Virus record (IMG/VR): IMGVR_UViG_2703718815_000003
Length of the DNA stretch: 64,000 bases
Source: a virus
Lineage: Duplodnaviria > Heunggongvirae > Uroviricota > Caudoviricetes
Direction: 5' to 3' (one strand)
The position numbers were made by a program, and so were the translations under genes. Of the stretch, positions 1-64,000 are shown in pieces. Numbering within the stretch: the first letter of the stretch is position 1; the number at the start of each line of letters is the position of its first letter. The notes beneath the pieces are model-generated. The model worked only from the letters and a program-made list of their open reading frames with translations. It had not been told where the DNA came from and searched no databases.

Positions 1-896
1 AGCCGCTGTTTTTGAGCCTGCCGCAGCCGAGGCGCTCTGTCCCGCTGCCGTTTCAGAAGACCTGGCGTTCGTCTCGGACGTTTTTGCCGCCTTCGCGGAA
101 TTTCCTGCCGCCGTTGCCGAGGAAGCGGCATTACTGGCGCTCGAGGCTGCGCTCGTTTCTGATGATTTCGCTGCCTCTTTTGAGGCCGCCGCATCCCGGG
201 CTGAGGTGGCAGCTTCTGACGCCTTCGTGGTCGCGGTGGATGCAGAAGTGGCTGCAGATTTTTGTGACGCTGCAGCATTCGTTTCAGATTTTTTCGCAGC
301 AGTTGCACTCGCACTTGCGGCACTTTGTGAGGATGCCGCAGCGGATGCACTTTGAGACGCTTGAGAGGCTTTTTCTCCAGCGGCATTGGCGCTTTTTGCT
401 GCTGCGGCAGCACTGGCCGCCGCCTCACGAGCTTTGTCGCCAGCAGCATCAATCGCGTCAGTGTTATTTTTATACCACTCAACGTTTTCGTTGTGCTCGT
501 TGACGATCTGCATTAGCGGCTTAACGGTCACTTCTGTACCGTCTTCACGCTCGATTGTCACCTCATCCAGCGCAGTCAACCAACTGCGTATGGACTTGGA
601 ATCAGCCGACATACGCGACATTAGCGCAGTAAAGCGCGCGCTAAACTGTGTTAAGTCGCCTTCATAGGTCGTAATGATTCGGCACGGAACTTCAGACTGA
701 GTTTCGCCGGTATAAGGTTCTGAGAGAACAATGTTCGTATCACTGGTTACGCGCTTGATCTCATACAGCTTATTGTCGGGGCCAATGACGATCATCCCCG
801 GCAACACACCATTAGCTGTTACGTTCCAGGCTGTCCCTGCCCCAACCAGAGTATTGCTGCCCTGTGTAAATGTGATAGTACCTTCCTTGTACCACA
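1..896 (-). CDS. tail fibre protein, partial (runs off window start)
   Basis: Hand translation of minus strand from ATG at 894-896 gives MWYKEGTITFTQGSNTLVGAGTAWNV... then Ala/Ser-rich low-complexity repeats; AAGGAG about 8 nt upstream. Absent from ORF track because no stop inside window. Confidence 0.55.
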
Positions 897-990
897 TGTT
901 GAATATGCTCCTTGATTTGGCGGGCTATCCTTGCCCGCCATTAAGTAAATACTTACCTATTTTTACCGATATAAAATTTTTTTTCCACCA

Positions 991-3900
991 TCACAGACGG
1001 CCAATTCTTACTCGTAAGACGTTGTTATCGTCATAAACGTCAATCCGCTGACCATTTATAACCAATCGCCCATTGCCGCCGCTATTACCGTTGATCTCAA
1101 GCGTTCCATTTTTGCCGAACCGCCATCCAGATCTACCGCTAACAAAATTGGTAGATTGCAGATCGCCTACTTTTGCATTGGTGATTGTGCCATCCTTGAT
1201 ATACGCTCCATTCATATAGGCGATACTGTTTTCGATAACAAATGGCGTTGTGATCTTCCCGTTAACAGAGTTGACCAAACCAAACCTGTCCGCCTGAACC
1301 AAAAACTGAGATAGCCCAGTGGTGTCAATACCAAGCGCAATACCGGCAACATACTTCTGCCCTCCGCTCGTTGAAGTCTCCATTTTCAACGTCCACGCGG
1401 TTGACACTTTTTTGTTGGTATCAGCAATAGCTGTTGCCTGCTGTTGAATTGTCGCGGTATTTCCATTCACCTCTGCTTTCAGAGTATCGATTCGCCCACT
1501 CAGAGCATTATCTGCCTGCGTTCTCGCTTTCGTTTCAGTTGTGACCGCCGCGGAAATGTTGGCTGCCGTTTGAGACTCTAAGTTTGTGATTTGAGTCGCC
1601 AATGCAGCATCTTGCTCTGTACGCGTTTTCGTTTCGGTTGCTACAGCAGCTTTAATATCCTCTTTGTATTGAGAGGTCAGCTTGGTGATCTGAGACGACA
1701 ACGCCGAGTCAGCATCAGTTCGAGCCTGCGTTTCAACTGCAACGGCCGCACTAATATCTTTCGCTGTCTGTGCTTTTAAACTTGAAACCTCTTTTGTTAA
1801 AGCGGTATCACCATCTGCACGAGCCGTTGTTTCTCTGGCAAGAGACGCCTTGAGATCATTAGCTTTTGCTGTAAGAGACGTAATCTGGGTAGACAATGCA
1901 CTATCGGCATCAGTCCTTGCTTTTGTCTCTACAGCAACCGCTGCGGCAATATCAGTTCCGGTTTGTGCTCGCAGGCTGTTAATTTCTCGTGAGAGCGCCT
2001 GGTCAGCACTTGCTCTGGCCTCCTGCTCCTGAGTGATGGCAGCGGATATATCACCGTCAACCTTTGACTGAAGCTGGTTTATTTGTTTGGCTAACGCAGA
2101 GTCCCCGCTTGCTCGGGCCTCCTGCTCACTACGTATTGCAGCAGAAATATCATCATCAACCTTTGCCTGAAGTTGGGTGATCTGGCTTGCCAGAGCCGAA
2201 TCTTCCGTTGCTCGGGCTTCTTGCTCTTCCTTAATAGCTGCGACGATATCGTTGCTTACTTTCGACTCAAGCTGAGTGATCTGTGTCGTCAGAGCTTCAT
2301 CGGCAGATGTACGAGCCTCCTGCTCTGTACTAATCGCCGCGCTGATATCTCCTTCAAACTTAGATTGCAGCTGAGTGACACGCTTTGCCAACGCTTCATC
2401 GCCATCGGCACGAGCGGTGGACTCTTCCAGAATACTGGCCTTAATGTCTTCGCCAATTTCTACGCGAATTTCCTCAACCTTCGTGGCCATTGCAGACATA
2501 TCATCAGCAAAGGTTTTCTGTGTTGTTGCGATCTTCGCGTTATTGACCATCTGCTTGTGCTGGTCTTCATCTTGACGAAGAGCCAGGTCAATATTTGTTT
2601 TGGCTAACGCCTCAATGTTCGTAGTCAGTTCTGCACTGGCACGATCGACCTCTGCAACCGTCTTTTTCATTTCTTCAACGGCAGCGGAGCTTTCCTCTAC
2701 CGTTGACTGCAACACTTCCAGTTGTTTAGCGTTTGCAGCATCGCCTTCAACACGAGCCTCGCTTTCCTTAGCAATAAGAGCCGCCGCTTCATCTCTTGCA
2801 GCCTTTATTGCCTCGACTGTATTAGCGAGAGCTTTATCGTGTTCAGATACGGTGTTTTCGATTTCAACAATTGCAGCATCAGTAGCATCAATTTTTTCAA
2901 ACGCTTCATTGACCTTGTCGATCGTTGCCGAAACCTCACCTTTAAGCTCGGTTTGTGCGTTCTCCAAAGCATCGCTACGCTCGTTGAATTTTATTTCAAA
3001 ATCCGCGAGGTTATCGCTGAACTGCTTATCTAATTCAGCTATATCTTCCTTAACGTCGTTTACCGCCCCCTCCAAAGATTCGACGCTCTGGTTGATATGC
3101 TCATTTAACTCGTCAACTGCTTCTTGAGAGGCTTTGCTGTTGATGTCCTCAAGCAGAGCCTGACCAAGCTCGGAAGATGTAATTTTGCCAGTCAGGAACG
3201 ACAGTACATCGCGAGTTGTCGCCTCTGTACCCAAGTTTGAGTTCGGAGGACTTAACATACCTCGCTTGTTCGATGCTCGAACCCAGTAATACCACGTTTC
3301 GCTATCCCCAAGACCAGCATGTGTAAAGGTGGTGCTTGCAGACTCTGCGATCAGTTTCGCCGTATCCAGATTGTTGGTCTGGGATGCGTAAACATTAATG
3401 TGATCAAGGTCTACCGAATCTGGATTAACCCAATTCAGTATCACATTACGATAGTCTCCAACGGCCGTTAATGACGTTGGGGAATCCGGCGGTGTCATTG
3501 TGCCCAACACCTGATAAACGGCACTGATAATCTCTGTTTTTTTACCGTTGAATGAAACCGCATACAGCTGGAAGTCGTAGCGTCCATTCTCCGCGACATT
3601 AACGATTTCGTATTGCTCTTCGGTTACACGCGCCGATTGCCAGTTCGATACATTGTTTTCATCAGAACGTCGCCAACTGATCCAATACTCTGGAGATTTC
3701 CCTTCCCATGTTGCAGTCAGTTTTACTGACAGGTTGCCCGGGCTTGAGAGATAAGTCCCTTCAGTGATTTGCAGATTAGATGGCTTGGAGTAAGTTGGGT
3801 CCAATACCGTCGTATTCTGCGGGATCAGCGTTGCACCATTGTCGATTGCCTCATATTTAGACGGATTGTTCTCAACAGCGGTGATGTCAAAGCTACCCGG

Positions 3901-5718
3901 CGTTTCCCCCTGCGCGATGTTAACGATGCGAACGCGCATAGGTTCGAGGTCTGGTTCTGTAATAGTCCAGACGCCGTTCAAAACAGGCGTTTCAGCCGAA
4001 GACAGGGCTTTTGAAAACGTAACTTTTGTTATATTTTCGCCAGTTTCAAGAACATCGCGTTCAACGATTTTGCCTTCCTGATTCAGTATTCGAATAAAGC
4101 AGCCGCCTTTGGCTAACGACACAGGCGCATCGAGTGTGACGCTGTTTTTGGTAAACGCCACAATTCGACCTGAGTTACGTTTGCCTGCGCGATATTTGTT
4201 CTGAATCAGAACGGTTTCACCAGGCATCAGAAATGACGCGTCTAAGCCGGCAGTAAATGTAATTACATCCGACTCCATTCTGGCGGTATATAAAAGCCAC
4301 AAACCAACTCGGTGAGCCTGCCCTCGGCTTGTACAGCCAAATGCTACGACTTCTGTCTTACGTTCACCATAACGGCGCATTGCGTCCTGATCTTCAACGT
4401 ACTCGATGTTTTGCTTATAACCGTCCTCCTTGTTGTTGTAGGTTACGAGCGCAACGGATGGGCGATCTTTACGCGCAGAACCTTTATAGGTAAACAATCC
4501 ATCTTTGACGTTAGAGTTGGTAAACATCATTACCGGATCTGATGGGCTATCCTGCATGATGTTAACCATGCCACCAGCCCAAAACACCATACCGCGGAAT
4601 GCACCGGCAATATCCTGAATTAATCGGTATGCGTCCTGTCGACTGGTGATCTGCGTATTGATTGCAAAGCGTTTCTCTTTGCCACCAAAGCCATCATCGA
4701 CCTCTTCGTCACAATATCGACCAATCTGGTACAACTGGCCAAGGTCAATCATAGATTCCGACACATACTGACCAAGGCCATATCGAGCATTGGTCAGCAA
4801 ATCAAAGAGAATCCACGCGGGGTTTGAAGAAGACAACAGCTTAAAAGTGCCATCCCATACACCATCATAAGTGTTGCTGGCCTCGTTGTAGTTTGACGGC
4901 ACGCGAATTTTTAATCCACGTACCAAATACGAACGAGATGGCATGGTGCTACCAAACTGCTCAGAATTAACCTTCAGACCCACCAGCACAGAGTTTGGGT
5001 AGTTCATCGGTGTATCTACAATCTCACCTATTGAGTCCACCCATGTATCGTTATAGAGATACTGGCTGCTGTTATCATCGGTAATACGGACTACACGAAC
5101 CTTGTACGCGCGTCCAGGCTTAGGCAGCTTCAGCTCATAGCTACGGTAATAAACACCTGTCTTCTTTGCTGTTAGCTTAATGCCAACGCTTTTTTCACCT
5201 TCTGCGACCACATCTACAAATGTTGAGTCGCCATTTGCTATCTGGAACTTGTACTCAACAGTCGTACCGTTCGTGTCACCAGTTTTTTTATCTATGCTTC
5301 GCAAAGAAGGAAACTTCATGATGACACGAACCCGATCAGCTTCATCGTTATCGATTGAAACCGTTACATAATGTGTTTTTTTTAACTGGATATTGACGGA
5401 TTTAGGCGTTTCAACGAAATCAAAGCCAGACATTGGAGTCTGGTCTTGTGAACCGTCGCGAAAATCCCATGTGATTCCGCTGAAGTTGGAGGAACCGTCT
5501 TCATTTACAATCGGCAGATCGTCGATAAAAATAGATCTTGCGCCATTTACTAAGCCGCCAATTACCCCTTCCCCAAGAAGATCGAGGATAGCGGCCATTG
5601 CACGAGAATTTACGGTATCGTCGGCTTCAACCGGTGTACGGCTGGAGCTTTTGCTGCTTTTTTTACCACCCGCACCGGCAATAAACAGCGGTAGCTTTTT
5701 CTTCTTGAACTGTTCCAT
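991..5718 (-). CDS. central tail fibre / host specificity protein (lambda gpJ-like)
   Basis: About 1575 aa; position after I-like gene; long coiled-coil repeat region and distinct C-terminal domain. ORF-track start at 5724 is TTG; first ATG at 5716-5718 has AAGGA upstream. Confidence 0.8.
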   Translation of the reverse strand: MEQFKKKKLPLFIAGAGGKKSSKSSSRTPVEADDTVNSRAMAAILDLLGEGVIGGLVNGARSIFIDDLPIVNEDGSSNFSGITWDFRDGSQDQTPMSGFDFVETPKSVNIQLKKTHYVTVSIDNDEADRVRVIMKFPSLRSIDKKTGDTNGTTVEYKFQIANGDSTFVDVVAEGEKSVGIKLTAKKTGVYYRSYELKLPKPGRAYKVRVVRITDDNSSQYLYNDTWVDSIGEIVDTPMNYPNSVLVGLKVNSEQFGSTMPSRSYLVRGLKIRVPSNYNEASNTYDGVWDGTFKLLSSSNPAWILFDLLTNARYGLGQYVSESMIDLGQLYQIGRYCDEEVDDGFGGKEKRFAINTQITSRQDAYRLIQDIAGAFRGMVFWAGGMVNIMQDSPSDPVMMFTNSNVKDGLFTYKGSARKDRPSVALVTYNNKEDGYKQNIEYVEDQDAMRRYGERKTEVVAFGCTSRGQAHRVGLWLLYTARMESDVITFTAGLDASFLMPGETVLIQNKYRAGKRNSGRIVAFTKNSVTLDAPVSLAKGGCFIRILNQEGKIVERDVLETGENITKVTFSKALSSAETPVLNGVWTITEPDLEPMRVRIVNIAQGETPGSFDITAVENNPSKYEAIDNGATLIPQNTTVLDPTYSKPSNLQITEGTYLSSPGNLSVKLTATWEGKSPEYWISWRRSDENNVSNWQSARVTEEQYEIVNVAENGRYDFQLYAVSFNGKKTEIISAVYQVLGTMTPPDSPTSLTAVGDYRNVILNWVNPDSVDLDHINVYASQTNNLDTAKLIAESASTTFTHAGLGDSETWYYWVRASNKRGMLSPPNSNLGTEATTRDVLSFLTGKITSSELGQALLEDINSKASQEAVDELNEHINQSVESLEGAVNDVKEDIAELDKQFSDNLADFEIKFNERSDALENAQTELKGEVSATIDKVNEAFEKIDATDAAIVEIENTVSEHDKALANTVEAIKAARDEAAALIAKESEARVEGDAANAKQLEVLQSTVEESSAAVEEMKKTVAEVDRASAELTTNIEALAKTNIDLALRQDEDQHKQMVNNAKIATTQKTFADDMSAMATKVEEIRVEIGEDIKASILEESTARADGDEALAKRVTQLQSKFEGDISAAISTEQEARTSADEALTTQITQLESKVSNDIVAAIKEEQEARATEDSALASQITQLQAKVDDDISAAIRSEQEARASGDSALAKQINQLQSKVDGDISAAITQEQEARASADQALSREINSLRAQTGTDIAAAVAVETKARTDADSALSTQITSLTAKANDLKASLARETTARADGDTALTKEVSSLKAQTAKDISAAVAVETQARTDADSALSSQITKLTSQYKEDIKAAVATETKTRTEQDAALATQITNLESQTAANISAAVTTETKARTQADNALSGRIDTLKAEVNGNTATIQQQATAIADTNKKVSTAWTLKMETSTSGGQKYVAGIALGIDTTGLSQFLVQADRFGLVNSVNGKITTPFVIENSIAYMNGAYIKDGTITNAKVGDLQSTNFVSGRSGWRFGKNGTLEINGNSGGNGRLVINGQRIDVYDDNNVLRVRIGRL
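1480..2450 (-). repeat. intragenic tandem repeats of about 100 bp (about 34-aa coiled-coil units) inside J-like gene
   Basis: Recurring DNA units (e.g. gctcgggcctcctgctc about every 100 bp) and protein units DISAAI..EQEARA..D.AL..QI..L. Confidence 0.6.
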
Positions 5719-5735
5719 GTTCAAAAAATCCTTGT

Positions 5736-6329
5736 TTACATTAGCTGGTCAATCGTGATTGAAGAACTCACAACCTGTGAGCCAACCAGAATTTCCTCGC
5801 CATAGATAAGTTGTACTGGGTTGCCCTGGTTTTCTGTATTTTGAGGGCCGTCGAAATAATAAGAGTTCGAGTTATCTGCCTGTCTCACACTTTCGTTAGT
5901 GGCTTGCGGCGATATGATTTGTGATATGCCGCCCATCATCAGTGACAAACCGAGAGGTGCTAAAGCAGGCATCACTACCGCCGATACAACCAACAAAGCG
6001 GCCCCTACTACCGTCTGAAACCACCCAAAAGCAGATCCACCGCTTCCTCGCGGAACAGGTGTAATGCGGATTTTGGCAATGTTGTCAGACTGCCCCATCA
6101 TCTGATATTCACTTTCGTCAACAGACCACTTGTGGCCCTGTTTATTGGTGATCTGGATGTGGTAACGGTCATAGGTTTTGATATTGCGCTTCATCCATGC
6201 TTTAAACCCAGGCTTGTTGGCCTCAATTAAATCCAGAGCCTGTTTTGTATTGCGCACCTTTAGATGCCAGTGGCGGCCAAAATGTTTGGCCATAGGGCCG
6301 CCAAGCTGCACATGAACTAACTCAGACAC
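5736..6329 (-). CDS. tail assembly protein (lambda gpI-like)
   Basis: 197 aa; hydrophobic central segment, Gly/Pro-rich C-terminus; position between K-like and J-like genes. Confidence 0.55.
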   Translation of the reverse strand: MSELVHVQLGGPMAKHFGRHWHLKVRNTKQALDLIEANKPGFKAWMKRNIKTYDRYHIQITNKQGHKWSVDESEYQMMGQSDNIAKIRITPVPRGSGGSAFGWFQTVVGAALLVVSAVVMPALAPLGLSLMMGGISQIISPQATNESVRQADNSNSYYFDGPQNTENQGNPVQLIYGEEILVGSQVVSSSITIDQLM

Positions 6330-7141
6330 GTCTCATCTCCCTTGAGCAAGTCTCTGTGACGCAAGTGATGCGTCGTATGTTTCTGATACATTCCGCCGTA
6401 ATAAGCACGACAACTAAGACGGTCGATCTGGTGATGAAGAATCATTCCATCGCCGATATAAACCGCGCAGTGATCTGGCATTTTCCCGTATTGAATAAAG
6501 AAGACGTCCCCACGTTGAGGCTCTGTTCCAGGTGCAAGCCGTACCAATCCCTCGTTTCGGTAGTTCTGGTCGAGAATGTCGTTATCGCCGGTGTACCACG
6601 ATGGAATATGCAGGTGTGCGTTCGGGTTAAGCTCGACGTTAAACTCACGCTTCAAATAGTCCCGACACAACATCCAGCAATCGAATACGCCAAATACATA
6701 CGGTCTACCCAGGTATGGCATTTCGAAACCATCAGGTGTGATCACATTCATCTCGCTAAAATGGAAAGGGGCATCTCCCTCAACATTCTTGCGAATAGCC
6801 AGAATCATCCACGGAACTTCCGTCGCTTCACAGCCTGCACGATCGGCATCAGATGCTTCTGCTGATTCATCAGTATGTGAATGCCAGATTGCGATTACGT
6901 CACCTGCATCCTCTGCCGCCATAATGTCGTCAACGTGCATTACAAAAGTGTTCTGCGGGTTCTCCGAAACATTTCGCGCTTCCATAAAGCGATATTTGTC
7001 GCCATTAGTTCTCACCAGAAAGCCACACGCTTCATTAGGGTAGCGATTTATGGCGCAGAGATAGATTTGCTGCATAACATCAGAGCCAAGCTCAGGGATT
7101 GCTTTATTACCCATATCGCGTAGCTCCAATAAACCCGCCAA
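6317..7141 (-). CDS. tail tip assembly protein (lambda gpK-like; MPN/JAMM + NlpC/P60)
   Basis: JAMM-like HSHTD...S..D motif followed by NlpC/P60-like Cys...His region; domain order as in lambda K. Confidence 0.7.
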   Translation of the reverse strand: MAGLLELRDMGNKAIPELGSDVMQQIYLCAINRYPNEACGFLVRTNGDKYRFMEARNVSENPQNTFVMHVDDIMAAEDAGDVIAIWHSHTDESAEASDADRAGCEATEVPWMILAIRKNVEGDAPFHFSEMNVITPDGFEMPYLGRPYVFGVFDCWMLCRDYLKREFNVELNPNAHLHIPSWYTGDNDILDQNYRNEGLVRLAPGTEPQRGDVFFIQYGKMPDHCAVYIGDGMILHHQIDRLSCRAYYGGMYQKHTTHHLRHRDLLKGDETCLS

Positions 7142-7805
7142 AATGGATCACTCCGTTGGCAAAATAATTCCGACGCGCATTACAGGCGTCATAACGTTTT
7201 GTGCAGTAATCAGCACCAGACATAGACGTCTGCTGGTTATTTTTGTCGAAATATGGACCGGTATAGCCGCATTCTGGCCCTCGGTATTTCCACGGGCAGG
7301 TGTTTTTAATGATCTGACGATACGGCAGTTGCACCCCCATCAAATCGAACACACTGGACAATTCAAACTCGACAACCTGATGAGTTTCGAGAGTTTTCTG
7401 TTCGATAAACCACATTTCATCCGGGAAATGTTGGTTTGGATCTGCTGTTGGGTTGCCGTCTTTAAAATTAACGGCATCGAGGAAGCGAGCCAGCGTCATC
7501 TTGCGAATAATGCGGCAGCCAACAAGATCGTCGTTCGCCTGAACTTCCGCAGAGACGGTTCCGGCAAAGTTCGATACCTGAATTTTTGGACGTGGCAACG
7601 TTCCCTGGCCAGTTTTGTCAAAGCCTGATGCTTTGATTGGCCACGGCTCGTATGTCACTCCTTGCCAGACGACAGGTTGCATCAGTTCGTTTGTTCCGGC
7701 GTGGAAGAATAACTTCCCCCCTGAAGTTGTGTTCGACATATCCAGTACGAACAACTCAATGAGTGCAGAGGGAGATAAGCTCTGAATATCAGCTTTAATT
7801 CCCAT
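7107..7805 (-). CDS. minor tail protein (lambda gpL-like)
   Basis: Conserved C-terminal Cys cluster (C..C......C); start moved to ATG at 7803-7805 with AAGGATG upstream (track start is non-ATG). Confidence 0.65.
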   Translation of the reverse strand: MGIKADIQSLSPSALIELFVLDMSNTTSGGKLFFHAGTNELMQPVVWQGVTYEPWPIKASGFDKTGQGTLPRPKIQVSNFAGTVSAEVQANDDLVGCRIIRKMTLARFLDAVNFKDGNPTADPNQHFPDEMWFIEQKTLETHQVVEFELSSVFDLMGVQLPYRQIIKNTCPWKYRGPECGYTGPYFDKNNQQTSMSGADYCTKRYDACNARRNYFANGVIHFGGFIGATRYG

Positions 7806-7887
7806 TGTTTCATCCTTGAAATAAGTAGGCGCTAACATCCTGTCAGCGCCACAATGATAGTAAATTAGTACTTACTTATCTAGATAC

Positions 7888-8223
7888 TTAAGCCTCAAAT
7901 ACTTGTCTGAATGTAGCTGTTAAGACACAGTACCCCTGATATCGCTTGACCGTATGACTGTCACATACAACTACAATCCGTTTTCCTCTTGGATTAACCC
8001 AATAGAACGACTCAACGCCTGCTCGCTCAGTCAGGAAGTCATCGATTGCATTAATTTCGTTGTATGATCTGGTAAGGGTTAACGACCATTCTTCTTTAAT
8101 ACGATTAAGACCTTGAGCCTGTCGCTGCTCGTAGTCATCACCAAAATTAAGTACCGTTACATTCGGTTTTACGCTTTTTTCAGATTCGTAATCTGGATAC
8201 CAATTAAACGTTTGTCTTTCCAT
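7888..8223 (-). CDS. minor tail protein (lambda gpM-like)
   Basis: 111 aa, immediately downstream of tape measure, upstream of L-like gene. Confidence 0.5.
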   Translation of the reverse strand: MERQTFNWYPDYESEKSVKPNVTVLNFGDDYEQRQAQGLNRIKEEWSLTLTRSYNEINAIDDFLTERAGVESFYWVNPRGKRIVVVCDSHTVKRYQGYCVLTATFRQVFEA

Positions 8224-8240
8224 CTCACATCCTTGTGAGA

Positions 8241-8258
8241 CTGCCCCGGTCGGGGCAG
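8241..8258 (-). other. GC-rich hairpin between tape measure and M-like gene
   Basis: ctgccccg gt cggggcag; no T-run, so not a canonical terminator. Confidence 0.3.
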
Positions 8259-8265
8259 TCGATAG

Positions 8266-11200
8266 TTAGTTACGTTGAGTGTTTGGGTTGAGTGATCCGC
8301 CAGGGCGTTTCTCTTGAGCGATAGTCTCAAGCGCGATTGCTTTCATCCGTTGAGCGGCATTGTTCCATATGCTTTCTGTATCGCCGGATTCAGTTGTGCT
8401 ACCGTCACTATGGACGTTGATCTCAATTGATACCGGAGAAAGAACATTTCCTCCTCCACTCATACCATCGGTACTGAGCGTTACAGGGATTGTTCGACCA
8501 TCAGGCAATGGAACATACGCCTCATTCATATCGCCTTCCCCAAACAACGCCAATTGAGGTGAGTTGGCGATACCGCCTTTCTGGTATGCCCGGAGCGGGA
8601 TCACGCCGTCTTTTCCGAATATGCCACCATTTGCAAAATTCGGAATTGCAGGAATACCATTCGTGCCATCGGCAGCAGAACTGGTCAGATTGTTGAACCC
8701 GGAAGTTGAGCCAGAAGAACCGGACATCAATCCATCGAATCCACCACCAGCCCATACTGAAACCAACCCAGATGCAACTGTCGCGCCGAAATTCAACCAC
8801 TTATTACCAGAGCCGGAAGCATTAGCTCCAAGCATTGCAAACGCGGCAGACAGAGCACCGGTAACAGAGCTGAGGTTCTGCATCGAGAAGATGGAATCCT
8901 TCACTGCTTTTGTCTCAGCATCTTTGGCTTCGGTGCTATCAAATAGCCCTGATACCCAGCTACCAATCGCATTTGTTGCTGTGCCAATTGCGCTGGTGGT
9001 CTGCTGTGTCGTTTGCCCCAATCCAGTTACCGAACTGGACGTCTCCTTCGTGGCTTCTCCTACCGACTTGTCGCCGTTAACAGTGTTGCCCATTCGTACC
9101 CCTTGATTGGCAACGGCGGAAGCAACCCCGGTCAGCAAATTACCACTCTGTGAACTACCAGCTGCGGTGGTTCCCATCCCCAACATGTTCATTAGAGGCA
9201 GCGTGATCTGCGACTTCACGACCATATTGGTGATATCTTTCAAAATGGACTGAGATAGGCTGGAGAAGCTCATCTTCCCGTTAATAACGAAATCAGTCAG
9301 GACATCAGTTAAGCCACTAAACAAATCAGTCCAGGTGCTTTCGATCTGCTCTGCCAGGTTTTCGTATTCCAGTGCCAACTTCTGCGTCGCAGTCCCTGTC
9401 TCTTTAATGAGCGCGGTATTGCCAGCAGCAATAAGTTGATTGATTTTCTTTGTATAAAGCGCCACGACTTTAGGATCAGACGCCTTATCACGAAGTTCTA
9501 TCAACGCTTTGAGATTGCGGTTGTAGGTGTCTTCGAAATCAGCAACTTTCTCTTCGCGAGACGGCGTATAGCCAGCACTAATAATGGAATCCGCCTCCGG
9601 TGCCCAAGTGGAGATCATCTGCTCAACATTGCGGCGATTAAACATCTCGCGATATTCAGGTGTCGCATTTTTGAGGTCTTCAAGACGTTTTTTCGCCTTG
9701 TCGATCATCTCTTGAGTGATGAACTCGTTAGGAACCGCATTAGCCAAATCTGTCAGCGATTTCGTTGTATCGCGAAGAGACTGATCAAACGATACCGTAG
9801 CCTTAGAGCTTTCACCCATTTGCCCCATAAGCTGATCGGCTTTGTCCAGAGCCTTCTGGTATCCGGCTGCCAGTTTCTGTTGCGCTGCCTGTTCCTTCTT
9901 GGCCGCACGCTGCGAGGCGTTAGCTGATCGTTGGGCTGCTTTCTCGGCTGCTGCTGCATCCTGTTCACGAGCTTTAGTCAGTGCGGCAATGGCTGCGGCA
10001 CGCTCTTCATCGCTCATTTTCTCCAGAGAGCTGGCGCTGGATGCTTTCTGCAAATTAAGCTGCGTCTTGAGTTGTTTAGGCCCAATAATCGGCTTACCTT
10101 CGAAGTCCATCATCGGAGTGCCGTCAGGCAAAGTACGTTGATAAGTCGCAGAATCCATCTGGTTTCGCATATATTGCGCCAGCGCCTTCTGAGCTGCTTT
10201 ATCAGTTGTACCTAACCCAAGAACAGTCCCCTGGTTTGACATTACGCCCTTACCAGTTTTGGCCGCGTTATCTCTCTCGAACTCTGCCTGAGTCAGTTCC
10301 TGAGCAACGGTTTCCAAATGCTCCTGATAACCACGAATACTGCCTTGAAGTTTCTGGATCTGCTCGGTATTTCCATCTTTTTTGGCTTTTTCAAGCTGAT
10401 CATTAAGAGTCGCTATTTGCTTCTCGGTCGCATTCTTACGAGAAGAAAGTGAATCAACCAGTTTTTGCGCAGGCTCCAGATAGCTTTTGTTTACCGTTTC
10501 ACGTAACGGTGCCAATAGTTTGTTCTTTTCGTCATCAGAAAGTGAATCGTCATCATTGATTTTTTGGATCTTCTCCAGAGCCTCTTGACGAGCTTTAGCG
10601 AATGTTGCCGCAAAGTCTCTATTCTCTTCCCGTATTTTCTCTATCTGTGATTCTGCCGCATCTTTTGCAAGACGTTTGGCTACAGCAATGTCTCCGCGTT
10701 CAATTGCCCCAGTAGTTTTATCGCGTTTCTTACGAAGGTCATTTAGCTCATTTTCTATACGCTTACGTTCATCCTGATTAATCTTTACTGTAGTTCCGGC
10801 CATACCCGGCCCATAAACCACCTTTTCGCCAGATTTTAACTCTTGTTCCTTTTGCGTGATTTGTTGCTCAAGACGCGCTTTATACTCCGCCATCTGTGCA
10901 CGTTTGGCCGCTGTCATCGCTTCTGGTATTTTCCTAATCTCGTCAACGACCTTTGAAGTTTCGCTGCGGAGCATGGTCATGTACGTGATTAGGCCAGCAA
11001 CAGCTACAGTGGCAACTGTAAATGCTGCCCCTATAGGGTTTGCTGCAATGAACGCCGTTAATCCAGCAAAAGCGCCTTTAAGCCCCGTAATCTCCCCACG
11101 GATGGCGAAAATAAGAGAGGGGATCGGAGCCAGCCCCATACGTGCCGCACGATTGAATCGAGTTACTGCTGTAGCGCCGAGGTTAAATGGAGTCTGTATG

Positions 11201-12864
11201 GCGGTCGCCATCGTGGCAAAGGTGCTAACCATCTGGCTCCCAGCGCCAACTACCCCCATGATCCCTGCTCGCATCAGTTTGAACGCAACCATCGCGGCCA
11301 CGACCTTACCGAGATTAATTACCAGCTCTTGGTTCTTTGCTAACCATTGAGCAAGCTGACGCAACCCATCGATTGCCGTTGTTAACCCCGAACCTAAAGA
11401 ATTGGCAAACGAAATCCCTTCGGCGCTATTCATGATTGAAGCCAGTTCTTTCATCCCCTTCGATAGAGAATCCAGATATCCGGCCTGACCAACCCGATCA
11501 GCAAATAACGTGAATGACGTCTGAAGTTGCGCCAGCGCACCTGTGTAGGTTTGCATCATGTCTTTCGCTGCGTTCTCATTCTCCGCACGCAGACCAACAA
11601 ACATCAGAGACAACGCCTGTTTTGCCTCAACCGTACCGCTGGCAACGGCTTTAGTCAGTTCCCCCATAGTGATGCCTGCGGCGTCTGCCATTGCCTGCAT
11701 CGCGTTAGGAACGGCTTCACCTAATTGCTGACGTAGCTCTTCCATTGACACAACGCCCTTACCGGACATCTGCTGAACGGCCACAGCCGCACGTTTCAAC
11801 AGCTCACTATCACCACCAAAACGAGCAACGGAGTCCACCAGCGCCTTCAGAGAACCATCGGTTGGATCTAAGCCAGCAGAACGAAACTTCACGAAGGAGT
11901 CTGTTAACGCCTGCATCGCGAACGGCGCATTTTGAGCCATGTCTACGATGTACTTCATGTCATCGGCGGCAGCCTGGCCAGGGTTGGACTTCTCCTTATT
12001 CAACCCTCGAAGCATCACCCGCATACGTTCCATTTCGGCCGCAGCTTCAACAATAGGCTTCTGCCACCCAAACATGATGTCAGTAACCGTTCTGGCTGCA
12101 TCTCCGATCTCGCCAAGCAGGAAAATGTTGCCACGAAGGCCAGAGAACATACCTCCTTCGTTACTTTTACCGCTATGGCCAGAAGCGCCGCTACGCCGCC
12201 CGCTACCACCATCGCCACTTCCAGATGTACGAACGCGTACCGGCTTGCTAATCAGTTGCTGACGTCCGATAACTTCGTCCATCTGCTCACGAACCTTTTT
12301 CAGTCCCTCGGCAGCCTGACTCGTTGTGACACCCCAATTACTGAGTCGCTTCGTCGTGGTATTAAGGCGCGTATTCATGCCACTCACGGACGCAGAGGCT
12401 TCTTTGACCTCCGTACCAAAGCGGCTTGCGCTTTTGCTTGCATAGGTCGCCCAATCAGAGAAATCATTTAGCTCTGATTGCACTTTACGTAATGACGCGG
12501 TGAGTTTATCTACTGAAGAAGCTGTCGTATCGACGCGCTCAATCAGGGCTTTAAGACCAGAATTGAGGTTGGTGATGTTGCCACGCATTTTACGCGTAGC
12601 ATCTGAAGCAAGCTCAAAACCGGCAGCTACATCCTGTAGTTTATCTGCCGTAGAATCGAGCTTGCTTTCCAGAACGCCAATGATACGGGCGACCGAACCC
12701 AAAGAGCGTTCAAAGGTTTGGATTTTTTGAGCAGGCTTTGTTACCTGCTCACCAAATCGAGTAAGCAGTTTCCCCGCACGATCGATTGACGCTGTAAACT
12801 GTTTGTCTTCCAGCGACAGGATAAACTCTACGTTTTGTGACATTCCCTGGTCATCCTCTGCCAA
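8266..12864 (-). CDS. tail tape measure protein
   Basis: 1532 aa, coiled-coil rich with central hydrophobic segments and Gly-rich C-terminus; sits between G/GT chaperones and distal tail genes. Confidence 0.85.
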   Translation of the reverse strand: MAEDDQGMSQNVEFILSLEDKQFTASIDRAGKLLTRFGEQVTKPAQKIQTFERSLGSVARIIGVLESKLDSTADKLQDVAAGFELASDATRKMRGNITNLNSGLKALIERVDTTASSVDKLTASLRKVQSELNDFSDWATYASKSASRFGTEVKEASASVSGMNTRLNTTTKRLSNWGVTTSQAAEGLKKVREQMDEVIGRQQLISKPVRVRTSGSGDGGSGRRSGASGHSGKSNEGGMFSGLRGNIFLLGEIGDAARTVTDIMFGWQKPIVEAAAEMERMRVMLRGLNKEKSNPGQAAADDMKYIVDMAQNAPFAMQALTDSFVKFRSAGLDPTDGSLKALVDSVARFGGDSELLKRAAVAVQQMSGKGVVSMEELRQQLGEAVPNAMQAMADAAGITMGELTKAVASGTVEAKQALSLMFVGLRAENENAAKDMMQTYTGALAQLQTSFTLFADRVGQAGYLDSLSKGMKELASIMNSAEGISFANSLGSGLTTAIDGLRQLAQWLAKNQELVINLGKVVAAMVAFKLMRAGIMGVVGAGSQMVSTFATMATAIQTPFNLGATAVTRFNRAARMGLAPIPSLIFAIRGEITGLKGAFAGLTAFIAANPIGAAFTVATVAVAGLITYMTMLRSETSKVVDEIRKIPEAMTAAKRAQMAEYKARLEQQITQKEQELKSGEKVVYGPGMAGTTVKINQDERKRIENELNDLRKKRDKTTGAIERGDIAVAKRLAKDAAESQIEKIREENRDFAATFAKARQEALEKIQKINDDDSLSDDEKNKLLAPLRETVNKSYLEPAQKLVDSLSSRKNATEKQIATLNDQLEKAKKDGNTEQIQKLQGSIRGYQEHLETVAQELTQAEFERDNAAKTGKGVMSNQGTVLGLGTTDKAAQKALAQYMRNQMDSATYQRTLPDGTPMMDFEGKPIIGPKQLKTQLNLQKASSASSLEKMSDEERAAAIAALTKAREQDAAAAEKAAQRSANASQRAAKKEQAAQQKLAAGYQKALDKADQLMGQMGESSKATVSFDQSLRDTTKSLTDLANAVPNEFITQEMIDKAKKRLEDLKNATPEYREMFNRRNVEQMISTWAPEADSIISAGYTPSREEKVADFEDTYNRNLKALIELRDKASDPKVVALYTKKINQLIAAGNTALIKETGTATQKLALEYENLAEQIESTWTDLFSGLTDVLTDFVINGKMSFSSLSQSILKDITNMVVKSQITLPLMNMLGMGTTAAGSSQSGNLLTGVASAVANQGVRMGNTVNGDKSVGEATKETSSSVTGLGQTTQQTTSAIGTATNAIGSWVSGLFDSTEAKDAETKAVKDSIFSMQNLSSVTGALSAAFAMLGANASGSGNKWLNFGATVASGLVSVWAGGGFDGLMSGSSGSTSGFNNLTSSAADGTNGIPAIPNFANGGIFGKDGVIPLRAYQKGGIANSPQLALFGEGDMNEAYVPLPDGRTIPVTLSTDGMSGGGNVLSPVSIEINVHSDGSTTESGDTESIWNNAAQRMKAIALETIAQEKRPGGSLNPNTQRN

Positions 12865-13210
12865 ATATTTGCATCAGTTGCTCTTTGGCGTCAGGGTCTG
12901 CCTTATCCTGGCTTGGATCGTAGACTTTATCTGTTACGACAGGTCTTCCAATCCTGAGTTGCAAACCCTCCATGAACGCCTTCACAGCCTCGCCATCCGC
13001 CTGGGACGCACGAGCGACTTGTAAGTTGCGGACATCCTCTTCCGCACGCAGACGGTCTATATTGCGACTGAGCATCCAGAACATCGTGAGAGGAACGTTC
13101 AGTAGCTCTAATGGCGACACGGCGTAGTGAGCAACTACACGACTGAAATAGAATCCAAGATCTATTGAGACGGTCCTTGTCCCGGATTCATCGCGGGAAA
13201 TTACTTTGCC
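12851..13210 (-). CDS. tail assembly chaperone extension (GT-like, predicted -1 frameshift product)
   Basis: ORF 12851-13120 is in the -1 frame relative to G; I translated the -1 frame from 13237 down to 13120 by hand and found no stop. Candidate slip site GCA AAG UAA at the G stop. Confidence 0.4.
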   Translation of the reverse strand, partial: GKVISRDESGTRTVSIDLGFYFSRVVAHYAVSPLELLNVPLTMFWMLSRNIDRLRAEEDVRNLQVARASQADGEAVKAFMEGLQLRIGRPVVTDKVYDPSQDKADPDAKEQLMQIFGRG

Positions 13211-13518
13211 CCTTCGCCAGCCGCTTTTTCGTTTTCTTCATCAATCACTTCCATAGCGAAGGTGAAGATCTGCTGGAGTTGCGGAACAGTCAGTTTTTCA
13301 AGAACTTCGTCAGGTACTGAAGGGATAACCTTACGAACCAGATCTGCATAAGCTGTCACTTGCTCAACAGGAGACATGTTCATGAGATCTTTGCCTTCCA
13401 TCTGCTTGATGGAAACAAAGAGGCCGACGGTCATTTCAACGATGGGATATTCTTTGCCACCAAATTTGATGCTTTTTTTCGGCGGCAGAATGGAGTCGAG
13501 ATCGAGTAATTTGGTCAT
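13201..13518 (-). CDS. tail assembly chaperone (lambda gpG-like)
   Basis: 105 aa acidic protein directly upstream of tape measure; AAGGA upstream of ATG. Confidence 0.6.
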   Translation of the reverse strand: MTKLLDLDSILPPKKSIKFGGKEYPIVEMTVGLFVSIKQMEGKDLMNMSPVEQVTAYADLVRKVIPSVPDEVLEKLTVPQLQQIFTFAMEVIDEENEKAAGEGAK

Positions 13519-13544
13519 GGTTTAAATCCTTTTAAACTCATACA

Positions 13545-13564
13545 GAGGCCCATCCATGGGCCTC
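13545..13564 (-). terminator. hairpin downstream of major tail protein gene (partial terminator)
   Basis: 8-bp stem gaggccca/tgggcctc; weak T tract on minus strand. Confidence 0.4.
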
Positions 13565-13579
13565 TTGGGTTATCACAAT

Positions 13580-14326
13580 TTAGCTTGCGGCAGTTACAGA
13601 GACGGCTTTGGTCGCCTTCTTGGCACCGTCATTAGTTGTGAAGGTGATATTGGCTGAACCGACAGCTTTACCAGTTACCAGTCCGTTCTGATCTACGGTC
13701 GCTTTATCAGTCGCATCAGAGCTCCACACGCCAGTCTTATTGGTTGCATCGGCCGGGGTGAAGGTTGCGCTCAATTGAACTTTAGTGCCCACTTTTACGG
13801 TCGGTGAAGACGGGGTCAGCGTGACGCTCTCAACCGGCTTTGGGAGGCTCATTTTCCCCAACACGCCAGCGTCGTCCGGGTAAGCGGAAAACTCAACTGA
13901 GAACACGCGAACGTCGTCAGACTGGTAGGTCATGGTGAAGTTACCCGCGGTTGCTGCTTTAGGGATGGTCAGAACATAATCCGTCGCATCCTGCGGGGTC
14001 AGCACCAACTCTTTCGCAACGTCGATCAGGTTCACTCCCTGCGCAGACGTGATGGTTACGGTATCTTCGCCAGAACTCAGCGTGGAACCTGGCATCAGAT
14101 CGACCATGTTTTTCAACACGGATTCAGCCAGCGGCGCAGTAATGGTGATGTTGCGGCCCTGGATCAGCTCGGAGATCGTGGTCTGGCCCAGCTGGTCTAC
14201 GGTCACTTTCAGCGTTTCGGTTGCGATTTCAACCTGAACACCACCTTTGGTGTAACCCAAATCCACACCACCAAACGACACCTTACAGGCACCAAGTTTG
14301 ATGTTTTTTACATGGGTATTAGACAT
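13580..14326 (-). CDS. major tail protein with C-terminal Ig-like (Big_2-type) domain
   Basis: C-terminal segment resembles the repeats of the decoration protein (TVKVGTKVQLSATFTPADATNK...WSS....ATVDQNGLVTG); start set to ATG 14324-14326 with AAGGAG upstream. Confidence 0.7.
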   Translation of the reverse strand: MSNTHVKNIKLGACKVSFGGVDLGYTKGGVQVEIATETLKVTVDQLGQTTISELIQGRNITITAPLAESVLKNMVDLMPGSTLSSGEDTVTITSAQGVNLIDVAKELVLTPQDATDYVLTIPKAATAGNFTMTYQSDDVRVFSVEFSAYPDDAGVLGKMSLPKPVESVTLTPSSPTVKVGTKVQLSATFTPADATNKTGVWSSDATDKATVDQNGLVTGKAVGSANITFTTNDGAKKATKAVSVTAAS

Positions 14327-14400
14327 TGATGGAAAACTCCTTTTTCCGTTAATTCTACGCATTCATTGCGCTAATAGTAAGTATATACTTACCAATTGAG

Positions 14401-14784
14401 TTAATTCAATAAATAGCCAGCAAATTCAACAGGAATGCCTGCTTCTATTAATGCCCCATCATTTTTGGGATAAATGATTGGCATCGCCATCGGTCGTACC
14501 AGTCGAAAATAAACACCACCAGATTCCGTTTCCTCTACTGGAAACATCTCAATGATTTTATTGGCTTTCTCAACCGTCGTAGTAATTGACGAACCACGCA
14601 CAATTATTGTGAATGATTCGTGGTAAAAGCCCTGTAGCTCATGATCGATGCTGATACCGGTATTTGGGTTAATAAGCAGGACGCCAGATTTCACATTGGC
14701 AGGCAAGTAGTGACAGAAAATGTCAGTCCCGACCGTGCCAATCTTTGCCTTCTGCATCAAACTTGCAAACGCTTCAATAAACAC
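14401..14784 (-). CDS. tail terminator / tail completion protein (candidate)
   Basis: Position immediately upstream of major tail gene. Start uncertain: GTG at 14782-14784 with GAGGT upstream overlaps the preceding stop; alternative ATG at 14757. Confidence 0.4.
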   Translation of the reverse strand: MFIEAFASLMQKAKIGTVGTDIFCHYLPANVKSGVLLINPNTGISIDHELQGFYHESFTIIVRGSSITTTVEKANKIIEMFPVEETESGGVYFRLVRPMAMPIIYPKNDGALIEAGIPVEFAGYLLN

Positions 14785-14785
14785 A

Positions 14786-15259
14786 TTAACCTCTCGTAAA
14801 ACCGGCTTTTCTGGCAGCCTCAAGAATCGCTTCTGAGAACTGCTTCTCGCTAATTTCCACCGCTCTTTCCAGAAAGTGTGGCCCAACACGAGGTTTAACA
14901 CCGGCAATTGGTGGGTTTGTCACGTTCTTCATTCGAGAAAGATAACCGAGTCGGTATTTACCCAGCTCCATGTACTTAGCATAGTCACCGACTTCTACGC
15001 CCGGATGCCCCTGACGTGGTTTTGCTCCAGACACAGAAAGCTCAATGCGCAGCCCTGAATAACCTTCTTTAATCACCCTGGCAAAGATGGCTGTCTCCAG
15101 AGATCCGGTTTCCAGCGGGGCCATTGCACGGCTGAGACGCTCAACCAAACGCGCCAGCTTTTCCATGTCCCGAATAAGATATCGCTTAAATGCTTTCTGG
15201 CTGTTGTTGAGTCGATTCACCGCACGTTTGAACTGATGCGCATCGTATTTCAGACCCAT
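14786..15259 (-). CDS. head-tail joining / neck protein (candidate)
   Basis: 157 aa, located between head and tail modules. Confidence 0.4.
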   Translation of the reverse strand: MGLKYDAHQFKRAVNRLNNSQKAFKRYLIRDMEKLARLVERLSRAMAPLETGSLETAIFARVIKEGYSGLRIELSVSGAKPRQGHPGVEVGDYAKYMELGKYRLGYLSRMKNVTNPPIAGVKPRVGPHFLERAVEISEKQFSEAILEAARKAGFTRG

Positions 15260-15594
15260 ATATTCGCCCCCACTTCAAGATGCCCTGGTCTTCCTCGTAG
15301 CCCCCAGCGGCGATGAACACTGGACACCTTTAATTTTTGACCTTCAAGGATCAGCACATCATCAAGTTGTACAGCCGCTTCTAAAGGGACAACTAACACA
15401 GCATCAAACAGCTCCAGACTCGCCTTACCACGACTACCAGAGCTATCAGCACGAACTGACGATTTCTCATTACTCTGTTCGAACTTAACCACGCCGACAT
15501 TCGTCTTCCTGACGAATTGTAATTGCGCCTCGCCGTAAACGTTCTTTGCGCCAAAGCGGTAGATCGCAATTTCTGTTTGCCACGAAATATTCAT
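15250..15594 (-). CDS. head-tail adaptor (candidate)
   Basis: Track ORF 15250-15690 overlaps upstream gene; start set to internal ATG 15592-15594. Confidence 0.35.
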   Translation of the reverse strand: MNISWQTEIAIYRFGAKNVYGEAQLQFVRKTNVGVVKFEQSNEKSSVRADSSGSRGKASLELFDAVLVVPLEAAVQLDDVLILEGQKLKVSSVHRRWGLRGRPGHLEVGANIWV

Positions 15595-15673
15595 GCTCTC
15601 TCTCTGTTGTTGTCGGTCGCTCTCATTACTGGCCAAAAACCCTTTCGACCAAAAGTAAATAATGCGACTGGCG

Positions 15674-16507
15674 TTACGCACGGCGAACAATCATACGGTT
15701 GTTGATGTAACTGACCAGCAAGCGCCAGGTACTGCGAGCCACATGAACGTTTGCAGCTTTACCGGTACGGTACATGTTGGTTGTTTCACCGATTGACTCT
15801 GACAAAATGCCATCCTCTCGTGCTGCGGCAACATCATTGCCATTTGCGATCTCACACGCTTCGTTGACAACGGCAAGCATCAACGCTTCTTTGAAGTAGT
15901 CAGGGAACTCTTCAAACTTCTCTTGCGTCATCTTTTCCCAATCGACTAAATCATGCCGGTACGCTCCATCTGCTCCCCACGGAATGTCATACACATTCAG
16001 CATATTTTGAGGGCGATCGTATCGGTCAAAGTCGATACGTAGAATTTTGCGGATTGAGAACGGTAAAGTTTTAATTCGTCTGGTAGCCTCAATGAGACGC
16101 TTGCGCATTAAGCCTTCACCATCCGACAGCAAAGTGTCCCCATTCAGCATATCGATCGCCTGCATTTGAGCATCAGCGACAGTTGCAAACGACTGTTCTG
16201 GTATCGACAGTTCAAAACTATTCAGCAGAACATACATTTGCCGCTCTTCATGCGTCAGACCCGATGCAACAGCCTTCACAATGACGTACCGCAGATCGCG
16301 TTCTTTCTCAGAGAGCTGGTTATATTCAGCCGACACGACAACCGGAATCGACATTTGACCGCTGGTAATTTCTAGCGGCTCGCCATCAACGAGAATAGCC
16401 CCGGTGCTGTCCTTTACTGTGTAGGTAGCAGATTCGATATCCAGCACGTTGAAGGCAAATGAAAGGGAAACAGCTTCACCGCTACGATACGAGTCGATCT
16501 GCGCCAT
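15674..16507 (-). CDS. hypothetical structural protein (head completion region)
   Basis: 277-aa ORF in late operon; no recognisable motif. Confidence 0.4.
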   Translation of the reverse strand: MAQIDSYRSGEAVSLSFAFNVLDIESATYTVKDSTGAILVDGEPLEITSGQMSIPVVVSAEYNQLSEKERDLRYVIVKAVASGLTHEERQMYVLLNSFELSIPEQSFATVADAQMQAIDMLNGDTLLSDGEGLMRKRLIEATRRIKTLPFSIRKILRIDFDRYDRPQNMLNVYDIPWGADGAYRHDLVDWEKMTQEKFEEFPDYFKEALMLAVVNEACEIANGNDVAAAREDGILSESIGETTNMYRTGKAANVHVARSTWRLLVSYINNRMIVRRA

Positions 16508-16941
16508 TACTCACCGCCTTGTGCTTTCAGGATGCCTTCAATCATCTCGACAATTCCTTTCGCTTTGACACCAACCTGATTACCAATCACACGTAGACCG
16601 GCAATGCCTTCATTGTCTGCAATTGACTCCAACTCTTCTCGTGTGAAAGTCTGGATCTGTTTGGCCGGTTCATCTGGTGTCCCACGTTTCATTGGCACAA
16701 TGTCAGGTGCTGCTGGCTCGGTAATCAGGTCTGCGGTCAACTCGCCACGATCACTGTATGCGGCAGACGGAGAAACATTTTTGCCCTCGACTGTTGATGC
16801 TCGCATTGAGGCACAAATCCTTTGCTGATCGATAAAAGGCAACTCCGCTACGGACACCCCGTTCTCGAACTGAACGCCGCACAACATTCCCGAATAACCG
16901 GAAAATTGCGGTTCTAATAAAACAATTTTTGCTGGTTTCAT
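16507..16941 (-). CDS. hypothetical structural protein
   Basis: 144-aa ORF, translationally coupled to downstream gene. Confidence 0.4.
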   Translation of the reverse strand: MKPAKIVLLEPQFSGYSGMLCGVQFENGVSVAELPFIDQQRICASMRASTVEGKNVSPSAAYSDRGELTADLITEPAAPDIVPMKRGTPDEPAKQIQTFTREELESIADNEGIAGLRVIGNQVGVKAKGIVEMIEGILKAQGGE

Positions 16942-16959
16942 AACGCATTCTCTCTACAT

Positions 16960-16977
16960 GGGCGGCTTTCGCCGCCC
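16960..16977 (-). other. GC hairpin between decoration gene and next gene
   Basis: gggcggc tttc gccgccc 7-bp GC stem. Confidence 0.35.
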
Positions 16978-16985
16978 AATATTGA

Positions 16986-17906
16986 TTATTCCTGTGCAGC
17001 AGTGACTTCTACGGTCGCTGTCGCTTTGTGGCTACCATCTTGGGTAGTAACCTCGATTGTGGCAGTACCAGCCGCAACGCCAGTTACAACACCGGTTTCG
17101 CTATCCACCGTTGCAAATTCGGTATTTTTGGATTCCCAAGTAACGGTTTTATTTGTTGCTCCTGCCGGCTCGACATTTGCTGTCAGCTGAACAGTTTTGT
17201 TTGCCTCAACGGTTGTGCTATTTGGGTCGATTTCGACGCCGGTAACAGCCACAACAGGCGCAGTTACTTCCACCGTTGCAGTTGCCTTTTTGCTACCATC
17301 TTGGGAAACGATCTCAATCGTCGCAGTGCCAACTTCTACACCAGTAACGTTCCCGCTCTGGTCTACCGTTGCCTTATCTTCATTTTTGGAAGACCAGGTA
17401 ACAGCCTTATTCGTCGCATTTGACGGCTGAACATTCGCTTTCAGACTGACTGATTTCCCTTTCTCAACAGAGGTTGAGTCTGGCGTTACCGTTACGGATT
17501 GAACGGCTACCGTATTTACGGTGACTTCCACTGAAGCGGAAAGCTGGGTTTCCTGATCAGTTGCAGTAATTTTTACTTTGCCTGGTGCTACGCCAGTTAC
17601 TAATCCAGTGCCGTTAACGGTTGCAATTTGATCATTGGCTGACTTCCAGGTGAATGAACTGGCACTCTTACCCATACTAATACCTGCACTAAGTTGAACA
17701 GTTTTCCCAACCAAAACTGACGGTGAAGCCGGGGTTATGTTTACGGATTGGGAGATGGGAACCGCCTGCAAACAAGCAGATAGCTGACTTTGTTGCCGCT
17801 CGGTTAAAGGTTCATCGGAGATAGAATTGGTAAATCCGGCGCGGCACATATGCCCCGTAAAATCCGAAAATGCCTCTTCCGTAATCTTCATCTTTTGTTC
17901 TGGCAT
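16986..17906 (-). CDS. head decoration protein with three tandem Ig-like (Big_2-type) domains
   Basis: Three repeats of ..V.V.P.S..V..GK.V.L.A.V.P..ATNK.VTW.S.......ATVD..G.VTG...G.A.I. Confidence 0.6.
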   Translation of the reverse strand: MPEQKMKITEEAFSDFTGHMCRAGFTNSISDEPLTERQQSQLSACLQAVPISQSVNITPASPSVLVGKTVQLSAGISMGKSASSFTWKSANDQIATVNGTGLVTGVAPGKVKITATDQETQLSASVEVTVNTVAVQSVTVTPDSTSVEKGKSVSLKANVQPSNATNKAVTWSSKNEDKATVDQSGNVTGVEVGTATIEIVSQDGSKKATATVEVTAPVVAVTGVEIDPNSTTVEANKTVQLTANVEPAGATNKTVTWESKNTEFATVDSETGVVTGVAAGTATIEVTTQDGSHKATATVEVTAAQE

Positions 17907-17921
17907 TTCTCGCTCCTACAA

Positions 17922-17948
17922 AAAGGGTGGGCGTATAGCCCACCCTTT
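17922..17948 (-). terminator. intrinsic terminator after capsid gene
   Basis: aaagggtgggc gtata gcccaccctt hairpin followed by TTTTT on minus strand, then AGGAG and the decoration-gene ATG. Confidence 0.6.
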
Positions 17949-17979
17949 AACATAGATAATTACTTATCTACTTCACTGA

Positions 17980-18855
17980 TTAAATTTTTACATTGGTCAG
18001 TGCAGCGATAGCCTTATCGTGCTTATTCGCCAGAGAGCAGTACCACTTCACACGGGTACGTACTGCGTCTTTGTTCTGTACAGTACCAATGTTTTCAACA
18101 ACGATACCTGCGTTGTCGCCGCCATACAGACCAGTAACGCCGTTCTCTTCTGACAGATGCAGGCAGTAGATGCTTGCTTTGCCAGAATCGGTCGGGATGA
18201 AGTCGTTGATGATGAACGGAACGCCGTTATGACACAGCATCGGACGACCGAAGTTCTCCATCATGATTTCAGACGGACCTACGTTTACTGTACGCAGCAG
18301 CGCACGGTAAGCACGCAGGTGCTCTGAACGCATCATGATGCAGTCAGCACCAAGATCTTTCACCGCATCGACCAGTTCGTCGAACATAGAGAAAGTCATA
18401 GATGCACCGGCGATATCGATCTTCTGATCTGCGTGCATCAGGCGTGGAATGCCGTCAAACGCCTTGTTGTTGGAGCTGGAGTCACCCAAAATCAGGTTGC
18501 GACGGAACGCACGAGCCAGACCTTTAACTTTCTGACGAACCTGAATAGCCAACTGGTTATTGGTGTCGGCCATAGTGGTTGCCAGGAATTTATCAACGTC
18601 TACGTCACCAGCCAGAATACGCAGTTTCGCAACGCATTCTTCGAAGGTTGCTGCACCTTCAGGGATGGTGTCGTTAACGTCGATGAAGGTAGCTTCACTC
18701 AGCGTTTTTTCACGGTTGTACAGATATGCCTTTGAATTAATTTTCATAAAAGGCAGGATGGCAAACAGGTCATCGCGATCGATGATAGTTTCGATCACAC
18801 CCTGTTCAAGTTCGTTGTTAGACAGCTTTTCAGCTTCTTCACGCAGTAATGGCAT
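17980..18855 (-). CDS. major capsid protein (candidate)
   Basis: 291 aa, between scaffold and decoration genes, followed by strong terminator. Confidence 0.6.
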   Translation of the reverse strand: MPLLREEAEKLSNNELEQGVIETIIDRDDLFAILPFMKINSKAYLYNREKTLSEATFIDVNDTIPEGAATFEECVAKLRILAGDVDVDKFLATTMADTNNQLAIQVRQKVKGLARAFRRNLILGDSSSNNKAFDGIPRLMHADQKIDIAGASMTFSMFDELVDAVKDLGADCIMMRSEHLRAYRALLRTVNVGPSEIMMENFGRPMLCHNGVPFIINDFIPTDSGKASIYCLHLSEENGVTGLYGGDNAGIVVENIGTVQNKDAVRTRVKWYCSLANKHDKAIAALTNVKI

Positions 18856-18880
18856 CTATCAATTCCCTTTGATTTAGATG

Positions 18881-19768
18881 TTACTTAAGTCCAATTTTCC
18901 CCAGACCGGAGGCCAACTTATCCATAGTCGACTTGTTCTTCGGTTGGGATATTGTGTAGGTCGATTTGGAATGTGAGCCTACACCCTGCTTGGCTTCGCT
19001 ACGCATCAATGCGTCAGCTTCCGGATCTGCCCGCACAATGCGTTCAATCGCGGATTCAAACGGCAACGGCTTACCTTCACCGTCAACCAGAACAGCTCGT
19101 TCTTTGTGACCTGCCGGTTTGTCATAACCCACTACGCTACCGTCTTCACCCACTTCAAAATGAGAACCGTAGATCACGCGGGCTTTTGCCGGGGTCATCA
19201 GAACTTTGTCACGTAGGAAGAGAGAGTTACTGAAGGAAGCGCCCACGGTCATCTCGACTAATTGAGATTTCAGTGATGCGTTTTCACTTTCCAGTGCTGC
19301 ATAACGTTCGTCACGCTGTGCCAGCTCTGCCTGGTGTGCTTCGATCATCTGTTTTTTAACAGCATCGAACTCACCACGACGCTCCAGTTCAGCTTGCTCC
19401 GCCTCACGACGTGCGTTTTCTGCGGCCTGTTCAGCTTCTAAAAGCTGGCGAGCACGAGCCGGATCGATATCACCGTACTGAGCAAGCTGATCGGCCAATG
19501 TGCGCTCTTTCTCTTTGCGCTTCATGTTCTCTTTCAGCAGTTCAGCACCAGCTTTCTTGGTTTTGCGAAGTTCGACCAGTAACTCTTCATGAGTCATGCC
19601 AGCGTATTCGTCATCACCCTTCGGCTGCTCTTTTTGTTCACCCTGTTTGTCAGGATCTTGTGTACTCTGCTCATTATCAGCAGCTACACCGCCAGCGCCT
19701 CCACGCTCATGCGCTTCAGCAACATCCATCAGACCACGACGGGCCAAAAGCATTTGCCACAGTTGCAT
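18881..19768 (-). CDS. scaffolding protein (candidate)
   Basis: 295 aa, highly charged N-terminal coiled coil (EAEQAAENARREAEQAELERR); between portal and capsid. Confidence 0.5.
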   Translation of the reverse strand: MQLWQMLLARRGLMDVAEAHERGGAGGVAADNEQSTQDPDKQGEQKEQPKGDDEYAGMTHEELLVELRKTKKAGAELLKENMKRKEKERTLADQLAQYGDIDPARARQLLEAEQAAENARREAEQAELERRGEFDAVKKQMIEAHQAELAQRDERYAALESENASLKSQLVEMTVGASFSNSLFLRDKVLMTPAKARVIYGSHFEVGEDGSVVGYDKPAGHKERAVLVDGEGKPLPFESAIERIVRADPEADALMRSEAKQGVGSHSKSTYTISQPKNKSTMDKLASGLGKIGLK

Positions 19769-19789
19769 AAAAATTCCCTTTGTTACTTA

Positions 19790-21364
19790 TCACTCGTTCT
19801 CTTGAGTAGATGAGTCCCCATTCCCTCGGGGTTGATCTTGCCCGCTTTCTTGGGCTGCGCCTTGATCATAAGTAAGTACTGACTTATTTTCAAGGGTATT
19901 TAGATCATTTTTTGGCGGAAAATTCAAGAGATCTTTATCAAATTCCTTCTTCATCGCCTCAGTGATGTTCGGGAAAATCTTCTCAATCAGCATTTCCATC
20001 TGGTGACGACGTACAGAGTCCGGTGCCTGAAGTAACGACAGTTTCTCGGCAACAGAAAATTCATCAGTAAGGCCACGAATATCGAAACTTTCTGGATACG
20101 CAATTAATGAGTGGTCTTCGTCCAGATCTACCCCCCTCCATTTCGCAACCAGTTGCATGATTTGACGTTCTGCCCTTTCCAGACGTTCTGCTTTTGTGAC
20201 AAGCAAGCTATTTACACGCTGGAAGTCATACATTTTTGCGGCACCAGATGAATTATCTATTCCCTGTGCGTTGTCCTGCTTCGTTCGCTCACCAGCTACA
20301 CCAACTGAATGGTAGATTTCGTTAATCACCGTTTTAATCGTAGTGATGATCATCTGAGCTTGTTTCGGGTCTGGTGACAGATAAAACGGCTGGTTTCCAC
20401 CTTCAGAATCGTAGGTGAAGACTCGTTTTGTACCCATTTCAAGCACTTTAGTGTGGTTTTCATCGCCAGGTAAAAGCGATTGTACCGGTATGGCCAACTG
20501 GCTAAATGTCTGATCCTGAATAATGGCATCAAGGTTTGAAAGATAGTTTGCAACCGCACGATCCAGATAAGCGATATCATCGATTAACGATGGGCTGAAA
20601 TACGGTGATTCGCTTTCTCCAATACAATCAACAGGAAACACCGGAACTACGCCGAGATTATGCGCACCGCTATCCTCTAAAATAACTTTTGCCTGACGGC
20701 GACCTGCTCCACCAGCGCCCTTCTTCACTTCCTCACGGAACAGATACCACTCGTTTTGTGTCCACAGACGATAACGTTGGTATTCCTGACCTGTAGAAGT
20801 AAAAGGATCTGCGTCATCACGAGCGACTTCCACAATTAACGCCCACAACATATTCCCGTCGTCGTCCCATGCCACATCCAGCATTTGCTGAGGTGAAATC
20901 CAGTAGGCGTAGGCGCGAGCATCTTTCTTTTTCTCGTCAGCTACTGACTCAACATCACCACTCATCGTGCTATCGACAACAACCCATATGCGACCGTAAA
21001 TAGACGACTGCAAATCAATAGCGGCCATAAATGAGTCAATAGAGGCATTCTGGCGGGTCGCACGTTTCCAGAAATTGCGGATCTGCTCTGGAGCCTCTTC
21101 AATATTTCTATGAATGTCTTCTTTAAAGAGATATTTGTTGATGAGGTTTACCACCTCACGAGTGTGGTTGAAGCGATAAGCACGCTCAACTCGCTCCTTA
21201 AACTCCTGATCTCCCTCTTTAAAGTAACGAAAGATATTGTCAGTAAACCAACCACGCCCGCCAGCGTAGGTGCTGGCGAGGAAGTCCCAATGTTCTTTTT
21301 TCTTTTCGTATTCCGGGTGGCGTCGCGCCACCAGATCCTTAATTTGTTTGTCGTTCAATTCCAT
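19790..21364 (-). CDS. portal protein
   Basis: 524 aa immediately downstream of large terminase; acidic C-terminal tail. Confidence 0.75.
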   Translation of the reverse strand: MELNDKQIKDLVARRHPEYEKKKEHWDFLASTYAGGRGWFTDNIFRYFKEGDQEFKERVERAYRFNHTREVVNLINKYLFKEDIHRNIEEAPEQIRNFWKRATRQNASIDSFMAAIDLQSSIYGRIWVVVDSTMSGDVESVADEKKKDARAYAYWISPQQMLDVAWDDDGNMLWALIVEVARDDADPFTSTGQEYQRYRLWTQNEWYLFREEVKKGAGGAGRRQAKVILEDSGAHNLGVVPVFPVDCIGESESPYFSPSLIDDIAYLDRAVANYLSNLDAIIQDQTFSQLAIPVQSLLPGDENHTKVLEMGTKRVFTYDSEGGNQPFYLSPDPKQAQMIITTIKTVINEIYHSVGVAGERTKQDNAQGIDNSSGAAKMYDFQRVNSLLVTKAERLERAERQIMQLVAKWRGVDLDEDHSLIAYPESFDIRGLTDEFSVAEKLSLLQAPDSVRRHQMEMLIEKIFPNITEAMKKEFDKDLLNFPPKNDLNTLENKSVLTYDQGAAQESGQDQPRGNGDSSTQENE

Positions 21365-21390
21365 TTGAATAACCTTAGATAATTACTTAC

Positions 21391-22647
21391 CTACCTAGAG
21401 CCACCAAGAATAACACGGTTTTTGACTGGATACCTACGATGTACTGGATAGCCCAATGCGTCTGCACTATGCTCAATGCCACCTGTCTTATCCATATCTC
21501 GTGTTCCAGGCTTGTAGATGACTTTTTCCAGTGAATCAATCAAATGCTTGCACTTCGGATCGATATACAGCCGGATATCTCCAGATGCGGTCATCAGCAT
21601 TCGGTTAACAGCATTAACACGATCCGCAATTGGCGGGTGCTTTTTCGAATAATCGACACGTAAGAATCCCTTCTCTTTGAATATGTCGACGTCAGACTCC
21701 CCGCGAGCATGTTGGCGATAAGCACCTGCCGGATCTGGAAATACCGTTATCTGTGATTTCCAGCGCCAGAAGCGTCTCTCAAGCTCATCACAAACCTCTG
21801 CCGTGTTAGAGGAAAAGAGCACCAATTCATCAATTGCCCATAGCTCACCATTTGGCTGAGGTTGCAAAATTACTGAAGACATCGGGTCAATGTTGAAGTC
21901 CTGCCCTACCCATATAGGCAACCGAGGGTTGAACTGAAGCGGTTTTACATGCACGTTACGATCGAACGGGTAGTAAACGCGCCCGGACATGTTCTCAAAG
22001 CTCGCCAGGTACTCCTGAGCGAACGATTTGGGGTCCATATCGTTCTTAGCAGCTTCAATTTCCGCCGTAGGTACAAACGGAGAATCGGCAGTTACAAACT
22101 GCCAGCTCTTCCACTGTCCCTTTCTTTGCAGCTCTACGTTCTGGCCTATAGTCCACAGTTTGTGAAATTCCGAGAAGCCTTTTGGCGTACCAATGATCAG
22201 CGCACCGCCGCGTGTCGATGAAAGAGTAGGTCGTAACACCTTGTACCAGGTGTCAGCCTTCATATCCTGAAATTCATCAAGCACTACAAAATGCAACGCT
22301 ACGCCGCGCAGAGTGTCAGGCTTATCAGCACCTTTGAGGGCGATCTCCGAACCGTTCTTCAACACGATTGTCATCGTGGTGTCGTTCTTTTTCCTAACCC
22401 ACTTACGAGGCAGAACTTCCTGTAGATCGTCCCACAAAATCTGGCGAGCCATCTGGTAAGTAGGAGCGACATACCAGACTCTTTGCTTTTTTTCCTTTGC
22501 CGCCGCACGAATAATAGTGGAGATCGACAACCGGGATTTTCCCCAGCGTCGACCAGCACAAACAACTTTAAATCGATGCGGAGACTGGAAGACTTTCATC
22601 TGTCCAGAATGCAGTTGCACAAGACTGAGCGAGGACGGGATTGCCAT
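21391..22647 (-). CDS. terminase large subunit
   Basis: Walker A CAGRRWGKS near N-terminus, Walker B VVLDEFQ, C-terminal nuclease-like region with conserved Asp residues. Confidence 0.85.
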   Translation of the reverse strand: MAIPSSLSLVQLHSGQMKVFQSPHRFKVVCAGRRWGKSRLSISTIIRAAAKEKKQRVWYVAPTYQMARQILWDDLQEVLPRKWVRKKNDTTMTIVLKNGSEIALKGADKPDTLRGVALHFVVLDEFQDMKADTWYKVLRPTLSSTRGGALIIGTPKGFSEFHKLWTIGQNVELQRKGQWKSWQFVTADSPFVPTAEIEAAKNDMDPKSFAQEYLASFENMSGRVYYPFDRNVHVKPLQFNPRLPIWVGQDFNIDPMSSVILQPQPNGELWAIDELVLFSSNTAEVCDELERRFWRWKSQITVFPDPAGAYRQHARGESDVDIFKEKGFLRVDYSKKHPPIADRVNAVNRMLMTASGDIRLYIDPKCKHLIDSLEKVIYKPGTRDMDKTGGIEHSADALGYPVHRRYPVKNRVILGGSR

Positions 22648-23279
22648 TATTCGTCCTCCCCTTCACTTCCATCATCTGTCGCATCAAATTCGCTTAGAGC
22701 TTCTTCTTCCAACGTCTCAAGCAATTCGTCATCGATGATTTCAGGCTCGTCGTCTTCCTGACGTAATTTCGCCACCTGGGAAGGCGTAAGCTCACCAAAT
22801 ACCAGGTTCGGAATTTCTTCCTCGTCATTTTCCGCATGATCCATGCCCAATGCTTTGGACGAAACTTCAAAGCATTTTGCAAGGGTATTACTGGCTCTCT
22901 GTAAGCTCTTGAGAGAATCCTCAATCGCCCCTAAAGGCTTACCCTCACGTTTGGCCGTAGTGACTTCGACCATCACCATCTGCCCCAACGCATACGCCCA
23001 GCCGTCATAACGTGTACGACGTTCTTCTATCTTTTCCGCACGGGCTTTAGCGCGAAGCTCTGCGTCAGATTTAAGAGACTCACGAACCATCTTCCCAACA
23101 GAGTCCGCGCCTTTCTCTAATCCTCGCTTTTTGAAATGTCTGGAGAGTGTTTCACGACGAATGCCGTACTCTTCCTCCAGCTTTGAGAGTGTATATTCGC
23201 CTGACGTCCATTTGGCTTCAGCTTCGGCCCACTCCGCTGGTGTCAGGCGAGTTTTTACCTCGTCTTTTTCGACCGTCAT
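22647..23279 (-). CDS. terminase small subunit (candidate)
   Basis: N-terminal HTH-like LSKLEEEYGIRRETLSRHFKKRG, acidic C-terminus; stop overlaps large-terminase start. Confidence 0.6.
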   Translation of the reverse strand: MTVEKDEVKTRLTPAEWAEAEAKWTSGEYTLSKLEEEYGIRRETLSRHFKKRGLEKGADSVGKMVRESLKSDAELRAKARAEKIEERRTRYDGWAYALGQMVMVEVTTAKREGKPLGAIEDSLKSLQRASNTLAKCFEVSSKALGMDHAENDEEEIPNLVFGELTPSQVAKLRQEDDEPEIIDDELLETLEEEALSEFDATDDGSEGEDE

Positions 23280-23374
23280 AGATCCCTCTAAAACACACAG
23301 AGCGCGTCCATGCGCTCTAAAACAACTTGTTTACTGCATCTGCTAACCAACTTGTTTTCTGGGGTGTTTAATTA

Positions 23375-23473
23375 GGTCTGGGCATGTCTTACTAAGCCTG
23401 CTTCCGTATATATTTAATAAGTTACTTATTATTTATATATACAGAAGCAGGTCTTTAAATAAGCTCCCAGACC
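23375..23473. repeat. about 100-bp imperfect inverted repeat; second copy at 54684-54775
   Basis: Arms ggtctggg...cctgcttccgtatatat around an AT-rich centre. Confidence 0.5.
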
Positions 23474-23475
23474 GA

Positions 23476-23742
23476 TTACATCACCAGTAACTTCGCTTTG
23501 GCTCGACCTAAAGTGGTTAACCCAAGAGTCCGGCGGTGATAGCGATTGTCACTGCGTTGGCGCGTATGCCCTTTCTCCACCAGCCCCTTTTTTATCAGAG
23601 CGCGAATTGAGAACTGGATACTTTGCTTGGTTGTCTTGTACGGCAAAACTTCAAGCAATTCGTCCAGATCAAGTAGATGACCTCGCTCATAACCGAGATT
23701 GAGCGTTTTGATGATGTCCTTTTGTTTGTCGGTTAACGTCAT
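23476..23742 (-). CDS. small basic DNA-binding protein (wHTH/RHH-like, candidate regulator or antitoxin)
   Basis: 88 aa, basic C-terminus; last gene of accessory operon, 10 nt after GNAT stop. Confidence 0.4.
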   Translation of the reverse strand: MTLTDKQKDIIKTLNLGYERGHLLDLDELLEVLPYKTTKQSIQFSIRALIKKGLVEKGHTRQRSDNRYHRRTLGLTTLGRAKAKLLVM

Positions 23743-23751
23743 GGCAAATCC

Positions 23752-24642
23752 TTATGCCGGTAAAGCAATTTCTAACGGTTTATCCAAAGGTTGTTTGTCG
23801 AATGCCAGCAGTGGCAACGTGTCAGGCAGTCGACGGCCAAAGTCAGGGTTTCGGTACACACCATACAACGGAGACGTAAAGCTCAGGTTGTGAATGTCCT
23901 TGAGCAGCTTCACAATGCTGGCCTCGTCCACCAGACTGTCGGCAATGTCCTGAATCGTCGTGCCACGATTCCGCCCAGCTTTTGCCAGGGAACTGTTCTT
24001 GTGGTAGTCCGCCACCAGATCACGCAGTGCACGGCGACGACGAGACTCGCTCATTGCGAACAACTCTTTGACGATCGCCTCGTTATCACCCGGGTCGGAA
24101 CGGAAATGGCGCTGGAATACACGCAGTGCACTTTCATAGCTCTTCGGTCGCTCAGGGCGGATGAACTTAAACCCTGCTTTCATGGCGAAGGGATTGTATT
24201 TGCTCATCGAGGACTGGATCTCAATGATTGGCCGGTCATGCATCCTGCTAACCAGGTTAATCATTCGATAAGAGACGCCTACGCCACGATACTGAGTATC
24301 CACAACTGAGCGACTGATCACCGCAAAGTTGTTATTCACGTACCGACCCCAGTACTGGTTAGCCACGGTGGTATTAGTGGTTGGTTTCAACTTAGGAAAC
24401 ATGCGGTGGCGAGGTGCCAGCAGTAGTTTCGGGTAAGCCATAACCACGACGCCCACCAGACGGTCATCAAGTTCGCAGCGATAGTAAGTTGGCGCGAAAG
24501 GTTTGCCGTCTGTTTTGTAGTGAAGCGACTTAAGAGCGTACCAGTCCTCTACAGTTCCCTTTGTGACAGTCATTCGCTCCAGAAAGTCCAGATGACGCGG
24601 AAACTCTTCAGGGCGGTAGCGTTTAATGATGATGTCCGTCAT
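23752..24642 (-). CDS. GNAT-family acetyltransferase-like protein with N- and C-terminal extensions
   Basis: Motif VVDTQYRGVGVSYRMINLV resembles the GNAT acetyl-CoA motif (Q/R-x-x-G-x-G/A); start overlaps ATPase stop. Confidence 0.5.
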   Translation of the reverse strand: MTDIIIKRYRPEEFPRHLDFLERMTVTKGTVEDWYALKSLHYKTDGKPFAPTYYRCELDDRLVGVVVMAYPKLLLAPRHRMFPKLKPTTNTTVANQYWGRYVNNNFAVISRSVVDTQYRGVGVSYRMINLVSRMHDRPIIEIQSSMSKYNPFAMKAGFKFIRPERPKSYESALRVFQRHFRSDPGDNEAIVKELFAMSESRRRRALRDLVADYHKNSSLAKAGRNRGTTIQDIADSLVDEASIVKLLKDIHNLSFTSPLYGVYRNPDFGRRLPDTLPLLAFDKQPLDKPLEIALPA

Positions 24643-25304
24643 GAATGGACCTCATCATGACTACCATTGTGATATTCCACCTTCACGCGTTCTTTGTAGT
24701 GCTTGGTGATCTGCATATCCGGGCGCAGCGCGTTCTTCAGGTCTTCGTGAGTCGTCGCCACCATTACCGTCGCACCAACCTTTCGAGCGGCACGCTGGAG
24801 GTTAGATGCCACAACCTGAGCGGTTACACGGTCGAGAACAGCGCCGAACTCGTCAGCAGCCCACACTTTAGCGCCTGACTCAATCAGTTTGGCAATCTTG
24901 AGACGATATTTCTGACCGTCTGACATTTCAGAAGGCTTGCGAACAAACAGATATGCATCGTTCAGACCAGCCATAGATAACAACCCAAGCGCATCACTGG
25001 TAGTTTTGCCCAGTTGGTCAATGACGTTAACCTCATTATCGAAGGTAAAATCATCGATGGAGGCCACAGATAGCCCTTCATCCTTCATCTGGTGTTGCAG
25101 CTCGCGCAGCACAACGGATTTGCCGGAACCGGATTGGCCGGTAATGTACACCACATCGCCCTGCTTCACTTCCAGCTCCAGATTGTCGTAAAGCGTCCAC
25201 TCTTTTTCGTCCAGGCCAAGCCCGAACGACTCAGCGATTTCCAACGTGCGCGTGGTTTTATTTACGCGTGTCTGAAACGATACGTTGATGATGTATTTGC
25301 TCAT
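24639..25304 (-). CDS. ABC-type P-loop ATPase (stand-alone nucleotide-binding domain)
   Basis: Walker A GQSGSGKS, signature-like SDGQKYRL, Walker B VWAADEFGAVLD; 221 aa with no transmembrane partner nearby. Confidence 0.6.
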   Translation of the reverse strand: MSKYIINVSFQTRVNKTTRTLEIAESFGLGLDEKEWTLYDNLELEVKQGDVVYITGQSGSGKSVVLRELQHQMKDEGLSVASIDDFTFDNEVNVIDQLGKTTSDALGLLSMAGLNDAYLFVRKPSEMSDGQKYRLKIAKLIESGAKVWAADEFGAVLDRVTAQVVASNLQRAARKVGATVMVATTHEDLKNALRPDMQITKHYKERVKVEYHNGSHDEVHS

Positions 25305-25969
25305 GCAGCCATCTCCCCGGAAGAGATCTTCTCCGCATATGCCACAAATGCGTCTACCCCGCTTTCTCCCGTCATTTCTTCCATGTGGGCAAGCAAATCA
25401 CCAACAACAATGGCAGAGCCAGCAGGGAGCGTTTTAAAGCCCAATACGTCGACAACACGTACTTCTTCCGCTGCAACTTCACGACTGATCTCGGTGTGTT
25501 CATCCTTCTGTCGTTTAGTTTCTTCGCCAAGATCGATAACTAGCGAGTCGGTGTCCATTTCTTCTGTCATGCTGCCAACGAGAACATTCAACTCACGCTC
25601 TTCAAAGCCGAAAACCTCGATATCGTCCAGAACAAGCGACTCAAGCTCTTTCTGTAGCTTAATTGCATCGTAATCAATGCTGGCAAGTCGGTTATCTTCA
25701 AGGCGCTTCGCACGAATCTCGTCATCACTGAGATCATCGCGAACAATAACCGGTACGCGCTCAAGTCCAGCAAAAATTGCAGCCTCACGGCGGCCGTGGC
25801 CAGTAATAATTACGTCGTTCTTATCGACCGTAATTGGCTGGTCAAATCCGCGCTTTTTAATGGCTGCGGCTAGATCTCGGATCTGCTGTTCATCATGCTT
25901 TTTGGCATTCATCTCATAGGGAATAAGATCTGCCGGGTCGCGATATACGATTTCAAACTTTTTGGTCAT
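25301..25969 (-). CDS. ParB/Srx-fold (ParB N-terminal domain) protein 1
   Basis: GHGRREAA matches ParB box II (GERRxRA); start ATG 25967-25969 overlaps upstream stop (TAATG). Confidence 0.7.
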   Translation of the reverse strand: MTKKFEIVYRDPADLIPYEMNAKKHDEQQIRDLAAAIKKRGFDQPITVDKNDVIITGHGRREAAIFAGLERVPVIVRDDLSDDEIRAKRLEDNRLASIDYDAIKLQKELESLVLDDIEVFGFEERELNVLVGSMTEEMDTDSLVIDLGEETKRQKDEHTEISREVAAEEVRVVDVLGFKTLPAGSAIVVGDLLAHMEEMTGESGVDAFVAYAEKISSGEMAA

Positions 25970-26649
25970 TACATACGCTCCTTGTAGTAGTCGACCAGCC
26001 ACACCAGAGCCTCACCAGCGTTCTCCATTTCATTACCGGTGTTAATAGCCTGCTCTTTGATGATGTTTTTTATGGTTTCTGCAACGCGATCTGACGCATC
26101 GAAAGTTACTTTGAAGCGCATGGTCTGATGTTCCGCCCCCACACGTTCGGTTTTCTCTCGTTTGTCGGTATCGACAGGCTCATCACTACCACGAGACAAC
26201 GCCTCCAGTGCTTCAAGGTCGATTGCCGCCTCTTTTGCTATAACCATCGAGATTTCGTCGTCATACGGGGCGATTTCAGACAGTTGATAGTCAAGTTCTG
26301 ACTGAATTTCTTCAATGAAGCGTTGCAATGCGATTTGGTCGTCTTCACCGTATCGCTCGTTGTCCACCAGTGACATCTGTTTAGCTACGACATCGCTAAT
26401 TTTGCCCACAGAAAGCACTGGAACCGTTGAAATTCCTTGCTCAATAGCGGCACGCCAGCGATGTTCGCCGCCGAGGATTTCAAAAAATCCATCTTCAAGT
26501 TCACGAGCCAAAATTGGCTTAAAAAAGCCCAATTTTTCGATAGAACCTTTCAGTTTTTCAAAATTCTGCGCACCAACCGAATTGGTGTTCCAGGTATTCG
26601 GGCGAAGGTTGGCAACATCAACCTGCAAAATCGTGATTTTTACATCCAT
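25969..26649 (-). CDS. ParB/Srx-fold (ParB N-terminal domain) protein 2
   Basis: LGGEHRWRAA matches ParB box II; first ATG at 26647-26649 (track start is GTG). Confidence 0.7.
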   Translation of the reverse strand: MDVKITILQVDVANLRPNTWNTNSVGAQNFEKLKGSIEKLGFFKPILARELEDGFFEILGGEHRWRAAIEQGISTVPVLSVGKISDVVAKQMSLVDNERYGEDDQIALQRFIEEIQSELDYQLSEIAPYDDEISMVIAKEAAIDLEALEALSRGSDEPVDTDKREKTERVGAEHQTMRFKVTFDASDRVAETIKNIIKEQAINTGNEMENAGEALVWLVDYYKERM

Positions 26650-26666
26650 TTTATTGCTACAATCCA

Positions 26667-26694
26667 CTAAGTAATCACTTACTTACTATAATAG
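26667..26694. promoter_or_regulatory. palindromic TAAGTA...TACTTA motif in divergent promoter region
   Basis: ctaagtaatcacttacttactataatag between the divergent ParB operon and helicase gene. Confidence 0.4.
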
Positions 26695-26731
26695 CCAAAT
26701 AACATACAAAAGGCACTAAGGAAAGAGGTTT

Positions 26732-28291
26732 ATGACTGTTCGGATTGTATCTAACGCAGTTAATGCGCTTATTTCTGGCGCAGATGACAAGGTAAAGCAA
26801 CTGGTGCAACAGATGTTGAGCTACGAAGTCGAGACTGGCGACTGGAAGGGCACAAGCACAATGTTCAACTGGAGTAAAAACTCGTTCCCTGCAGGCTTTG
26901 CCAAGCCTGTAGCGGCGAACTTGAACAAGGCGGGCATCAAATGTGTTCATATCCGCAAAGACAAAGCCCCGGCGCTTGGAAAACCAAATCCGGCGGTTAA
27001 CCCATTCCCATACAATCCTGATTATGCGTATCAGGATCAGACTGTGGAAACACTGGTTCGAGAGGGAATGATGATTGCGCAGATCGCTACTGGTGGCGGG
27101 AAATCTAATGTTGCCTGCAAAGCAGCTGCACGTATCGGTCGAATGACATTATTTTTAACAACCCGCTCTGTTCTGATGTTTCAAATGGCCGAAAACTTCC
27201 AGAGATCCATCGACTACCGCGCCAAAAATGGCGAACCGTGGTTAAAAGACCAAAAGGTTGGAGTCATTGGCTCGGGTGAGTTCCAGGTATCACGACATAT
27301 CAACGTCGCTACAGTTCAAACTCTTGCAAGTTTCCTTGAAGAACCACCACGCGATGCAACACCAGATAAAAAGAGCTACCACCTCAAACGTCGGGAGCTA
27401 GTGAAACGCTTCCTTTCAAGTGTGTCTCTGCTTATTCTGGAAGAAGCGCATGAGTCTTCAGGCTCTAATTTCTATGACATTGCCAGATTATGTGTGAACG
27501 CAGACTATCGTCTGGCGCTTACGGCCACGCCGTTCATGAAGGATTCTACAGAAGCCAACATGCGTCTGATGGCTGTGGCCGGTCGAATTGAAATTAAAGT
27601 CACAGAAAAGTACCTGATTGATCGAGGCATTCTGGCAAAACCGTACTTCCTTTATCATAAAGTTGCTTACAAGCCAGACGAGGTCAGAATCAAGGCGGAA
27701 CTTGCCAACAAACACCTTAATTTTAGAGTAGGTATGAGCACAGCCTACCAAAAGGCTTATCAGTTGGGGATCGTGTATAATTTGGGACGTAATGAGGCCA
27801 TTGTTCGCGAAGCATTGCTCTATAAGCAACATTCTCTCAATTGTATGACTCTGGTTCGTCTTAAACGCCACGGGCAAATCCTGATGGAAATGATGAAAGA
27901 GTCCGGCCTTAGAGTTGACTTCATTTATGGGGAATCGAACCAGTCGACAAGGCAAGCAAAGCTGAACAGTTTAGCGTCTGGTGAAATAGATGTTTTAATA
28001 GGCTCGACTATTCTGGATGTTGGTGTTGATGTGCCAAGCGTTGGTGCGGTCATTCTTGCTGGTGGTGGGAAAGCAGAAGTTGAAATGAGACAGCGTGTCG
28101 GTCGTGGCTTACGAGCCAAGAAGAATCAGGCAAACGTGTGTTTTATCACTGATTTCATTGACATTAGCAACAAATACCTGTTGTCTCACTCTTATGAGCG
28201 AAAACACATCATCGACACCACACCTGGCTTTGCAGAAGGTGTATTGCCTATTGATGGCGCATTCGATTTTGGAGTTCTGAAACGAGATTAG
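26732..28291 (+). CDS. SF2 DEAD/DEAH-box helicase
   Basis: Walker A ATGGGKS, DEAH-like LILEEAHE, motif III TATP, motif VI-like QRVGRGLR; AGGAAAGAGG upstream. Confidence 0.8.
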   Translation: MTVRIVSNAVNALISGADDKVKQLVQQMLSYEVETGDWKGTSTMFNWSKNSFPAGFAKPVAANLNKAGIKCVHIRKDKAPALGKPNPAVNPFPYNPDYAYQDQTVETLVREGMMIAQIATGGGKSNVACKAAARIGRMTLFLTTRSVLMFQMAENFQRSIDYRAKNGEPWLKDQKVGVIGSGEFQVSRHINVATVQTLASFLEEPPRDATPDKKSYHLKRRELVKRFLSSVSLLILEEAHESSGSNFYDIARLCVNADYRLALTATPFMKDSTEANMRLMAVAGRIEIKVTEKYLIDRGILAKPYFLYHKVAYKPDEVRIKAELANKHLNFRVGMSTAYQKAYQLGIVYNLGRNEAIVREALLYKQHSLNCMTLVRLKRHGQILMEMMKESGLRVDFIYGESNQSTRQAKLNSLASGEIDVLIGSTILDVGVDVPSVGAVILAGGGKAEVEMRQRVGRGLRAKKNQANVCFITDFIDISNKYLLSHSYERKHIIDTTPGFAEGVLPIDGAFDFGVLKRD

Positions 28292-28293
28292 TT

Positions 28294-28572
28294 ATGAGCG
28301 AAAAGAAAACAACTTATTGCCAAGTGGCATTGTCTGATAAGGCCAATGAAAAACTTGGAAAATTTCAAATAAAACTCAAAGAGAAAAAAATCAAGATGTC
28401 TAAAGCTGAAGTTATCAATGCCATTCTGGAGACGATGACTATGGCTGAATTTGACAAAGTCACATCTGCTGTTGGGGTTTCCGCTAAGACGCGTGAGAAA
28501 ATCATGCGCATCTATGAAAACTCCAATATGACAAAAAAAGATTTAGAGGAAATACTGAGCAGGTTGCCGTAA
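28294..28572 (+). CDS. hypothetical small protein
   Basis: 92-aa Lys-rich ORF directly after helicase. Confidence 0.4.
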   Translation: MSEKKTTYCQVALSDKANEKLGKFQIKLKEKKIKMSKAEVINAILETMTMAEFDKVTSAVGVSAKTREKIMRIYENSNMTKKDLEEILSRLP

Positions 28573-28637
28573 CATTTCATATTTACCCCCTATCTACTAA
28601 TTCTATGATGTGCTCACTTGTTAGAAAGGAGCACATC

Positions 28638-29204
28638 ATGAGTTGGTTAAAAGAATTATCATTTGTTGACACCACTGGCGCTAAGAAAAATCATTCTTTC
28701 TGGAAAGTCAGCGATCCTTCTGATTTTCTTGTTGGCGCTAATGCTGCTTTTGAATTGCTTAACTTTTATCAACGTTATCCTGAAATGAAACACAGTCCAC
28801 TCCTGTACAGAATAACAAACGATATGAATAGGTCTGGTTTATTATCAAGTGAGTCAGCGAAAGGCTTTTTTAGCAAAATAACGCCACACATATCATTCGA
28901 TGCTGCAAACGAAATTGATTATCTATCCACGAAACCTCAAGAACAATTGTCTGTACCACCTGAGAAAAAAGAAAGACGAATTGCCAGCATTGAAAATATA
29001 TCGAAAGAGCTTCGCACAACAACGTTGAGGCTGCTGAACTTTCTTACGCTACTAAATTGGATAGATGATCAAACATTGATTCCATCAACCGATGCGTTGG
29101 ATAACAGAGTCCTTAGGCTGAACAAAAAATCGCAATTTGGTTTTGTGTTCACCAAAAAAGGTGAAGATTTAATCAAAAGAAAATATAGATTATTGAATGA
29201 TTAA
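28638..29204 (+). CDS. hypothetical protein (AT-rich cargo)
   Basis: Start set to ATG 28638 with AAAGGAG upstream; low-GC region. Confidence 0.5.
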   Translation: MSWLKELSFVDTTGAKKNHSFWKVSDPSDFLVGANAAFELLNFYQRYPEMKHSPLLYRITNDMNRSGLLSSESAKGFFSKITPHISFDAANEIDYLSTKPQEQLSVPPEKKERRIASIENISKELRTTTLRLLNFLTLLNWIDDQTLIPSTDALDNRVLRLNKKSQFGFVFTKKGEDLIKRKYRLLND

Positions 29205-29210
29205 TAGTCT

Positions 29211-29256
29211 ACATGCAGGTGTATGAGAGCACCTGCATGTGACATTCATCACATTT
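29211..29256 (+). terminator. intrinsic terminator
   Basis: 10-bp stem acatgcaggt/acctgcatgt followed by TTTTTT. Confidence 0.5.
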
Positions 29257-29349
29257 TTTGAAGCACACACCTCCGGCTGAAAAAATTTCTTGATTGGCTG
29301 AACGATATTTGTAGGCTTTTCAATTGATAACTAAGGTCGGATACTGCAG

Positions 29350-29838
29350 ATGAGTATTTCTATAAACAAAATAATTAACTCTTTACGACATAAAATATCA
29401 CATGGAAAAGATGTTCTTTTTAAAGAAAAATATTATCTATTCAACTTAGAGCCGTACAAATGTACAAAATTTTATATCACTCGGAACCGTAAATATTCAG
29501 TTTCAATCACAAAAGACATGAAGAAAATCTCTTCAGAAGAGTACTTCATATCACATATTTATATCTACCCATTTAAATTAGAACCATTAAATATAATTCT
29601 TCCTACAATAAAAGGGGTTGAACTTGAAGGTTATACTTTAAGCTCTAACTTTAATGATATGGGTGTACAAAAACCAGGGACAAGGTCATACTACGCCTAC
29701 AAAGTAAAATGCAATAACTACAACGCACTTAACATGCTAATCAGCAAACTTGAAACGGAGATAGTCGAAGGAAATCTAAATGATGATCATGAAAAATTAG
29801 AACAAATAGAAAAACTTAGAAAGTGTGATGTTAAATAA
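29350..29838 (+). CDS. hypothetical protein (AT-rich cargo)
   Basis: 162-aa ORF in low-GC island. Confidence 0.45.
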   Translation: MSISINKIINSLRHKISHGKDVLFKEKYYLFNLEPYKCTKFYITRNRKYSVSITKDMKKISSEEYFISHIYIYPFKLEPLNIILPTIKGVELEGYTLSSNFNDMGVQKPGTRSYYAYKVKCNNYNALNMLISKLETEIVEGNLNDDHEKLEQIEKLRKCDVK

Positions 29839-30453
29839 TTGGATTATCATGATATGAAAATGAAACTTTCGTTACTCCTTGCTTGTATATACCTCCCGGC
29901 GTTTTCCGCCAACGCATTATCAGATTTCGTCTATGACATGCAAAAAACGTACAGCATGTTTACCTCCGAAGACGTAGTAGAATACAAATCACGAGGTCTG
30001 AATCAGCCAGTTTGGTTCAGATTCTCAGACAACGCAGAAGAAACAATACTTAATGGAGGAAAAGAAAGATTACGGTTGCAAATTAACGGGACCGCTGTAC
30101 CAGAAAACGTTAATGTAAGCTCTGACGAAGCCATGAAGCCATCTGGAATTGTTTTAGAAGTTCAAGACGGCACACTTTACTGTGATGAAATGGCTACAAC
30201 AGGTTGCCAAGTAAACATTAGGGTTGGCAATGAAGAGCCTATCGTTACTTACGCCAAGGCTGAAGGGAATACAAGTGGAAAGGTATTGTTTATCGATGAA
30301 AATATCTCAAAACGTATCGTTCGTGACATACAGAAAACAGCTAACTCTAAATCCGTCGATAAAAAAATCTATGTTGAGGTTCCCTTCTTTGTCGTTGGTA
30401 ACAAAGAATTTAAATTTGGGTTGCTGAAAACACCTCTAAGAGTATCAGAATGA
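29839..30453 (+). CDS. predicted secreted protein
   Basis: N-terminal signal-peptide-like MKMKLSLLLACIYLPAFSANA; exact start uncertain (ATGs at 29839, 29854, 29860). Confidence 0.5.
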   Translation: MDYHDMKMKLSLLLACIYLPAFSANALSDFVYDMQKTYSMFTSEDVVEYKSRGLNQPVWFRFSDNAEETILNGGKERLRLQINGTAVPENVNVSSDEAMKPSGIVLEVQDGTLYCDEMATTGCQVNIRVGNEEPIVTYAKAEGNTSGKVLFIDENISKRIVRDIQKTANSKSVDKKIYVEVPFFVVGNKEFKFGLLKTPLRVSE

Positions 30454-30974
30454 GAACATTGGACATCACCTACGGCATACCGGCTGAAGTCTGGCCGCGA
30501 GACTACGAACATGCTGAGAACATACTTATGTTCTGGCGGAAGAACAACATTCCTGTAAGAGTCACGCTTGAAGACGGTCAGGTGTTTTGCATGTACGTTC
30601 AGGGGACAATGCCTTCACGCAATAAGCTAGATTTATGCCCGATTCCATATGATAAAGAAAATCGTATAAGACTCCCACTTGAGCGCATTAGCACAATTGA
30701 ATCAGGTGTAATCGATGGCATTGCTCGCGAGTTCAAAGGTAGGCTAACAATACATCCAGACTATGTTGACAATCAGCCATCACGCCGTGACTTTTTTGCG
30801 ATATGTCGCAAGGCTTATCAAAACGACCAATCTATAAGGGTCTACATGACAGACGGTCGTGAAATAGAAGGGGTGTCAAGAGGCGTTGATGCTTGCCAGG
30901 TCACTCTTAAGTTAGAAGACGGCAGAAAAATACTTGTTTTCTTCGATTGGGTTGAACGAATCCTTCCATTTTAA
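30450..30974 (+). CDS. hypothetical protein
   Basis: 174-aa ORF overlapping previous stop. Confidence 0.5.
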   Translation: MRTLDITYGIPAEVWPRDYEHAENILMFWRKNNIPVRVTLEDGQVFCMYVQGTMPSRNKLDLCPIPYDKENRIRLPLERISTIESGVIDGIAREFKGRLTIHPDYVDNQPSRRDFFAICRKAYQNDQSIRVYMTDGREIEGVSRGVDACQVTLKLEDGRKILVFFDWVERILPF

Positions 30975-31165
30975 ATCTATAAGGGTAATAACCGGCTAAG
31001 TCCGGTTATTATTTTACATGCCATTCATTTAAAACTCTTTCAATGCCACCCCGTATAAATATATAAGGTTAAAGGCCCGAATTGATTATTTATTTAGGGA
31101 ACACCTTCGACGATCTCGCTTTTATTTCTAGGACTTTCATCCCTGCAGAAAATTTAAAAAAACAC

Positions 31166-31194
31166 TTGCAATCTTTTTTCACGTATTGATAATT
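31166..31194 (+). promoter_or_regulatory. sigma70-like promoter
   Basis: TTGCAA - 17 nt - ATAATT upstream of the 31269 gene. Confidence 0.4.
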
Positions 31195-31268
31195 GAACTC
31201 GTCGAAAGCGAGCTGGCTAACGACAGTAAAAAATAAATTCATTTTAATTTTTCGTAAGGATGTCCATC

Positions 31269-31919
31269 ATGGCTAACATTATCATTTCTAAAAAGTCCAT
31301 CATTGAAGCTGCTGCCATTGTATCCGACGAGCTGCGCGAAAAAGCAGATCTGGCAACTCAAACATATAACGAACATTATAAAAATGGTACGCACACAAAA
31401 GCAGACAAAGCAAATATGCAAGCTGCAACCACCAAACTTGCTTACTTCATCAACAACGTCGTAAACGCAGTAGAAGACGAAAAATTATGCTCTGTTTTCT
31501 ACTATGCGATCAAAGCAAGTAAACAAGCGCCAGAAGTATTTTTCCGTGATGCAATGACTAATAGTTATTCACTGGAAAAACTGGTTTATCTGGTTAAATC
31601 CATTAAAGCTGGTAAATGTGTTTATTCCGTCGCTGATATGTCAGGATCTCGTGTGTTCGCTTTAATCGATATGATTAACGACGAGATCGACACGTTCACC
31701 AATGGCGCTGTTTTCGATTTAATGAATGAAGCTAAAAAAGCGTGCGAAATTAAATTGGACGCTGGCTATACTCAAGCCAACCAGCTTATCAATCTTTGCG
31801 AACGTCTTGGACTTGTTGAGAAAGTCAAAGGAATGGGAAGCGCAAAAGCTGGTACGCAGCAATATCGCTTTATTAAAAATGATTTCTATAACTATCTGGC
31901 TGATGCTTTCAAAGCGTAA
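31269..31919 (+). CDS. hypothetical protein
   Basis: AAGGA 8 nt upstream of ATG 31269; 216 aa. Confidence 0.55.
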   Translation: MANIIISKKSIIEAAAIVSDELREKADLATQTYNEHYKNGTHTKADKANMQAATTKLAYFINNVVNAVEDEKLCSVFYYAIKASKQAPEVFFRDAMTNSYSLEKLVYLVKSIKAGKCVYSVADMSGSRVFALIDMINDEIDTFTNGAVFDLMNEAKKACEIKLDAGYTQANQLINLCERLGLVEKVKGMGSAKAGTQQYRFIKNDFYNYLADAFKA

Positions 31920-31932
31920 TTAATGGAATCTG

Positions 31933-31953
31933 GCGCCCACTATGGGCGCTTTT
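31933..31953 (+). terminator. intrinsic terminator (GCGCCCA cta TGGGCGC + TTTT)
   Basis: Perfect 7-bp GC stem followed by T-run. Confidence 0.6.
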
Positions 31954-31966
31954 AAGGAGCTTAATC

Positions 31967-32197
31967 ATGTTTATTCTTATCGCTGGCGTTAACGTGCGCA
32001 ATGAATATTTTGTTAATCGCATCGCTGGGATCGCTGGTTACGCTGGGCGCGCAGTCGAGCTTATAGATGAAACGACGCGCAAAATTGACTTATTGAGCGA
32101 CCAGGAGCGAAAAAAAGCAGACGTGAATGACGCTGATATATTTTTAATGTTAAAAGCGTTTGTAGAAATGGGATTTGAAATCAGTTTACATAAATAA
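31967..32197 (+). CDS. hypothetical small protein
   Basis: AAGGAG 7 nt upstream; 76 aa; bracketed by two identical terminator hairpins. Confidence 0.5.
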   Translation: MFILIAGVNVRNEYFVNRIAGIAGYAGRAVELIDETTRKIDLLSDQERKKADVNDADIFLMLKAFVEMGFEISLHK

Positions 32198-32203
32198 AAT
32201 CGA

Positions 32204-32226
32204 GCGCCCACTATGGGCGCTTTTTT
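32204..32226 (+). terminator. intrinsic terminator, same hairpin as 31933
   Basis: GCGCCCA cta TGGGCGC + TTTTTT. Confidence 0.6.
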
Positions 32227-32229
32227 CGT

Positions 32230-32680
32230 TTCCAATACTCCCACCATAACGCGCCATCATTAGCGCGTTTTTTATTGTCTTTGACTCACACCAACAACAT
32301 AAAAATAAGCGCCAAAATAACGCCATAGACGCGCTTTTATATCCTTACCAGTACATACCCATTACTTAGCGCATTAACGCGCTTAAATCGCGTTATATTG
32401 CGTTATGGTGTATGGTTAATCATTGGTTTTTATTCTTGCTATGTGATCCGCGTTTAATTGTCGGCGCGGATCGGCATTTTGTTTTGTTCCGTATCCGCTC
32501 GCGTATTATGTGCGCGTGATTTTTCACATAATCACACCACTTAATCACATATGTGATTACGCTACGAAAGAAATCTGGATGTCTCAGGCGACGAAAGTCA
32601 TCATAATTTTCCCCGCTCACCTGTCCGACAACCGCTGGTTGGATTCCACCAGCTTCCCGATGTTTTTTCTATATAAAGGC
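32230..32680. other. structured non-coding region with multiple GCGC-based hairpins and palindrome atcacatatgtgat
   Basis: No convincing ORF; several short inverted repeats (aacgcgcc..gcgcgtt, gatccgcg..cgcggatc). Confidence 0.4.
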
Positions 32681-32810
32681 GAATGCAGCCGTTTCCCGAA
32701 AAAATCCTGGCCGTTTCCCGTCGGCTCATGAATGCGTTCCTCGCCGTTTCTGAAAATTTCCCTGCGGCAGCTGGTGGCTATAGAGAAAGGGCCGTTTCTG
32801 GCCCTCTTCT
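32680..32810. repeat. iteron-like direct repeats, cluster 1 (core GCCGTTTCC/GCCGTTTCT)
   Basis: At least 4 copies: cagccgtttcccgaaaaa, ggccgtttcccgtcgg, cgccgtttctgaaaat, ggccgtttctggcc. Confidence 0.5.
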
Positions 32811-32813
32811 CAG

Positions 32814-33296
32814 TTACACGCCATCAAGGATGTGGATGCGGTTGCTTGCGTATACATTCAGCATAAAGTTAGCGCAAAACAGTTTCCATGTGTCAACGCC
32901 AGCGGTATACGTAATGTTTTTGCATTTAATCGCATTGTTGGCGATCCGCATCCCCTGCGATACTGCTTCATCGTCGGAAAATTTGAACGACGATTGAGTT
33001 TTAATCCAGACAGAAATCTGCGTAGCGAACTCAATCAGCTTGGACTGGCAGAATCGCCCGGAGCGCACCGGAAAGACGAACGTTCCGAACCCAGAATTTA
33101 CCACATACGCTTTCTCAAATACCCGCGAGTAACGACGATTGCCAATGATGTCGCGTGCAATAATGCATTTTTCTTGTGCTGACAGTTCTACCGTCTCATT
33201 GTCGCGCCATGCACCAAGTACTCGTTTTTCAATGTCAGAGAACGTTACAGCGATATTGCCATGTGCGGGTGCGTTTACAGTAGCGATAAAATTCAT
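32814..33296 (-). CDS. hypothetical protein
   Basis: 160 aa; ATG preceded by early promoter/operator motif and AGGA. Confidence 0.5.
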   Translation of the reverse strand: MNFIATVNAPAHGNIAVTFSDIEKRVLGAWRDNETVELSAQEKCIIARDIIGNRRYSRVFEKAYVVNSGFGTFVFPVRSGRFCQSKLIEFATQISVWIKTQSSFKFSDDEAVSQGMRIANNAIKCKNITYTAGVDTWKLFCANFMLNVYASNRIHILDGV

Positions 33297-33302
33297 GATT
33301 AA

Positions 33303-33345
33303 TTCCTTATCGTAAATAACAAATTGTTTTCTTGTTGGTGTTAAT
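33303..33345 (-). promoter_or_regulatory. early promoter/operator motif (GATAAT..CACCAAC.AGAAAACAA.TTGTT)
   Basis: Minus-sense cgataattaacaccaacaagaaaacaatttgttatt about 20 nt upstream of ATG. Confidence 0.45.
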
Positions 33346-33500
33346 TATCGTTGTACGAATAAGGCGTCAAAGTGGAAAGTTGCGGTAGCCGGACGGGAAC
33401 AGGTGGGTTTGTCGGTTGCCTGGAGGTAAGAGGTTGGTGTTTTTAGCCTGCGGGAAACAGGATGGTCATTTAAGGCCACCAGCATTGGTGGCCTTAATCT

Positions 33501-33782
33501 TTAGTGGAGCAGACCGATGTCGATGGTATCCCCTGAATCATCCACACGGATCATCAGCATGGCAAAGGCGTTTAGTGGATAGCTTGCGTGCCATTCAGGG
33601 AAGCGGTCATCTCGCATGAAGTCGGCAATGTCGTAAACGCATCCCTCAAAGTGGAAGAATCGCGTGCTTACCTGCTCGTCATAATCCACATGATCCATTT
33701 CTTGCTGTTCTGTTTCCGGCAAGTCCAGCCATGATTCAAGGAATACATTTTGTGCTTTAGGGGTAATGGTGAAATCAGTCAT
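33501..33782 (-). CDS. hypothetical acidic protein
   Basis: Start set to ATG 33780-33782 with GAGGA upstream; motif copy upstream at about 33795-33835. Confidence 0.5.
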   Translation of the reverse strand: MTDFTITPKAQNVFLESWLDLPETEQQEMDHVDYDEQVSTRFFHFEGCVYDIADFMRDDRFPEWHASYPLNAFAMLMIRVDDSGDTIDIGLLH

Positions 33783-34117
33783 GAGCATATCCTCACTGCG
33801 TAAACATATTGTTTTCTTGTTGGTGTAATTATCGCAGTGTAGATAAGGCATAAAAGAAGTTAATACAGGCTGAATACACAAGAAAGGTTCTGGAAGTTGA
33901 TAGCCAGGTTTCAAACTAACCTTCGGTTATTAAAAGTCATTTAAGACCACCAATGCTGGTGGCCTTAATAATTATCGCCCGATTACGCTAAGGATCTTTT
34001 CCTCAACTGATTTGTTGTTGCGACTAAACTGCCTTGCGTATCTGATGACAGAAGAGGCGTTTCGCTTTCTGACCATCTCGGCTCTCTCCTTCAGGCGTTT
34101 CTTGAAATCGCCCATAT

Positions 34118-34492
34118 TTACCACCAGGCGCAGAAGGTCAGTCTGTTATTGTGAAAGTCGTGGTTCTTAATCAGATCTTCCACAAGCTCTTTCAACTCCC
34201 CCACATCATGCCAGTAACCTTCATCGTACTCCTGACTGCCGAAGAAAAAACCTTCCCGGGTAGGCAAGTACTCTTCGCAATTACTTTCGTTTATGTGCAT
34301 CAAATGAGCCTTCAGAAAACAAATGTCATTCATCGTTAATTCTAAAAGCTCACAATTTTCGACTTCACCTACGTTGCGCTCCATCCACCCAACGAGCGCA
34401 TTGAACTTACGGAAGTAAGCAACCTGCTTTCTGGATGCCTCGTTATTCAGATCGTTTTTAGGCTGTGTCTCGATATAGATATCAAGTCCCAT
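34118..34492 (-). CDS. hypothetical protein
   Basis: Start ATG 34490-34492 with AAGGA upstream. Confidence 0.5.
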   Translation of the reverse strand: MGLDIYIETQPKNDLNNEASRKQVAYFRKFNALVGWMERNVGEVENCELLELTMNDICFLKAHLMHINESNCEEYLPTREGFFFGSQEYDEGYWHDVGELKELVEDLIKNHDFHNNRLTFCAWW

Positions 34493-34609
34493 GATGGTTT
34501 CCTTATTAAGTTGCTTCAGTGAAATCATTTTCACAAATCAGATAAGGCAGAAAACAAATTGTTATCGGGCATAAGAAAATGGCGCGGTTTACGCGCCATT
34601 CAAAGAGGA

Positions 34610-35005
34610 TTAAGCGAATACGCTTTCAGGGATTAAGGTGTCAGCAGGAATGCCAGAGGTAATGCGCAGGCCGTACTGACCAATCCAGGTAGTGTTGGTA
34701 TTCAGGTTGGAGGCGAATACGGTGTTAACCATATTCATCATGGTTTCAAACACCTCTTCATCAACCTGGCGGAAGTAGTTCTCGATTTTCAGCAGCAGCG
34801 GGTCAGTTGCATCGAGAATGGACTGGTATTGAGTCGCGTACTCGCCGCCGGAGGCATCACCTTTACGCACGATCGTACTGGCCTGGACTTCGGCACCAGT
34901 TTCGGTGTTGTGCGTAACAACGGTGATTTTTGCCACATTCTTACCTTCGGCGGTTTCAGAGGCATAGTAAACATCAACTGTCAGTTTTTCGCGTTTAACG
35001 GTCAT
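34610..35005 (-). CDS. hypothetical protein
   Basis: Start ATG 35003-35005 with GGAGAG upstream; 131 aa. Confidence 0.5.
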   Translation of the reverse strand: MTVKREKLTVDVYYASETAEGKNVAKITVVTHNTETGAEVQASTIVRKGDASGGEYATQYQSILDATDPLLLKIENYFRQVDEEVFETMMNMVNTVFASNLNTNTTWIGQYGLRITSGIPADTLIPESVFA

Positions 35006-35131
35006 TTCACTCTCCGTAGTGTTTTGGTTATTTTTATATTCTATGATAGTAAGTATGTACTTACAATACAAAAAAGCCCCGTAAGGATGGCGGGGCTGTC
35101 GTACTGTCGACTAATTGCCACTTGCACATTA

Positions 35132-35443
35132 TCAGGCTATTGCCATCACTGATGCTCTCTGAATCTCTTGCTGGGCCACGCGGTTAACTTCCATCAAAGC
35201 CAGTTCGAGCTGATGTTCCGGCCACATTCTTTGAAATGCCACCCAGCCTTTTCCACGCTGGCGACGAACATTCATTACATAACGAGTAAAGGTGTTTTTA
35301 TCGAAAGATACCGCTGTTTCACGGAACAGACGAATAGAGGTTCCATTGGCAACGATGTCCAGCAAAGTTAATTGAGCAACCAGCGCAGGCTTCTCTTTTC
35401 TCTTCTGGTCTTTGTCCAGACCAAGAACCAATGATTTTTTCAT
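35132..35443 (-). CDS. hypothetical basic protein
   Basis: Start ATG at 35443 downstream of motif gagaaaacaagttgtttacggag. Confidence 0.5.
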   Translation of the reverse strand: MKKSLVLGLDKDQKRKEKPALVAQLTLLDIVANGTSIRLFRETAVSFDKNTFTRYVMNVRRQRGKGWVAFQRMWPEHQLELALMEVNRVAQQEIQRASVMAIA

Positions 35444-35596
35444 TACAACTCCGTAAACAACTTGTTTTCTCAATGGCGTAAATAATACCAGTAAGAAAAC
35501 GGCTACAAAGCATATTGATCAGGCGCATGAGCGATATGCAGGTTCTTCCCTGCGGCTATAGAGAAATTAAGCCAGCAATGCTGGCTTTGGTTGGGG

Positions 35597-35926
35597 TTAC
35601 TCGAATACTTCAAGAAACTCCTGAACGTCCCAATGCTGGACGAGGTGAAGATAGACCTTAGAAATCACGTCATTTTCGCTATCGCATGTGAAGTAGTACT
35701 TCTGGCTGCGGTTGTATGTGTCCACACAAAATTCGCTCATATCCATAAAGTCAGCATCTTCACCCATGTCGCAAATCATCAAAGCAGGTGCGTCATCACG
35801 AGTCATCAGCTCAAGCACCCACCGCGAATTGATCAGAGTGGAAGACCAACCTTCTAACTCATAAAACTGATCAAACTCTTTTTGAGTTAATTTCTTGATT
35901 TGGTTGATGTCGATATTTGCAAACAT
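35597..35926 (-). CDS. hypothetical acidic protein
   Basis: ATG 35924-35926 with AAGGA; motif aacaagttgttt immediately upstream (track start is TTG). Confidence 0.5.
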   Translation of the reverse strand: MFANIDINQIKKLTQKEFDQFYELEGWSSTLINSRWVLELMTRDDAPALMICDMGEDADFMDMSEFCVDTYNRSQKYYFTCDSENDVISKVYLHLVQHWDVQEFLEVFE

Positions 35927-36279
35927 AAAGCAATCCTTAAACAACTTGTTTTCTCGTTGGTGTTATTATCGCAATAACGCACAGGCGAAAAAGGATTTTA
36001 TTCCGGTGAATGTTGTTTTGGCAGTGAGTTTTCAGGTTCAGTATCGAGTACACTTTTTACATTATTCTGATTTAGTGGCCGAAGGTGGCTGGTGGCAGAG
36101 TAATCCTCTCCCCAAAAACCTACTGAAATCGATTGTGCCCCGTTGGCTGTCTGGCACAATTACGCTGTAGCTGGGCATTCAGAGGGAATCCAGCGGTAAG
36201 CAAGTCCGCCTACGTGAGCGCCTCTCTTCTTCCCGCACATTACAGGTGGGTAGCCGCAACTCTCCCTCTCGCTATACCG

Positions 36280-36430
36280 GTACGCCGCCGTTCCTGAACC
36301 GGCATCGAGCCTTCTCCCGAAATCCACACAGGCAACTCGACCGTTTCCCTGAAAACCTCCAGCCGTTCCCCGAAGGCAACCCAGCCGTTTCTGTAGCGGG
36401 ATGCAACCTTTTCCCTGTATGGACCGAAGG
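36280..36430. repeat. iteron-like direct repeats, cluster 2
   Basis: gccgttcctgaacc, gaccgtttccctgaaaa, agccgttccccgaagg, agccgtttctgtagc, aaccttttccctg. Confidence 0.5.
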
Positions 36431-36599
36431 CTGACCGTAGGGGTTTTACGGGGGATAAAATCAGGAGTTGAATAAATACGAAAAAGGAGGCGACACCCCT
36501 CCTTCCCTCCCCACTTATACATACCTGGCTTCTTCGCTATACATGTTGTGTTTTATCTGTCTCAACCTCTCTATAGGCGTTAATGCTCACTCCTTCCAG

Positions 36600-37330
36600 A
36601 ATGTTCTATACGGCGACTATTTCTGTTGGTGAATTGGGTGTGTTGTTCTCTCTGTCGGTGTATGTGGTTTCGTTCGTTTTGCGGTGGTTCTTCTATGGGG
36701 TGTTCTCGTCGTTTTGGTGATTGTTCTTCTCCGTGTATGGAGTAATGGCAGGTGGGCGATTCCTTTCGTTGTTGTGTTTGAGTTGTTTGTCTGGAGTGTG
36801 TGAAAGGCTTTTGTAGTTATTCGTGTATTGGGTAATGGCATTTCCCGTGATTGTTATGTTTCGTGTCTTTTGGGATTGAGAGAATCCTTGCGGTTACAGG
36901 CTTCGTTGGGGTTTCAGTGATTCTGGTGTTTCTTCGCTGTTTGGGGAATGGCGTGTCGTGGGTATCGCGCGTATGAATGTTTTCGGATTGCCTGTGAAAG
37001 TTAGGTTGGTTGTCCGGTAGCCTGGGGAGAAGAGGTGGGTTGTTTTTGGAAATGGCATGTGTGTTATTTAGTTGTTTTGTTATGCCTGAAAATAAGTTGT
37101 TTATATGGTTGTGTAACGCAACGGGAGCGATTTTGAGCGTGTGTTTTTGTTGGTAGTGTGTTGGGTCGTCTGTGGTGAAAATTGGACGCTGTGGCGCTGT
37201 CTGCTGCGTAGAGTTGCGGGTATAAGAAGTGATGTGTGAAAACGTCAATTTTTTAGACCAAATCGGGTGAAAGCGTTGACGTTTCGTTGATCTGTTATTT
37301 AGTTGTTTTCTTATTTGTATAAACAACCAT
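36600..37330. repeat. GT-skewed (plus strand) degenerate tandem repeat tract, unit about 90-100 bp
   Basis: Plus strand almost entirely G+T; units end in g(a/g)gtaATGGCA / ggaaATGGCA at about 36743, 36833, 36943, 37043. Confidence 0.5.
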
Positions 37331-37436
37331 AACCTATTGATATTTAAGGGTATGATTGCAGGTATGGAAGGGGAGTAGTGGCGATCAACGGATTCTTATA
37401 GAAAAGAATCAAATTGTGACCGCCATTATCAATGTT

Positions 37437-38171
37437 TTACATAGTTTTGTTTAGCAGAGAGAGAATTTCATCACTAATTTCACTCGCCTGTTTGATAGCC
37501 AATGCAGTTACCTCTTCTATGGTTGGTGACTGTTGATGCTCATGTTTGGTTTCAGTTATGACAATGTGTTCTTCACCTGAATTTGCGCATAGTGCCGCAT
37601 TGACGATAAGGTTTGAGTAAGAATTTAGCAGAGCACTGTTGATGAACGCTTTCACGGTATTACTGTCTGCACCAAATACATCTTTTCTGACCGCTTCAGC
37701 CTCACAGCGAACCCCTGCAGCAACATCGTGAAGAACATGTATGGCCTTGGAGCTTGTTTGTTCACAGTACTCAATCATTATTGTCGAATTGTTCTGTTCA
37801 ACAAACGATCTGATGCCTGACGATTCACCCATAGCATCGAAGGCAGCATGACCCGCACTGGTAGAGATATCTTCATAGAGTTCTTCATCGCTATCTTTTT
37901 CTTCAGGTGTCGAGGTGTCTTCATCGTCGTAATAGATATTGCCTTTAATCAGTGTCTTGGACACTTGATATAAACAATAAGAAACGAGATTTAAGCATTG
38001 GATTTTAGCTGTATTGTCCTTTGTCGCCTCGCTCTTCAGTTCTTTCGCTTCTTCAGTAAGGCTGTTGATAAGACTTTGTATTTTTTCCAACGCGTTAGGC
38101 GCACACTCCGCGTTGTCCATAAAGAATTTATAACCAGTCCCAGGGATTTCTAAACTTTTCAACTTTTTCAT
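37437..38171 (-). CDS. hypothetical protein
   Basis: 244-aa ORF. Confidence 0.5.
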   Translation of the reverse strand: MKKLKSLEIPGTGYKFFMDNAECAPNALEKIQSLINSLTEEAKELKSEATKDNTAKIQCLNLVSYCLYQVSKTLIKGNIYYDDEDTSTPEEKDSDEELYEDISTSAGHAAFDAMGESSGIRSFVEQNNSTIMIEYCEQTSSKAIHVLHDVAAGVRCEAEAVRKDVFGADSNTVKAFINSALLNSYSNLIVNAALCANSGEEHIVITETKHEHQQSPTIEEVTALAIKQASEISDEILSLLNKTM

Positions 38172-38216
38172 TTCTTTGATAATCCTAAAAACAAACTACC
38201 AATGCTTTAATATCTG

Positions 38217-38516
38217 TTACCAGTTCCAGCACTCAAGCCCTTCAACGACCGGCGCACCACAATCAAAATGTACAGAGTCAAAGCCTACATCAAGTACTTT
38301 CTGAATGTTAGCAATCGCGCCTTCGGATATACCATATCGACGCAAGTCGTCTTTCCAGACATCATTCTGTAACCCGGCGTGAACAATACAACCGCCATCA
38401 ATTTGTGAAACCCAATCCAGCTCATTGCTTGCGATCATGAATCGGCGAGCATCTTCCTCTGATGTATGAGATGAACTGATCAATGCCACCTGGTAGGCTT
38501 GGGTAATGTTCAACAT
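38217..38516 (-). CDS. hypothetical protein
   Basis: 99-aa ORF; two copies of early motif upstream/downstream (38520-38600). Confidence 0.5.
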   Translation of the reverse strand: MLNITQAYQVALISSSHTSEEDARRFMIASNELDWVSQIDGGCIVHAGLQNDVWKDDLRRYGISEGAIANIQKVLDVGFDSVHFDCGAPVVEGLECWNW

Positions 38517-38677
38517 TTCAACTACTCCAAAACAAGTTGTTTTCTTATGTGGCTTATTATCTCAATCAACAAAAGGTAGAAAACAAATTGTTTTAGGGCT
38601 TGTGTAAATCAGGAGGGATTGTGTCTATATGAAAATGCCCAGCGTGTTGCCGGGCATTGTGAAAAATGGTTGTTTAG

Positions 38678-40711
38678 TTACTTAACTTGGTGGCCTGGTT
38701 TAGCACCAGCATCCGGGCTTAACAGGAAGATATCTTTTCCGCCAGGGCCAGCAGCCATCACCATGCCTTCGGAGATACCGAAGCGCATTTTACGCGGTGC
38801 CAGGTTAGCCACCATAATGGTGTGACGACCAATCAGTGCCTGTGGGTCTGGATAAGCAGAACGGATGCCTGAGAAGACATTGCGTTTTTCACCGCCGAGA
38901 TCCAGCGTCAGGCGCAGCAGTTTGTCAGAACCTTCAACAAACTCTGCGTTTTCGATCAGTGCCACGCGCAGGTCAACTTTGGCAAAGTCGTCAAAGGTGA
39001 TGGTTTCCTGAATCGGGTCGTCTGCCAGCGGGCCAGTAACTGGCGCGGCAGCTGCTTTCACTTCTTCTTTGGATGCTTCCACCAGTGCTTCAACCTGCTT
39101 CATATCGATGCGGTTATACAGTGCCTTGAACGGATTCACTTTATGGCCCAGCAGCGGTTGCTGGATACCATCCCAGGTCAGTTCTGTATTCAGGAATGCT
39201 TCTGCACGTTCAGTCAGTTTCGGCAGTACCGGCTTCAGGTACGTCATCAGCACGCGGAACAGGTTAATGCCCATAGAGCAAATCGCCTGCAGATCGGCAT
39301 CGCGTCCTTCCTGCTTCGCCACCACCCACGGAGCCTGTTCATCGACATAGCGGTTAGCCAGGTCAGCCAATGCCATGATTTCACGGATAGCTTTACCAAA
39401 TTCACGGCTTTCCCATGCTTCGCCAATCACTTCAGCGGCATCAGTAAAGGTTTTGTACAGTTGCGGGTCAGCCAGTTCGCTTGCCAGCACGCCGTCAAAA
39501 CGCTTGTTGATAAAGCCTGCATTACGGGAGGCCAGGTTAACCACTTTGTTCACGATATCGGCATTCACGCGCTGAACGAAATCCTCCAGGTTGAGATCGA
39601 TATCATCAATGCGCGAAGAGAGTTTCGCAGTGTAGTAGTAACGCAGGCTGTCAGCGTCAAAATGATTCAGCCAGGTGCTGGCTTTAATAAAGGTGCCGCG
39701 AGACTTGGACATCTTCGCGCCGTTCACCGTCACATAGCCGTGAACAAACAGGTTGGTCGGCTTGCGGAAGTTGCTGCCTTCCAGCATGGCAGGCCAGAAC
39801 AGGCTGTGGAAGTAAACAATATCTTTACCGATGAAGTGGTACAGCTCGGCGGTGGAGTCTTTCTTCCAGTATTCATCGAAGCTGGTGGTATCGCCGCGCT
39901 TGTCGCACAGATTCTTGAAGGAACCCATGTAGCCAATCGGCGCGTCCAGCCAGACGTAGAAATATTTGCCCGGCGCGTTCGGAATTTCAAAACCGAAGTA
40001 GGGCGCATCTCGGGAGATATCCCACTGTTGCAGGCCGGATTCAAACCATTCCTGCATTTTGTTCGCCACCTGCTCCTGCAACGCGCCGCTGCGGGTCCAT
40101 GCCTGCAACATTTCGCTGAAAGAAGGCAGATCAAAGAAGAAGTGTTCGGAATCACGCATTACCGGGGTAGCGCCAGAAACCACCGATTTCGGCTCGATCA
40201 ATTCAGTCGGGCTATATGTTGCGCCGCAGACTTCACAGTTATCGCCGTATTGATCTGGCGCTTTACATTTCGGGCAGGTGCCTTTTACAAAACGATCCGG
40301 CAGGAACATGCCTTTTTCCGGGTCGTACAACTGAGAGATAGTGCGGTTTTTAATAAAACCGTTCTCTTTCAGGCGAGTATAGATAAGCTCAGACAACTGA
40401 CGGTTCTCTTCGCTGTGCGTCGAGTGATAGTTGTCATAGCTGATGTTAAAGCCTGCGAAATCAGTCTGGTGTTCCTGACTCATTTCGCCAATCATCTGCT
40501 CCGGTGTGATACCAAGCTGCTGTGCTTTCAGCATGATCGGCGTACCGTGGGCATCGTCGGCACAGATGAAATTAACCTCGTGGCCGCGCATTCGCTGGTA
40601 ACGAACCCAGACATCAGCCTGGATGTGCTCCAGCATATGGCCGAGGTGGATTGAGCCGTTAGCGTACGGCAGCGCGCACGTCACCAGAATTTTCTTCGCG
40701 ACTTGGGTCAT
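38678..40711 (-). CDS. metG: methionyl-tRNA synthetase (host-type MetG)
   Basis: 677 aa from [26 protein letters not shown]; class I motifs SIHLGH and KMSKS, CPKC/CEVC zinc knuckle, C-terminal tRNA-binding domain. Matches enterobacterial MetG as I recall it, not verified by search. Confidence 0.95.
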
Positions 40712-40868
40712 AGTAGGCATTACTTCTTTGTAGTGAAAAGGGGCTTGATAGTAACAAAATGGCCTTATGTCTGCCATGTGATAACAGCATTTCTCATAAA
40801 TGATTAAATGTCGTAGCTGGAGTACACTACAAGGCGACAATTGCGCAAATTAAAATAAAGGAGACGGG

Positions 40869-41969
40869 ATGAGCGAGTCCAAATCGCCGGATGCCCTGAG
40901 AGCAATGGTAGCCGGTACGCTGGCTAATTTTCAGCACCCAACCCTGAAACACAACCTGACTACGCTTAAAGCGTTACACCATGTTGCGTTGATGGATGAC
41001 ACACTGCATGTCGAACTAATCATGCCTTTCGTGTGGAATAAGCCTTTTGAAGACCTGAAAGAGCAATGTAGTGGTGATCTGCTCCGTATCACTGGCGCAA
41101 AGGCTATTGACTGGAAGCTGTCGTACAACATTGCCACGCTTAAGCGCGTCAAAAACCAACCAGGCATTAATGGCGTTAAGAACATTATCGCCGTCAGCTC
41201 AGGCAAGGGCGGCGTGGGTAAATCCTCCACGGCGGTAAACCTGGCACTGGCGTTGGCTGCTGAAGGTGCGAAAGTTGGTATTTTGGATGCCGATATCTAT
41301 GGTCCATCAATTCCAACCATGCTGGGCGCGGAAAACCAACGTCCAACCTCACCTGACGGTACTCACATGGCACCTATCATGTCTCATGGCCTGGCAACCA
41401 ACTCTATTGGTTATCTGGTCACCGACGACAATGCAATGGTGTGGCGTGGACCGATGGCGAGCAAGGCGTTAATGCAGATGTTGCAGGAAACATTGTGGCC
41501 TGATCTGGACTATCTTGTTCTCGATATGCCGCCGGGCACTGGTGATATTCAGTTGACGCTGGCGCAGAACATTCCTGTAACTGGTGCTGTTGTGGTAACT
41601 ACGCCGCAAGACATCGCGCTGATCGATGCGAAGAAAGGCATTGTGATGTTCGAAAAAGTCGAAGTGCCGGTACTTGGTATCGTCGAAAACATGAGTGTGC
41701 ATATTTGCAGTAACTGCGGTCATCACGAGCCAATTTTTGGCACCGGTGGCGCAGAGAAACTGGCCGAGAAATACAACACGCAGTTGTTAGGCCAAATGCC
41801 ACTTCATATCTCTCTTCGTGAAGATCTGGATAACGGAACACCAACCGTTATTAGTCGTCCAGATAGTGAATTTACGGCTATTTATCGTGACCTCGCAGAT
41901 CGCGTTGCTGCCCAAATGTATTGGCAAGGTGAAGTAATACCTGGCGAAATCGCATTCCGCGCAGTGTGA
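40869..41969 (+). CDS. apbC: Fe-S cluster carrier ATPase ApbC/Mrp
   Basis: Mrp/NBP35 P-loop SSGKGGVGKS and CSNCGH motif; divergent from metG as in enterobacterial chromosomes. Confidence 0.95.
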   Translation: MSESKSPDALRAMVAGTLANFQHPTLKHNLTTLKALHHVALMDDTLHVELIMPFVWNKPFEDLKEQCSGDLLRITGAKAIDWKLSYNIATLKRVKNQPGINGVKNIIAVSSGKGGVGKSSTAVNLALALAAEGAKVGILDADIYGPSIPTMLGAENQRPTSPDGTHMAPIMSHGLATNSIGYLVTDDNAMVWRGPMASKALMQMLQETLWPDLDYLVLDMPPGTGDIQLTLAQNIPVTGAVVVTTPQDIALIDAKKGIVMFEKVEVPVLGIVENMSVHICSNCGHHEPIFGTGGAEKLAEKYNTQLLGQMPLHISLREDLDNGTPTVISRPDSEFTAIYRDLADRVAAQMYWQGEVIPGEIAFRAV

Positions 41970-41970
41970 T

Positions 41971-41994
41971 AAAAAGGCGGTGCATTGCACCGCC
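41971..41994. terminator. hairpin terminator between apbC and UmuD'-like gene
   Basis: ggcggtgca t tgcaccgcc with A-run on plus strand (T-run on minus). Confidence 0.5.
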
Positions 41995-42006
41995 TAATCA
42001 GTTCTC

Positions 42007-42396
42007 CTACATCACGGGACAATCATCAAACTCGCCACTTCTTGCGTCGTTGATAATGTGAGTGATCACACCAAACACGGCATTGCTGCCCGTGCATCCA
42101 TCGTCATCCTTTGGCAATGCTTCCTTCTTACCGGTTCTTAAATCCTCCAGATGCTGACGTGGGTACTTCCGGTATCTTTTTACGCGATATTCCCCATCCA
42201 GAGCGCATACAAGCAGAGAACCATCAACCGGGGTAAGTGAGGAATCGACCACCAGCAATGCACCCTGTAATATTCCCTCACGATGATGACTATCAGCTGC
42301 CCTCATGAAGTAGGTCGCTGAAGGATGTCTAATTATCTGCTGATCAAGAGAAATACGGCTCTCAGCATAATCCGCCGCAGGAGAAGGGAAGCCCAT
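42007..42396 (-). CDS. UmuD'-like S24 peptidase-fold protein (pre-truncated UmuD homologue)
   Basis: Starts MGFPSPAADYAE...HPSATYF, i.e. at the UmuD segment after the RecA-cleavage site; Ser (AADSH) and Lys (VKRYRK) positions retained; no umuC partner; AGAGG RBS. Confidence 0.75.
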   Translation of the reverse strand: MGFPSPAADYAESRISLDQQIIRHPSATYFMRAADSHHREGILQGALLVVDSSLTPVDGSLLVCALDGEYRVKRYRKYPRQHLEDLRTGKKEALPKDDDGCTGSNAVFGVITHIINDARSGEFDDCPVM

Positions 42397-42412
42397 AATA
42401 CTCGCCTCTTAA

Positions 42413-42432
42413 TACTGTATACACATACAGTA
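42413..42432. promoter_or_regulatory. LexA (SOS) box
   Basis: TACTGTATACACATACAGTA, perfect CTGT-N8-ACAG, about 17 bp upstream of UmuD'-like start. Confidence 0.75.
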
Positions 42433-42728
42433 TATATTGAAGCTATATATTTTTGAACTCTATCTCTTAAAAAAGATGTTAATAAGATGCTAACTATTGA
42501 AAGGCATAAATATATACAATTCAAACAAACGTTATTTTTAACAAATTTTTTCTTCCCATTGACTTTTTCGAACGCCTTGTCCGGTCTAAAGTGCGCAGAA
42601 GTCACTTTTTCCTTCCTGAGTTATCCACAGGCTTATGCACTTGCATGAAAAATCTATTCACACTATCTTAATTCGCAAGACACTGATGTTGCAGTATTGA
42701 GGGTATGTTGGGTTAAAAATAGACATTA

Positions 42729-42758
42729 AAAAGCCCAGTTGACTAGGCTGGGCTTTTT
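42729..42758. terminator. bidirectional intrinsic terminator
   Basis: aaaagcccag ttgactagg ctgggcttttt. Confidence 0.55.
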
Positions 42759-43058
42759 AAAAGGAAACAGAGTTTGCGGCTCTGTTCCTGAGCCATAAGT
42801 ATCTGGCGACTGAATTAAGATTAACCGAATGTACTGGATTCATCAAGAAAGGTTGAGTGGTCATACCAGGTAATAATGACCATTTACTAAACATCGTTGT
42901 TCTCAAAGAAGATTTAAGTCCAGGTTTTTGGTGACTCTAAAACCTTACCTTAACTCGAAATCGTGCCGTAAGTATCTGGCGACTACAGATATTGCAACTG
43001 CAAAGGCAAGCCCAAAGGTATTTGCAGCTAGGCGCGATAAAACTAAGTGAGGCCTGTT

Positions 43059-43142
43059 ATGGTTAACTTACTGTTCAAAATCGTGCCGCCGATGTTCGCG
43101 ATTATCAAAGCGATCATTGAGTACGTAAACCAGCGTCCATAA
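43059..43142 (+). CDS. small hydrophobic peptide (27 aa)
   Basis: MVNLLFKIVPPMFAIIKAIIEYVNQRP; GTGAGG 6 nt upstream of ATG; hairpin terminator follows; below ORF-track threshold. Confidence 0.35.
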   Translation: MVNLLFKIVPPMFAIIKAIIEYVNQRP

Positions 43143-43155
43143 CGCTAGTTGCTAC

Positions 43156-43180
43156 AGGCCCCATCAAGAGCATGGGGCCT
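43156..43180. terminator. hairpin terminator
   Basis: aggccccat caagagc atggggcct 9-bp stem. Confidence 0.5.
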
Positions 43181-43197
43181 CTTTATCGTACTATTGC

Positions 43198-43824
43198 TTA
43201 TTTTTTACGGACTGAGTTGTTCACTGCTCTGGCAATCTTCTCCCGCAATTGCTGCGTTCCGTGGTACTGAACCGCAATATCTCTCAACTCGTTCACCAGT
43301 TCTCGAATCTGGTGATCTTTAAGCTCATTATTTGGGTGATTGGTAACAACTCTGGTTAATTCACCCTTGTCTTTTGCTCTTACGTATGCAGCTCTTGTGC
43401 ATTCGACCCATGTATTACCGCCTACATTAACTTCGTAGATTAGGCTGGACTTATCTGTCAATTCGGAACAAATACGGGCCGTGGTCTGGCAACTAGAGCA
43501 TTCGCAGTTATCGCGGAAACCGTGATCTACCGGTCGAGAAAGAGGTTTAACTTTTTCATCCAACTTCATCACAGCATCGTGATAAGCGTTCCAGCCGTCA
43601 TCTTTACCAAGTTGATAAATCTCTGAAGGCTCCATGTAGTCTATATCGCAACCTTCTTCATCCGATCTATCTGGTCGCTTCCCTGGTAATCGCTCATAAA
43701 AACGATTTCTGTCTCGACGTTCGGCTCTCAGTGCTAACGCAAGAAGTTGCTCAAGCGAGGTATTTGCACCAGCAATAATTTTATTGAGAATATCTTCTGT
43801 GAGATCTTTCGCTACCGTGCTCAT
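43198..43824 (-). CDS. hypothetical protein
   Basis: 208-aa ORF with Cys cluster CECSSC. Confidence 0.5.
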   Translation of the reverse strand: MSTVAKDLTEDILNKIIAGANTSLEQLLALALRAERRDRNRFYERLPGKRPDRSDEEGCDIDYMEPSEIYQLGKDDGWNAYHDAVMKLDEKVKPLSRPVDHGFRDNCECSSCQTTARICSELTDKSSLIYEVNVGGNTWVECTRAAYVRAKDKGELTRVVTNHPNNELKDHQIRELVNELRDIAVQYHGTQQLREKIARAVNNSVRKK

Positions 43825-44204
43825 TTATCTCTCTCAGTATGTTGCGATGGCGTAAATTTGACGACATCAAATATTTTGGATGGCATCAACTTTATCCGCG
43901 AGCTTAGTTCGGCTCTTCTCTGTAATGCGGTTAATAATGTTTTCGTTCTGACGCCTTCGTGTATCCTCATCCCTGGCACAAGAACTACATCGCAGGGGAG
44001 ATGCTCAGGTGACAAATCATTTTGGGCATCGCTAATCAGTCGTGTAATCTCTCTTTCAAGCCGACCGCCTAGCTCTGTTTTAGTGCAATGTTCTGACCAA
44101 TCGCCAGCCTCAAGCAGCGCGAGAATGCTTAAAATATCGTCCAATAGATCAGTGGTATTATCGACTTCCTTCTGAAACTCACCGGCTACTGATTTATGCA
44201 TCAT
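43821..44204 (-). CDS. hypothetical protein
   Basis: 127-aa ORF, overlapping stop/start with neighbours. Confidence 0.5.
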   Translation of the reverse strand: MMHKSVAGEFQKEVDNTTDLLDDILSILALLEAGDWSEHCTKTELGGRLEREITRLISDAQNDLSPEHLPCDVVLVPGMRIHEGVRTKTLLTALQRRAELSSRIKLMPSKIFDVVKFTPSQHTERDK

Positions 44205-44854
44205 TCGTCATCCTCATCCGAGTCATCCTCATCACAGGATGAGAGTAGTGGGTTAGTCATTCGCCCTACTTGAGTGGCGTAGCCACGCCGACAGAGATTG
44301 CGCAGCACACTGTATATTTCGAACATCTCGGTTCGTTCATCGCCAACATCAAGCTCAGATGCTATAGCGTGGCATTCAGTCGCGAGAGCCGATATTTTCT
44401 GAAATAACTCTGCATTATTCACTGTTCGACTCCTGCGGCGTTCTGGTAGTGGCATCCAGTGTGTGACATTGCTAATCAGACCATATTCATTAGTTTGAGG
44501 ATGGTTGCCGTTAGCGTCTCCGTATTTAAGACTCTCCATAAAGCCATAATGCCTATCACCATTAACGCTCACAAAGCCGTAATAAGCAGGTATAACGCCG
44601 ATCTCACACGTAACCAGTAAAGGAAAACTAGTTCTCCAATTTAGCTCGCCAATTACAGGCATTCGCTCACTACAGCTTATCCAACCATCCTTAGATGCGG
44701 CTGTATTGGCATAGGCCTTACGGTGCTTCTGTAGCTCTGCTGCAATCGCTCTCACGACTTCAACTGGTGCTCTTGCAGCAAACTCAATGTTGGTGATCAG
44801 CTCATTAAGATATTTCTCGCTTGGGTAGCATTTCTTATTGTTAACGGTGGTCAT
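44201..44854 (-). CDS. hypothetical phage protein (DUF551-like C-terminus?)
   Basis: C-terminal THWMPLP motif reminiscent of DUF551 prophage proteins; acidic tail. Confidence 0.45.
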   Translation of the reverse strand: MTTVNNKKCYPSEKYLNELITNIEFAARAPVEVVRAIAAELQKHRKAYANTAASKDGWISCSERMPVIGELNWRTSFPLLVTCEIGVIPAYYGFVSVNGDRHYGFMESLKYGDANGNHPQTNEYGLISNVTHWMPLPERRRSRTVNNAELFQKISALATECHAIASELDVGDERTEMFEIYSVLRNLCRRGYATQVGRMTNPLLSSCDEDDSDEDDE

Positions 44855-45039
44855 TAGGCAGCTCTCTCAACAACAAGCAATTCGTCGTAGTCATAATCAG
44901 TTTCGGAACCATCCGTACCGAACAGAGTCACTTTGTCATTTTCCATCCAAAAAGATTTAACCGCACATTGTTGACCTTTAGATGTTATGAGCACATCACC
45001 AGGGATTACGTCTTCAGCGCGAACCTCTAGTGTTCTCAT
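44854..45039 (-). CDS. hypothetical small protein
   Basis: 61-aa ORF coupled to neighbours. Confidence 0.35.
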   Translation of the reverse strand: MRTLEVRAEDVIPGDVLITSKGQQCAVKSFWMENDKVTLFGTDGSETDYDYDELLVVERAA

Positions 45040-45566
45040 CGTGCTGCCCCCTCTTTGGTGAAAATGCCTGCTGCAATGCTGTTTATGATGCTGTCAGTGC
45101 ATGGAGTAGAAAGCTGGGCATCTCCAGCAATTTTCATGACCTCAACATCCGCATATCGAATACCGAGGTGTATCAGACCGGCTATACCTGACTTAAGTCG
45201 AACATTTTCCATAAACAGATCTTTTTCCCGCTGTTTAGCGCCTTCCAACTCCATCGACAATTTTTCCAACTGCTCTTTATGCTTCTTGTATTCCTGATAC
45301 GCGTGCCAAGACTGACCTTTGCGCACACTATCAGTGATATCAGCAACCTGCTCTGGTGTTAGCGTGGTCAGTGGCTGTGCTGGAAAAATCATCACTTGCC
45401 CGGCATCCCAATCAAAACCCGCCTGAATTGACTGAACCTCAACTGATGGTGTTGAACCGATGCGACCAGGCGAATGAACAACGATCGTTACATCCATATC
45501 GCGACGATGGCTGTGGTTGTTGGACAAAATACGATTCACCAACTCAGAAAATTTGGAAAATTTCAT
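45036..45566 (-). CDS. hypothetical protein
   Basis: Start set to MKFSKF ATG at 45566 overlapping upstream stop. Confidence 0.45.
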
Positions 45567-45886
45567 GCTGATCCCTCTTTCTCTCCCCGGATAATTCTGT
45601 TGCACACATCCACACACTCGTCGCAGATGAAAACGGCGTCCCCAGCAATTAACTTTTTGACGGCGTACTGGGATTTGTTGCAGAAGCTGCAACAAAGTGT
45701 TCGCCTGACTGATAAGGATGGAGCGCCAGATGTCAGCCGCTCCATATCGTTCTTGCGACGCAATATCACACGGCTGAACTCAACCAGTTTCTCCGGGGAT
45801 ATATCCTCCTCCGTAGCAAGCGCCTCTAATCGTTCGAGTATGTGGAAGGCTTTTTCCTGGGTAATTGCAGAATGCGATGTGGTCAT
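45563..45886 (-). CDS. protein with ClpX-type N-terminal zinc-binding domain (ZBD)
   Basis: C-terminal [36 protein letters not shown] closely resembles the ClpX N-terminal C4 zinc finger; no AAA+ module. Confidence 0.6.
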
Positions 45887-45887
45887 C

Positions 45888-46490
45888 TCACTCTCCTTTG
45901 ATGCGAATGCCAGCGGCGCGGGAATCATTCCATCGCTTTACTTCTTCACGAATTACGTCAATGCATTCTTTCGAATCCATTAGGTAATCTTCATCAAAAA
46001 GACGTTCCTGTTCGTTTTCTATCGCAACAATGATTGCTTCAACTAACTTTTGTGCCTGAGAATCACTTTCTAACTCTGCTATGCGCTTACTCCCATCCGA
46101 GATAACACCTTCGTAATATTCACGCTGTTCGTTGAGTTTTGATTTTGTCTCCTCAAGCTCAACACGCAGCTTCTCAAGCGTTAGGACCATCTCTACGTTC
46201 TCCTGCTCAAGACGTCGGATGTGTTGCTGTCTTTTATCCAGTTCGTCCAGCAGTGCAATCACATCGGGATCACTAGCATCAACTACTGTTACGCGTGATT
46301 TTTCATAATGTTCGTCTGCAAAAGTACGCCCTATCTTAAAATATCCGTCATCACCCTCACCGGAACAGGCATAAACAACATGTGCTCCAGATATGCGCTG
46401 TATTGACATTTCCTCGCCACAAACAGAGCATTTAGGCGCTGGTTTTGGTGAATAACGTTCACGTAACGTCAGGTAGTAAATCTCATTCAC
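45888..46490 (-). CDS. zinc-ribbon + coiled-coil protein
   Basis: CSVCGEE...C motif then long coiled coil. Confidence 0.5.
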
Positions 46491-46942
46491 TGTTTATTTC
46501 CTTTGCGAAGCTCAGCGGCGAAGGCTACTGCGTGATCATGATGTTCAAGTGTGTATGCGCACTCAGCAAACATCTCCACGCCCTGCGCACGTACTTCAGC
46601 CAGAAAAGCATCGGTGGCTGGAGTCTCCGTTAATTCGCTAACCCAATTATCTCCGTGTTCCTCGGCACACATCGCATCGAATGCTCGCTCAGATTCTTTC
46701 AGGGCTGCATTCTCCGCCGCTAATGCGTCTCTTTGCGCCCGCAACTTCTCAATTTCGGCAGCCATGTAGTAACCAACCATAGCGAAGACGGCAAAAGAGT
46801 TGTCTGCCTCATCAGGCGACACTGAGGCCATTAGCAGGCCATCGTAAAAATCGTGACTCCCATTGGTGATCGCCACCGCATAGGAGTCGTGGTTCTCGCG
46901 CTTGTGAATGAGAACTACGGGATTTTCGATTTTGTTACTCAT
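46487..46942 (-). CDS. hypothetical protein
   Basis: 151-aa ORF. Confidence 0.5.
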   Translation of the reverse strand: MSNKIENPVVLIHKRENHDSYAVAITNGSHDFYDGLLMASVSPDEADNSFAVFAMVGYYMAAEIEKLRAQRDALAAENAALKESERAFDAMCAEEHGDNWVSELTETPATDAFLAEVRAQGVEMFAECAYTLEHHDHAVAFAAELRKGNKQ

Positions 46943-47080
46943 GTGTTTTTCTCTTCTTTGCTGTTACATAAGCACTACCAAGTGCTGGTTTATTTTCACA
47001 AATAAGAAAAGGTAGAAAACAATTTATTTAAGGCCATAAGTTATGGCCTTTATTTATTCATGCAGAAGGATTTGTAGCGC

Positions 47081-47461
47081 CTAATTGCCGGATAAAATGG
47101 GTTGAGGTGCTTGCCAGTAAGCTCCACCGTCCCATGTGAACCCCATGCGAATAAGAGTGTTTATTGCGGCTTTGGTAGACTCTGATTCGACACTGACTTT
47201 TCGAAACTCTTGAACCTCTTTCGCCAACCTGTATGTAATTGTGCAGGGGACGATTGCAGCCCAGCCTTTCTCATGACTGTTAATGACCATCTGGATGTGA
47301 CCATCCAGAATAGGTTGATTAGGCATGTTATTGAAAATGTCTGCCTGTTTTTGAATGTGAAGAAAAAGCCTTGCCAGTGCCATTTGCTCACTACGAGACA
47401 AGGGATTATCAAGAGGACTTTTTGCAAAAGCGGCTATACGCTGTGCATCAATGCCAAACAT
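47081..47461 (-). CDS. hypothetical protein
   Basis: 126-aa ORF. Confidence 0.45.
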   Translation of the reverse strand: MFGIDAQRIAAFAKSPLDNPLSRSEQMALARLFLHIQKQADIFNNMPNQPILDGHIQMVINSHEKGWAAIVPCTITYRLAKEVQEFRKVSVESESTKAAINTLIRMGFTWDGGAYWQAPQPILSGN

Positions 47462-48165
47462 CAGCGCACCTCACCATCTTTATGGCTGGAGTTAACTTCC
47501 GCCATTAAATGTCTGACGTAATCGACAAGAGAGCCACCTGGTGGAATCTGGCATTCCTCAACTAACTGGAAGTAGATATCCGCTGCATTACGTGTATTAC
47601 TACCCTCGCATATTCTTTCTTCCCGAAGTGCATGAAGCTCGCTGATCAAACGGTCACACTCTCCGTTACGCTGATCCACAACGGCCTCAAGCTCTGCGAC
47701 GCGTTCACCTGGCGTCTTACCTTCTTTGCGTTGGATGGTAACGACGAAATCGCCAATTGCAGGGACGTTGTAATCCAGCTCAAGGTAGTTTTTGGCACCG
47801 CTGCGGACGAACTCACCCGCGAACATGGTGGCGAACATCGCAGAGGCCACTTCGCCGTTGAAAAGTGACTCCAGATCTAACGGAGTCCCGGCAGCAAGAG
47901 CCTCTTTTGCTGTATCCATTGCATCCATGAACCGATCAAACTCACTAGCGCGCTTTTCCAGGTCTTTCCATTGCTCGCTCCAACGTTTGGCAACGAAGTC
48001 TATGAATGTTTTCGCGGATTCATCAAAATTCCCCTCAAACTTAACGATGCCTTTATCAATAATGATCTGGCCTACCGCATCCTCTGCATAACCTTTCAAT
48101 GTAAACTTGAAAGGAAAATCAGAATGGCCTGTGACGTTAAAATGCTCTAACTGGAGGTTGTTCAT
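47461..48165 (-). CDS. hypothetical protein
   Basis: 234-aa ORF. Confidence 0.5.
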   Translation of the reverse strand: MNNLQLEHFNVTGHSDFPFKFTLKGYAEDAVGQIIIDKGIVKFEGNFDESAKTFIDFVAKRWSEQWKDLEKRASEFDRFMDAMDTAKEALAAGTPLDLESLFNGEVASAMFATMFAGEFVRSGAKNYLELDYNVPAIGDFVVTIQRKEGKTPGERVAELEAVVDQRNGECDRLISELHALREERICEGSNTRNAADIYFQLVEECQIPPGGSLVDYVRHLMAEVNSSHKDGEVR

Positions 48166-48226
48166 GTGTTTTTCTCTTATCGTTTAGTTACTACATTCTT
48201 ACACAAATTAAGTAAGTATTTACCTA

Positions 48227-49912
48227 TCATTTAACGCATTTGAAAACGTATACGCTGACTGTGATCCCTGTGTCTTCAAACTCGTTGGTAAACGACTTCC
48301 CTCTGGCATAAACGTAATTATCCATCGTCATCCAGTCCAGTATTGGCGCAGTGCCCGGCAATACTGCTACAAGACGCCCGCCGACTTTCAGATGCCCCAG
48401 CGCAGCCAGCGTGTGCTCTCTATGACGACCAAGCGAGTACGGCGGGTTCATAACGATTTTGTCGAACTGATAACCTGCGTTGTCCTCAGACCACTTTATG
48501 AAGTCGCAGCAAATCGTGTTCGTATACCCTTTTCCAAGCAGGATATCAGCGAAGAGAGGTGCGATTTCTATGCAGGTAACATCTTCCAGATCGGCGTTAA
48601 TATAGGCCAGAAGATCCCCACGTCCGGCTTGAGGCTCCAGCAGCTTCTCACCAGGCTTCAATTCAGTGGCTCTGGCAACGTACTCAGCAATCAAGCGTGG
48701 GGTAGGGTAGAACTGGTGTGATTTTGTATCCGGTATTAAACCGGTAGCCACAATCGTATTTAGCGTATGGCCGATGTCATACGGGAACTGCCAGTGCTTT
48801 TTCTCCTGCACGCCGCCAATGAAGCTCAGTGTGCGCTCAAGCTCTTCCACCTGCGACTTCTGGAGAGCTGAATCAGAGAAGTACCATACGCCTTTGTCTT
48901 TGCTCAATCGCCCGTCACGAAGCGCAGTGCGAACCGGCACGGAGATCGTCTTCTGGATTAACCCGAACTGCTTTGGTGCCCGTGTTTTTGGCGCAGTTCG
49001 GCATGGCGCGGGGATTGCAGCAGGCATACTGTAAGCCAGCACCTCATTCAACTTCCAGGCCACGTCAGGATGTATTTCAAAGTGAACGTTGCCGTTCTTG
49101 AACATCTTCACGCGCATCAGATTTCCATCGACGTTCATCCAGTCACCGGTCTGGCAGTCGTTTGCTCGATACGCAGCTGATAGCACCTCAGCAGTGCGGT
49201 TGATGGTAATAAATTCTTTGTGCGCGAAGAAATGAAGCAAGACACGCAGATCGTCGATGTAGTCCTCTTTGCGATAGTTCACGCTAACGCTGTCCCGCCA
49301 GAAATCAGAAATGCAGTCAGCGATTATCAGACGCTCGCTGAAACCGTTTGTCTTATTTGTCTTGTGCGCAGGACTCAGCGCCTTAAACAAGCCATACACG
49401 CGCTCAGAGAGATATTTGTGCCTGTCATTCAGCAAATTAAGCATCGTGGGTATGACCGTTTCTGCTTTGAACTCCGGTACACCAACGAACTCTTTAACCT
49501 TCATCTGGTAGCCGGTTCTGTCAGTTTTGATGACTTCCTGTTTGCCCTCTATAAACTGCTCGCGCCACTCATCTCGACGGGAAGCTGGCATGATCAGCAA
49601 AACGTTAGTCATGTCCGTGACCTTCCTCCAGTACTCGGCCCAAATATTCTGTTTCACCCATTCCAGATCGACTTTATCCAACCAACCTCGATTTAAACGC
49701 GAGCGATCTTCATCTGGTCGATGGTTTAGTCTCAGCAGGCGATTAATCATGTTGTGGCGTTCGTCGCCATAAACGAAGTCGTGAACCTGATACATGAAGG
49801 CGATCTCTTTCTCGCACTCGGCCACAATTTCGTGGATGACGTTCATTTCCTGCCGATAGTCGATAGCAGTGTTTGAGTTGGCATCGTCGATGATGGAAAG
49901 GGCTGTATTCAT
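48227..49912 (-). CDS. DNA methyltransferase (N6A/N4C type) with large N-terminal domain
   Basis: C-terminal AdoMet motif LEPQAGRGDL followed by catalytic MNPPYS. Confidence 0.65.
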   Translation of the reverse strand: MNTALSIIDDANSNTAIDYRQEMNVIHEIVAECEKEIAFMYQVHDFVYGDERHNMINRLLRLNHRPDEDRSRLNRGWLDKVDLEWVKQNIWAEYWRKVTDMTNVLLIMPASRRDEWREQFIEGKQEVIKTDRTGYQMKVKEFVGVPEFKAETVIPTMLNLLNDRHKYLSERVYGLFKALSPAHKTNKTNGFSERLIIADCISDFWRDSVSVNYRKEDYIDDLRVLLHFFAHKEFITINRTAEVLSAAYRANDCQTGDWMNVDGNLMRVKMFKNGNVHFEIHPDVAWKLNEVLAYSMPAAIPAPCRTAPKTRAPKQFGLIQKTISVPVRTALRDGRLSKDKGVWYFSDSALQKSQVEELERTLSFIGGVQEKKHWQFPYDIGHTLNTIVATGLIPDTKSHQFYPTPRLIAEYVARATELKPGEKLLEPQAGRGDLLAYINADLEDVTCIEIAPLFADILLGKGYTNTICCDFIKWSEDNAGYQFDKIVMNPPYSLGRHREHTLAALGHLKVGGRLVAVLPGTAPILDWMTMDNYVYARGKSFTNEFEDTGITVSVYVFKCVK

Positions 49913-50015
49913 AATTGCACCATTAAGAAGTGATTTGTTTAATGGTGCAATTATTTCAAAAATGAAAAGGTACTAAATAGAAATAAACAGGCAATCCTTC
50001 AAATAAAGGCATTGG

Positions 50016-50687
50016 CTAATCATACTTGGAGGTATTTATCACCAGAATTTTGTTTGTATAAATCTTCTTAATATCCCATGTGACATTACCGGAATACCAT
50101 TGACCGTTATATACTTGGTTTCCAGTTGCACCTGTCATTGTTACATAGACAGGTCTGTCGTAATCGGTTCGTCTATAGTTATATACTCCAACCATAGCAG
50201 GCATTACCGCACATGGATACCCCATATCTATTGTAAATTGAGGGTCAGAAATAGTGATAAGTTTCGCATCAAGGGGCATCATCTCACCGTGATACACCAT
50301 TGCGCCTGCGCTGTTATACATGGCAATGCCATAGCCAGAATGTGGTAACACCATATCAGAAAAAGCATAAACTGTTATTGTTCCGGGGCTACCATTTACC
50401 TGATGCAATCTGAGAGCATTGTATCCGTTACTATGCTCATGAATAAACATCATGTTCGCCTTATTACTGCTTTTTATGAAAAAAAAACATGATTTGTTTG
50501 ATGGGATTGATGTTTGAAAAACAGAACCTTTAGATGTAGACATTGTCCCTTTATTAATCAGATTTTGCGGAGTAAATTCTGGACTCATCCACAAACTTCC
50601 ATCTGATTGAGTAATTGACATCCCGAACATAATTATCCCCAGTATGTGTATATGTAAGAACCAAGCCCCGTATATAAATTTGACCAA
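50016..50687 (-). CDS. hypothetical protein (low-GC cargo); possibly one disrupted gene with 50633-50914
   Basis: Two ORFs overlap by about 55 nt in different frames. Confidence 0.35.
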   Translation of the reverse strand: MVKFIYGAWFLHIHILGIIMFGMSITQSDGSLWMSPEFTPQNLINKGTMSTSKGSVFQTSIPSNKSCFFFIKSSNKANMMFIHEHSNGYNALRLHQVNGSPGTITVYAFSDMVLPHSGYGIAMYNSAGAMVYHGEMMPLDAKLITISDPQFTIDMGYPCAVMPAMVGVYNYRRTDYDRPVYVTMTGATGNQVYNGQWYSGNVTWDIKKIYTNKILVINTSKYD

Positions 50688-50914
50688 CTAACCGTATTTC
50701 CATTAATAGTAACATTTGGAACAGGTAAATTGATGTAGTTGTCGTTGTTAAGAGGCATTAATGACCACACGGCATGTAGTGATTTACCCGGTGGCGGATT
50801 AGAGTACGTCTTAGAGCCTGATGACGCCGTAAATCGATCAAGAAAAAAAATAGGTGTAAGGAAGCCAGTAACGTTAATTCCTTTATTGTTGTAAATCCCT
50901 GTACCGTATGACAT
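50633..50914 (-). CDS. hypothetical protein / N-terminal fragment
   Basis: 93-aa ORF overlapping 50016-50687. Confidence 0.3.
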   Translation of the reverse strand: MSYGTGIYNNKGINVTGFLTPIFFLDRFTASSGSKTYSNPPPGKSLHAVWSLMPLNNDNYINLPVPNVTINGNTVSWSNLYTGLGSYIYTYWG

Positions 50915-50968
50915 TTTTCACCCTTGTTTTTATCAACACAATATGGCCGATCATGCGGCCATATCAGA

Positions 50969-51538
50969 TCAATTAGAGCTTTGAAAGACTTTGTGTGGTT
51001 GTGTTGCGAGGTTATGTCGATGGCTTAACTCACGCATCATGTCTTCAAGCCGACTCTTTGTGTCGTCGAGTTGGTCGGCCATTGCTCCCAAAAGCTGACG
51101 AACGGCCATCGGATCATCGCTGTTTAGTGATGGCATTTTATAACCCGCCTGAGAAGACATAAGATTGAACGCAGACATCAACATCGTTAGAGAGGATTTA
51201 AGCCCAGCAATTTCACGATCTTTGCTGGCAATAATCGCCTCACTCTTGTTAGTGTCATCAGTTCGTTGAGTCTCGCTCACCATATCCAAAGTCGCCTGCA
51301 ACTTATCAGCGCGCTCTTTTTCAGCAAGATAATGAACACCGAAATGATGTGCTAAAGCTACAACCTGAGTTGGCTCTTCAAAGGTGGACTCAAAATTAAG
51401 TGCTGTAACCACTCTCTCAAATATGGAAACGTCTTCTATTCCTCGAAGAATGGCTAACATTTTGACCAGTTCATTAGCATCCATTTCTTCGAATAAGGCG
51501 TTTTGTTCATCAGCTATCGCTTTGCATTTCTTGCACAT
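50969..51538 (-). CDS. hypothetical protein
   Basis: 189 aa; early motif gccaataagaaaacaacttgtttaagc upstream. Confidence 0.5.
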   Translation of the reverse strand: MCKKCKAIADEQNALFEEMDANELVKMLAILRGIEDVSIFERVVTALNFESTFEEPTQVVALAHHFGVHYLAEKERADKLQATLDMVSETQRTDDTNKSEAIIASKDREIAGLKSSLTMLMSAFNLMSSQAGYKMPSLNSDDPMAVRQLLGAMADQLDDTKSRLEDMMRELSHRHNLATQPHKVFQSSN

Positions 51539-51677
51539 GTGTTTTTCCTAATGCTTAAACAAGTTGTTTTCTTATTGGCTTTATTGTGATGTGGCATAAA
51601 AGGGGAGCAAGCTAAACGTAAAGGTGCAAACTCTCTATTTCGGTCAACGAAACACAAGGGCCATTTGGCCCTTGTCA

Positions 51678-51836
51678 TTAACACGTTGCTTTACGGACTA
51701 GCGGATAAGCGAAGTAGATCGCCAGACCAATGAGGACGCCATCAGAAATGACAGACATCATCTTTCCCGTAAAATCCACCAACACCGCCATCACCAGAAG
51801 AGCAATGACGATCACAAGCCGGAATCTCTCAAGCAT
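51678..51836 (-). CDS. small membrane protein (52 aa)
   Basis: Hand translation MLERFRLVIVIALLVMAVLVDFTGKMMSVISDGVLIGLAIYFAYPLVRKATC; below ORF-track threshold. Confidence 0.3.
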   Translation of the reverse strand: MLERFRLVIVIALLVMAVLVDFTGKMMSVISDGVLIGLAIYFAYPLVRKATC

Positions 51837-52261
51837 TAGAGATAAGCATCCAGTGACAACTGAAGCGCCTGGGCGATCTTTTTCAGTGCCTGCTCTTCTT
51901 GTTCACCAATGCCGTCCTGATCGGCAATATCAAGGCACAGACACAGAACATCGACCGCCTCTGGAGTACCCGCAATATCAGACAGCTCACGAATAGCCTG
52001 TGCATTAGCAGAACGAGGGGACGCTTCGTAACGAGCACGGATATTGGCGCTCATTTGGGCAATTTCACCAGCAAACGGAGAAAACGCAGGCAGAGCTGCA
52101 ATTGTCTTCTCAAGAATGGCAATTTCTTTTGCGTCACATGTGCCGTCGGCATAGGAGATCATGTACGCGCCCCACACGGTGGCCTCAACCGCATCACGGT
52201 TCTCCATTTTTTTGACTTCGATAACAGCTTTACGAGTTTTCTTTTTGAAGAAACCTAACAT
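51836..52261 (-). CDS. hypothetical protein
   Basis: 141 aa; early motif upstream. Confidence 0.5.
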   Translation of the reverse strand: MLGFFKKKTRKAVIEVKKMENRDAVEATVWGAYMISYADGTCDAKEIAILEKTIAALPAFSPFAGEIAQMSANIRARYEASPRSANAQAIRELSDIAGTPEAVDVLCLCLDIADQDGIGEQEEQALKKIAQALQLSLDAYL

Positions 52262-52354
52262 GTGCTTTCCTTTTATTATTTGTCAAAACAAGTTGTTTTC
52301 TAATTACATAAATTGCTTACGCAGAGATGGTCAATGCATATGCACTAACAGCCG

Positions 52355-52543
52355 TCAGAAATAACCAAGTACCGAACCAACTGGAAAAACAAAAATCCCA
52401 ACTACACGAGCCAAGGTCATGCCAGCCTGAAACTGGAGATCGCCAGAGCAAACAAGTTTTATAATGTTCGATACCCAACCGGCGGCCATAAGGGCAAGAA
52501 TTGCCAGCCAAATTTTTCCAAAGTGATTTGAAAACCAGTTCAT
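52355..52543 (-). CDS. small membrane protein
   Basis: 62 aa with two hydrophobic segments. Confidence 0.4.
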   Translation of the reverse strand: MNWFSNHFGKIWLAILALMAAGWVSNIIKLVCSGDLQFQAGMTLARVVGIFVFPVGSVLGYF

Positions 52544-52552
52544 ACAACCGCC

Positions 52553-53047
52553 TTAGTCACAGCATGATCCTGAGTAACTGGATGAACTTGAGGTATCGCA
52601 TCCACCGCCATCCCATCCAGAGTGACAGGACGCTCCACTGGAGTGGTGGTAATTGTCGTCGACGAAGGTGTGGTGATGGATGAATCCGGCATCAAAAGGC
52701 TCTGACCGGCTGGAACGGCTACCGTCGCCAGTGAAACTATAATGAGAACGTAGGCCATTGGTTTCAGCCTCTTTCTTTGAAAATTTTCCATTCGAACTGT
52801 CCTTGTTGTTTTTCTCCTTCACTAAAGGCCGTGCATTTTTCGCTTCGCGTGAAGAGCCAGAGGCAACAATCGCCCCCACGTTCGCAACAACTGACGCTTG
52901 ATTATCTAAACGTTCATTCAGCAACCGAACGGTAGTCTCTAGTTCTTCAAGGCGTGACATAACACGACCGCTAAATAATTCGGCCAAAATTTGACGTAAA
53001 GAACGAGGGCGTTTAGTTACAGAAGTGAAATAGGTTTGACGTGCCAT
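52553..53047 (-). CDS. hypothetical protein; C-terminal half low-complexity, alternative embedded ORF 52540-52791
   Basis: N-terminal coiled coil; second half Ser/Gly/His-rich; embedded out-of-frame ORF has a hydrophobic N-terminus. Confidence 0.35.
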   Translation of the reverse strand: MARQTYFTSVTKRPRSLRQILAELFSGRVMSRLEELETTVRLLNERLDNQASVVANVGAIVASGSSREAKNARPLVKEKNNKDSSNGKFSKKEAETNGLRSHYSFTGDGSRSSRSEPFDAGFIHHHTFVDDNYHHSSGASCHSGWDGGGCDTSSSSSYSGSCCD

Positions 53048-53195
53048 GTGGACTCCATCCAGTGTCAGAAAGAGTTGCGGCTGGCGATTGCCAGCCGCCT
53101 TTCTCGTTCCATCCTGGAACTGTGTCTTACCGACACATTGTCATCCTGACGCCGATAAGATACATGATTTAAAATGATAGGTAAACACTTACTTA

Positions 53196-53786
53196 CTATT
53201 TATTATAAACAAAACCAATATCTTTCTTGTGAGGCATATCTGCTGCTGAAAAAGCTGCGATCTTCGCGAGTCGATCACATATTTCATTTTCACGATGCCC
53301 GGCGTGACCTTTAACCCACTTCCAGCGAACATTATGTCGACTTGCGGCCTCATCCAGACGCTTCCACAGATCAACATTCTTTACCGGTTTTTTGTCAGAA
53401 GTCATCCATCCATTGCGTTTCCACCATTTCATCCACTGTGTCATGCCGTTTTTCAGATACTGGCTATCAGAGTGCAAAATAACGTTGCATGGATATTTCA
53501 AACGCTCCAGCCCGATAAGTGCCCCCATCATCTCCATGCGGTTATTGGTGGTGCTATGAAAACCATCTGAGAACTCGCGTTCCTCACCACGATACTGGAG
53601 AACTATACCGTAACCGCCCGGGCCACCCGGATTTTTAAGGCAAGAGCCATCACTGAAGATTTTCACGGTTTTAAGCTGGGGATTGAACTCTACGACAGGC
53701 GTTGTGGAATTGGTGCGGGGAGAATTTTTGTTTTTGGCTTTTTTGCGAGTTTTTTCTTGCGATCGGGCTGGTGTCTTCGTCGTCAT
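53196..53786 (-). CDS. rnhA: ribonuclease H (RnhA-like)
   Basis: RNase H1-like motifs [37 protein letters not shown]; start ATG 53786 with AGGAG. Confidence 0.8.
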
Positions 53787-53879
53787 ATAAACTCCTGAAT
53801 CAAGCGCCGCGCCGATTTTTTTTCCTCGCGCGTGCGCACACGCGTGCGTGTTAATAATTATTAAAATAAACAAATTACT

Positions 53880-54370
53880 TCCCAGAACAGGTTTTTATAA
53901 ACCTGAACTGAACGAACGAAGTGAGTGAAGTTCACCTCGAACGAAGTGAGAGGTTGTCTTTTCAGGTAATACTCTCCCAGGGAGGTGAGTATAAAAATCC
54001 CTCACCAACCTGGTCGTTTCATAACCTGAAAAGTTATGGTCTAAGTCTACTGCCAGCTTAGACTTGGGAAGTTATGGATGACAGCACCCCAGAACCGAGA
54101 TCTTCCCACACTTTATGAAGGGGAGTACTGGATTCAACCTCTCGAAACACCCCAGACTCGACAATCATAAAGTGACCCTTGTCTCCGCTCACTTTGGTTC
54201 CCCCTTCCCCGACACCTAAACGGCACCAGTTCTACGCTGGTAGTGAGCTTTTTTAAACCTGACGCCAGTGACGCTTACCCCCACCCATCAGGTCGAGTCT
54301 CCAGTCTACGACTGGAAACTATCAGATCTTAGCACTTACAATTCACTTTATGAATAGTTTGTACTTATCT
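53880..54370. other. about 500-bp non-coding region with direct repeats and hairpins
   Basis: cgaacgaagtgag x2, aagttatgg x2, hairpin ctaagtctactgccagcttagacttgg; no convincing ORF. Confidence 0.4.
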
Positions 54371-54371
54371 A

Positions 54372-54602
54372 TCATTGTGATTGATTATTTTCTCTACCAT
54401 GTAGTTGAACATTCAAGGCAAACACCTCATTGATCAACTCACCTAAAAGCTGTTCAACAAGTTCGCGATGCTCGCCAAGATGCAAGCACTTAATTGCCCA
54501 TTCGTACAAGTTGAAAGCCTGCTCACGATCTTTCATCATTTCACGAGCCTGGGCCAGAAAATCGCTCTCTACGAGCGCAACGACATTAGTCGGGTATGAC
54601 AT
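54372..54602 (-). CDS. hypothetical small protein
   Basis: Start ATG 54602 with AAGGA upstream. Confidence 0.45.
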   Translation of the reverse strand: MSYPTNVVALVESDFLAQAREMMKDREQAFNLYEWAIKCLHLGEHRELVEQLLGELINEVFALNVQLHGRENNQSQ

Positions 54603-54683
54603 GTTGGTTTCCTTAAAGTGGTTCATAAAATCGATTTTAAAGCGTCTGGGAAGGGGTTCTAGTGGATTCTGTAGTGATGTTCA

Positions 54684-54775
54684 GGTCTGGAGTCTCTGAT
54701 ACAAAACAGCCTGCTTCCGTATATTAATAATTAATATGTAGTTATTTATATATACAGAAGCAGGCTAATTACAGA
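54684..54775. repeat. second copy of the imperfect inverted repeat seen at 23375-23473
   Basis: Shares ggtctgg...agcctgcttccgtatat...atatatacagaagcagg. Confidence 0.5.
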
Positions 54776-54787
54776 CGCCAGAACAAA

Positions 54788-55381
54788 CTAAGCAGCCTTC
54801 TTTGATGGTCTTTTTTTCCTGATCACATTCGCAGGATCATACCCTCCCAGACTTTTCATGACGTCCAAAGGGATCTTGCTTATAGAGTGCCCAGCGTCCT
54901 GACAGAATCCTCGAAAAACAACGAGCATACTGCCACCTGGGTTGATGTTTACTTCTACCTGACCCAGATTGACGTCAGGCTCGACAAACGCTACGCGGCC
55001 ACCAGACAGAATAATCGTCTCATTCGCACACTCTGTTGCACGCTCATACCACTTTGTATCTAGGGATTGAGGAATTAGCATCACTGTTGTAACTCCGCGA
55101 GCCTGCTCACGTATAGCCGCATCAATCCAGGGGGAGATTTTGGAGTAGGGTGGATTGAGGAAGGCAATTGTACCTGGCTGTCCCCATTCAGATTTCAAAG
55201 CATCACGCTCAACGCCTATGAAATTAGGCAGCTTTGCATTGTCCTTGTTGCAGGCAACGTCAACATCAAATGTCACTCCAAGATAACGTTGAATGGCAGA
55301 AAACAGCCAGTCAGGTGTTCTCCAGAGGTCACGAAGAGAGTTGTCGCGCTTTCGCTGTTTGATTTTTTCGGCTGCAATCAT
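54788..55381 (-). CDS. phage-type N6-adenine DNA methyltransferase (Dam-like)
   Basis: WRTPDWLF N-terminus and FLNPPYS catalytic motif. Confidence 0.8.
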   Translation of the reverse strand: MIAAEKIKQRKRDNSLRDLWRTPDWLFSAIQRYLGVTFDVDVACNKDNAKLPNFIGVERDALKSEWGQPGTIAFLNPPYSKISPWIDAAIREQARGVTTVMLIPQSLDTKWYERATECANETIILSGGRVAFVEPDVNLGQVEVNINPGGSMLVVFRGFCQDAGHSISKIPLDVMKSLGGYDPANVIRKKRPSKKAA

Positions 55382-55564
55382 CTTCTTTCTCGATAGGTAA
55401 GTAAATACCTATTTTTGCATTTGATTTTATGTCTGGCAATCAAATAAAACGCGCCAGAAATGCAAACGAGAAGCTCTCTGGCGCGTTTTTGTGGTGCTGG
55501 GTATGTGATTGGCTTACCCAGCACTATAAAGCTCTCTATGGGCTTTATTTTCAGTAGGGGAACG

Positions 55565-56374
55565 TCATCCAATAGTGTACTCCGCGACAAACTTCTTAAC
55601 GATCGGTGATTCTTCGTTCAATGTTAGATTTCCACCGTCTCTAACGGCAATTCCTGTCGCTGGAAATACAGCCATCATTTGCCCAGCCTGAGTTGACGCA
55701 GTGTTAAGCGGATACGGTTTTTCTGGATTGCTCATTAAAGCAATCTTAATACTATTACTTGTAGCCTTCTTTTCTGTGAGAAGGTGTCTCATGGAAATTA
55801 CCGTGTAAACACTAATATCTGGACCTCCGCTAAACCAATTAAGAAGGTTTAATATCTTATCCTTTGCTTTGACAGGCGCGTTATCGTAAGCGTCTAAAAA
55901 AATATCTTTCTCTAAACCCGCTTTATTGAAAAACGCATCATCTTTATCACTTAGAGCAAAACGAGGACCTCTTGCAGTACGCGCTTTTTTATTTGTGTTG
56001 CTATCATTTGACTGTTGAACTTTTAATTCATCATTAATCTCAACACACCCTTCAACCTCGATGATCCCCAACTGTTCTGGTTCGTTTTCGGCAGCTTCAC
56101 CACTTTCAGCGTTAATTACGTTTATAGGCTCATGCGCTAACTCCAACTCATTTAAAGCTGAGCTGAAATCACCTGCTTTTTCTTCATTGAACAGTTCTTC
56201 GGCAACATCATCAGAACTCATGGCTACGCCAGCATCTAGGCCGAGCAGCAGATCGTCAATATCATCAGTATTTTCAACCTGTGCAGCTTTTTTTACTGGT
56301 TCATCAAGTGATTGCAACATGGCTGCCAGCTCGTCCAGATCATCATTTGTCATTACATTTTCAACCGAACTCAT
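55565..56374 (-). CDS. hypothetical acidic protein
   Basis: 269 aa, very acidic N-terminal half; AGGAG RBS. Confidence 0.5.
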   Translation of the reverse strand: MSSVENVMTNDDLDELAAMLQSLDEPVKKAAQVENTDDIDDLLLGLDAGVAMSSDDVAEELFNEEKAGDFSSALNELELAHEPINVINAESGEAAENEPEQLGIIEVEGCVEINDELKVQQSNDSNTNKKARTARGPRFALSDKDDAFFNKAGLEKDIFLDAYDNAPVKAKDKILNLLNWFSGGPDISVYTVISMRHLLTEKKATSNSIKIALMSNPEKPYPLNTASTQAGQMMAVFPATGIAVRDGGNLTLNEESPIVKKFVAEYTIG

Positions 56375-56532
56375 GTAAGTCTCCTTCTGTTTGGTTACAT
56401 TTGCGTTTCGATGGCTACATTTTGACTAAACCTATCAGGCGGAAAAGTATTAAATACAGGCAGGAAATGATTGAAAGGCGACTGTTCTTTAAAAGAAAGC
56501 CTACTTTAAACTTTTTAAAGTAGGCTTTTGTT

Positions 56533-57090
56533 TTACACAATTTCAGAGGGTAATTTAAAAAATCCGTACTTATTACGTGCCTTAAAGAAGCATTGCATCA
56601 TTAAGTTTGTGTCATATAAGGCACTATGTGCTTTGGCATGATCGTATATAAAGCCAAGAGAGAAGGCCAACTCTTCAAGGCGGGGACGTTTACCGTCTTC
56701 TGTGGCCCACAATCCCGATAACATAGTATCTATAACAGGAACTTCTGGCAGTCTTACTCCATACCCTGAAAACTCGTGTCGAATAAATGGTATATCAAAT
56801 GCTTCGCCGTTATGAGCAACCCACACACTACATGCCCCCATATAAGCGCCAATTTCGCTGGCATGATTTGACAACAAAGGTTCAGCTGCGAGCTGTTCCA
56901 ATGAAATGCCATGAACGGCTTGAGCTTTCGGATCTATGTTTCTGCGAGGGTTAAAACGCATCTCCAGACTATCAATATGTCTCTGTGTCTCCAGTTCATA
57001 GCGGGTAATTGCGATTTCAATAATTTTATGACCAGCAAGGAAATCCAGTCCCGTAGACTCGATATCGATGCCTGCAACAATCGTTGTCAT
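56533..57090 (-). CDS. DnaQ-like 3'-5' exonuclease (DEDDh)
   Basis: Exo I DIESTG, Exo II HNGEAFD, Exo III H....YD. Confidence 0.75.
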   Translation of the reverse strand: MTTIVAGIDIESTGLDFLAGHKIIEIAITRYELETQRHIDSLEMRFNPRRNIDPKAQAVHGISLEQLAAEPLLSNHASEIGAYMGACSVWVAHNGEAFDIPFIRHEFSGYGVRLPEVPVIDTMLSGLWATEDGKRPRLEELAFSLGFIYDHAKAHSALYDTNLMMQCFFKARNKYGFFKLPSEIV

Positions 57091-57099
57091 CAGAACTCC

Positions 57100-57519
57100 T
57101 TACAACTTCTTAGCGCCCTTAAGTAGTGCGCTACGTACAAATTGAGCCGCTTTTTTCAAAGTTTCTTCACTGGTTTCACAGACAATCGGATCTTTCCACT
57201 TACCTGACACAGTGTTGAGAATATTGATTTGGTTGCTATCCAGACAAACAGAGATATAAAGCACCGTGCCACCAGCCAGCATCAAATGCATAGGAAACAG
57301 AGGCTTTTTACTGCCTTCACTGAACTGAGACATGGCGATGTTAATGGCTTCACCCACTTGTGTACCAACAAGCCCCTGCGCAGTTTCGAATATGGCACGA
57401 ATAGCCAGACGAGCCTCTCGATCGCTCATAAGCGACCGGGAATGTTCGTCCGCTACACGAATCAAAGCCTCTGTTGTTTTCCGATCCAGTTCATCTTCAA
57501 GCAACATTTCACTAAACAT
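57100..57519 (-). CDS. hypothetical protein
   Basis: 139-aa ORF. Confidence 0.5.
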   Translation of the reverse strand: MFSEMLLEDELDRKTTEALIRVADEHSRSLMSDREARLAIRAIFETAQGLVGTQVGEAINIAMSQFSEGSKKPLFPMHLMLAGGTVLYISVCLDSNQINILNTVSGKWKDPIVCETSEETLKKAAQFVRSALLKGAKKL

Positions 57520-57580
57520 TTTTTATCCTTAACCCATTTTGAGAGTTTTATTGTCGCAATGTCGAAGAGGCGAACAATTT

Positions 57581-58225
57581 CTAATGAACGGTCACTCGGC
57601 CACAGAACCGGTTTTCTATCTTTTCTACAGCGTTATCTAGCATTCTCATCACTGATCTGGCTCTTGCTTCAACCGTGCGATATCGGTTGGAAACGACGAA
57701 GGTTTGCAGATCTCCCCTTTGCGGATGCAGGTGAATTTTTGTCAGTTCCCCGCACATCAACGCATCAATACGAGCGACATACAGACGGTCTAATGATGCT
57801 CGTTGTGATCGCAAGTAATCTCGCTCTGAGAGAGCGACTCCCGGGCGTAAGCCAGCAATGGCGTTAAAGTTTGAAATAGCAGTTTTGTGGCAAAACTTTT
57901 CGATATCGAGGGCTAACTCAATACACCGATCTTCATTTGTATGGCCGACCAAATCCAACGTGTAGGCCATAACATCAGCAGGTGTGCGATCGATAACAAA
58001 GCCTTCAACACCACGCGTAAGTAGCTCTATATGCTTTGCTATTTCCATTTGAATCTGAAGCCGCTCATATAGAGGCATAGAATCACCTACTCGAACACCG
58101 AGGCGGCTCATCAAACTTCCGACACCAGCATCCACGTAAGGGATTCCGTAATGTTTGTCGATATATTTAGCCAGGGTTGTTTTCCCACTGCCCTGAGCAC
58201 CAGTGATCCCAATCCGGTAATCCAT
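57581..58225 (-). CDS. P-loop kinase (candidate dNMP/nucleoside kinase)
   Basis: Walker A GAQGSGKTT near N-terminus; location in nucleotide-metabolism module. Confidence 0.55.
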   Translation of the reverse strand: MDYRIGITGAQGSGKTTLAKYIDKHYGIPYVDAGVGSLMSRLGVRVGDSMPLYERLQIQMEIAKHIELLTRGVEGFVIDRTPADVMAYTLDLVGHTNEDRCIELALDIEKFCHKTAISNFNAIAGLRPGVALSERDYLRSQRASLDRLYVARIDALMCGELTKIHLHPQRGDLQTFVVSNRYRTVEARARSVMRMLDNAVEKIENRFCGRVTVH

Positions 58226-58701
58226 TACGACCTTCTGTATACGATCTGCGAAAAGCCAGGCTCTTCCTCGCTGGCTCGTTGGGTATAAGCTGTTTCAACA
58301 GGCACAAAGCCTAAATTACGCATCATGCTTGCCGGGAAGAATGCATCGGCGTTTGGCACATCAACGCCGATGTGGGAGAGCCAAATCTCTTCAACATGCG
58401 GCATGAATAGCGAGTAAATTTGTTCCCCGCCAATCACCCACACAGGCTCTGGTAATCGCAACACATCATCCACACCAGCAGGGTAGAATCCATTTGGTAC
58501 AAAGCCATGAGAGCGCGTCAAAACGAGGTTATGACGCTCTGGAAGAGGGCGTTTGAGACTTTCCATCGTTTTACGCCCCATAACGACAGTGGCGTTTTTG
58601 GTGAGTCTCTTAAATAGCTTCAGATCGGTAGAACAACGCCAGGGGAGTTCATTCGCTATGCCGATCTCATAGTTACGGCCAACAGCAGCGATCATCTTCA
58701 T
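58225..58701 (-). CDS. frd: dihydrofolate reductase
   Basis: MKMIAAVGRNYEIGIANELPW N-terminus and VVMGRKT, VIGG motifs; 158 aa. Confidence 0.85.
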   Translation of the reverse strand: MKMIAAVGRNYEIGIANELPWRCSTDLKLFKRLTKNATVVMGRKTMESLKRPLPERHNLVLTRSHGFVPNGFYPAGVDDVLRLPEPVWVIGGEQIYSLFMPHVEEIWLSHIGVDVPNADAFFPASMMRNLGFVPVETAYTQRASEEEPGFSQIVYRRS

Positions 58702-59111
58702 TTGCTCACCTCATAGATGACCGGTCGATGGTGAGAGTCGGCTAAAGCGGCACGGAGTCGAGGATCGTGCACCAGCGCAGCGATAAGCAGATCGCCTTTA
58801 TGCTCCGCTAATGTGCGCTTAATATGCTTCTCATAACTGGTGCCATTCGGTACGAGATGAAGCCAGTCATAATCAACGCCAAAATCTTTCAGCCATCGTT
58901 TAGTTGGCGCTTCAAGAGTTTCAGAGCGGCTACTGATAAGCACCACTTCAGCCCCTGAGCGAGCAAAACCACGCAACATACGGCTGGTGGGGAAAATGAG
59001 TTCATCACCGGCAATGAGCTGGCCTGCATCCGCGTCAGATACTGATTTACGATGGCTGGCATTTGCCAGCACACCTTCAATTTCGCATAAGACATACATA
59101 CCTCTTGCCAT
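58698..59111 (-). CDS. hypothetical protein (possible nucleotidase/phosphatase)
   Basis: Function guessed only from position between thymidylate synthase and DHFR; start uncertain. Confidence 0.35.
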   Translation of the reverse strand: MARGMYVLCEIEGVLANASHRKSVSDADAGQLIAGDELIFPTSRMLRGFARSGAEVVLISSRSETLEAPTKRWLKDFGVDYDWLHLVPNGTSYEKHIKRTLAEHKGDLLIAALVHDPRLRAALADSHHRPVIYEVSK

Positions 59112-59112
59112 A

Positions 59113-60243
59113 TCACACCGCCACTGGAACCTTGATCCACGATAGAGGGTCATAGCCAAGAATTAAAACCTCGTCCCATTTGAAATCATCCAACTCTGAC
59201 CATTCATGAGGGAAAATAACGACCGGATCTGAATGCTCTGGAGCCTGTCGTTTCATTAGCTCACACACACCTTCCATGTGGTTGTTGTACAAATGCACGT
59301 CAAAGCCAAAATGCACAAATGCACCGGCCATGTGACCCGTAATCTTCGCGAGAAAATGAGTGAGAATGCCATAGCCAGCAATATTGAATGGCATACCAAC
59401 AAAAGTGTCTACGCTACGCTGTACGAGGCAGGAGTTGAGGATGCGTTTGGGGATTCCAAGTTCATCCAGTTCAGCTTCAGTAACACTGCCGTCCATCTCC
59501 AGATCGTATAGCATCTTGGTGTAGATAGACTCGTAACCGAGGCGACTGTGTTGAAGACCAATGTCAGTTGCCATCGTTAAACGGGTTTCAAAATCCAGCT
59601 CACGACTCCACAAAGAGAAGACAAAGTGGCAAGGTGGCAGTTTCATATCCTCAAGCTCGCCTACGTTCCATGCGTTAAGCATGATGCGACGATCGGTAGG
59701 GTTCGTGCGCAGTGTATCGACAATACGCTGTAGCTGATCGATTTCACGGGACAGCACTACGCGATCTTCACTGATACCCAGGTATCCCTCGACTTTGTAC
59801 CCGCGTTCACGGAAAGTAGCGATCTTGCTCAGATATTCACTATGGCTCACGATGCGGGTATCTTCCCATCGACGCCACTGCTTACCGTAAACCGGCCCCA
59901 AATCGCCATTCTCATCGGCCCATGCATCCCAAATCTTAACGCCGTTATCCTTGAGAAATTGGATGTTGCCCGTGCCTTTCAGATACCACTCAAGTTCGAC
60001 AAGCAGTGGCTTAAGATTTACCGCCTTTCCAGAAATAAGCGGCACAGTCCCACCAGTAAGCATGTAGTAAGAGGGAACGTAGCAGGTGCTTAAAGTACCA
60101 GTGCCTGTGCGATCATCAGCCTGCACGCCGCTTTTAAGCACCGTCTCAATAACTTTTGCATACGATGCGTTTGTTACCTGACCGTTCGTATGCTCACGAT
60201 TCAAAAGGAGTGACACAAAAACCTCACAAAGATAAGTAACCAC
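59113..60243 (-). CDS. thyA: thymidylate synthase (ThyA family, with insertions)
   Basis: DRTGTGT, GDLGPVYGKQWR, LPPCH active-site motif; track start is GTG, true start may be GTG at 60216 (GAGG upstream). Confidence 0.9.
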   Translation of the reverse strand: MVTYLCEVFVSLLLNREHTNGQVTNASYAKVIETVLKSGVQADDRTGTGTLSTCYVPSYYMLTGGTVPLISGKAVNLKPLLVELEWYLKGTGNIQFLKDNGVKIWDAWADENGDLGPVYGKQWRRWEDTRIVSHSEYLSKIATFRERGYKVEGYLGISEDRVVLSREIDQLQRIVDTLRTNPTDRRIMLNAWNVGELEDMKLPPCHFVFSLWSRELDFETRLTMATDIGLQHSRLGYESIYTKMLYDLEMDGSVTEAELDELGIPKRILNSCLVQRSVDTFVGMPFNIAGYGILTHFLAKITGHMAGAFVHFGFDVHLYNNHMEGVCELMKRQAPEHSDPVVIFPHEWSELDDFKWDEVLILGYDPLSWIKVPVAV

Positions 60244-60386
60244 TTATTAATTACGTGAGTTTACATTTATTGAGAGAACAAGACCAGACAGATAAAAAAA
60301 TGGTGGCCATAGGCCACCAAAACGAATAGTCATTCCAGAGTTTTATTACGCATGTTAAATATACACAGATAGATAACTACCTACAA

Positions 60387-61259
60387 TTATTTTTTGATCA
60401 TTCCGTACATTGCTGAGGCTTTAGCTTGCTCAACAAAGGAGGATAAATCGACATCACTATAGGTTGGAGACTTCAGAATCTTTCCATCGGAAATTCGAAA
60501 ACCGATCATCTTATCGGTGCCATCAGCATGGCGGAATCCCAGATCTGAAGAGTCGTATTTGCAGTTGGCCACAGCCTGGCGACGTTCCTCAACATCAGCA
60601 GGCCATAATTTTGTCATGTTAGACCGATGAATTTCGCCAACCAGCTCGACGACATTGATACCGAGGAAATCAGCCAGTCGATAAGTCATCATGCACGCCA
60701 CATAGATTTTGTTCATTACACGGCGCAGTTCCTGAATCAGCTCAGAATCCTTAACAGTCTTCTTCTCAAGTTTATCTGCCAGCTCTTCGAGCATACATGA
60801 CGCCTCACGAGCTTCCTGAAATGGCATTGCCATATCATCGAAAACAGTGTTACCGGGCACAAAAATTGTCTGCATAAAGCGATCAATGCTCTGTTCCTGC
60901 GTGTAATAGGTCATGCCGGTAGAAATACCACCTTTGATGGAGACCATCGTACCAACACCAACGTATAAAAAGTCGGCCATTGCATCCAGCAGTTGCTCAA
61001 TATCCCCATTCATTGCGGCTGGAATACCTTCCACTACAGCTTCTTCATGAATCAGGCTTGCACGGAGACGAAGCAGCTCTGGTGTCGGCATAACGCGTCT
61101 CGGATGCTGGAAGAGTTCATGAAACTGATCGACCATCTTGTAAATACTTTCAGTGGCTACACCATGGCCTTCATGCAACTCATATGGTTCTGGCTTAAAT
61201 CCAATGAGTCGATCGGTGGCAAGTTTCAGGTGGTCAGTCAGTTTGGTAAAGTTCATGCT
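60387..61259 (-). CDS. all-alpha NTP pyrophosphohydrolase-like protein (MazG/dimeric dUTPase-like, candidate)
   Basis: Two helical segments with E..EE...D/E patterns (LIHEEAVVEG..IEQLLDAMAD; VELVGEIHRSN); start set to MNFTK ATG at 61259. Confidence 0.4.
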   Translation of the reverse strand, partial: SMNFTKLTDHLKLATDRLIGFKPEPYELHEGHGVATESIYKMVDQFHELFQHPRRVMPTPELLRLRASLIHEEAVVEGIPAAMNGDIEQLLDAMADFLYVGVGTMVSIKGGISTGMTYYTQEQSIDRFMQTIFVPGNTVFDDMAMPFQEAREASCMLEELADKLEKKTVKDSELIQELRRVMNKIYVACMMTYRLADFLGINVVELVGEIHRSNMTKLWPADVEERRQAVANCKYDSSDLGFRHADGTDKMIGFRISDGKILKSPTYSDVDLSSFVEQAKASAMYGMIKK

Positions 61260-61333
61260 AGTTTTGTTCCTTCTTAATTCTTGTGATCCATTGTGGCCCA
61301 GCGTTGCCAGGCCACATAATGCTTTGTATCGGT

Positions 61334-62476
61334 TTACAGGTCTGCAAACTGGCTTAGAGAAGCCTTGTCCACGGTAGAATCGATCTGACCTACCAGATAT
61401 GTGCTTTGCTCTGCCTCTTGTGGTGCAATTTGCAGTGTGTCGGTTAACAACCACTTGTTCATCCAGACCAGCGGATCTGTGGTAACTTCTGGAAATAAAG
61501 CCTTCAGGCCAAGACGATTCATAGCCAGATTGGTGCGGTATTTTACATAGGTCTTCAGAATATCCGCGTTTAAACCAATCATCGAACCGTCTTTGAAGAG
61601 ATAGTCTGCCCAGTTCATTTCTTGTTCGGCGACTGATTTCATGGTGTCGTAAATGACGTTTTCTTCATCAGCAGCAATCTCTTTCCACAATAAACCTTCG
61701 CGACCGGTACGCATGAAGCGGATCATGCGTTCAGTTCCTTCGCAATGCAGAGCTTCATCACGGGCAATAAAGCGCATAATTTTGGTGTTACCCTCAAGCA
61801 ACTTCCGTTCGCCAAAGGCAAACGTACATGCAAAACTTACATAGAAACGGATCGCCTCAAGCGCATTAATGGACACCAACGTGCGGAAAAGCTGACGGTG
61901 CAAAGGGTATGGCTCCCAGCCATATTCATTTACGTACAGACGTTCAAACTCTTTCTCACCTAACGACTGGCGCTCGCAGGTCATCCCATAAAGCCTGTCA
62001 TATTCAGCAGAGATACTGATCGCTCGGTTGATGATTTCTTCATCCGTAACAATACCGTCAAAAACAATGCTCGGATCGTCCACCATGCCACGAATAATGT
62101 GGGTGTAGCTGCGGCTATGGATAGTCTCAGAGAAAGACCATGTTTCAACCCACGTTTCCAGTTCAGGAATAGAGATAAGCGGCAGCAGCGTTGCATTTGG
62201 GCTACGTCCCTGAACTGAATCGAGTAACGTTTGATAACGGAGATTGCTCAGAAAAATGTGACGTTCGTGGTCCCGCAGCTTCGTGTTGAAGTCGATACGA
62301 TCGCTCGAAATATCAACTTCTTCCGGCCGCCAGAAGAAAGACAATTGACGTTCAATCAACTTTTCAAAATCACGGTATTTTTGCTGATCGTAACGTGCCA
62401 CGTTGACAGATTGTCCGAGGAACATAGGCTCTTTGGTTGCATCATTAGCACCCAAACGGAACGTTGAATATGACAT
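61334..62476 (-). CDS. nrdB: ribonucleotide reductase small subunit
   Basis: Class Ia R2 features (FFWRPEEVD, iron-ligand E/H pairs); diverged from host type. Confidence 0.9.
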
Positions 62477-62489
62477 GTGTTTTTCCTTT

Positions 62490-62540
62490 TTCTTTTTTGG
62501 TGCGTTTAAACAAGTTGTTATCTTATGTGTTTAAACAAGG
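62490..62540 (-). promoter_or_regulatory. early promoter/operator motif upstream of nrdB
   Basis: Minus-sense taagataacaacttgtttaaacgcacc about 25 nt upstream of nrdB ATG. Confidence 0.45.
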
Positions 62541-62557
62541 CTTACAAATCAAAGAGA

Positions 62558-62576
62558 AGGTGGGGATATCCCCCAC
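62558..62576 (-). terminator. intrinsic terminator after nrdA
   Basis: ggtgggg atatc ccccacc followed by T-rich ttctctttgattt on minus strand. Confidence 0.55.
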
Positions 62577-62582
62577 CATATG

Positions 62583-64000
62583 TCAGATTTTGCAGGCTCC
62601 GTCGCACTCATCTTCTGGCTCGACGGCTACAGCTTGCGTCAGTGGATTATGCGGTTCGTCGTCATCACGCTTTCCTGCCCCATCTCTGGTGTTGTGGTAG
62701 TAAAGCGTTTTAACTCCCATCTTGTAGGCGAGAAGCAAATCTGACAGTAGCGTCATCATTGGGACTTTATCGCCTTCAAAGCGAGAAGGGTCATAGTTGG
62801 TATTGGCTGAAATAGCCTGGTCAAAGAACTTCTGGATGATCGCCACCTTTGTCAGATAGCCGCGGTTGTCCGGCATATCCCACAGGTATTCATACTGTTC
62901 CTTCAGTTTTTCAAACTCAGGCACGACCATCTTAACGATGCCGTCCTTAGAAGATTTCACCGACACCAGGCCACGAGGCGGTTCGATGCCGTTGGTGGAA
63001 TTAGTGATCTGGCTGGAAGTCTCGCATGGCATTTGTGCCGTCAGTGTGGAGTTGCGAAGGCCGTATTTTGCAATACGTTCACGCAGTTCTTCCCACGGCA
63101 TCTTTAACTCAAAGTTGGTTTCGCCACTTTCGTCTAATGAAGAACGGTAATGGTCGATCGGCAACTGACCAATTGCGTACTTGGTCTGCTCAAACCAGTC
63201 ACACTCACCTTTTGCTTCAGCAAGTCGGCAGCTGGCATCAAGAAGGTAATACTGGATAGCTTCGAACGTTTCATGCACCAGTTTATTGCCAGCGGTATCA
63301 GAATAACGAACGCCATTCTTTGCCAGGTAATAAGCAAAGTTGGTTACACCAATTCCCAAGCTACGACGAGCTTTGGCAGGCACTTCGGCTGCCTCCATCG
63401 GATAGTCTTGATAATCCAGTAACGAATCCAGTGCAGCAACGGCATAGAACGCCACCTCTTTAAGAGACTCCAGTGAACGGATGGCTCCGAGGTTAAAAGC
63501 GGATAAAGTGCATAGCGCGATCTCACCGTTCGGGTCGTCGGTAAATGCCAGTGGACGAGTGGGTAGAGTGATCTCCATGCACAGGTTTGACTGGCGAACA
63601 GGTGCAAGAGCAGGAATGAAAGCGCCATGCTCGTTAATATGATCTACGTTCGCAATATAAATTCGGCCCGTGGACGCTCGTTCCTGCATCAGAGATGAGA
63701 ACAGCTCAATGGCAGGTACTGACTTCTTGCGAATTGAATCATCGGCTTCGTATTTATGGTACAGCTTTTCAAACAGCTCCTGGTCTGTGAAGAAGGCTTC
63801 GTACATATCAGGCACATCATGCGGGCTGAACAGAGTGATGTTCTCGCTTCTGACGAGTCGACGGTACATTAGACGGTTACTCATGACGCCGTAATCAAGA
63901 TGGCGAACGCGGTTTTCATCAATACCACGGTTATTTTTCACCACCAGCAGACTTTCAACTTCAAGATGCCAGATCGGGTAAAACGCTGTTGCTGCGCCAC
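62583..64000 (-). CDS. nrdA: ribonucleotide reductase large subunit, C-terminal part (gene continues beyond window end)
   Basis: Class Ia R1 motifs (NLCMEI, CTLSAFNLG, PCETSSQ, C-terminal CDGACKI); frame stays open to the window edge. Confidence 0.9.
   Translation of the reverse strand, partial: GAATAFYPIWHLEVESLLVVKNNRGIDENRVRHLDYGVMSNRLMYRRLVRSENITLFSPHDVPDMYEAFFTDQELFEKLYHKYEADDSIRKKSVPAIELFSSLMQERASTGRIYIANVDHINEHGAFIPALAPVRQSNLCMEITLPTRPLAFTDDPNGEIALCTLSAFNLGAIRSLESLKEVAFYAVAALDSLLDYQDYPMEAAEVPAKARRSLGIGVTNFAYYLAKNGVRYSDTAGNKLVHETFEAIQYYLLDASCRLAEAKGECDWFEQTKYAIGQLPIDHYRSSLDESGETNFELKMPWEELRERIAKYGLRNSTLTAQMPCETSSQITNSTNGIEPPRGLVSVKSSKDGIVKMVVPEFEKLKEQYEYLWDMPDNRGYLTKVAIIQKFFDQAISANTNYDPSRFEGDKVPMMTLLSDLLLAYKMGVKTLYYHNTRDGAGKRDDDEPHNPLTQAVAVEPEDECDGACKI

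Follow-up and report, generated by a model that had tools for sequence, protein, structure and literature searches.

Three-copy palindromic hairpins at the gene-block borders of SSU5-type phage-plasmids as candidate transcription terminators or insulators

A long imperfect palindrome lies just before the putative small terminase gene (terS) of the tailed virus recorded in IMG/VR as IMGVR_UViG_2703718815_000003, and a second copy lies about 31 kb away from it. The question is what such a repeat does at both places. The first-pass annotation had suggested a packaging site (cos or pac) or a bidirectional terminator. The window analysed here is the whole stretch of 64,000 nucleotides from this record. 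Its minus strand holds nearly all of its genes and is the sense strand here. We call the copy before terS c1, the copy after the dam gene c2, and a third copy, found in relatives, c3. According to our analysis, the element is most likely a small conserved family of terminator/insulator hairpins placed at gene-block borders and previously unannotated, and it is probably not a packaging site.

Anatomy and folding of the palindromes

The inverted repeat of about 100 bp beside terS is confirmed by its sequence and by folding beyond chance, and so is the arrangement described for the two loci, GGTCTGG arms around a long hairpin with an AT-rich centre (Table 1). Both follow the same general plan, in which outer arms GGTCTGG/CCAGAC enclose an inner arm of 15-17 bp (CCTGCTTCYGTATAT) and its AT-rich centre. 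In the sense orientation, c1 opens 3 bp past the stop of an 88-aa ORF and ends 96 bp before terS, whose start is at 23279 on the minus strand; the latter distance agrees with the "about 100 bp" given before. Extra TCTGG motifs are present between c1 and terS. The same interval holds two motifs of a 13-bp palindromic family and, in the terS leader, a small hairpin with a U-run. The latter is a second terminator-like site, and it is kept in the orthologue alignment.

The second copy exists and starts where it had been placed, at 54684. Its end had been given as 54775 and has to be moved to 54784, because the right outer arm GCCAGAAC at 54777-54784 makes c2 about 9 bp longer. The two copies have in common a 57-nt core with 82% identity. 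Within the window we found no further copies beyond c1 and c2.

Palindromy at c1 and c2 exceeds chance. The folding control consisted of 200 dinucleotide shuffles, none of which gave an equally good fold. The folding energy of the two loci as DNA is -18.7 to -24.7 kcal/mol (z -5.7 to -8.2), and that of their minus-strand RNA is -50.6 and -39.3 kcal/mol (z -10.0 and -7.9). Across the DNA and RNA runs, the z value of c1 spans -6.5 to -10. Taken alone, the inner hairpins give -27.8 kcal/mol at c2, -31 at c1 and -33 at c3 of the Escherichia phage-plasmid Cyrano (z -6 to -9.8). On the sense strand, a helix of about 40-45 pairs with internal loops is predicted. The outer flanks of c1 and c2 contribute complementarity despite their sequence divergence (z -3 to -5, the entry for the left outer flank of c1 being -3.75).

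Comparison of 34 distinct cores showed that 15 of the 17 arm positions are invariant. Position 9 is a C-G pair in 12 cores, T-A in six and an intermediate C.A or T.G in 16, while position 8 underwent one double change from C-G to T-A, in Klebsiella c2. RNAalifold predicts 36 pairs for nine c1 orthologues, four of them with compensatory changes, which include outer-stem pairs in a divergent contig (orthologue L015). An Rfam search of both loci at a permissive threshold returned only sub-threshold matches to generic hairpins (miRNA precursors).

Table 1. Positions of the palindromes, their parts and the neighbouring genes in the window
Feature	Position	Strand	Remarks
terS, putative small terminase / DNA-binding protein (phrog_867)	22647-23279	-	first late gene downstream of c1
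GC-rich small hairpin and U-run, terS leader	23298-23319	-	directly before terS ribosome-binding site
Two AAACAAnTTGTTT 13-bp palindromic motifs	23320-23357		between c1 and terS; belong to a 14-copy family in the window
c1, whole imperfect palindrome	23375-23473	-	between stop of 88-aa winged-helix-like ORF and terS leader
c1 left outer arm GGTCTGGG	23375-23382	+	partner of right outer arm
c1 right outer arm CCCAGACC	23466-23473		partner of left outer arm
c1 inner 55-bp core	23397-23451		15-17-bp arms CCTGCTTCYGTATAT(AT) and AT-rich centre containing AAGTNACTT
c1 inner arm CCTGCTTCCGTATAT	23397-23411		AT-rich centre between the inner arms
c1 inner arm ATATACAGAAGCAGG	23437-23451		
88-aa winged-helix-like ORF (phrog_900)	23476-23742	-	stop 3 bp before c1
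84-aa ORF (phrog_5343)	54372-54626	-	first gene downstream of c2
c2, whole palindrome	54684-54784	-	between dam stop (54788) and 84-aa ORF start (54626)
c2 left outer arm GGTCTGG	54684-54690		
c2 U-rich tail CUGUUUUGUAU	54699-54709	-	immediately 3' of inner stem, sense strand
c2 inner core	54710-54764		arms 54710-54724 and 54750-54764, as in c1; AT-rich centre different
c2 right outer arm GCCAGAAC	54777-54784		
dam, Dam-type N6-adenine methyltransferase gene	54788-55381	-	stop codon precedes c2

A three-copy family in SSU5-type phage-plasmids

The window belongs to a phage-plasmid of the SSU5/pHCM2/pMT1 type. The surroundings of both loci are 98-99.6% identical to the Escherichia phage-plasmids CMS-2020a, PhiR41_1 and Cyrano (the plasmid pLF82), about 80% identical to Klebsiella phage-plasmids and about 76-86% identical to Salmonella phage SSU5. 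Comparison with these relatives indicates that both loci are members of a three-copy repeat located at the borders of the main gene blocks. The intergenic sites are fixed: c1 before terS, c2 after dam and c3 before a block encoding a DnaB helicase and a primase. c3 lies outside the window and would fall about 31 kb past c1 in window coordinates; on the 108.4-kb circle of Cyrano the copies stand at about 0, 31.2 and 78.1 kb. A second copy some 31 kb away had seemed odd for a simple terminator. We agree, and a small conserved repeat family explains it.

The three copies delimit blocks of different content. From c1 to c3 lie the late genes for structure and lysis, from c3 to c2 those for DNA replication, recombination and nucleotide metabolism, and from c2 to c1 the early and accessory genes. 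The 88-aa ORF next to c1 is the last gene of an operon that also encodes two proteins with a ParB N-terminal domain and two ABC-type ATPases. Recombination functions are well represented in the phage-plasmid, which encodes T4-like UvsW and UvsY, a gp32-like SSB, RecA-like, SbcCD-like and RuvC-like proteins and an RNase H. No paralogy was found among the genes that flank the three copies.

The family is widespread within this type of replicon. A search of IMG/VR with the exact arm pattern retrieved 94 stretches. Complete contigs of about 100-114 kb have exactly three copies each, as exemplified by IMGVR_UViG_2718218304_000001 and by a 108.7-kb contig of Kluyvera sp. STS39-E. In PLSDB, the c1 locus is present in about 800 plasmids and the c2 locus in about 700; c1 carriers include plasmids of Klebsiella, Escherichia, Enterobacter, Citrobacter and Cronobacter as well as Yersinia pMT1 and Salmonella plasmids of the pHCM2 type. 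The element occurs in 260 of 5,426 complete E. coli genomes, and 954 of its 956 places there are plasmid-borne. With a relaxed pattern, true members among 185,579 species-representative genomes were confined to the SSU5-type phage-plasmid group; the remaining matches are without flanks and look like chance. No annotated feature was found at the element in the complete E. coli genomes or in the other records checked.

Conservation differs between the parts of the element. The inner 55 bp of c1, arms and centre, are about 95% identical between the E. coli and SSU5 types and nearly unchanged from E. coli to SSU5/pMT1 and Klebsiella. This is above the coding sequence, which is about 86% identical to that of SSU5. 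The spacers between inner and outer arms are about 50% identical, with many substitutions and indels, and retain partial complementarity. The outer GGTCTGGGAG arms are conserved as well. A core conserved above coding DNA, unlike that of ordinary terminators, suggests a sequence-specific partner.

The copies evolve in concert. In E. coli types the 55-bp cores of c1 and c3 are identical and all three copies carry the same C.A/U.G mismatch, and the Kluyvera copies have lineage-specific centre variants in common. Read on the sense strand, the shared mismatch appears as U.G in every E. coli copy and also in c3 of Enterobacter ludwigii. In c2 of Klebsiella and Kluyvera the same asymmetric core is reversed, so that the sense strand there has C.A and U.C, and Klebsiella c1 and c2 present this core in opposite orientations relative to transcription. 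A strand test for constraint at the RNA level (G.U versus A.C) is suggestive at c1 and in the E. coli copies and is contradicted by c2 of Klebsiella and Kluyvera. TCTGG-like repeats stand beside Klebsiella c2 with spacings of 21, 21 and 11 bp. The upstream flank of c3 exists in at least three unrelated versions, which part from each other precisely where the inner arm ends; one has a divergent gene for a GIY-YIG nuclease and another the end of a parA/RHH/DUF2971 operon. In the plasmid type of the window, c3 lies between divergent genes because the GIY-YIG gene has been inserted.

Transcription past the three sites

The placement of the copies relative to genes is constant. In the sense orientation each one starts 3-25 nt past a stop codon, between co-directional genes, as read in the window for c1 and c2 and in Cyrano for c3. 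At c2 and c3, a run of four to five U follows the inner stem in all lineages and on the sense strand only, with the tails CUGUUUUGUA or CUUUUUAAGA at c2 and UCUUUUAAAA at c3. Averaged over 24 and 14 distinct sequences, the longest T run measures 4.0 on the sense strand versus 2.0-2.1 on the antisense; strands were assigned from flank markers, an assignment by ORF length having been dropped as too ambiguous. In the E. coli, SSU5 and Klebsiella lineages neither strand of c1 has a U-run, and under the standard model of intrinsic termination this copy would terminate poorly. A scan for sigma-70 promoters gave none at c1 or c3 and one weak plus-strand match at c2.

Expression data from a relative bear on c3. 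In the per-gene RNA-seq of LF82/Cyrano (PMC9928086, supplementary file 2), CYRAN_28, CYRAN_29 and CYRAN_30 have 50, 89 and 55 normalised reads, with log2 values up to 10.4. CYRAN_31, the next co-directional gene past c3, is at the floor, with 6.2 reads and log2 values of 2.3-4.2 (PMC9928086). The drop across c3 is thus at least 60-200-fold and amounts to 6-7.7 log2 units in several conditions (PMC9928086). The gap between CYRAN_30 and CYRAN_31 measures 193 bp, and its sole strong structure is the c3 hairpin (-33 kcal/mol, z -9.8), followed by UCUUUUAAAG; no other terminator-like site was found in this gap. The neighbours of c1 and c2 are near background in this lysogen table, so it bears on c3 only; at c1 the values fall by just 1-2 log2 units, in two conditions. 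As for the bidirectional terminator that had been proposed, the role as terminator or insulator is supported and the two-way action is not, with U-runs on the sense strand only (c2, c3) and the expression drop across c3.

Distant relatives, with TerS proteins 59-65% identical, add to this picture. Their c1 arms are degenerate and yet form a long-range stem, with U8 or U5 after it. At their c2 and c3 sites a different shared element is followed by ordinary terminators made of a GC hairpin and a T-run, and the c3 site of Morganella has a small hairpin with a T-run. Since the distant relatives keep terminators at the three sites, these positions are conserved ends of transcription units.

With modest confidence, we think that the palindromes are a three-copy set of long stem-loops at the 3' ends of transcription units, where they act as terminators or insulators. 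Transcription of the sense strand would yield the 17-bp inner stem, topped by AU-rich sequence, and at c2 and c3 this stem and its U4-5 would make a strong factor-independent terminator. Termination would keep transcription of plasmid-state or upstream genes out of the next block; for c2 of the window, termination is a prediction. Transcripts that read through would fold into the full irregular helix of about 45 bp, composed of the inner stem, the paired spacers and the outer arms GGUCUGG/CCAGACC. Such a helix is a natural substrate for RNase III, and its processing could thus separate and stabilise the upstream message. We hypothesize that RNase III processing is the likeliest role of c1, which is without a U-run and is backed by the small terminator before terS. 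Gene conversion may keep the copies alike, and these may double as short homology patches where flanking modules are swapped.

In this respect, it is useful to compare the element with known systems. Like intrinsic terminators, it has a stem-loop right after a stop codon, U4-5 at c2 and c3 and an expression drop at c3. Unlike them, it has a 17-bp stem and an AU-rich, partly paired top of 20-25 nt, set within a second, outer helix and about 100 nt in all, c1 has no U-run, and its sequence is conserved across genera and between copies. The intergenic RNase III sites of phages T7 and T3, about ten in T7, were reportedly described by Dunn and Studier in 1983. In T7, the 3' hairpin left by cleavage protects the upstream message. 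The resemblance lies in a few similar intergenic hairpins with upper and lower stems and internal loops, in long same-strand transcripts, and the helix predicted here agrees with the T7-type requirement of at least about 20 bp of irregular dsRNA in a polycistronic transcript. The palindromes differ from the T7 sites in being three, longer and terminator-like, and cleavage is here a prediction. REP/BIME and RIP elements number hundreds of copies in enterobacterial chromosomes and have a different consensus. They too are transcribed imperfect palindromes at gene 3' ends, where they stabilise upstream mRNA and can bind DNA-level factors, whereas the present element is confined to one phage-plasmid group and fixed at three sites. 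Finally, the PeSL cassettes of T4-type phages are small, numerous, located in hyperplastic regions and provided with an early sigma-70 promoter, and they mediate module shuffling (PMC2839356, PMC4122927). A conserved intergenic terminator motif that serves as exchange junction between unrelated flanks is also what c3 shows; nevertheless, there are only three copies here, they stand at block borders, and no sigma-70 promoter was detected at c1 and c3.

A simple terminator leaves several traits unaccounted for: the conservation of arms and centre, the conservation of the outer arms, the concerted evolution and the absence of a U-run at c1. It is tempting to propose that the palindromes are sequence-specific switch points recognised by a factor of the phage-plasmid, either as regulated terminators or as DNA sites of dual use, although we consider this unlikely. 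If it were so, in the regulated version a phage antiterminator would read the conserved stem and centre and thereby set a three-step temporal programme. In the dual-use version the sites would be lytic origins, or SbcCD/RuvC-type break sites, that start recombination-dependent replication from the circular plasmid prophage. Each of the two would account for why arms and centre are conserved from genus to genus, why the outer GGTCTGGGAG arms are kept, why the copies evolve in concert and why modules are swapped at their edges.

Other readings and the meaning of the family

A role in DNA during lytic growth may coexist with termination, and we regard it as a possibility of rather low probability. 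The palindromes would then be replication origins, with inverted initiator sites around an AT-rich unwinding centre, or sites where extruded cruciforms or hairpins are cut by the phage-plasmid's own SbcCD-like and RuvC-like nucleases to initiate recombination-dependent replication; our estimate applies to the two versions jointly. Palindromic viral origins are known, as in oriL and the two oriS of HSV-1 and in oriL/oriR of SPP1. Those origins too are AT-centred palindromes with conserved inverted arms, dispersed in two or three copies, one of which is beside replication genes; here, however, what the U-runs and the fall in expression suggest is a role in RNA, and an origin is a candidate function. 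The reading gains from arms and centre that are conserved from genus to genus next to diverging spacers, from the spread of the copies round the circle of Cyrano, and from the T4-like gene set for recombination and replication, SbcCD-like and RuvC-like proteins included. The TCTGG-like motifs repeated beside Klebsiella c2 also fit, and concerted evolution with flank swaps at the inner-arm edge of c3 would suit a hot spot of break and repair. Furthermore, c3 lies directly upstream of genes for a conserved 244-aa protein, a DnaB-like helicase and a primase, and this linkage is retained even in an unrelated-looking 61-kb plasmid of Enterobacter ludwigii. However, replication genes adjoin c3 only, and the confident model of the 244-aa protein (pLDDT 87) found no meaningful fold match, giving no support for an initiator or loader. 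GC and AT skew show no shift at c1 or c2 and track gene direction, and in the distant relatives palindromy is lost at all three sites while terminators are kept. The spacing of the copies and the sequence conservation of both arm motifs would also suit binding sites of a genome-wide phage-plasmid protein, either dispersed centromere-like sites, for which N15 is a precedent, or sites of a global regulator. Candidate binders would be a type Ib ParA/RHH pair, from the parA and RHH-like operon that c3 follows, or the ParB-like proteins of the operon with two ParB-N-domain genes at whose end c1 lies. We find this improbable: judging from the sequence, the half-sites are about 40 bp apart from centre to centre, unlike parS or sopC, compensatory changes keep palindromy and not the half-site sequence, and a ParB/KorB-like operator is more readily seen in the 13-bp AAACAAnTTGTTT motif with its 14 copies.

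The packaging site that had been suggested is not supported, and we consider it very improbable. It would require c1 to be the site of recognition and cleavage and the other copies to be inactive look-alikes that do not have a terminase-binding flank. c1 does stand right upstream of terS, with the extra TCTGG motifs in between, and the linear SSU5 record ends in ...cttatta and starts with aatatatacggaagcagg, inside the AT-rich centre of c1. The joined ends of this record reproduce circular relatives exactly, with no base missing or duplicated. This record boundary is the only evidence for a terminus at c1, and an assembler would naturally break at a three-copy palindrome, which would explain this boundary. 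The Cyrano record starts one base from that of SSU5; it is a re-annotation of plasmid pLF82, compared with SSU5 by its authors, so its start was probably copied from SSU5 by opening the circle to match and is not independent. A second terminus near c2, suggested by the record start of Klebsiella phage p4727, was rejected, as that record starts at the ATG of a gene. Against a packaging role, the site is not unique, with three copies per replicon and inner cores of c1 and c3 that are identical in E. coli types, and distant relatives that retain the terS, terL and portal genes have a degenerate c1 palindrome. Moreover, TerL (418 aa) appears closer to T5-like, Jersey-/Kagunavirus-like and P74-26-type enzymes than to the cos terminases of lambda, HK97 or P2; it matches Terminase_6N and Terminase_3, with its nearest characterised relatives at 25-33% identity. 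A literature search for termini or packaging of SSU5-type phages returned nothing, and Cyrano did not rise above background in the public LF82 virome (ERR8973296). That the element is a selfish, functionless miniature palindrome of the MITE, REP or ERIC kind, landed by chance of insertion in three intergenic sites, is hardly credible. In favour of this reading, the imperfect palindrome is repeated, its terminal arms are conserved, and it turns up at junctions of rearrangement as well as in 51-96-kb derivative plasmids. Nonetheless, there are at most three copies per replicon, at the same syntenic sites in Escherichia, Salmonella, Yersinia, Klebsiella, Kluyvera and Buttiauxella, target-site duplications were not seen, nearly all E. 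coli places are plasmid-borne, and among the species-representative genomes no true match lies outside the SSU5-type group.

Some further candidates were set aside. A telRL protelomerase target was rejected, as the whole-replicon annotation of Cyrano has no protelomerase and related plasmids are circular records. A LexA box was dropped since the separation of the half-sites CTGTATAT/ATATACAG is about 25 bp too large. An IHF consensus, a Chi-like CTGGTGG beside c3, XerCD/dif and attC were considered from the sequence and dropped.

In summary, the terminator/insulator reading bears on a group of replicons of practical interest. Phage-plasmids of the SSU5/pHCM2/pMT1 type are common in clinical Enterobacterales, and some carry resistance genes. 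The palindrome is a plausible site of module exchange and of the deletions that yield defective derivatives, and its three copies are likely to break contigs and to give records arbitrary starts. Three fixed insulating hairpins would provide a testable handle on how about 100 kb of same-strand lytic genes are silenced while plasmid genes stay on.

A 13-bp palindromic motif and other repeats

Beyond the long palindromes, the window contains a 13-bp palindromic motif that occurs 14 times within it, when up to one mismatch is allowed, against 0.41 occurrences expected (see table). Many copies lie within a longer form, TAAACAAsTTGTTTTCT. The motif looks like a candidate regulatory element, either an operator or a promoter component, for a global regulator. 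It resembles in form the KorB operators of RK2, and the same phage-plasmid encodes two ParB-N-domain proteins.

The AT-rich region at 28-38 kb holds two pairs of near-identical GC-rich hairpins. Situated between small genes, these hairpins and close-by copies of the 13-bp motif make up cassettes of terminator plus motif that recall the PeSL (promoter/stem-loop) cassettes of T4-type phages. Elsewhere, a long minus-strand coding region contains a tandem array of four 99-nt units at 1978-2373, which share 62-72% identity with the first of them. They represent a repeated 33-aa protein module, which probably belongs to a tail or fibre protein.

Repeats, hairpins and associated genes (window coordinates unless a sequence is named)
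Feature	Position	Strand	Context
AAACAAnTTGTTT motif	23320-23332, 23345-23357		between palindrome copy 1 and terS
AAACAAnTTGTTT motif, other 12 copies (starts)	33317, 33802, 34552, 35455, 35939, 37090, 38530, 38581, 47017, 51557, 52286, 62508		
Hairpin pair TTAAGGCCACCAGCATTGGTGGCCTTAA	33470-33497, 33941-33968		AT-rich region
Hairpin pair GCGCCCACTATGGGCGCTTTT	31919-31953, 32190-32224		AT-rich region
Small GC hairpin + U-run (AGAGCGCAUGGACGCGCUCU GUGUGUUUU)	23298-23319	minus	directly before terS ribosome-binding site
Operon	about 24639-26667	minus	ends at copy 1
255-aa gene, LEM-3-like GIY-YIG nuclease domain	L082 4687-5454	divergent	beside copy 3; near-identical plasmid, outside window
Palindrome copy	L009 3002-3056		derivative plasmid, E. 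albertii p3RM15115
~55-nt repeat CTTAATTAAAAAGATTTTAAAAAGAGCTTTAAATACTATCYRGAGCMAGGCT	L137 4075-4125, 31575-31625		copy 2 and copy 3 sites; K. michiganensis NZ_CP056140.1

Genes on either side of copy 1

Besides the two ParB-N-domain proteins, the operon ending at copy 1 encodes an ABC-type ATPase and a 296-aa ATPase-like protein, together with an 88-aa wHTH protein. According to the published RNA-seq table (PMC9928086), this operon is silent in LF82 lysogens. The hairpin and U-run of the terS leader are kept in SSU5, pMT1 and Klebsiella relatives, and Acinetobacter relatives have a counterpart, an arrangement which suggests that the late operon may be under antitermination control.

Copy 2 and copy 3 sites in related plasmids

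In L137, a distant, partly degraded relative, the copy 2 and copy 3 sites share a different repeat, whose 3' part is similar to the right arm of the palindrome; each of its two copies is followed by its own ordinary terminator. Beside copy 3, Cyrano (the re-annotated pLF82) carries a DUF2971 gene in place of the GIY-YIG gene seen in the window's plasmid type, and the latter gene resembles a mobile nuclease gene located where modules join. Smaller derivative plasmids (L009, and the 51-96 kb plasmids L006 and L007) retain a palindrome copy whose neighbours are new, such as a ParE/RelE toxin pair. These new neighbours suggest that the palindromes may be end points of deletions or rearrangements.

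Follow-up and report, generated by a model that had tools for sequence, protein, structure and literature searches.

The window (the whole 64,000-nt stretch of DNA that we analyzed) derives from an Escherichia coli SSU5-like phage-plasmid and is 98.8% identical to phage Cyrano/pLF82. It contains no tRNA gene. On its minus strand, a five-gene operon runs from position 26649 to 23476, between packaging genes on its downstream side and a divergently transcribed helicase gene. The locus comprises the following features:

26732..28291, plus strand: SF2 helicase (UvsW/XPB-like, DExH), divergent from the operon, matching Pfam ResIII, DEAD, and Helicase_C
25969..26649, minus strand: ParB-like protein 1, 226 aa if translation begins at ATG 26649; GTG 26667 is an alternative start
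25301..25969, minus strand: ParB-like protein 2, 222 aa
24639..25304, minus strand: soluble ABC-type ATPase, 221 aa
23752..24642, minus strand: GNAT-fold acyl-CoA transferase, 296 aa
23476..23742, minus strand: basic winged-helix (MarR/Lrs14-like) protein, 88 aa
23397..23451, minus strand: AT-rich imperfect palindrome with GC-rich outer arms (CCTGCTTC...GGAAGCAGG)
23288..23356, minus strand: putative control region 5' of terS, from sequence reading and a terminator-like scan match
21391..23279, minus strand: packaging genes downstream of the operon, a TerS-like gene (22647-23279) and TerL (21391-22647)

Successive junctions in the operon read TAATG, ATGA, and ATGA, followed by a 9-nt spacer. 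The start of ParB-like 2 thus overlaps the stop of ParB-like 1, and the ABC ATPase gene shares an ATGA overlap with each of its neighbors. These junctions and coordinates confirm the preliminary description of a coupled operon with the terminase on one side and a divergent SF2 helicase on the other. The helicase gene is separated from the ATG of ParB-like 1 by 82 bp, and the operon from terS by 196 bp. The packaging genes were recognized from profile matches (phrog_867, 2.2e-100; Pfam Terminase_6N/6C; phrog_2 and phrog_10250), and the Cyrano annotation names them terminase small and large subunits.

The palindrome lies directly 3' of the final stop codon of the operon and looks terminator-like; in relatives it is followed by a T-run. 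Its outer arms are kept in relatives whose GNAT protein is 90 to 97% identical and partly kept in the 80% group. The records of SSU5 and Cyrano end inside it (23414/23415). Closer to terS, the putative control region contains two direct AACAAGTTG repeats (23356-23348 and 23331-23323) and then a GC hairpin (23319-23298); TGTGTTTT comes next, ~20 nt ahead of the terS ATG. Both the repeats and the hairpin are partially conserved in relatives.

Profile searches upheld all five domain assignments made in the preliminary description (Pfam, phrog, and PDB profile matches). The two ParB-like proteins are paralogues (E = 8e-10) and are both acidic (pI ~4.5; 4.55 for ParB-like 1). ParB-like 1 (Pfam ParB_N, 3.3e-13; phrog_723, 2.8e-79) has a ParB/Srx N-domain with the motifs GGEHRWRAA and DNERYGEDD, then an acidic linker and, toward the C terminus, a conserved segment with MRFKV...NAGxAL; G61, H63, D96, and N97 are invariant among 19 orthologues. 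ParB-like 2 (ParB_N, 1.7e-8; phrog_930, 3e-112) has an acidic C-terminal half and a ParB/Srx N-domain of the GHGRR type, which is frequent among phage ParB-methyltransferase fusions. Its invariant residues are G57-H58-G59-R60, R89, and N93, and it also matches the N-terminal portion of phrog_498, "DNA methyltransferase" (5e-32). Pfam matches revealed no helix-turn-helix (HTH) domain in either protein, both lack a ParA-binding motif, and both score under the TIGR00180 cutoff. The idea of a C-terminal DNA-binding (RHH) domain was not supported. Elsewhere in phages, ParB2-like domains are often fused to methylases, and the ParB2-like gene often opens or closes a record, beside the terminase. Many database records label the two proteins as partition proteins.

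The ABC ATPase (Pfam ABC_tran, 6.4e-13) carries Walker A (GQSGSGKS), signature (MSDGQ), Walker B (VWAADE), and H-loop (TTHED) motifs. Its PDB matches are ABC nucleotide-binding domains, the ABC-F type is matched in NCBIfam (6e-12), and the operon encodes no membrane partner for it. The GNAT protein (pI 9.8) consists of a core at about residues 20 to 165 and a conserved helical C-terminal domain (~169-296). These two proteins are homologous to the N- and C-terminal halves, respectively, of a fused ABC ATPase-acetyltransferase family of the COG2401 (MK0520-like) type. A profile search returned 913 relatives, and many of the top-scoring distant ones are fusions of 450 to 500 aa with the ABC domain N-terminal and the GNAT domain C-terminal, the same order as the genes of the operon. 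Walker A, signature, and Walker B are shared, as are the GNAT motifs HY, RxxGxG, E, and C-terminal Y..NP. On this sequence evidence, we identify the ATPase and GNAT proteins as a split version of a virus-borne COG2401-type enzyme; unlike the fusion, it is encoded by two translationally coupled genes, accompanied by genes for two ParB-like proteins and a winged-helix protein. Both halves have invariant catalytic motifs. Because the acyl-CoA-binding motifs are invariant in split and fused forms alike, acyl-transfer chemistry is implied. Cyrano, Klebsiella phages, and JGI name the 296-aa protein [quoted passage not shown] Our literature search found no member of the COG2401-type family with a tested function.

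The fused enzyme has a genomic distribution of its own. It lies directly 3' of TerL in 21 of 45 loci from a separate, unrelated phage lineage, and a single ParB-like gene sits directly upstream of it in L146, L148, L165, and L166; in L146, ParB and fusion are ~1 kb upstream of TerL. Neither association is obligatory, since 24 of the 45 loci do not adjoin TerL and no ParB neighbor was detectable beside any of 35 full-length fusions scanned. Away from TerL, fusions occur beside tail genes, integrase, ParA, RNR, or SNF2 helicase, or joined to a family-B DNA polymerase (P0205 and P0177). One is joined to a TFIIB repeat (P0154), another contains an intein (P0165), and neighbors are otherwise heterogeneous.

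Foldseek comparison of the GNAT fold with the PDB placed TmcA at rank 5, Mom at rank 8, and NAT10 at rank 13, and Mom was the best viral match (E = 3.5e-5). Fold alone does not settle the substrate, because polyamine/agmatine and protein N-acetyltransferases matched at equal or better scores; ribosomal-protein and N-terminal acetyltransferases and the tRNA-acetylating toxin TacT3 were also among the top matches. The 88-aa protein (pI 10.2; phrog_900, 1.9e-45) resembles MarR/PadR/Lrs14 regulators in PDB profile matches (best E = 0.001), and its NCBIfam Sta1/Lrs14 scores (0.0025-0.004) are under the cutoff. Its gene lies directly 3' of the GNAT gene in 24 of 24 clade loci scanned.

The operon is a strict core module of the SSU5/nickie/RHEph10 clade of ~100- to 120-kb siphoviruses and phage-plasmids. 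The GNAT gene was present in all 31 deposited phage records with a TerL at least 53% identical, and none of the 109 more distant TerL relatives appeared among the GNAT matches. Gene order, from the divergent helicase through ParB, ParB, ABC, GNAT, and winged helix to TerS, TerL, and portal, is kept at ~40 to 45% identity in gamma- and alphaproteobacterial elements, and the helicase is divergent in every clade locus examined. The preliminary description had not described the membership in a known phage-plasmid family, the core status beside packaging genes, or the split-enzyme relation. The operon is under strong purifying selection, with the GNAT gene more constrained than TerL.

In the LF82 lysogen, the operon (CYRAN_119-123) was silent, like the structural genes: its expression was 5.0 to 9.5 against a background median of 9.8, comparable to TerS, TerL, and MCP (7.1-8.4). 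The phage-plasmid is present at 5.5 copies per cell (PMC9928086). Elsewhere on the element, a ParA/MinD-type ATPase cassette distinct from the operon was expressed in the same lysogen (ParA, CYRAN_28, 49.8; its neighbor, 89), as was a canonical toxin-antitoxin pair of DUF1778 and a 173-aa GNAT (KacT; 344 and 592). Partition, toxin-antitoxin, and lysogen-defense readings are all disfavored by an operon at background while ParA and the KacT pair are expressed. The element has a Dam methylase gene as well, so that one modification function is already there.

As the preliminary description had proposed, no named system corresponds to the gene set: PADLOC and NCBIfam returned nothing specific, and our literature search found no paper describing it. 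Several systems share parts of it. TmcA and NAT10 (Kre33), ATP-dependent cytidine N4-acetyltransferases of tRNA and rRNA, likewise combine a GNAT domain with a P-loop ATPase acting on a nucleic-acid base, and their structures (2zpa; 9aym and 9j3c) gave the longest alignments among the top matches. However, the ATPase of these enzymes is of helicase type and shares one chain with the GNAT domain, rather than being an ABC protein, TM-scores are low (0.32-0.34), and there is no sequence-level relationship to the operon GNAT. Mom of phage Mu is a GNAT-fold DNA adenine methylcarbamoyl transferase with an anti-restriction function, but the matched Mom chains have ~200 aa, are 12 to 14% identical to the operon GNAT, and show no sequence-family match. 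To our knowledge, Mom acts without an ATPase or ParB partner. In DpdA/DpdB, ParB-dependent phage T-dioxygenases, and ParB-methyltransferase fusions, a nonpartition ParB/Srx-fold NTP-binding protein accompanies a DNA-modifying enzyme, frequently beside terminase genes (PMC10164549, PMC5699537, bioRxiv 10.1101/2025.08.14.668559, PMC12704722). None of these is described with an ATPase-coupled GNAT, and the operon has two ParB paralogues rather than one.

Among the three roles suggested in the preliminary description, partition and toxin-antitoxin activity did not hold up, and DNA modification or anti-restriction emerged as the best-supported reading. We tentatively infer that the module is a lytic-cycle nucleic-acid acyltransferase, driven by NTP and assisted by the ParB-like proteins, that places a mark on phage DNA ahead of packaging (probability roughly 35%). 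By analogy with TmcA and NAT10, an ABC dimer, by binding and hydrolyzing ATP, would capture the substrate and offer a base to the active site of the GNAT. The GNAT would then move an acyl group from acyl-CoA onto that base, much as Mom acts on adenine in DNA. The substrate would most likely be the phage's own replicated DNA right before packaging, and the resulting covalent mark on virion DNA would shield it from host nucleases. The two HTH-less ParB/Srx-fold proteins would serve as NTP-dependent partners or activators, and the winged-helix protein would provide DNA binding or regulation. There are precedents for such ParB-like partners. DpdA requires the ATPase DpdB (PMC10164549), a member of the ParB superfamily (PMC5699537), and Clade E phage T-dioxygenases depend on a coexpressed ParB-like protein, ParB (27%) and terminase (19%) being among the commonest domains at T-dioxygenase loci (bioRxiv 10.1101/2025.08.14.668559). 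ParB-methyltransferase fusions are common in phages, and one fusion of ParB to an acetyltransferase binds GTP (PMC12704722). These precedents, core status, fixed position, the split ATPase-GNAT relation, DNA-linked fusion contexts, the fold and basic pI of the GNAT, and lytic timing count for DNA modification. Counting against it are the acidic, HTH-less ParB-like proteins, the nonobligatory ParB and TerL associations and heterogeneous neighbors of the fusion, the resident Dam methylase, and a fold that leaves the substrate unsettled.

Two other readings are less probable, each to be given about the same modest weight. The operon proteins might be packaging or maturation accessories that aid terminase on concatemeric DNA, or control the switch to a late operon whose first gene is terS, leaving the DNA covalently unmodified. 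Across the whole clade the module keeps its place beside TerS/TerL, ParB-like genes commonly adjoin terminase at the ends of phage records, and the 196-bp gap, which the winged-helix gene abuts, contains conserved hairpins and direct repeats; the fusions adjoining TerL, and L146, point the same way. Yet the invariant acyl-CoA-binding motifs imply acyl transfer, about half of the fusions are away from TerL, and a terminase-adjacent position is also typical of DNA-modification genes. We know of no packaging role for acyl-transfer chemistry. The enzyme might instead serve host takeover or counter-defense by acetylating a protein, a tRNA or ribosome component, a polyamine, or a signaling nucleotide, with the ABC ATPase clamping the substrate and the ParBs sensing NTP. 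The non-DNA acetyltransferases and TacT3 among the top fold matches, the action of ABC-F type soluble ATPases on ribosomes, and expression limited to the lytic state are consistent with this. Counter-defense genes are mostly variable accessory genes, whereas this module is core in 31 of 31 records, fixed in position, and has a GNAT gene under tighter constraint than TerL. Recurrent partners are DNA related (ParB, TerL, PolB, and TFIIB), and no PADLOC or anti-defense family matched.

Compared with DNA modification before packaging, the remaining readings are very improbable. An unusual plasmid partition system, with the ABC ATPase in place of ParA, would fit two ParB_N proteins on a low-copy plasmid element and their common database label, and the operon shares the ParB_N fold and box II/III-like motifs with ParABS. 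It differs in having no ParA partner gene and no identified parS, in its ParB sequence features, and in its silence in the plasmid state beside a separate ParA cassette; moreover, small viral contigs from a different lineage encode the same ATPase-GNAT enzyme, some beside a ParB gene and some not. Slimmer still are the chances of a GNAT toxin neutralized by the 88-aa DNA-binding protein. TacT/TacA, KacT/KacA, and AtaT/AtaR share the GNAT fold and an adjoining gene for a small DNA-binding protein, but the 296-aa GNAT is homologous to half of a fused enzyme and has a partner ATPase, the small gene lies downstream rather than upstream, and expression state and strict core status also differ. A system guarding the lysogen against other phages or plasmids is as improbable as partition: ParB-like, ATPase, and helicase genes are common in defense islands and PADLOC gave weak matches to single domains, but there was no match at the system level and no lysogen expression, and in all clade members examined the module is a core gene set fixed within the replication/packaging region.

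The window element is an SSU5-like phage-plasmid of Escherichia coli. Its 4.9-kb operon region is 98.8% identical to that of phage Cyrano (the phage form of plasmid pLF82, strain LF82) and 83% identical to that of Salmonella phage SSU5. The operon consists of five genes arranged head to tail on the minus strand:

25969-26649, minus strand, ParB-like protein 1 (ParB1)
25301-25969, minus strand, ParB-like protein 2 (ParB2)
24639-25304, minus strand, ABC ATPase
23752-24642, minus strand, 296-aa GNAT protein
23476-23742, minus strand, 88-aa protein

The junctions between these genes are, in order, TAATG, ATGA, ATGA, and TAA followed by 9 nt and ATG. On the 3' side, a 196-bp gap is followed by a TerS-like gene, TerL, and the portal gene, while an SF2 helicase gene on the 5' side is transcribed divergently. 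The window sequence confirmed what the preliminary description had reported, namely four overlap-coupled genes and an 88-aa gene between the terminase and a divergent helicase. The short spacer ahead of the 88-aa gene was also present, but it measures 9 nt instead of 10 nt.

The same gene order was found in many other genomes. We matched the operon region to 793 plasmid records, chiefly of Klebsiella, Escherichia, Enterobacter, Yersinia, and Salmonella, and a 108-kb Y. pestis contig carries the operon at 99% identity. Plasmids pMT1 and pHCM2 belong to this plasmid family as well. The operon also occurs in related phages of Pseudomonas, Rhizobium, Stenotrophomonas, and Xanthomonas. Across the clade (SSU5/nickie/RHEph10-type siphoviruses and phage-plasmids), the order is divergent helicase, ParB, ParB, ABC, zero to three inserted genes, GNAT, winged helix, gap, TerS, TerL, and portal. 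An Ectothiorhodospira genome, a prophage within a 3.3-Mb contig, and some 20 viral contigs all retain this order at 40-45% protein identity. Rhizobium RHph_Y2_11 and Pseudomonas nickie, both cultured phages, share it. Small genes lie within the operon, between ParB2, ABC, and GNAT, in loci L003, L005, L167, and L197; the inserted genes are Phage_gp49_66, RyR-domain, and DUF2829 genes and a 183-aa gene (Klebsiella phage pJN2-26). Unlike the gene order, then, the close translational coupling of the window operon is not universal.

Among 50,697 deposited phage records, 31 contain the GNAT gene, and these are exactly the 31 with a TerL at least 53% identical. The next TerL relatives, which are at most 45.5% identical and come from genomes of 30-60 kb, were absent from the GNAT matches. 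This coincidence makes the module a strict core component of the ~100-120 kb clade. An initial viral scan with the GNAT alignment recovered close relatives only, with GNAT proteins 80-100% identical, and a species-level genome scan placed the gene in 26 species of gamma- and alpha-proteobacteria, with many matches on contigs of 96-118 kb. Compared with pJN2-26, the genes have dN values of 0.02-0.13 against almost saturated synonymous sites, and the GNAT (dN = 0.022) is under tighter constraint than TerL (dN = 0.032). Conservation of the operon equals that of the terminase. Database annotation of the operon nevertheless consists of domain names alone ("ParB," "ABC transporter," and "hypothetical").

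The translated ABC protein has a Walker A motif (GQSGSGKS), a Q-loop region, a signature (MSDGQ), a Walker B motif (VWAADE), and an H-loop (TTHED), which together place it in the ABC ATPase superfamily. It scores 49.9 bits against Pfam ABC_tran (cutoff, 25) and most resembles transporter-type nucleotide-binding domains. Among the Pfam, PHROG, and NCBIfam matches of the operon proteins and their neighbors at all loci examined, there was no membrane or permease partner. The ATPase is therefore transporter-less, as proposed, and its partner is the GNAT protein. For the 296-aa protein itself, the Pfam sequence match is only E = 0.037, but the protein has the GNAT fold. R119 and G122 of the acyl-CoA pyrophosphate-binding motif A are invariant in 35 sequences, as is motif B, and the original GNAT assignment was upheld. 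A conserved helical domain of ~130 aa follows the GNAT core. The GNAT protein (pI 9.8) and the 88-aa protein (pI 10.2) are both basic, and the profile of the latter matches MarR/PadR/Lrs14 winged helices (best E = 0.001).

Searching 1.8 billion representative proteins with a GNAT-alignment profile returned 913 relatives. Many of the best-scoring distant relatives are 450-500 aa long and match over their C-terminal half, and their N-terminal halves are ABC ATPases close to the window's ABC protein. These fused open reading frames (ORFs) match both the ABC and the GNAT queries in the same order (1e-60 to 1e-100, jackhmmer). In 16 fusions, the Walker A, signature, and Walker B motifs are invariant, as are R320 and G323, the equivalents of GNAT R119 and G122. 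By homology, then, the ABC and GNAT proteins are one enzyme in split form. Both halves of the COG2401-type fusion are homologous to the operon's ABC and GNAT proteins in equal order, but the fusion is a single polypeptide, whereas the operon has two genes with an ATGA overlap, and relatives have up to three extra genes between them. In COG and JGI, the uncharacterised fused family is named [quoted passage not shown] a COG-type name that the Cyrano annotators had already given to the 296-aa protein. Other architectures were also seen. Family-B DNA polymerase, ABC, and GNAT domains are combined in the fused proteins P0205 and P0177, and in viral locus L104 (5580-9362) as one 1,260-aa ORF. P0154, probably archaeal, has a TFIIB repeat C-terminal to the fused enzyme, and P0165 has an intein with a LAGLIDADG domain within its ABC ATPase.

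We surveyed the fused form in 48 viral loci. For 45 of them, the upstream sequence extends 2 kb or more, and in 21 of these 45 (20 of 35 for full-length fusions) the gene directly upstream, in the same orientation, is TerL. In four loci (L146, L148, L165, and L166), a single ParB-like gene is directly 5' of a shorter fusion, and in L146, TerL is found ~1 kb beyond this pair. Other fusions follow a tail gene, sit beside an integrase or ParA-type gene, or lie downstream of a ribonucleotide reductase (RNR) or SNF2 helicase gene. A Pfam scan of 133 neighboring ORFs, with TerL ORFs left out, gave heterogeneous matches and no dominant partner. These varied placements indicate that the fusion is repeatedly beside packaging or replication genes, yet neither TerL nor ParB is obligatory. 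Contigs with TerL and the fused gene often stop 0-300 bp past the fusion (L092, L093, L096, L100, L103, L105, L114-L116, L119, and L141), suggesting a genome terminus or an assembly-breaking structure there. An ASCH-domain (PUA-like) ORF occurs in L146 (9287-9586), two genes past the ParB and ABC-GNAT pair and just before TerL; ASCH domains were found in 2 of the 133 neighbors (best E = 4.8e-5). One E. coli ASCH protein hydrolyzes N4-acylcytosines, and this neighbor may faintly hint at N4-acyl-cytosine chemistry.

The assignment of both upstream proteins to the ParB fold held, since their Pfam ParB_N scores (49.9 bits for ParB1 and 34.8 bits for ParB2) exceed the gathering cutoff of 26.3. The two are paralogous (33% identity, E = 8e-10) and acidic (pI 4.5). 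In ParB2, the phosphate-binding box II GxxR motif (G57-H58-G59-R60), a predicted NTP-binding element, is unchanged across 18 orthologs, and R89 and N93 are also retained in the ortholog alignment. Box II of ParB1 has invariant G61 and H63, and 17 of 19 orthologs have R64; D96-N97 is retained in ~19. Relatives of the ParB2 N-domain in the phage collection are often annotated as methylase fusions, and their position is often at either extremity of the phage record, adjoining the terminase. A ribbon-helix-helix (RHH) C terminus was considered for both proteins. The secondary-structure pattern fits, but hhalign of the two C-terminal profiles gave 0.6% probability and PDB profile searches returned chance matches only, so the idea found no support. 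A ParB1 structure model from a shallow alignment (relatives 85-99% identical) was unusable (pLDDT = 35.8).

Expression in the plasmid state was taken from published transcriptomes of the LF82 lysogen, as normalized reads (PMC9928086, S1 Table):

CYRAN_119-123 (operon): 5.0, 9.5, 9.2, 8.0, 7.8
Cyrano background median: 9.8
TerS, TerL, portal, and major capsid protein: 7.1, 8.4, 9.8, 7.4
ParA (CYRAN_28) and its neighbor: 49.8, 89
KacT toxin and antitoxin: 344, 592
Divergent helicase (CYRAN_118): 46
92-aa gene 3' of the helicase (CYRAN_117): 114

The operon is at background and thus silent in the plasmid state, as late genes are. Reads for the helicase and CYRAN_117 indicate that the divergent promoter region is active on the helicase side. 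CYRAN_117 corresponds to window 28294-28572 (plus strand, phrog_1466, no known domain) and is among the top-expressed Cyrano genes in the lysogen.

This silence argues against three familiar roles, as does the presence of separate cassettes for two of them ~30 kb away in pLF82. These cassettes (NC_011917.1, 31385-33529, outside the window) are a ParA/MinD-type ATPase with a 117-aa gene and a KacT-type pair of DUF1778 and 173-aa GNAT genes, both expressed in the lysogen. ParABS systems have an adjacent ParA, a ParA-binding motif, a helix-turn-helix (HTH) after the N-domain, and plasmid-state expression, and the operon has none of these. We found no ParA gene within it, no HTH family among the Pfam matches of ParB1 or ParB2, and no match in either protein to the ParA-binding motif [LFI]G[KR]G[LFI] (regular expression as in PMC12704722). 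Their TIGR00180 scores (43.3 and 42.6 bits) fall under the cutoff of 58.45. The suggested partition module is consequently very improbable. The same applies to the suggested GNAT toxin with a small antitoxin. TacT/KacT-type toxins are ~160-180 aa long, are preceded by an RHH/DUF1778 antitoxin gene, and are expressed in the carrier state. Here, the GNAT protein is longer, at 296 aa, and its gene is followed, not preceded, by the small gene, whose product is winged-helix-like; both genes are lysogen-silent. A defense role is hardly more credible: PADLOC 2.0 models gave scattered single-domain matches, none of them to the GNAT protein. As anticipated, no named system corresponds to the gene set: when all genes were scanned with PADLOC, NCBIfam, and Pfam, nothing matched at the level of a system, and we found no paper on the operon or the fused ABC-GNAT family. 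Together, the expression pattern and the separate cassettes place the function in the lytic cycle.

The gap downstream of the operon contains several candidate regulatory or packaging elements. Directly behind the 88-aa gene's stop codon is an AT-rich 55-bp palindrome (23397-23451). Its GC-rich outer arms are conserved in close relatives, and in these the palindrome is followed by a T-run. Beyond it, the gap (23280-23475) has a pair of AACAAGTTG direct repeats (25 bp apart) and, ~20 nt before the terS ATG and just ahead of the ribosome-binding site, a GC hairpin with a T-run. The deposited SSU5 and Cyrano records start and end within the palindrome (23414/23415). These elements could serve as terminators, as a late promoter plus antitermination site, or in packaging.

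A fold search does not single out a substrate for the enzyme, because polyamine and protein N-acetyltransferases score equally high. Nucleic-acid-modifying GNATs are consistently near the top, with Mom the best match among viral proteins and TmcA, Mom, and NAT10 ranking 5, 8, and 13 against the PDB. TmcA and NAT10 are the known GNATs that need an ATPase for acetylating a nucleic-acid base. Their ATPase, however, is helicase-type and fused N-terminally to the GNAT, with an RNA-binding tail, whereas that of the operon is ABC-type, and the resemblance is structural only (TMq = 0.32-0.34, which is low). The similarity to Mom, which acts on DNA adenine, is likewise at the level of the fold. ParB-fold proteins that take no part in partition are also well-established companions of DNA-modifying enzymes. 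DpdA depends on the ATPase of DpdB for inserting preQ0 into DNA (PMC10164549), and DpdB is a ParB superfamily member (PMC5699537). One clade of phage T-dioxygenases is active only with a coexpressed ParB-like protein, and ParB and terminase are among the commonest neighbor domains of T-dioxygenase genes (bioRxiv 10.1101/2025.08.14.668559). Phages commonly encode ParB-methyltransferase fusions, and GTP binding is documented for a ParB-acetyltransferase fusion (PMC12704722).

From the fold matches and these ParB-fold partners, we favor, with a probability of about 0.35, an NTP-driven acyltransferase, assisted by the ParBs, that would mark phage DNA before it is packaged; substrate, chemistry, and the role of the ParBs are what we infer here. 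Somewhat more doubtful is the specific proposal that a two-subunit ABC-ATPase/GNAT enzyme, gated by two ParB-fold NTP switches and acting on concatemeric DNA just ahead of headful packaging, makes a new covalent DNA modification by ATP-dependent base N-acylation, such as N4-acetylcytosine or N6-acyl-adenine. Terminase linkage and the structured gap in front of terS would suit a packaging or late-switch accessory that does not modify DNA, an explanation we consider unlikely given the conserved acyl-CoA motifs and the fusions sited away from TerL. We give a similarly low chance to a host-takeover acetyltransferase of protein, tRNA, or a small molecule; such substrates agree with the range of fold matches, but the module is strictly core and its partners are DNA related. 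The remaining probability belongs to explanations outside those listed.

The module fits the kind in which a ParB-fold partner accompanies a nucleic-acid-modifying enzyme; new within that kind are the ABC-ATPase/GNAT enzyme, the paired ParB paralogs, and the clade-wide lock to the terminase. It is a well-defined, strongly conserved unknown of medically relevant phage-plasmids. If DNA acylation is true, it would be the first function for the COG2401 family, explaining a widespread uncharacterized enzyme family. It would also establish ATP-driven DNA acyltransferases as a new class, with members in the phage-plasmids of E. coli, Klebsiella, Salmonella, and Yersinia pestis, and add to the molecular toolbox. 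A DNA-modifying module would further influence both host range and transfer for phage-plasmids with resistance genes. Whatever the substrate, the operon offers a clear-cut, readily testable case of ParB-fold NTP switches that work with an enzyme and not in segregation, an issue that recent surveys of the fold have brought up (PMC12704722).

Three other regions of the window were noted. Matches to metG (methionine-tRNA ligase) and apbC/mrp lie at 38678-41969, divergent as in pLF82, and resemble a fragment captured from the host chromosome. ApbC ("septum site-determining protein" in Cyrano) has a lysogen expression of 92. A TmcA-like tRNA role for the operon was rejected, as the window has no tRNA gene and metG/apbC looks like a host fragment. 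A nucleotide-metabolism block spans 54788-63944 and also includes ORFs equivalent to pLF82 NrdB and NrdA:

54788-55381, Dam methylase
57581-58225, P-loop kinase
58225-58701, ORF equivalent to pLF82 DHFR
58698-59159, HAD/PNKP-like phosphatase
59113-60243, thymidylate-synthase homolog (376 aa), Pfam match in two stretches
60387-61454, MazG-like protein

The split Pfam match suggests a putative insertion in the thymidylate-synthase homolog. Thymidine hypermodification was considered and rejected: the homolog scores strongly as a thymidylate synthase and lies beside DHFR and the P-loop kinase, which gives no evidence of 5-hmdU chemistry. These three genes are a normal nucleotide-metabolism cluster. 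Finally, the stretch 3' of the helicase (28000-32000) has a GC content of 0.365-0.40, compared with ~0.47-0.50 elsewhere, and its small ORFs have no known domains; the stretch resembles an accessory (moron) region.

Follow-up and report, generated by a model that had tools for sequence, protein, structure and literature searches.

The question raised by this locus is what maintains a stretch of about 730 bp (36,600-37,330) whose plus strand is strongly enriched in G and T. The stretch lies in a window of 64,000 nucleotides, the whole of the DNA analysed (virus record IMGVR_UViG_2703718815_000003), which is an SSU5/pHCM2-like phage-plasmid. Such phage-plasmids are common in clinical Enterobacteriaceae and, according to published work, hold resistance and defence genes in exchangeable islands. 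The skewed tract was found in 243 of 5,426 complete E. coli genomes, every time on a plasmid, and the wider block 36100-37440 matched 839 PLSDB plasmids, with Klebsiella, Enterobacter, Salmonella, Citrobacter and Cronobacter represented. Literature searches on the origins, termini and non-coding RNAs of SSU5 or pHCM2 brought up nothing on the tract region.

The tract is the core of an unannotated block of 1.4 kb (35958-37433). To the right of the block lies a freely exchangeable island of accessory genes and to the left lie conserved phage genes, the block being one fixed border of the island. The flanking genes were all on the minus strand, in the window and in every relative examined; therefore, transcription across the tract would give C/A-rich RNA. 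Its annotation varies, with ORFs placed on opposite strands or not at all, and in one relative a minus-strand ORF is inserted within it. In the metagenome data, the ends of several full-length contigs of the E. coli type seem to lie about 2 kb inside the island. These ends were considered as physical genome ends and rejected; the site was placed inside a MetRS gene and was read as an assembly break because that gene has a chromosomal homologue.

The composition of the plus strand between 36600 and 37200 was G 0.33, T 0.41, C 0.12 and A 0.14, and in 200-nt windows of the tract the GC skew ranged from +0.41 to +0.60 and the AT skew from -0.38 to -0.65. The first-pass annotation, made from the sequence alone, had described the strand as almost only G and T; the skew was real, and "almost only" was an overstatement, as C or A made up about 26% of the bases. 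The G+T content reached 0.726 in the top 700-nt window (start 36601; z = 9.7), against a mean of 0.50 and a maximum of 0.564 in the rest of the 64-kb window, and in the closest plasmid (100 kb) no other 300-nt window reached 0.64. Read in the minus sense, the RNA would contain A 0.40, C 0.32, G 0.12 and U 0.17. The C/G ratio was at least 1.5 in all 78-nt windows over 740 nt of the minus strand, three times the length of the runner-up stretch in the 64-kb window (222 nt), and was 2.76 across 37379->36620 in the minus sense (760 nt). Cumulative GC skew showed no polarity switch at the tract.

The alignment of the block comprised 46 non-redundant copies in six clades; the diversity of relatives came from a scan of metagenomes, whereas viral contigs gave 3 loci and species-representative genomes gave 4. 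The search of related genomes that had been proposed earlier thus showed the tract to be conserved. Its identity between the six clades was 0.62-0.78, compared with 0.37-0.48 for the third codon positions of the neighbouring gene, and 301 of 613 positions were the same in the six clade consensuses. Conservation of the tract where neighbouring third codon positions are saturated indicates that the element is under selection. The skew was also kept in the variable alignment columns (G+T 0.648), and the most frequent substitution in the tract was G<->T (27-30% versus 7-17% in the flank), a pattern that suggests selection acting on single-strand composition. The conservation across clades and the skew in variable columns agree with the earlier remark that such strand asymmetry is atypical of coding DNA. 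It is very improbable that the tract is a functionless, decaying repeat whose skew arose from strand-biased mutation: the close pair L008/L015 would allow this, with a tract identity of 0.83 against 0.84 at third codon positions, but the distant clades do not, and tract length and layout were constant in all 46 copies. Of the "decayed repeat array" suggested previously, the dispersed direct repeats were retained and the decay was not, the repeats being under selection.

The short Cys-rich peptides quoted in the first-pass annotation, which were taken to start at GGAGTAATGGC motifs, had been translated correctly in all four cases. Variable sites in the tract showed no 3-nt periodicity (p 0.64-0.77, n = 81-313), whereas a control gene did so clearly (p = 3e-6). 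Indels of 1, 2, 5, 16 and 31 nt between relatives broke the frame. The mini-ORFs ranged from 7 to over 50 aa with sequences unrelated between clades, and the ATG of a mini-ORF was missing in the relatives L009 and L024. The supposed Shine-Dalgarno starts have GGAG only 2 nt ahead of the ATG, as read from the sequence, which is too short for a Shine-Dalgarno interaction by the test criterion of 5-9 nt. Although most copies kept the decamer ATG and the length of an 18-aa frame at 36948 was the same in five of the six clades, these results, together with the disagreement of ORF calls between annotators and the lysogen data described below, make small peptide genes hardly credible. Coding was therefore rejected for both strands, the ORFs being non-collinear as well, and the tract was taken to be a genuine functional element, non-coding and working at single-strand level. 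Whichever reading of it holds, annotators should avoid ORF calls in this region.

Expression was assessed from published RNA-seq (GSE154648) of the E. coli LF82/Cyrano lysogen, for which strand-specificity was not stated in the source paper. The island gene CYRAN_102 was expressed at 6-9.2 log2(fpkm+5), and CYRAN_103, an ORF called within the tract, stood at 2.32 (zero) in LB and did not exceed 4.27 log2(fpkm+5). In LB, the right-hand part of the tract was without reads, which counts against peptide genes. The steady-state transcript level fell sharply past the island gene, within about 100 nt of its stop codon; at this distance, the drop alone cannot tell the tract from the stem-loop beside it as the cause of termination.

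A structured ssDNA or RNA element had also been suggested. Folding did not bear this out on either strand (z = +1.08 for the plus strand and -1.30 for the minus strand), and alignment folding gave no conserved structure across the tract, with z > -3 along its length except at two short inverted repeats. The minus-sense fold amounted to -75.8 kcal/mol for 661 nt. A search of 30000-44000 on both strands with the Rfam 15 covariance models (E <= 1) found no match in or beside the tract. Hairpins were present at the borders (Table 1). On the island side, a stem-loop without a U tail had a folding energy of -13 to -20 kcal/mol in nearly all 29 sequence variants; its outer stem GGCGGUCA/UGAUCGCC was invariant, and ACUACUCCCC comes next. 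In the relatives, this stem-loop lay 12-76 nt after the stop codon of whatever gene ended the island, and the RNA with C above G started directly after it. At the other end, the hairpin 36507-36481 was paired in 94% of cells, compared with 63-78% for slid 3' partners, and 20 cells had changed on both sides in a compensatory manner, compared with 0-5 when slid. Many of its pairs were G.U and hence possible on the minus sense only, and covariation was confined to this flanking hairpin.

Table 1. Positions of the skewed tract, its flanking hairpins, promoter-like elements and repeats in the 64,000-nt window
Feature	Position	Strand	Remark or basis
Skewed tract	36588..37327	-	C/A-rich, G-poor, untranslated, nearly unstructured, rut-like
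Stem-loop without U tail	37380..37424	-	12 nt past the stop codon (37437) of the last island gene
Hairpin (36507-36481) with U-rich tail, minus sense	36471..36507	-	distal end of the tract; resembles an intrinsic terminator
Promoter-like TTGACG-18 nt-TATACC	37219..37248	-	predicted start near 37212
Promoter-like TTGACG-16-TTTAGT	37276..37303	+	directed toward the variable island; 8/8 clade representatives
Promoter-like TTGTGC-16-CACAAT	36133..36160	+	faces the plus-sense C-rich half; 37/46 homologues
Extended -10 promoter-like TGcGATAAT	35965..35973	-	left border of the block; assigned to the conserved genes downstream
Decamer copy 1, GAGTAATGGC	36740..36749	+	GGGTAATGGC(R), inside a ~30-nt repeat GTTCTTCTCCGTGTATGGAGTAATGGC
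Decamer copy 2, GGGTAATGGC	36830..36839	+	sequence, clade consensuses
Decamer copy 3, GGGGAATGGC	36943..36952	+	sequence
Decamer copy 4, GGAAATGGC	37048..37056	+	sequence
31-bp unit CGGTAGCCTG..AAGAGGTGGGT.TTTT	37015..37045	+	one copy in the window; tandem, copy number variable in relatives
22-nt direct repeat TGTTATTTAGTTGTTTT(G/C)TTAT, copy one	37062..37083	+	overlaps a weak A/T-rich inverted repeat TTGTTTT..AAAATAA
22-nt direct repeat, copy two	37293..37314	+	95% identical to copy one
9-bp inverted repeat AAACGTCAA (37240-37248) / TTGACGTTT (37276-37284)	37240..37284		27 bp between the arms
GCCGTTTCCC-type motif, six copies	36288..36425	+	21-27 bp spacing

Several short sequences were conserved in and around the tract. 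The repeated motif noted earlier was present in four plus-strand copies, the decamers of Table 1, lying 90, 113 and 104-105 bp apart. The part common to the copies was just 18-30 nt, and the tandem units of 90-100 bp that had been described were not recovered by Tandem Repeats Finder, which gave only a chance 14-nt repeat. The sequence GTGTATGGAGTAAT at decamer copy 1 was the same in all six clade consensuses. In the relatives there were up to six decamer copies, in one orientation throughout, with spacings in L007 of 52, 41, 45, 90 and 142 bp, that is, with no helical phase. In the minus sense the decamer reads YGCCAUUACYC. The 31-bp unit was found in 2.3 perfect tandem copies in the relative L025, and indels of 31 nt occurred between relatives. 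The two 22-nt repeats are 231 bp apart (22 helical turns), a distance of 230-232 bp in 38 of 46 homologues, and bracket the minus-strand TTGACG/TATACC element. The arms of the 9-bp inverted repeat were invariant, and alignment folding gave a signal there on the two strands alike. The GCCGTTTCCC-type motif formed another array at 32689-32800, 3.6 kb away. The boxes AAAACGTCAA and ATTGCGATAATAAC showed no clear genome-wide enrichment, and a genome-wide operator role for them was rejected. A cluster of Chi-like sites was also rejected, since the counts of GCTGGTGG in the tract (0 exact matches, 1 single-mismatch and 7 two-mismatch sites) were no higher than composition gives (0.0, 1.2 and 9.1 in shuffles).

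Among the promoter-like elements, that at the head of the tract was kept in all 46 homologues as TTGA(C/T)G and TATA(C/T)N separated by exactly 18 nt, with at least 12 different spacer sequences. Its -10 hexamer lacks the final T, and its function as a promoter is uncertain. In the nine homologues without the TTGTGC-16-CACAAT site (clade D), a plus-strand gene of 80 aa takes its place. Around the extended -10 site, at 35958-35977, the six clade consensuses were identical at all but one position, and this sequence occurred once in the window.

Since the tract is conserved and non-coding and would give unstructured, C-rich, G-poor RNA, it is most likely an unusually long barrier to transcription between the island and the conserved phage genes. 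Tentatively, it may be regarded as the principal part of a conserved, non-coding insulator of 1.4 kb, most likely a long Rho-dependent one. RNA that is C-rich, G-poor and unstructured is the loading substrate of the termination factor Rho. As expected of a rut site, the tract offers at least about 80 nt of untranslated, unstructured RNA with C above G in the direction of transcription, and a stable stem-loop without a U tract (37424-37380) lies just upstream. On this model, RNA polymerase leaving the island would transcribe the tract as untranslated, almost unstructured RNA, and Rho would free the polymerase at some point within the 740 nt. Exonucleases would then trim the RNA back to the stem-loop, which would protect the 3' end of the island transcripts, and any polymerase that passed the tract would be halted by the hairpin with the U-rich tail. 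In the left half of the block it is the opposite strand that is C-rich (C/G at least 1.5 over 36187-36427 on the plus strand), and this half faces the plus-strand promoter-like site or, in clade D, the plus-strand gene. It would do likewise to plus-strand transcripts coming from the left, so that the block would work both ways. We infer that Rho is the factor involved, that exonucleases do the trimming and that the purpose of the arrangement is to leave the downstream genes to their own promoter. The decamers and the TTGACG/TATACC element may bind a factor controlling passage; alternatively, the latter may be a promoter, with the tract attenuating the RNA made from it.

Some observations do not fit this model well. 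Rut sites normally span about 80-100 nt and are poorly conserved, whereas the tract extends over about 740 nt, has half of its positions identical in six clades and carries 4-6 oriented decamers, none of which plain Rho loading needs. A conserved promoter-like element at the head of the tract would be superfluous for a passive terminator. In addition, the presence of a single copy per genome fits an origin or another one-per-genome site equally well.

This last point leads to an alternative with a limited chance of being correct, namely that the tract is a once-per-genome DNA site: a lytic replication origin, a centromere-like or maintenance site, or an array bound by a phage protein. Proteins would bind at the decamers, at the 31-bp unit and at the GCCGTTTCCC repeats with their 22-bp spacing. 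Consistent with this, the element was unique in at least 100 kb, was silent in the lysogen, had a highly conserved primary sequence and contained three families of direct repeats in one orientation, one with iteron-like spacing of 21-23 bp and one with a variable tandem unit; the phage-plasmid also codes for replication proteins of its own and for two proteins with a ParB_N domain. However, double-stranded binding sites do not need a skew that extends to the variable columns, and the decamers of L007 were out of helical phase. By-eye reading of the sequence and alignments found no clade-conserved DnaA box and no AT-rich unwinding region. No initiator gene adjoins the tract, the neighbouring proteins belonging to no known family, and the absence of a polarity switch in cumulative GC skew likewise speaks against an origin. 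The plasmid replicon lies 33 kb away, with a RepB-family initiator and other iterons (TATGCTGTCAGCGGT), and with these real iterons beside the rep gene a plasmid origin or incompatibility locus at the tract was rejected. A lambda-like cosB, suggested by comparison of GCCGTTTCC with CGTTTCC, the core of the lambda R sites, was also rejected, given that the terminase is of the T4-like type, that its gene is about 14 kb distant and that the repeats are all direct. An R-loop-primed origin of the ColE1 or T4 oriF type was discarded as well, since in either direction the nearest-neighbour estimate of the RNA:DNA hybrid energy departed from the mean of the window by no more than 2 sd.

It is rather unlikely that the tract is a separate repressed gene for a trans-acting non-coding RNA of about 0.73 kb. 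Such an RNA would run from the TTGACG-18-TATACC element to the hairpin 36507-36481 and would, when induced, sponge an RNA-binding protein or a G/U-rich RNA. The hexamers at fixed spacing with variable spacer sequence are in keeping with this, as are the limits of the skew, which starts about 40 nt from the predicted start and stops about 100 nt short of the U-tailed hairpin. The phased 22-nt boxes around the element resemble the sites of a looped repressor, the repeats of the motifs fall in a single-stranded context, and silence in the lysogen would be expected of a lytic-phase RNA. Against it stand the imperfect -10 hexamer, the 18-nt spacer and the lack of expression under any published condition; moreover, Rho would itself end an untranslated C-rich RNA before 730 nt. 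The possible targets gave no support either. Hfq-type (ARN)n sites with n>=4 were not enriched in the tract (0-2 versus 0.7-1.2 in shuffles), and a sponge for the Hfq distal face was rejected on this basis. Sites complementary to GcvB R1 were no more frequent than in composition-matched shuffles and were fewer in 5 of 7 clade representatives. A GcvB sponge or plus-strand mimic was therefore abandoned: a 13-nt identity to R1 at 36768 was absent in the other clades, and duplex energies were like those of shuffles. A FljA-like gene is located 6 kb from the tract. It prompted a comparison with the fliC leader, which FljA-type proteins target, and mimicry of this leader was rejected, the sole shared stretch being a chance 9-mer without meaningful likeness.

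Transcription of the plus strand is improbable. It would yield a G/U-rich RNA from the TTGTGC-16-CACAAT site or, in clade D, from the 80-aa gene, ending near a weak hairpin and T-run at 37075-37103. The start would be provided by a promoter-like element, seen in 37 of 46 copies, or by the plus-strand gene of the other nine; the hairpin TTGTTTTC-N8-GAAAACAA followed by an invariant TTGTTTA would provide the end, and the clade A stem pairs only via G.U on the plus sense. However, this hairpin was very weak in clades A and E (-1.7 to -3.2 kcal/mol). The RNA would first have to traverse 240 nt with C above G, and it would also run through the U-tailed hairpin, which only the minus sense can fold. 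Alignment folding gave no conserved structure for RNA of this sense, and LB reads were absent from the right-hand part of the tract.

A further proposal, which we regard as a long shot, is that after induction the promoter-like element at 37248-37219 yields large amounts of a C/A-rich 0.7-kb RNA acting in trans as a decoy for Rho or another host binder of single-stranded C-rich RNA. This decoy would sequester the factor via its YGCCAUUACYC motifs, which would lift host termination and silencing across the phage-plasmid. We know of no described anti-terminator RNA of this kind.

If the tract is indeed a long two-way Rho-dependent insulator, cargo genes of very different expression could be swapped with the phage neighbours undisturbed, and the block would be a natural part for insulating synthetic constructs. 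If it is a lytic origin or a decoy RNA instead, it would offer a handle on the induction and spread of phage-plasmids.

The tract was compared with several known systems. Direct repeats at 36288-36425, 21-23 bp apart in one orientation and with a second array 3.6 kb away, recall the iterons of P1 oriR/incA and the lambda origin; unlike these, the arrays have no initiator gene beside them, and the skewed tract itself is not an iteron array. CsrB/CsrC and CrcZ are protein-sponge RNAs, and AgvB is a prophage anti-sRNA that mimics the C/A-rich targets of GcvB. Like them, the tract RNA would carry several single-stranded copies of a short motif; it differs in being G-poor and without GGA motifs, in being silent in the lysogen and, at about 0.7 kb, in being far longer than AgvB. 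The terminators tR1 and tL1 of lambda are C/A-rich and Rho-dependent and lie between an early promoter and the next genes, with nearby RNA motifs that gate the polymerase. The tract is similar to these nut-type terminators in combining a C/A-rich terminator-like region with short conserved motifs. The decamer is only a loose match to boxA (CGCUCUUA), no conserved hairpin of the boxB kind was found, and no N-like or Q-like antiterminator was identified.

The closest parallel was found in the Rho-dependent terminators of E. coli, for which Dar & Sorek (2018; PMC6061677) described 3' ends just past stable stem-loops lacking a U tract, with a rut site immediately downstream. The same order of stop codon, stem-loop without a U tract and unstructured RNA with C above G was observed here, and the steady-state transcript level of the Cyrano lysogen likewise drops at the stem-loop. 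The tract, for which Rho dependence is a prediction, differs in that C exceeds G over about 740 nt rather than roughly 100 nt, in the conservation of its primary sequence across genera, and in its decamers, second hairpin and mirror-image C-rich half.

The tract, a G+T-skewed stretch at about 36588-37327, forms the core of a conserved block (35958-37433). The region was 96-98% identical to E. coli plasmids of about 108 kb and to the phages Cyrano, CMS-2020a and PhiR41_1, relatives that belong to the SSU5/pHCM2 phage-plasmid family. Nearly all genes of the closest plasmid are carried by the minus strand of the window, and the RepB-family plasmid initiator lies 33 kb away from the tract. Block positions 36100-37440 were matched by 839 PLSDB plasmids (Klebsiella, Escherichia, Enterobacter, Salmonella, Citrobacter, Cronobacter), and the tract was present in 243 of 5,426 complete E. 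coli genomes, with no chromosomal copies. Most records left the block without annotation, and where ORFs had been called in it they did not agree; those in Cyrano, PhiR41_1 and SSU5 are on different strands.

Plasmids, genomes and metagenomes were the sources of the block copies, of which 46 non-redundant ones, in six clades, were retained. Block length was nearly constant (1.43-1.51 kb, or 1.71 kb with a plus-strand 80-aa gene inserted at the left). The tract was found to be kept in related genomes, with an identity of 0.62-0.78 among clades versus 0.37-0.48 at codon third positions in the adjacent 103-aa gene; all six clade consensuses agreed at 301 of 613 tract positions (49% invariant).

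The strand skew reported in the first-pass annotation proved to be real and statistically extreme. Over 36600-37300, GC skew was +0.41 to +0.60 and AT skew -0.38 to -0.65, and the plus strand of the tract contained G 0.33, T 0.41, C 0.12 and A 0.14. G+T reached 0.726 in the best 700-nt window versus at most 0.564 elsewhere in the 64 kb (z = 9.7), and a scan of 100 kb of the closest plasmid revealed no further 300-nt window with G+T above 0.64. The same composition was kept in all clades. Because G+T was 0.648 even in tract columns variable among clades, and G<->T was the top substitution class (27-30% vs 7-17% in the flank), the skew belongs to one strand and points to selection on RNA or single-stranded DNA.

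The repeated motif in the same annotation was confirmed at 36740, 36830, 36943 and 37048, every copy on the plus strand, and the translations of the quoted peptides were correct. The tract is not, as had been claimed, a tandem repeat: the motif copies have 18-30 nt in common and are 90-113 bp apart. A 31-bp unit (37015-37045), present once in the window, is perfectly repeated in tandem in a relative, and relatives differ by 31-nt indels in the tract. In one metagenome contig (L049), about 270 nt are replaced within the tract at window ~37054-37071, and the last motif copy is gone; the replacement apparently holds a minus-strand ORF of ~58 aa, read by eye from the sequence.

The small peptide genes suggested earlier were not borne out. 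No codon periodicity was detected in the tract, since polymorphic columns were distributed evenly over the three phases (p = 0.64-0.77, n = 81-313); the test was positive on its control, the neighbouring gene (p = 3e-6). Between clades, the tract differs by indels of 1, 2, 5, 16 and 31 nt. Long minus-strand open frames, which are expected because T and G are scarce there, were non-collinear among clades. The mini-ORFs ranged from 7 to more than 50 aa, differed in sequence and lacked the ATG in some relatives, and the GGAG-to-ATG gap at the motif is only 2 nt. Coding DNA was ruled out on these grounds. A structured RNA was also ruled out: Rfam gave no match for the tract, secondary-structure prediction on both strands gave no fold better than shuffled sequence, and sliding-window alignment folding found nothing in the tract except two short inverted repeats scoring on both strands. 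The minus-sense tract RNA is almost without structure (-75.8 kcal/mol for 661 nt).

Beyond 37433, on the right, genes vary among relatives: in place of the island genes of the window (listed below), relatives have GIY-YIG, NYN or DUF4145 genes. From this differing gene content, the block is the fixed border, on one side, of an exchangeable island. The tract is a non-coding element, conserved, strand-asymmetric and unannotated, at an accessory-island border in a widespread phage-plasmid family. The right part of the block recurs, as a ~756-bp copy, in large Klebsiella IncFIB/IncHI1B plasmids (L017 3619-4360, L018 3727-4483). It has 94-97% identity to a Klebsiella phage-plasmid; IS-like unrelated sequence apparently truncates it at the left edge, and DUF262 and type I restriction-modification genes adjoin it. 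This copy looks like cargo moved from a phage-plasmid island.

Features of the block and island (window coordinates)
Feature	Coordinates	Strand	Remarks
244-aa protein	within island, 37437-41969		unknown function
DUF5983 protein	within island, 37437-41969		
Methionyl-tRNA synthetase (MetRS) paralogue	38678-40840	minus	full-length
ApbC/MinD-like ATPase (ApbC-like protein)	40869-41969	plus	
Upstream hairpin	37424-37380	minus sense	stable, -13 to -20 kcal/mol; without U tail
Downstream hairpin	36507-36481	minus sense	U-rich tail
Extended -10 promoter-like box TGcGATAAT	35973-35965	minus	within ATTGCGATAATAAC, essentially invariant; upstream of conserved downstream genes

In every relative, each flanking gene is encoded by the minus strand. 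Read as minus-sense RNA, the tract contains A 0.40, C 0.32, G 0.12 and U 0.17, and C/G is at least 1.5 in each 78-nt window over 740 nt (36588-37327); the second-longest such stretch in the 64 kb is 222 nt. Two conserved minus-sense hairpins bracket the tract. The upstream one lies 12 nt past the stop of the 244-aa gene and, in relatives, 12-76 nt past that of whichever gene ends the island. In the downstream one, 94% of cells were paired vs 63-78% in slid controls, with 20 two-sided changed cells vs 0-5; its many G.U pairs would be C.A mismatches in the plus sense.

Expression has been published, as log2(fpkm+5), for E. coli LF82 carrying Cyrano, which is 95% identical here (PMC9928086 S1 Table). 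The island gene CYRAN_102 gave 6.0/5.64 in LB and up to 9.2 under other conditions, whereas CYRAN_103, an ORF called in the tract (~37000-37330), gave 2.32/2.32 in LB, which equals zero, and 4.27 at most; the paper does not state the strand-specificity of these counts (PMC9928086). Therefore, at steady state, island transcripts stop within ~100 nt past the stop codon. The tract yields no abundant RNA in the lysogen.

The best-supported reading, a tentative one, is that the tract serves as a Rho-loading terminator or insulator of exceptional length. Rho would release polymerase leaving the island somewhere in the tract, and the RNA would then be trimmed back as far as the upstream stem-loop. 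Polymerase getting past the tract would be caught by the distal hairpin, so that the conserved downstream genes would stay under their own promoter. Boxes similar to the promoter-like one upstream of these genes precede two further minus-strand genes (33825-33838 and 38553-38566, both minus), and the box loosely resembles the P1 C1 operator, ATTGCTCTAATAAATTT. The left half of the block (36187-36427) mirrors the tract in being C-rich on the plus strand, and it faces a plus-strand promoter-like site (37/46 copies) or a plus-strand gene (the remaining nine); judged from this layout, the block may stop transcription entering from either side.

The Rho reading does not explain the sequence-specific parts of the tract. 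A rut site requires neither 740 nt nor 49% invariant positions, and neither 4-6 oriented GGGTAATGGC copies (minus sense YGCCAUUACYC) nor a 31-bp unit. At the tract head, the minus strand carries TTGA(C/T)G, exactly 18 nt and TATA(C/T)N in 46/46 copies, with at least 12 different spacers; this looks like a promoter, though its -10 is poor. A 9-bp inverted repeat overlaps its -35 hexamer, and two 22-nt boxes, 230-232 bp apart, lie on either side of the element. GCCGTTTCCC repeats spaced 21-27 bp adjoin the tract, with a second array at 32689-32800, and this motif is plus-strand only in the 9-kb loci of all clades, bar rare stray matches. On account of these features two alternatives stay alive, namely, a DNA site present once per genome (for example, a lytic origin or protein-binding array) and a repressed gene for a trans-acting RNA. 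Double-stranded binding-site arrays would not need such a one-strand composition.

Four more GCCGTTTC(C/T) copies make up the second array, which is kept in all clades; they are spaced at 22-48 bp, and a terminator-like hairpin (GGGCC..GGCCC) encloses the last of them. The same intergenic region, where plus- and minus-strand gene clusters converge, contains a perfect 16-bp palindrome, AATCACATATGTGATT, at 32543-32558.

A Chi-like cluster, an Hfq (ARN)n sponge, a GcvB sponge or mimic, a mimic of the fliC leader (for the FljA-like protein, whose gene is 6 kb away), an R-loop-prone origin, a plasmid origin or incompatibility locus and a lambda-like cosB were tested and dropped. Chi itself (GCTGGTGG) is present in 18 copies on both strands of the 64 kb vs 1.3 expected from shuffles; one Chi copy (36088-36095, plus) lies within the conserved non-coding block and is found in most clades. 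The FljA-like protein (30450-30974, plus; 174 aa) matches Pfam PF03614 (Flag1_repress, FljA repressor of phase-1 flagellin; E = 9e-81), and its residues 123-165 also match Hfq weakly, below threshold; given the PF03614 match, the phage-plasmid may disturb flagellin expression of its host. Two ParB_N-domain proteins and an ABC-type ATPase (24639-26667, minus) are encoded ~1.4 kb upstream of the terminase genes, of which the large subunit is T4-like (Terminase_6N). The plasmid replicon of a relative (L020 3795-3900 and 5012-5556; NZ_CP070135.1 53.8-55.6 kb) consists of a gene for a RepB-family initiator with at least 15 iterons, TATGCTGTCAGCGGT, on its two sides, many 21 bp apart, a layout similar to P1 oriR/incA.

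The proposal of Rho termination stems from the order of elements at the island end. At E. coli Rho-dependent terminators, steady-state 3' ends lie just past stable stem-loops without U tracts, and the rut site is immediately downstream of such stem-loops (Dar & Sorek, PMC6061677). The same order is found here: a stop codon is followed by a stable stem-loop lacking a U tail, and this in turn by RNA that is untranslated, unstructured and richer in C than in G.
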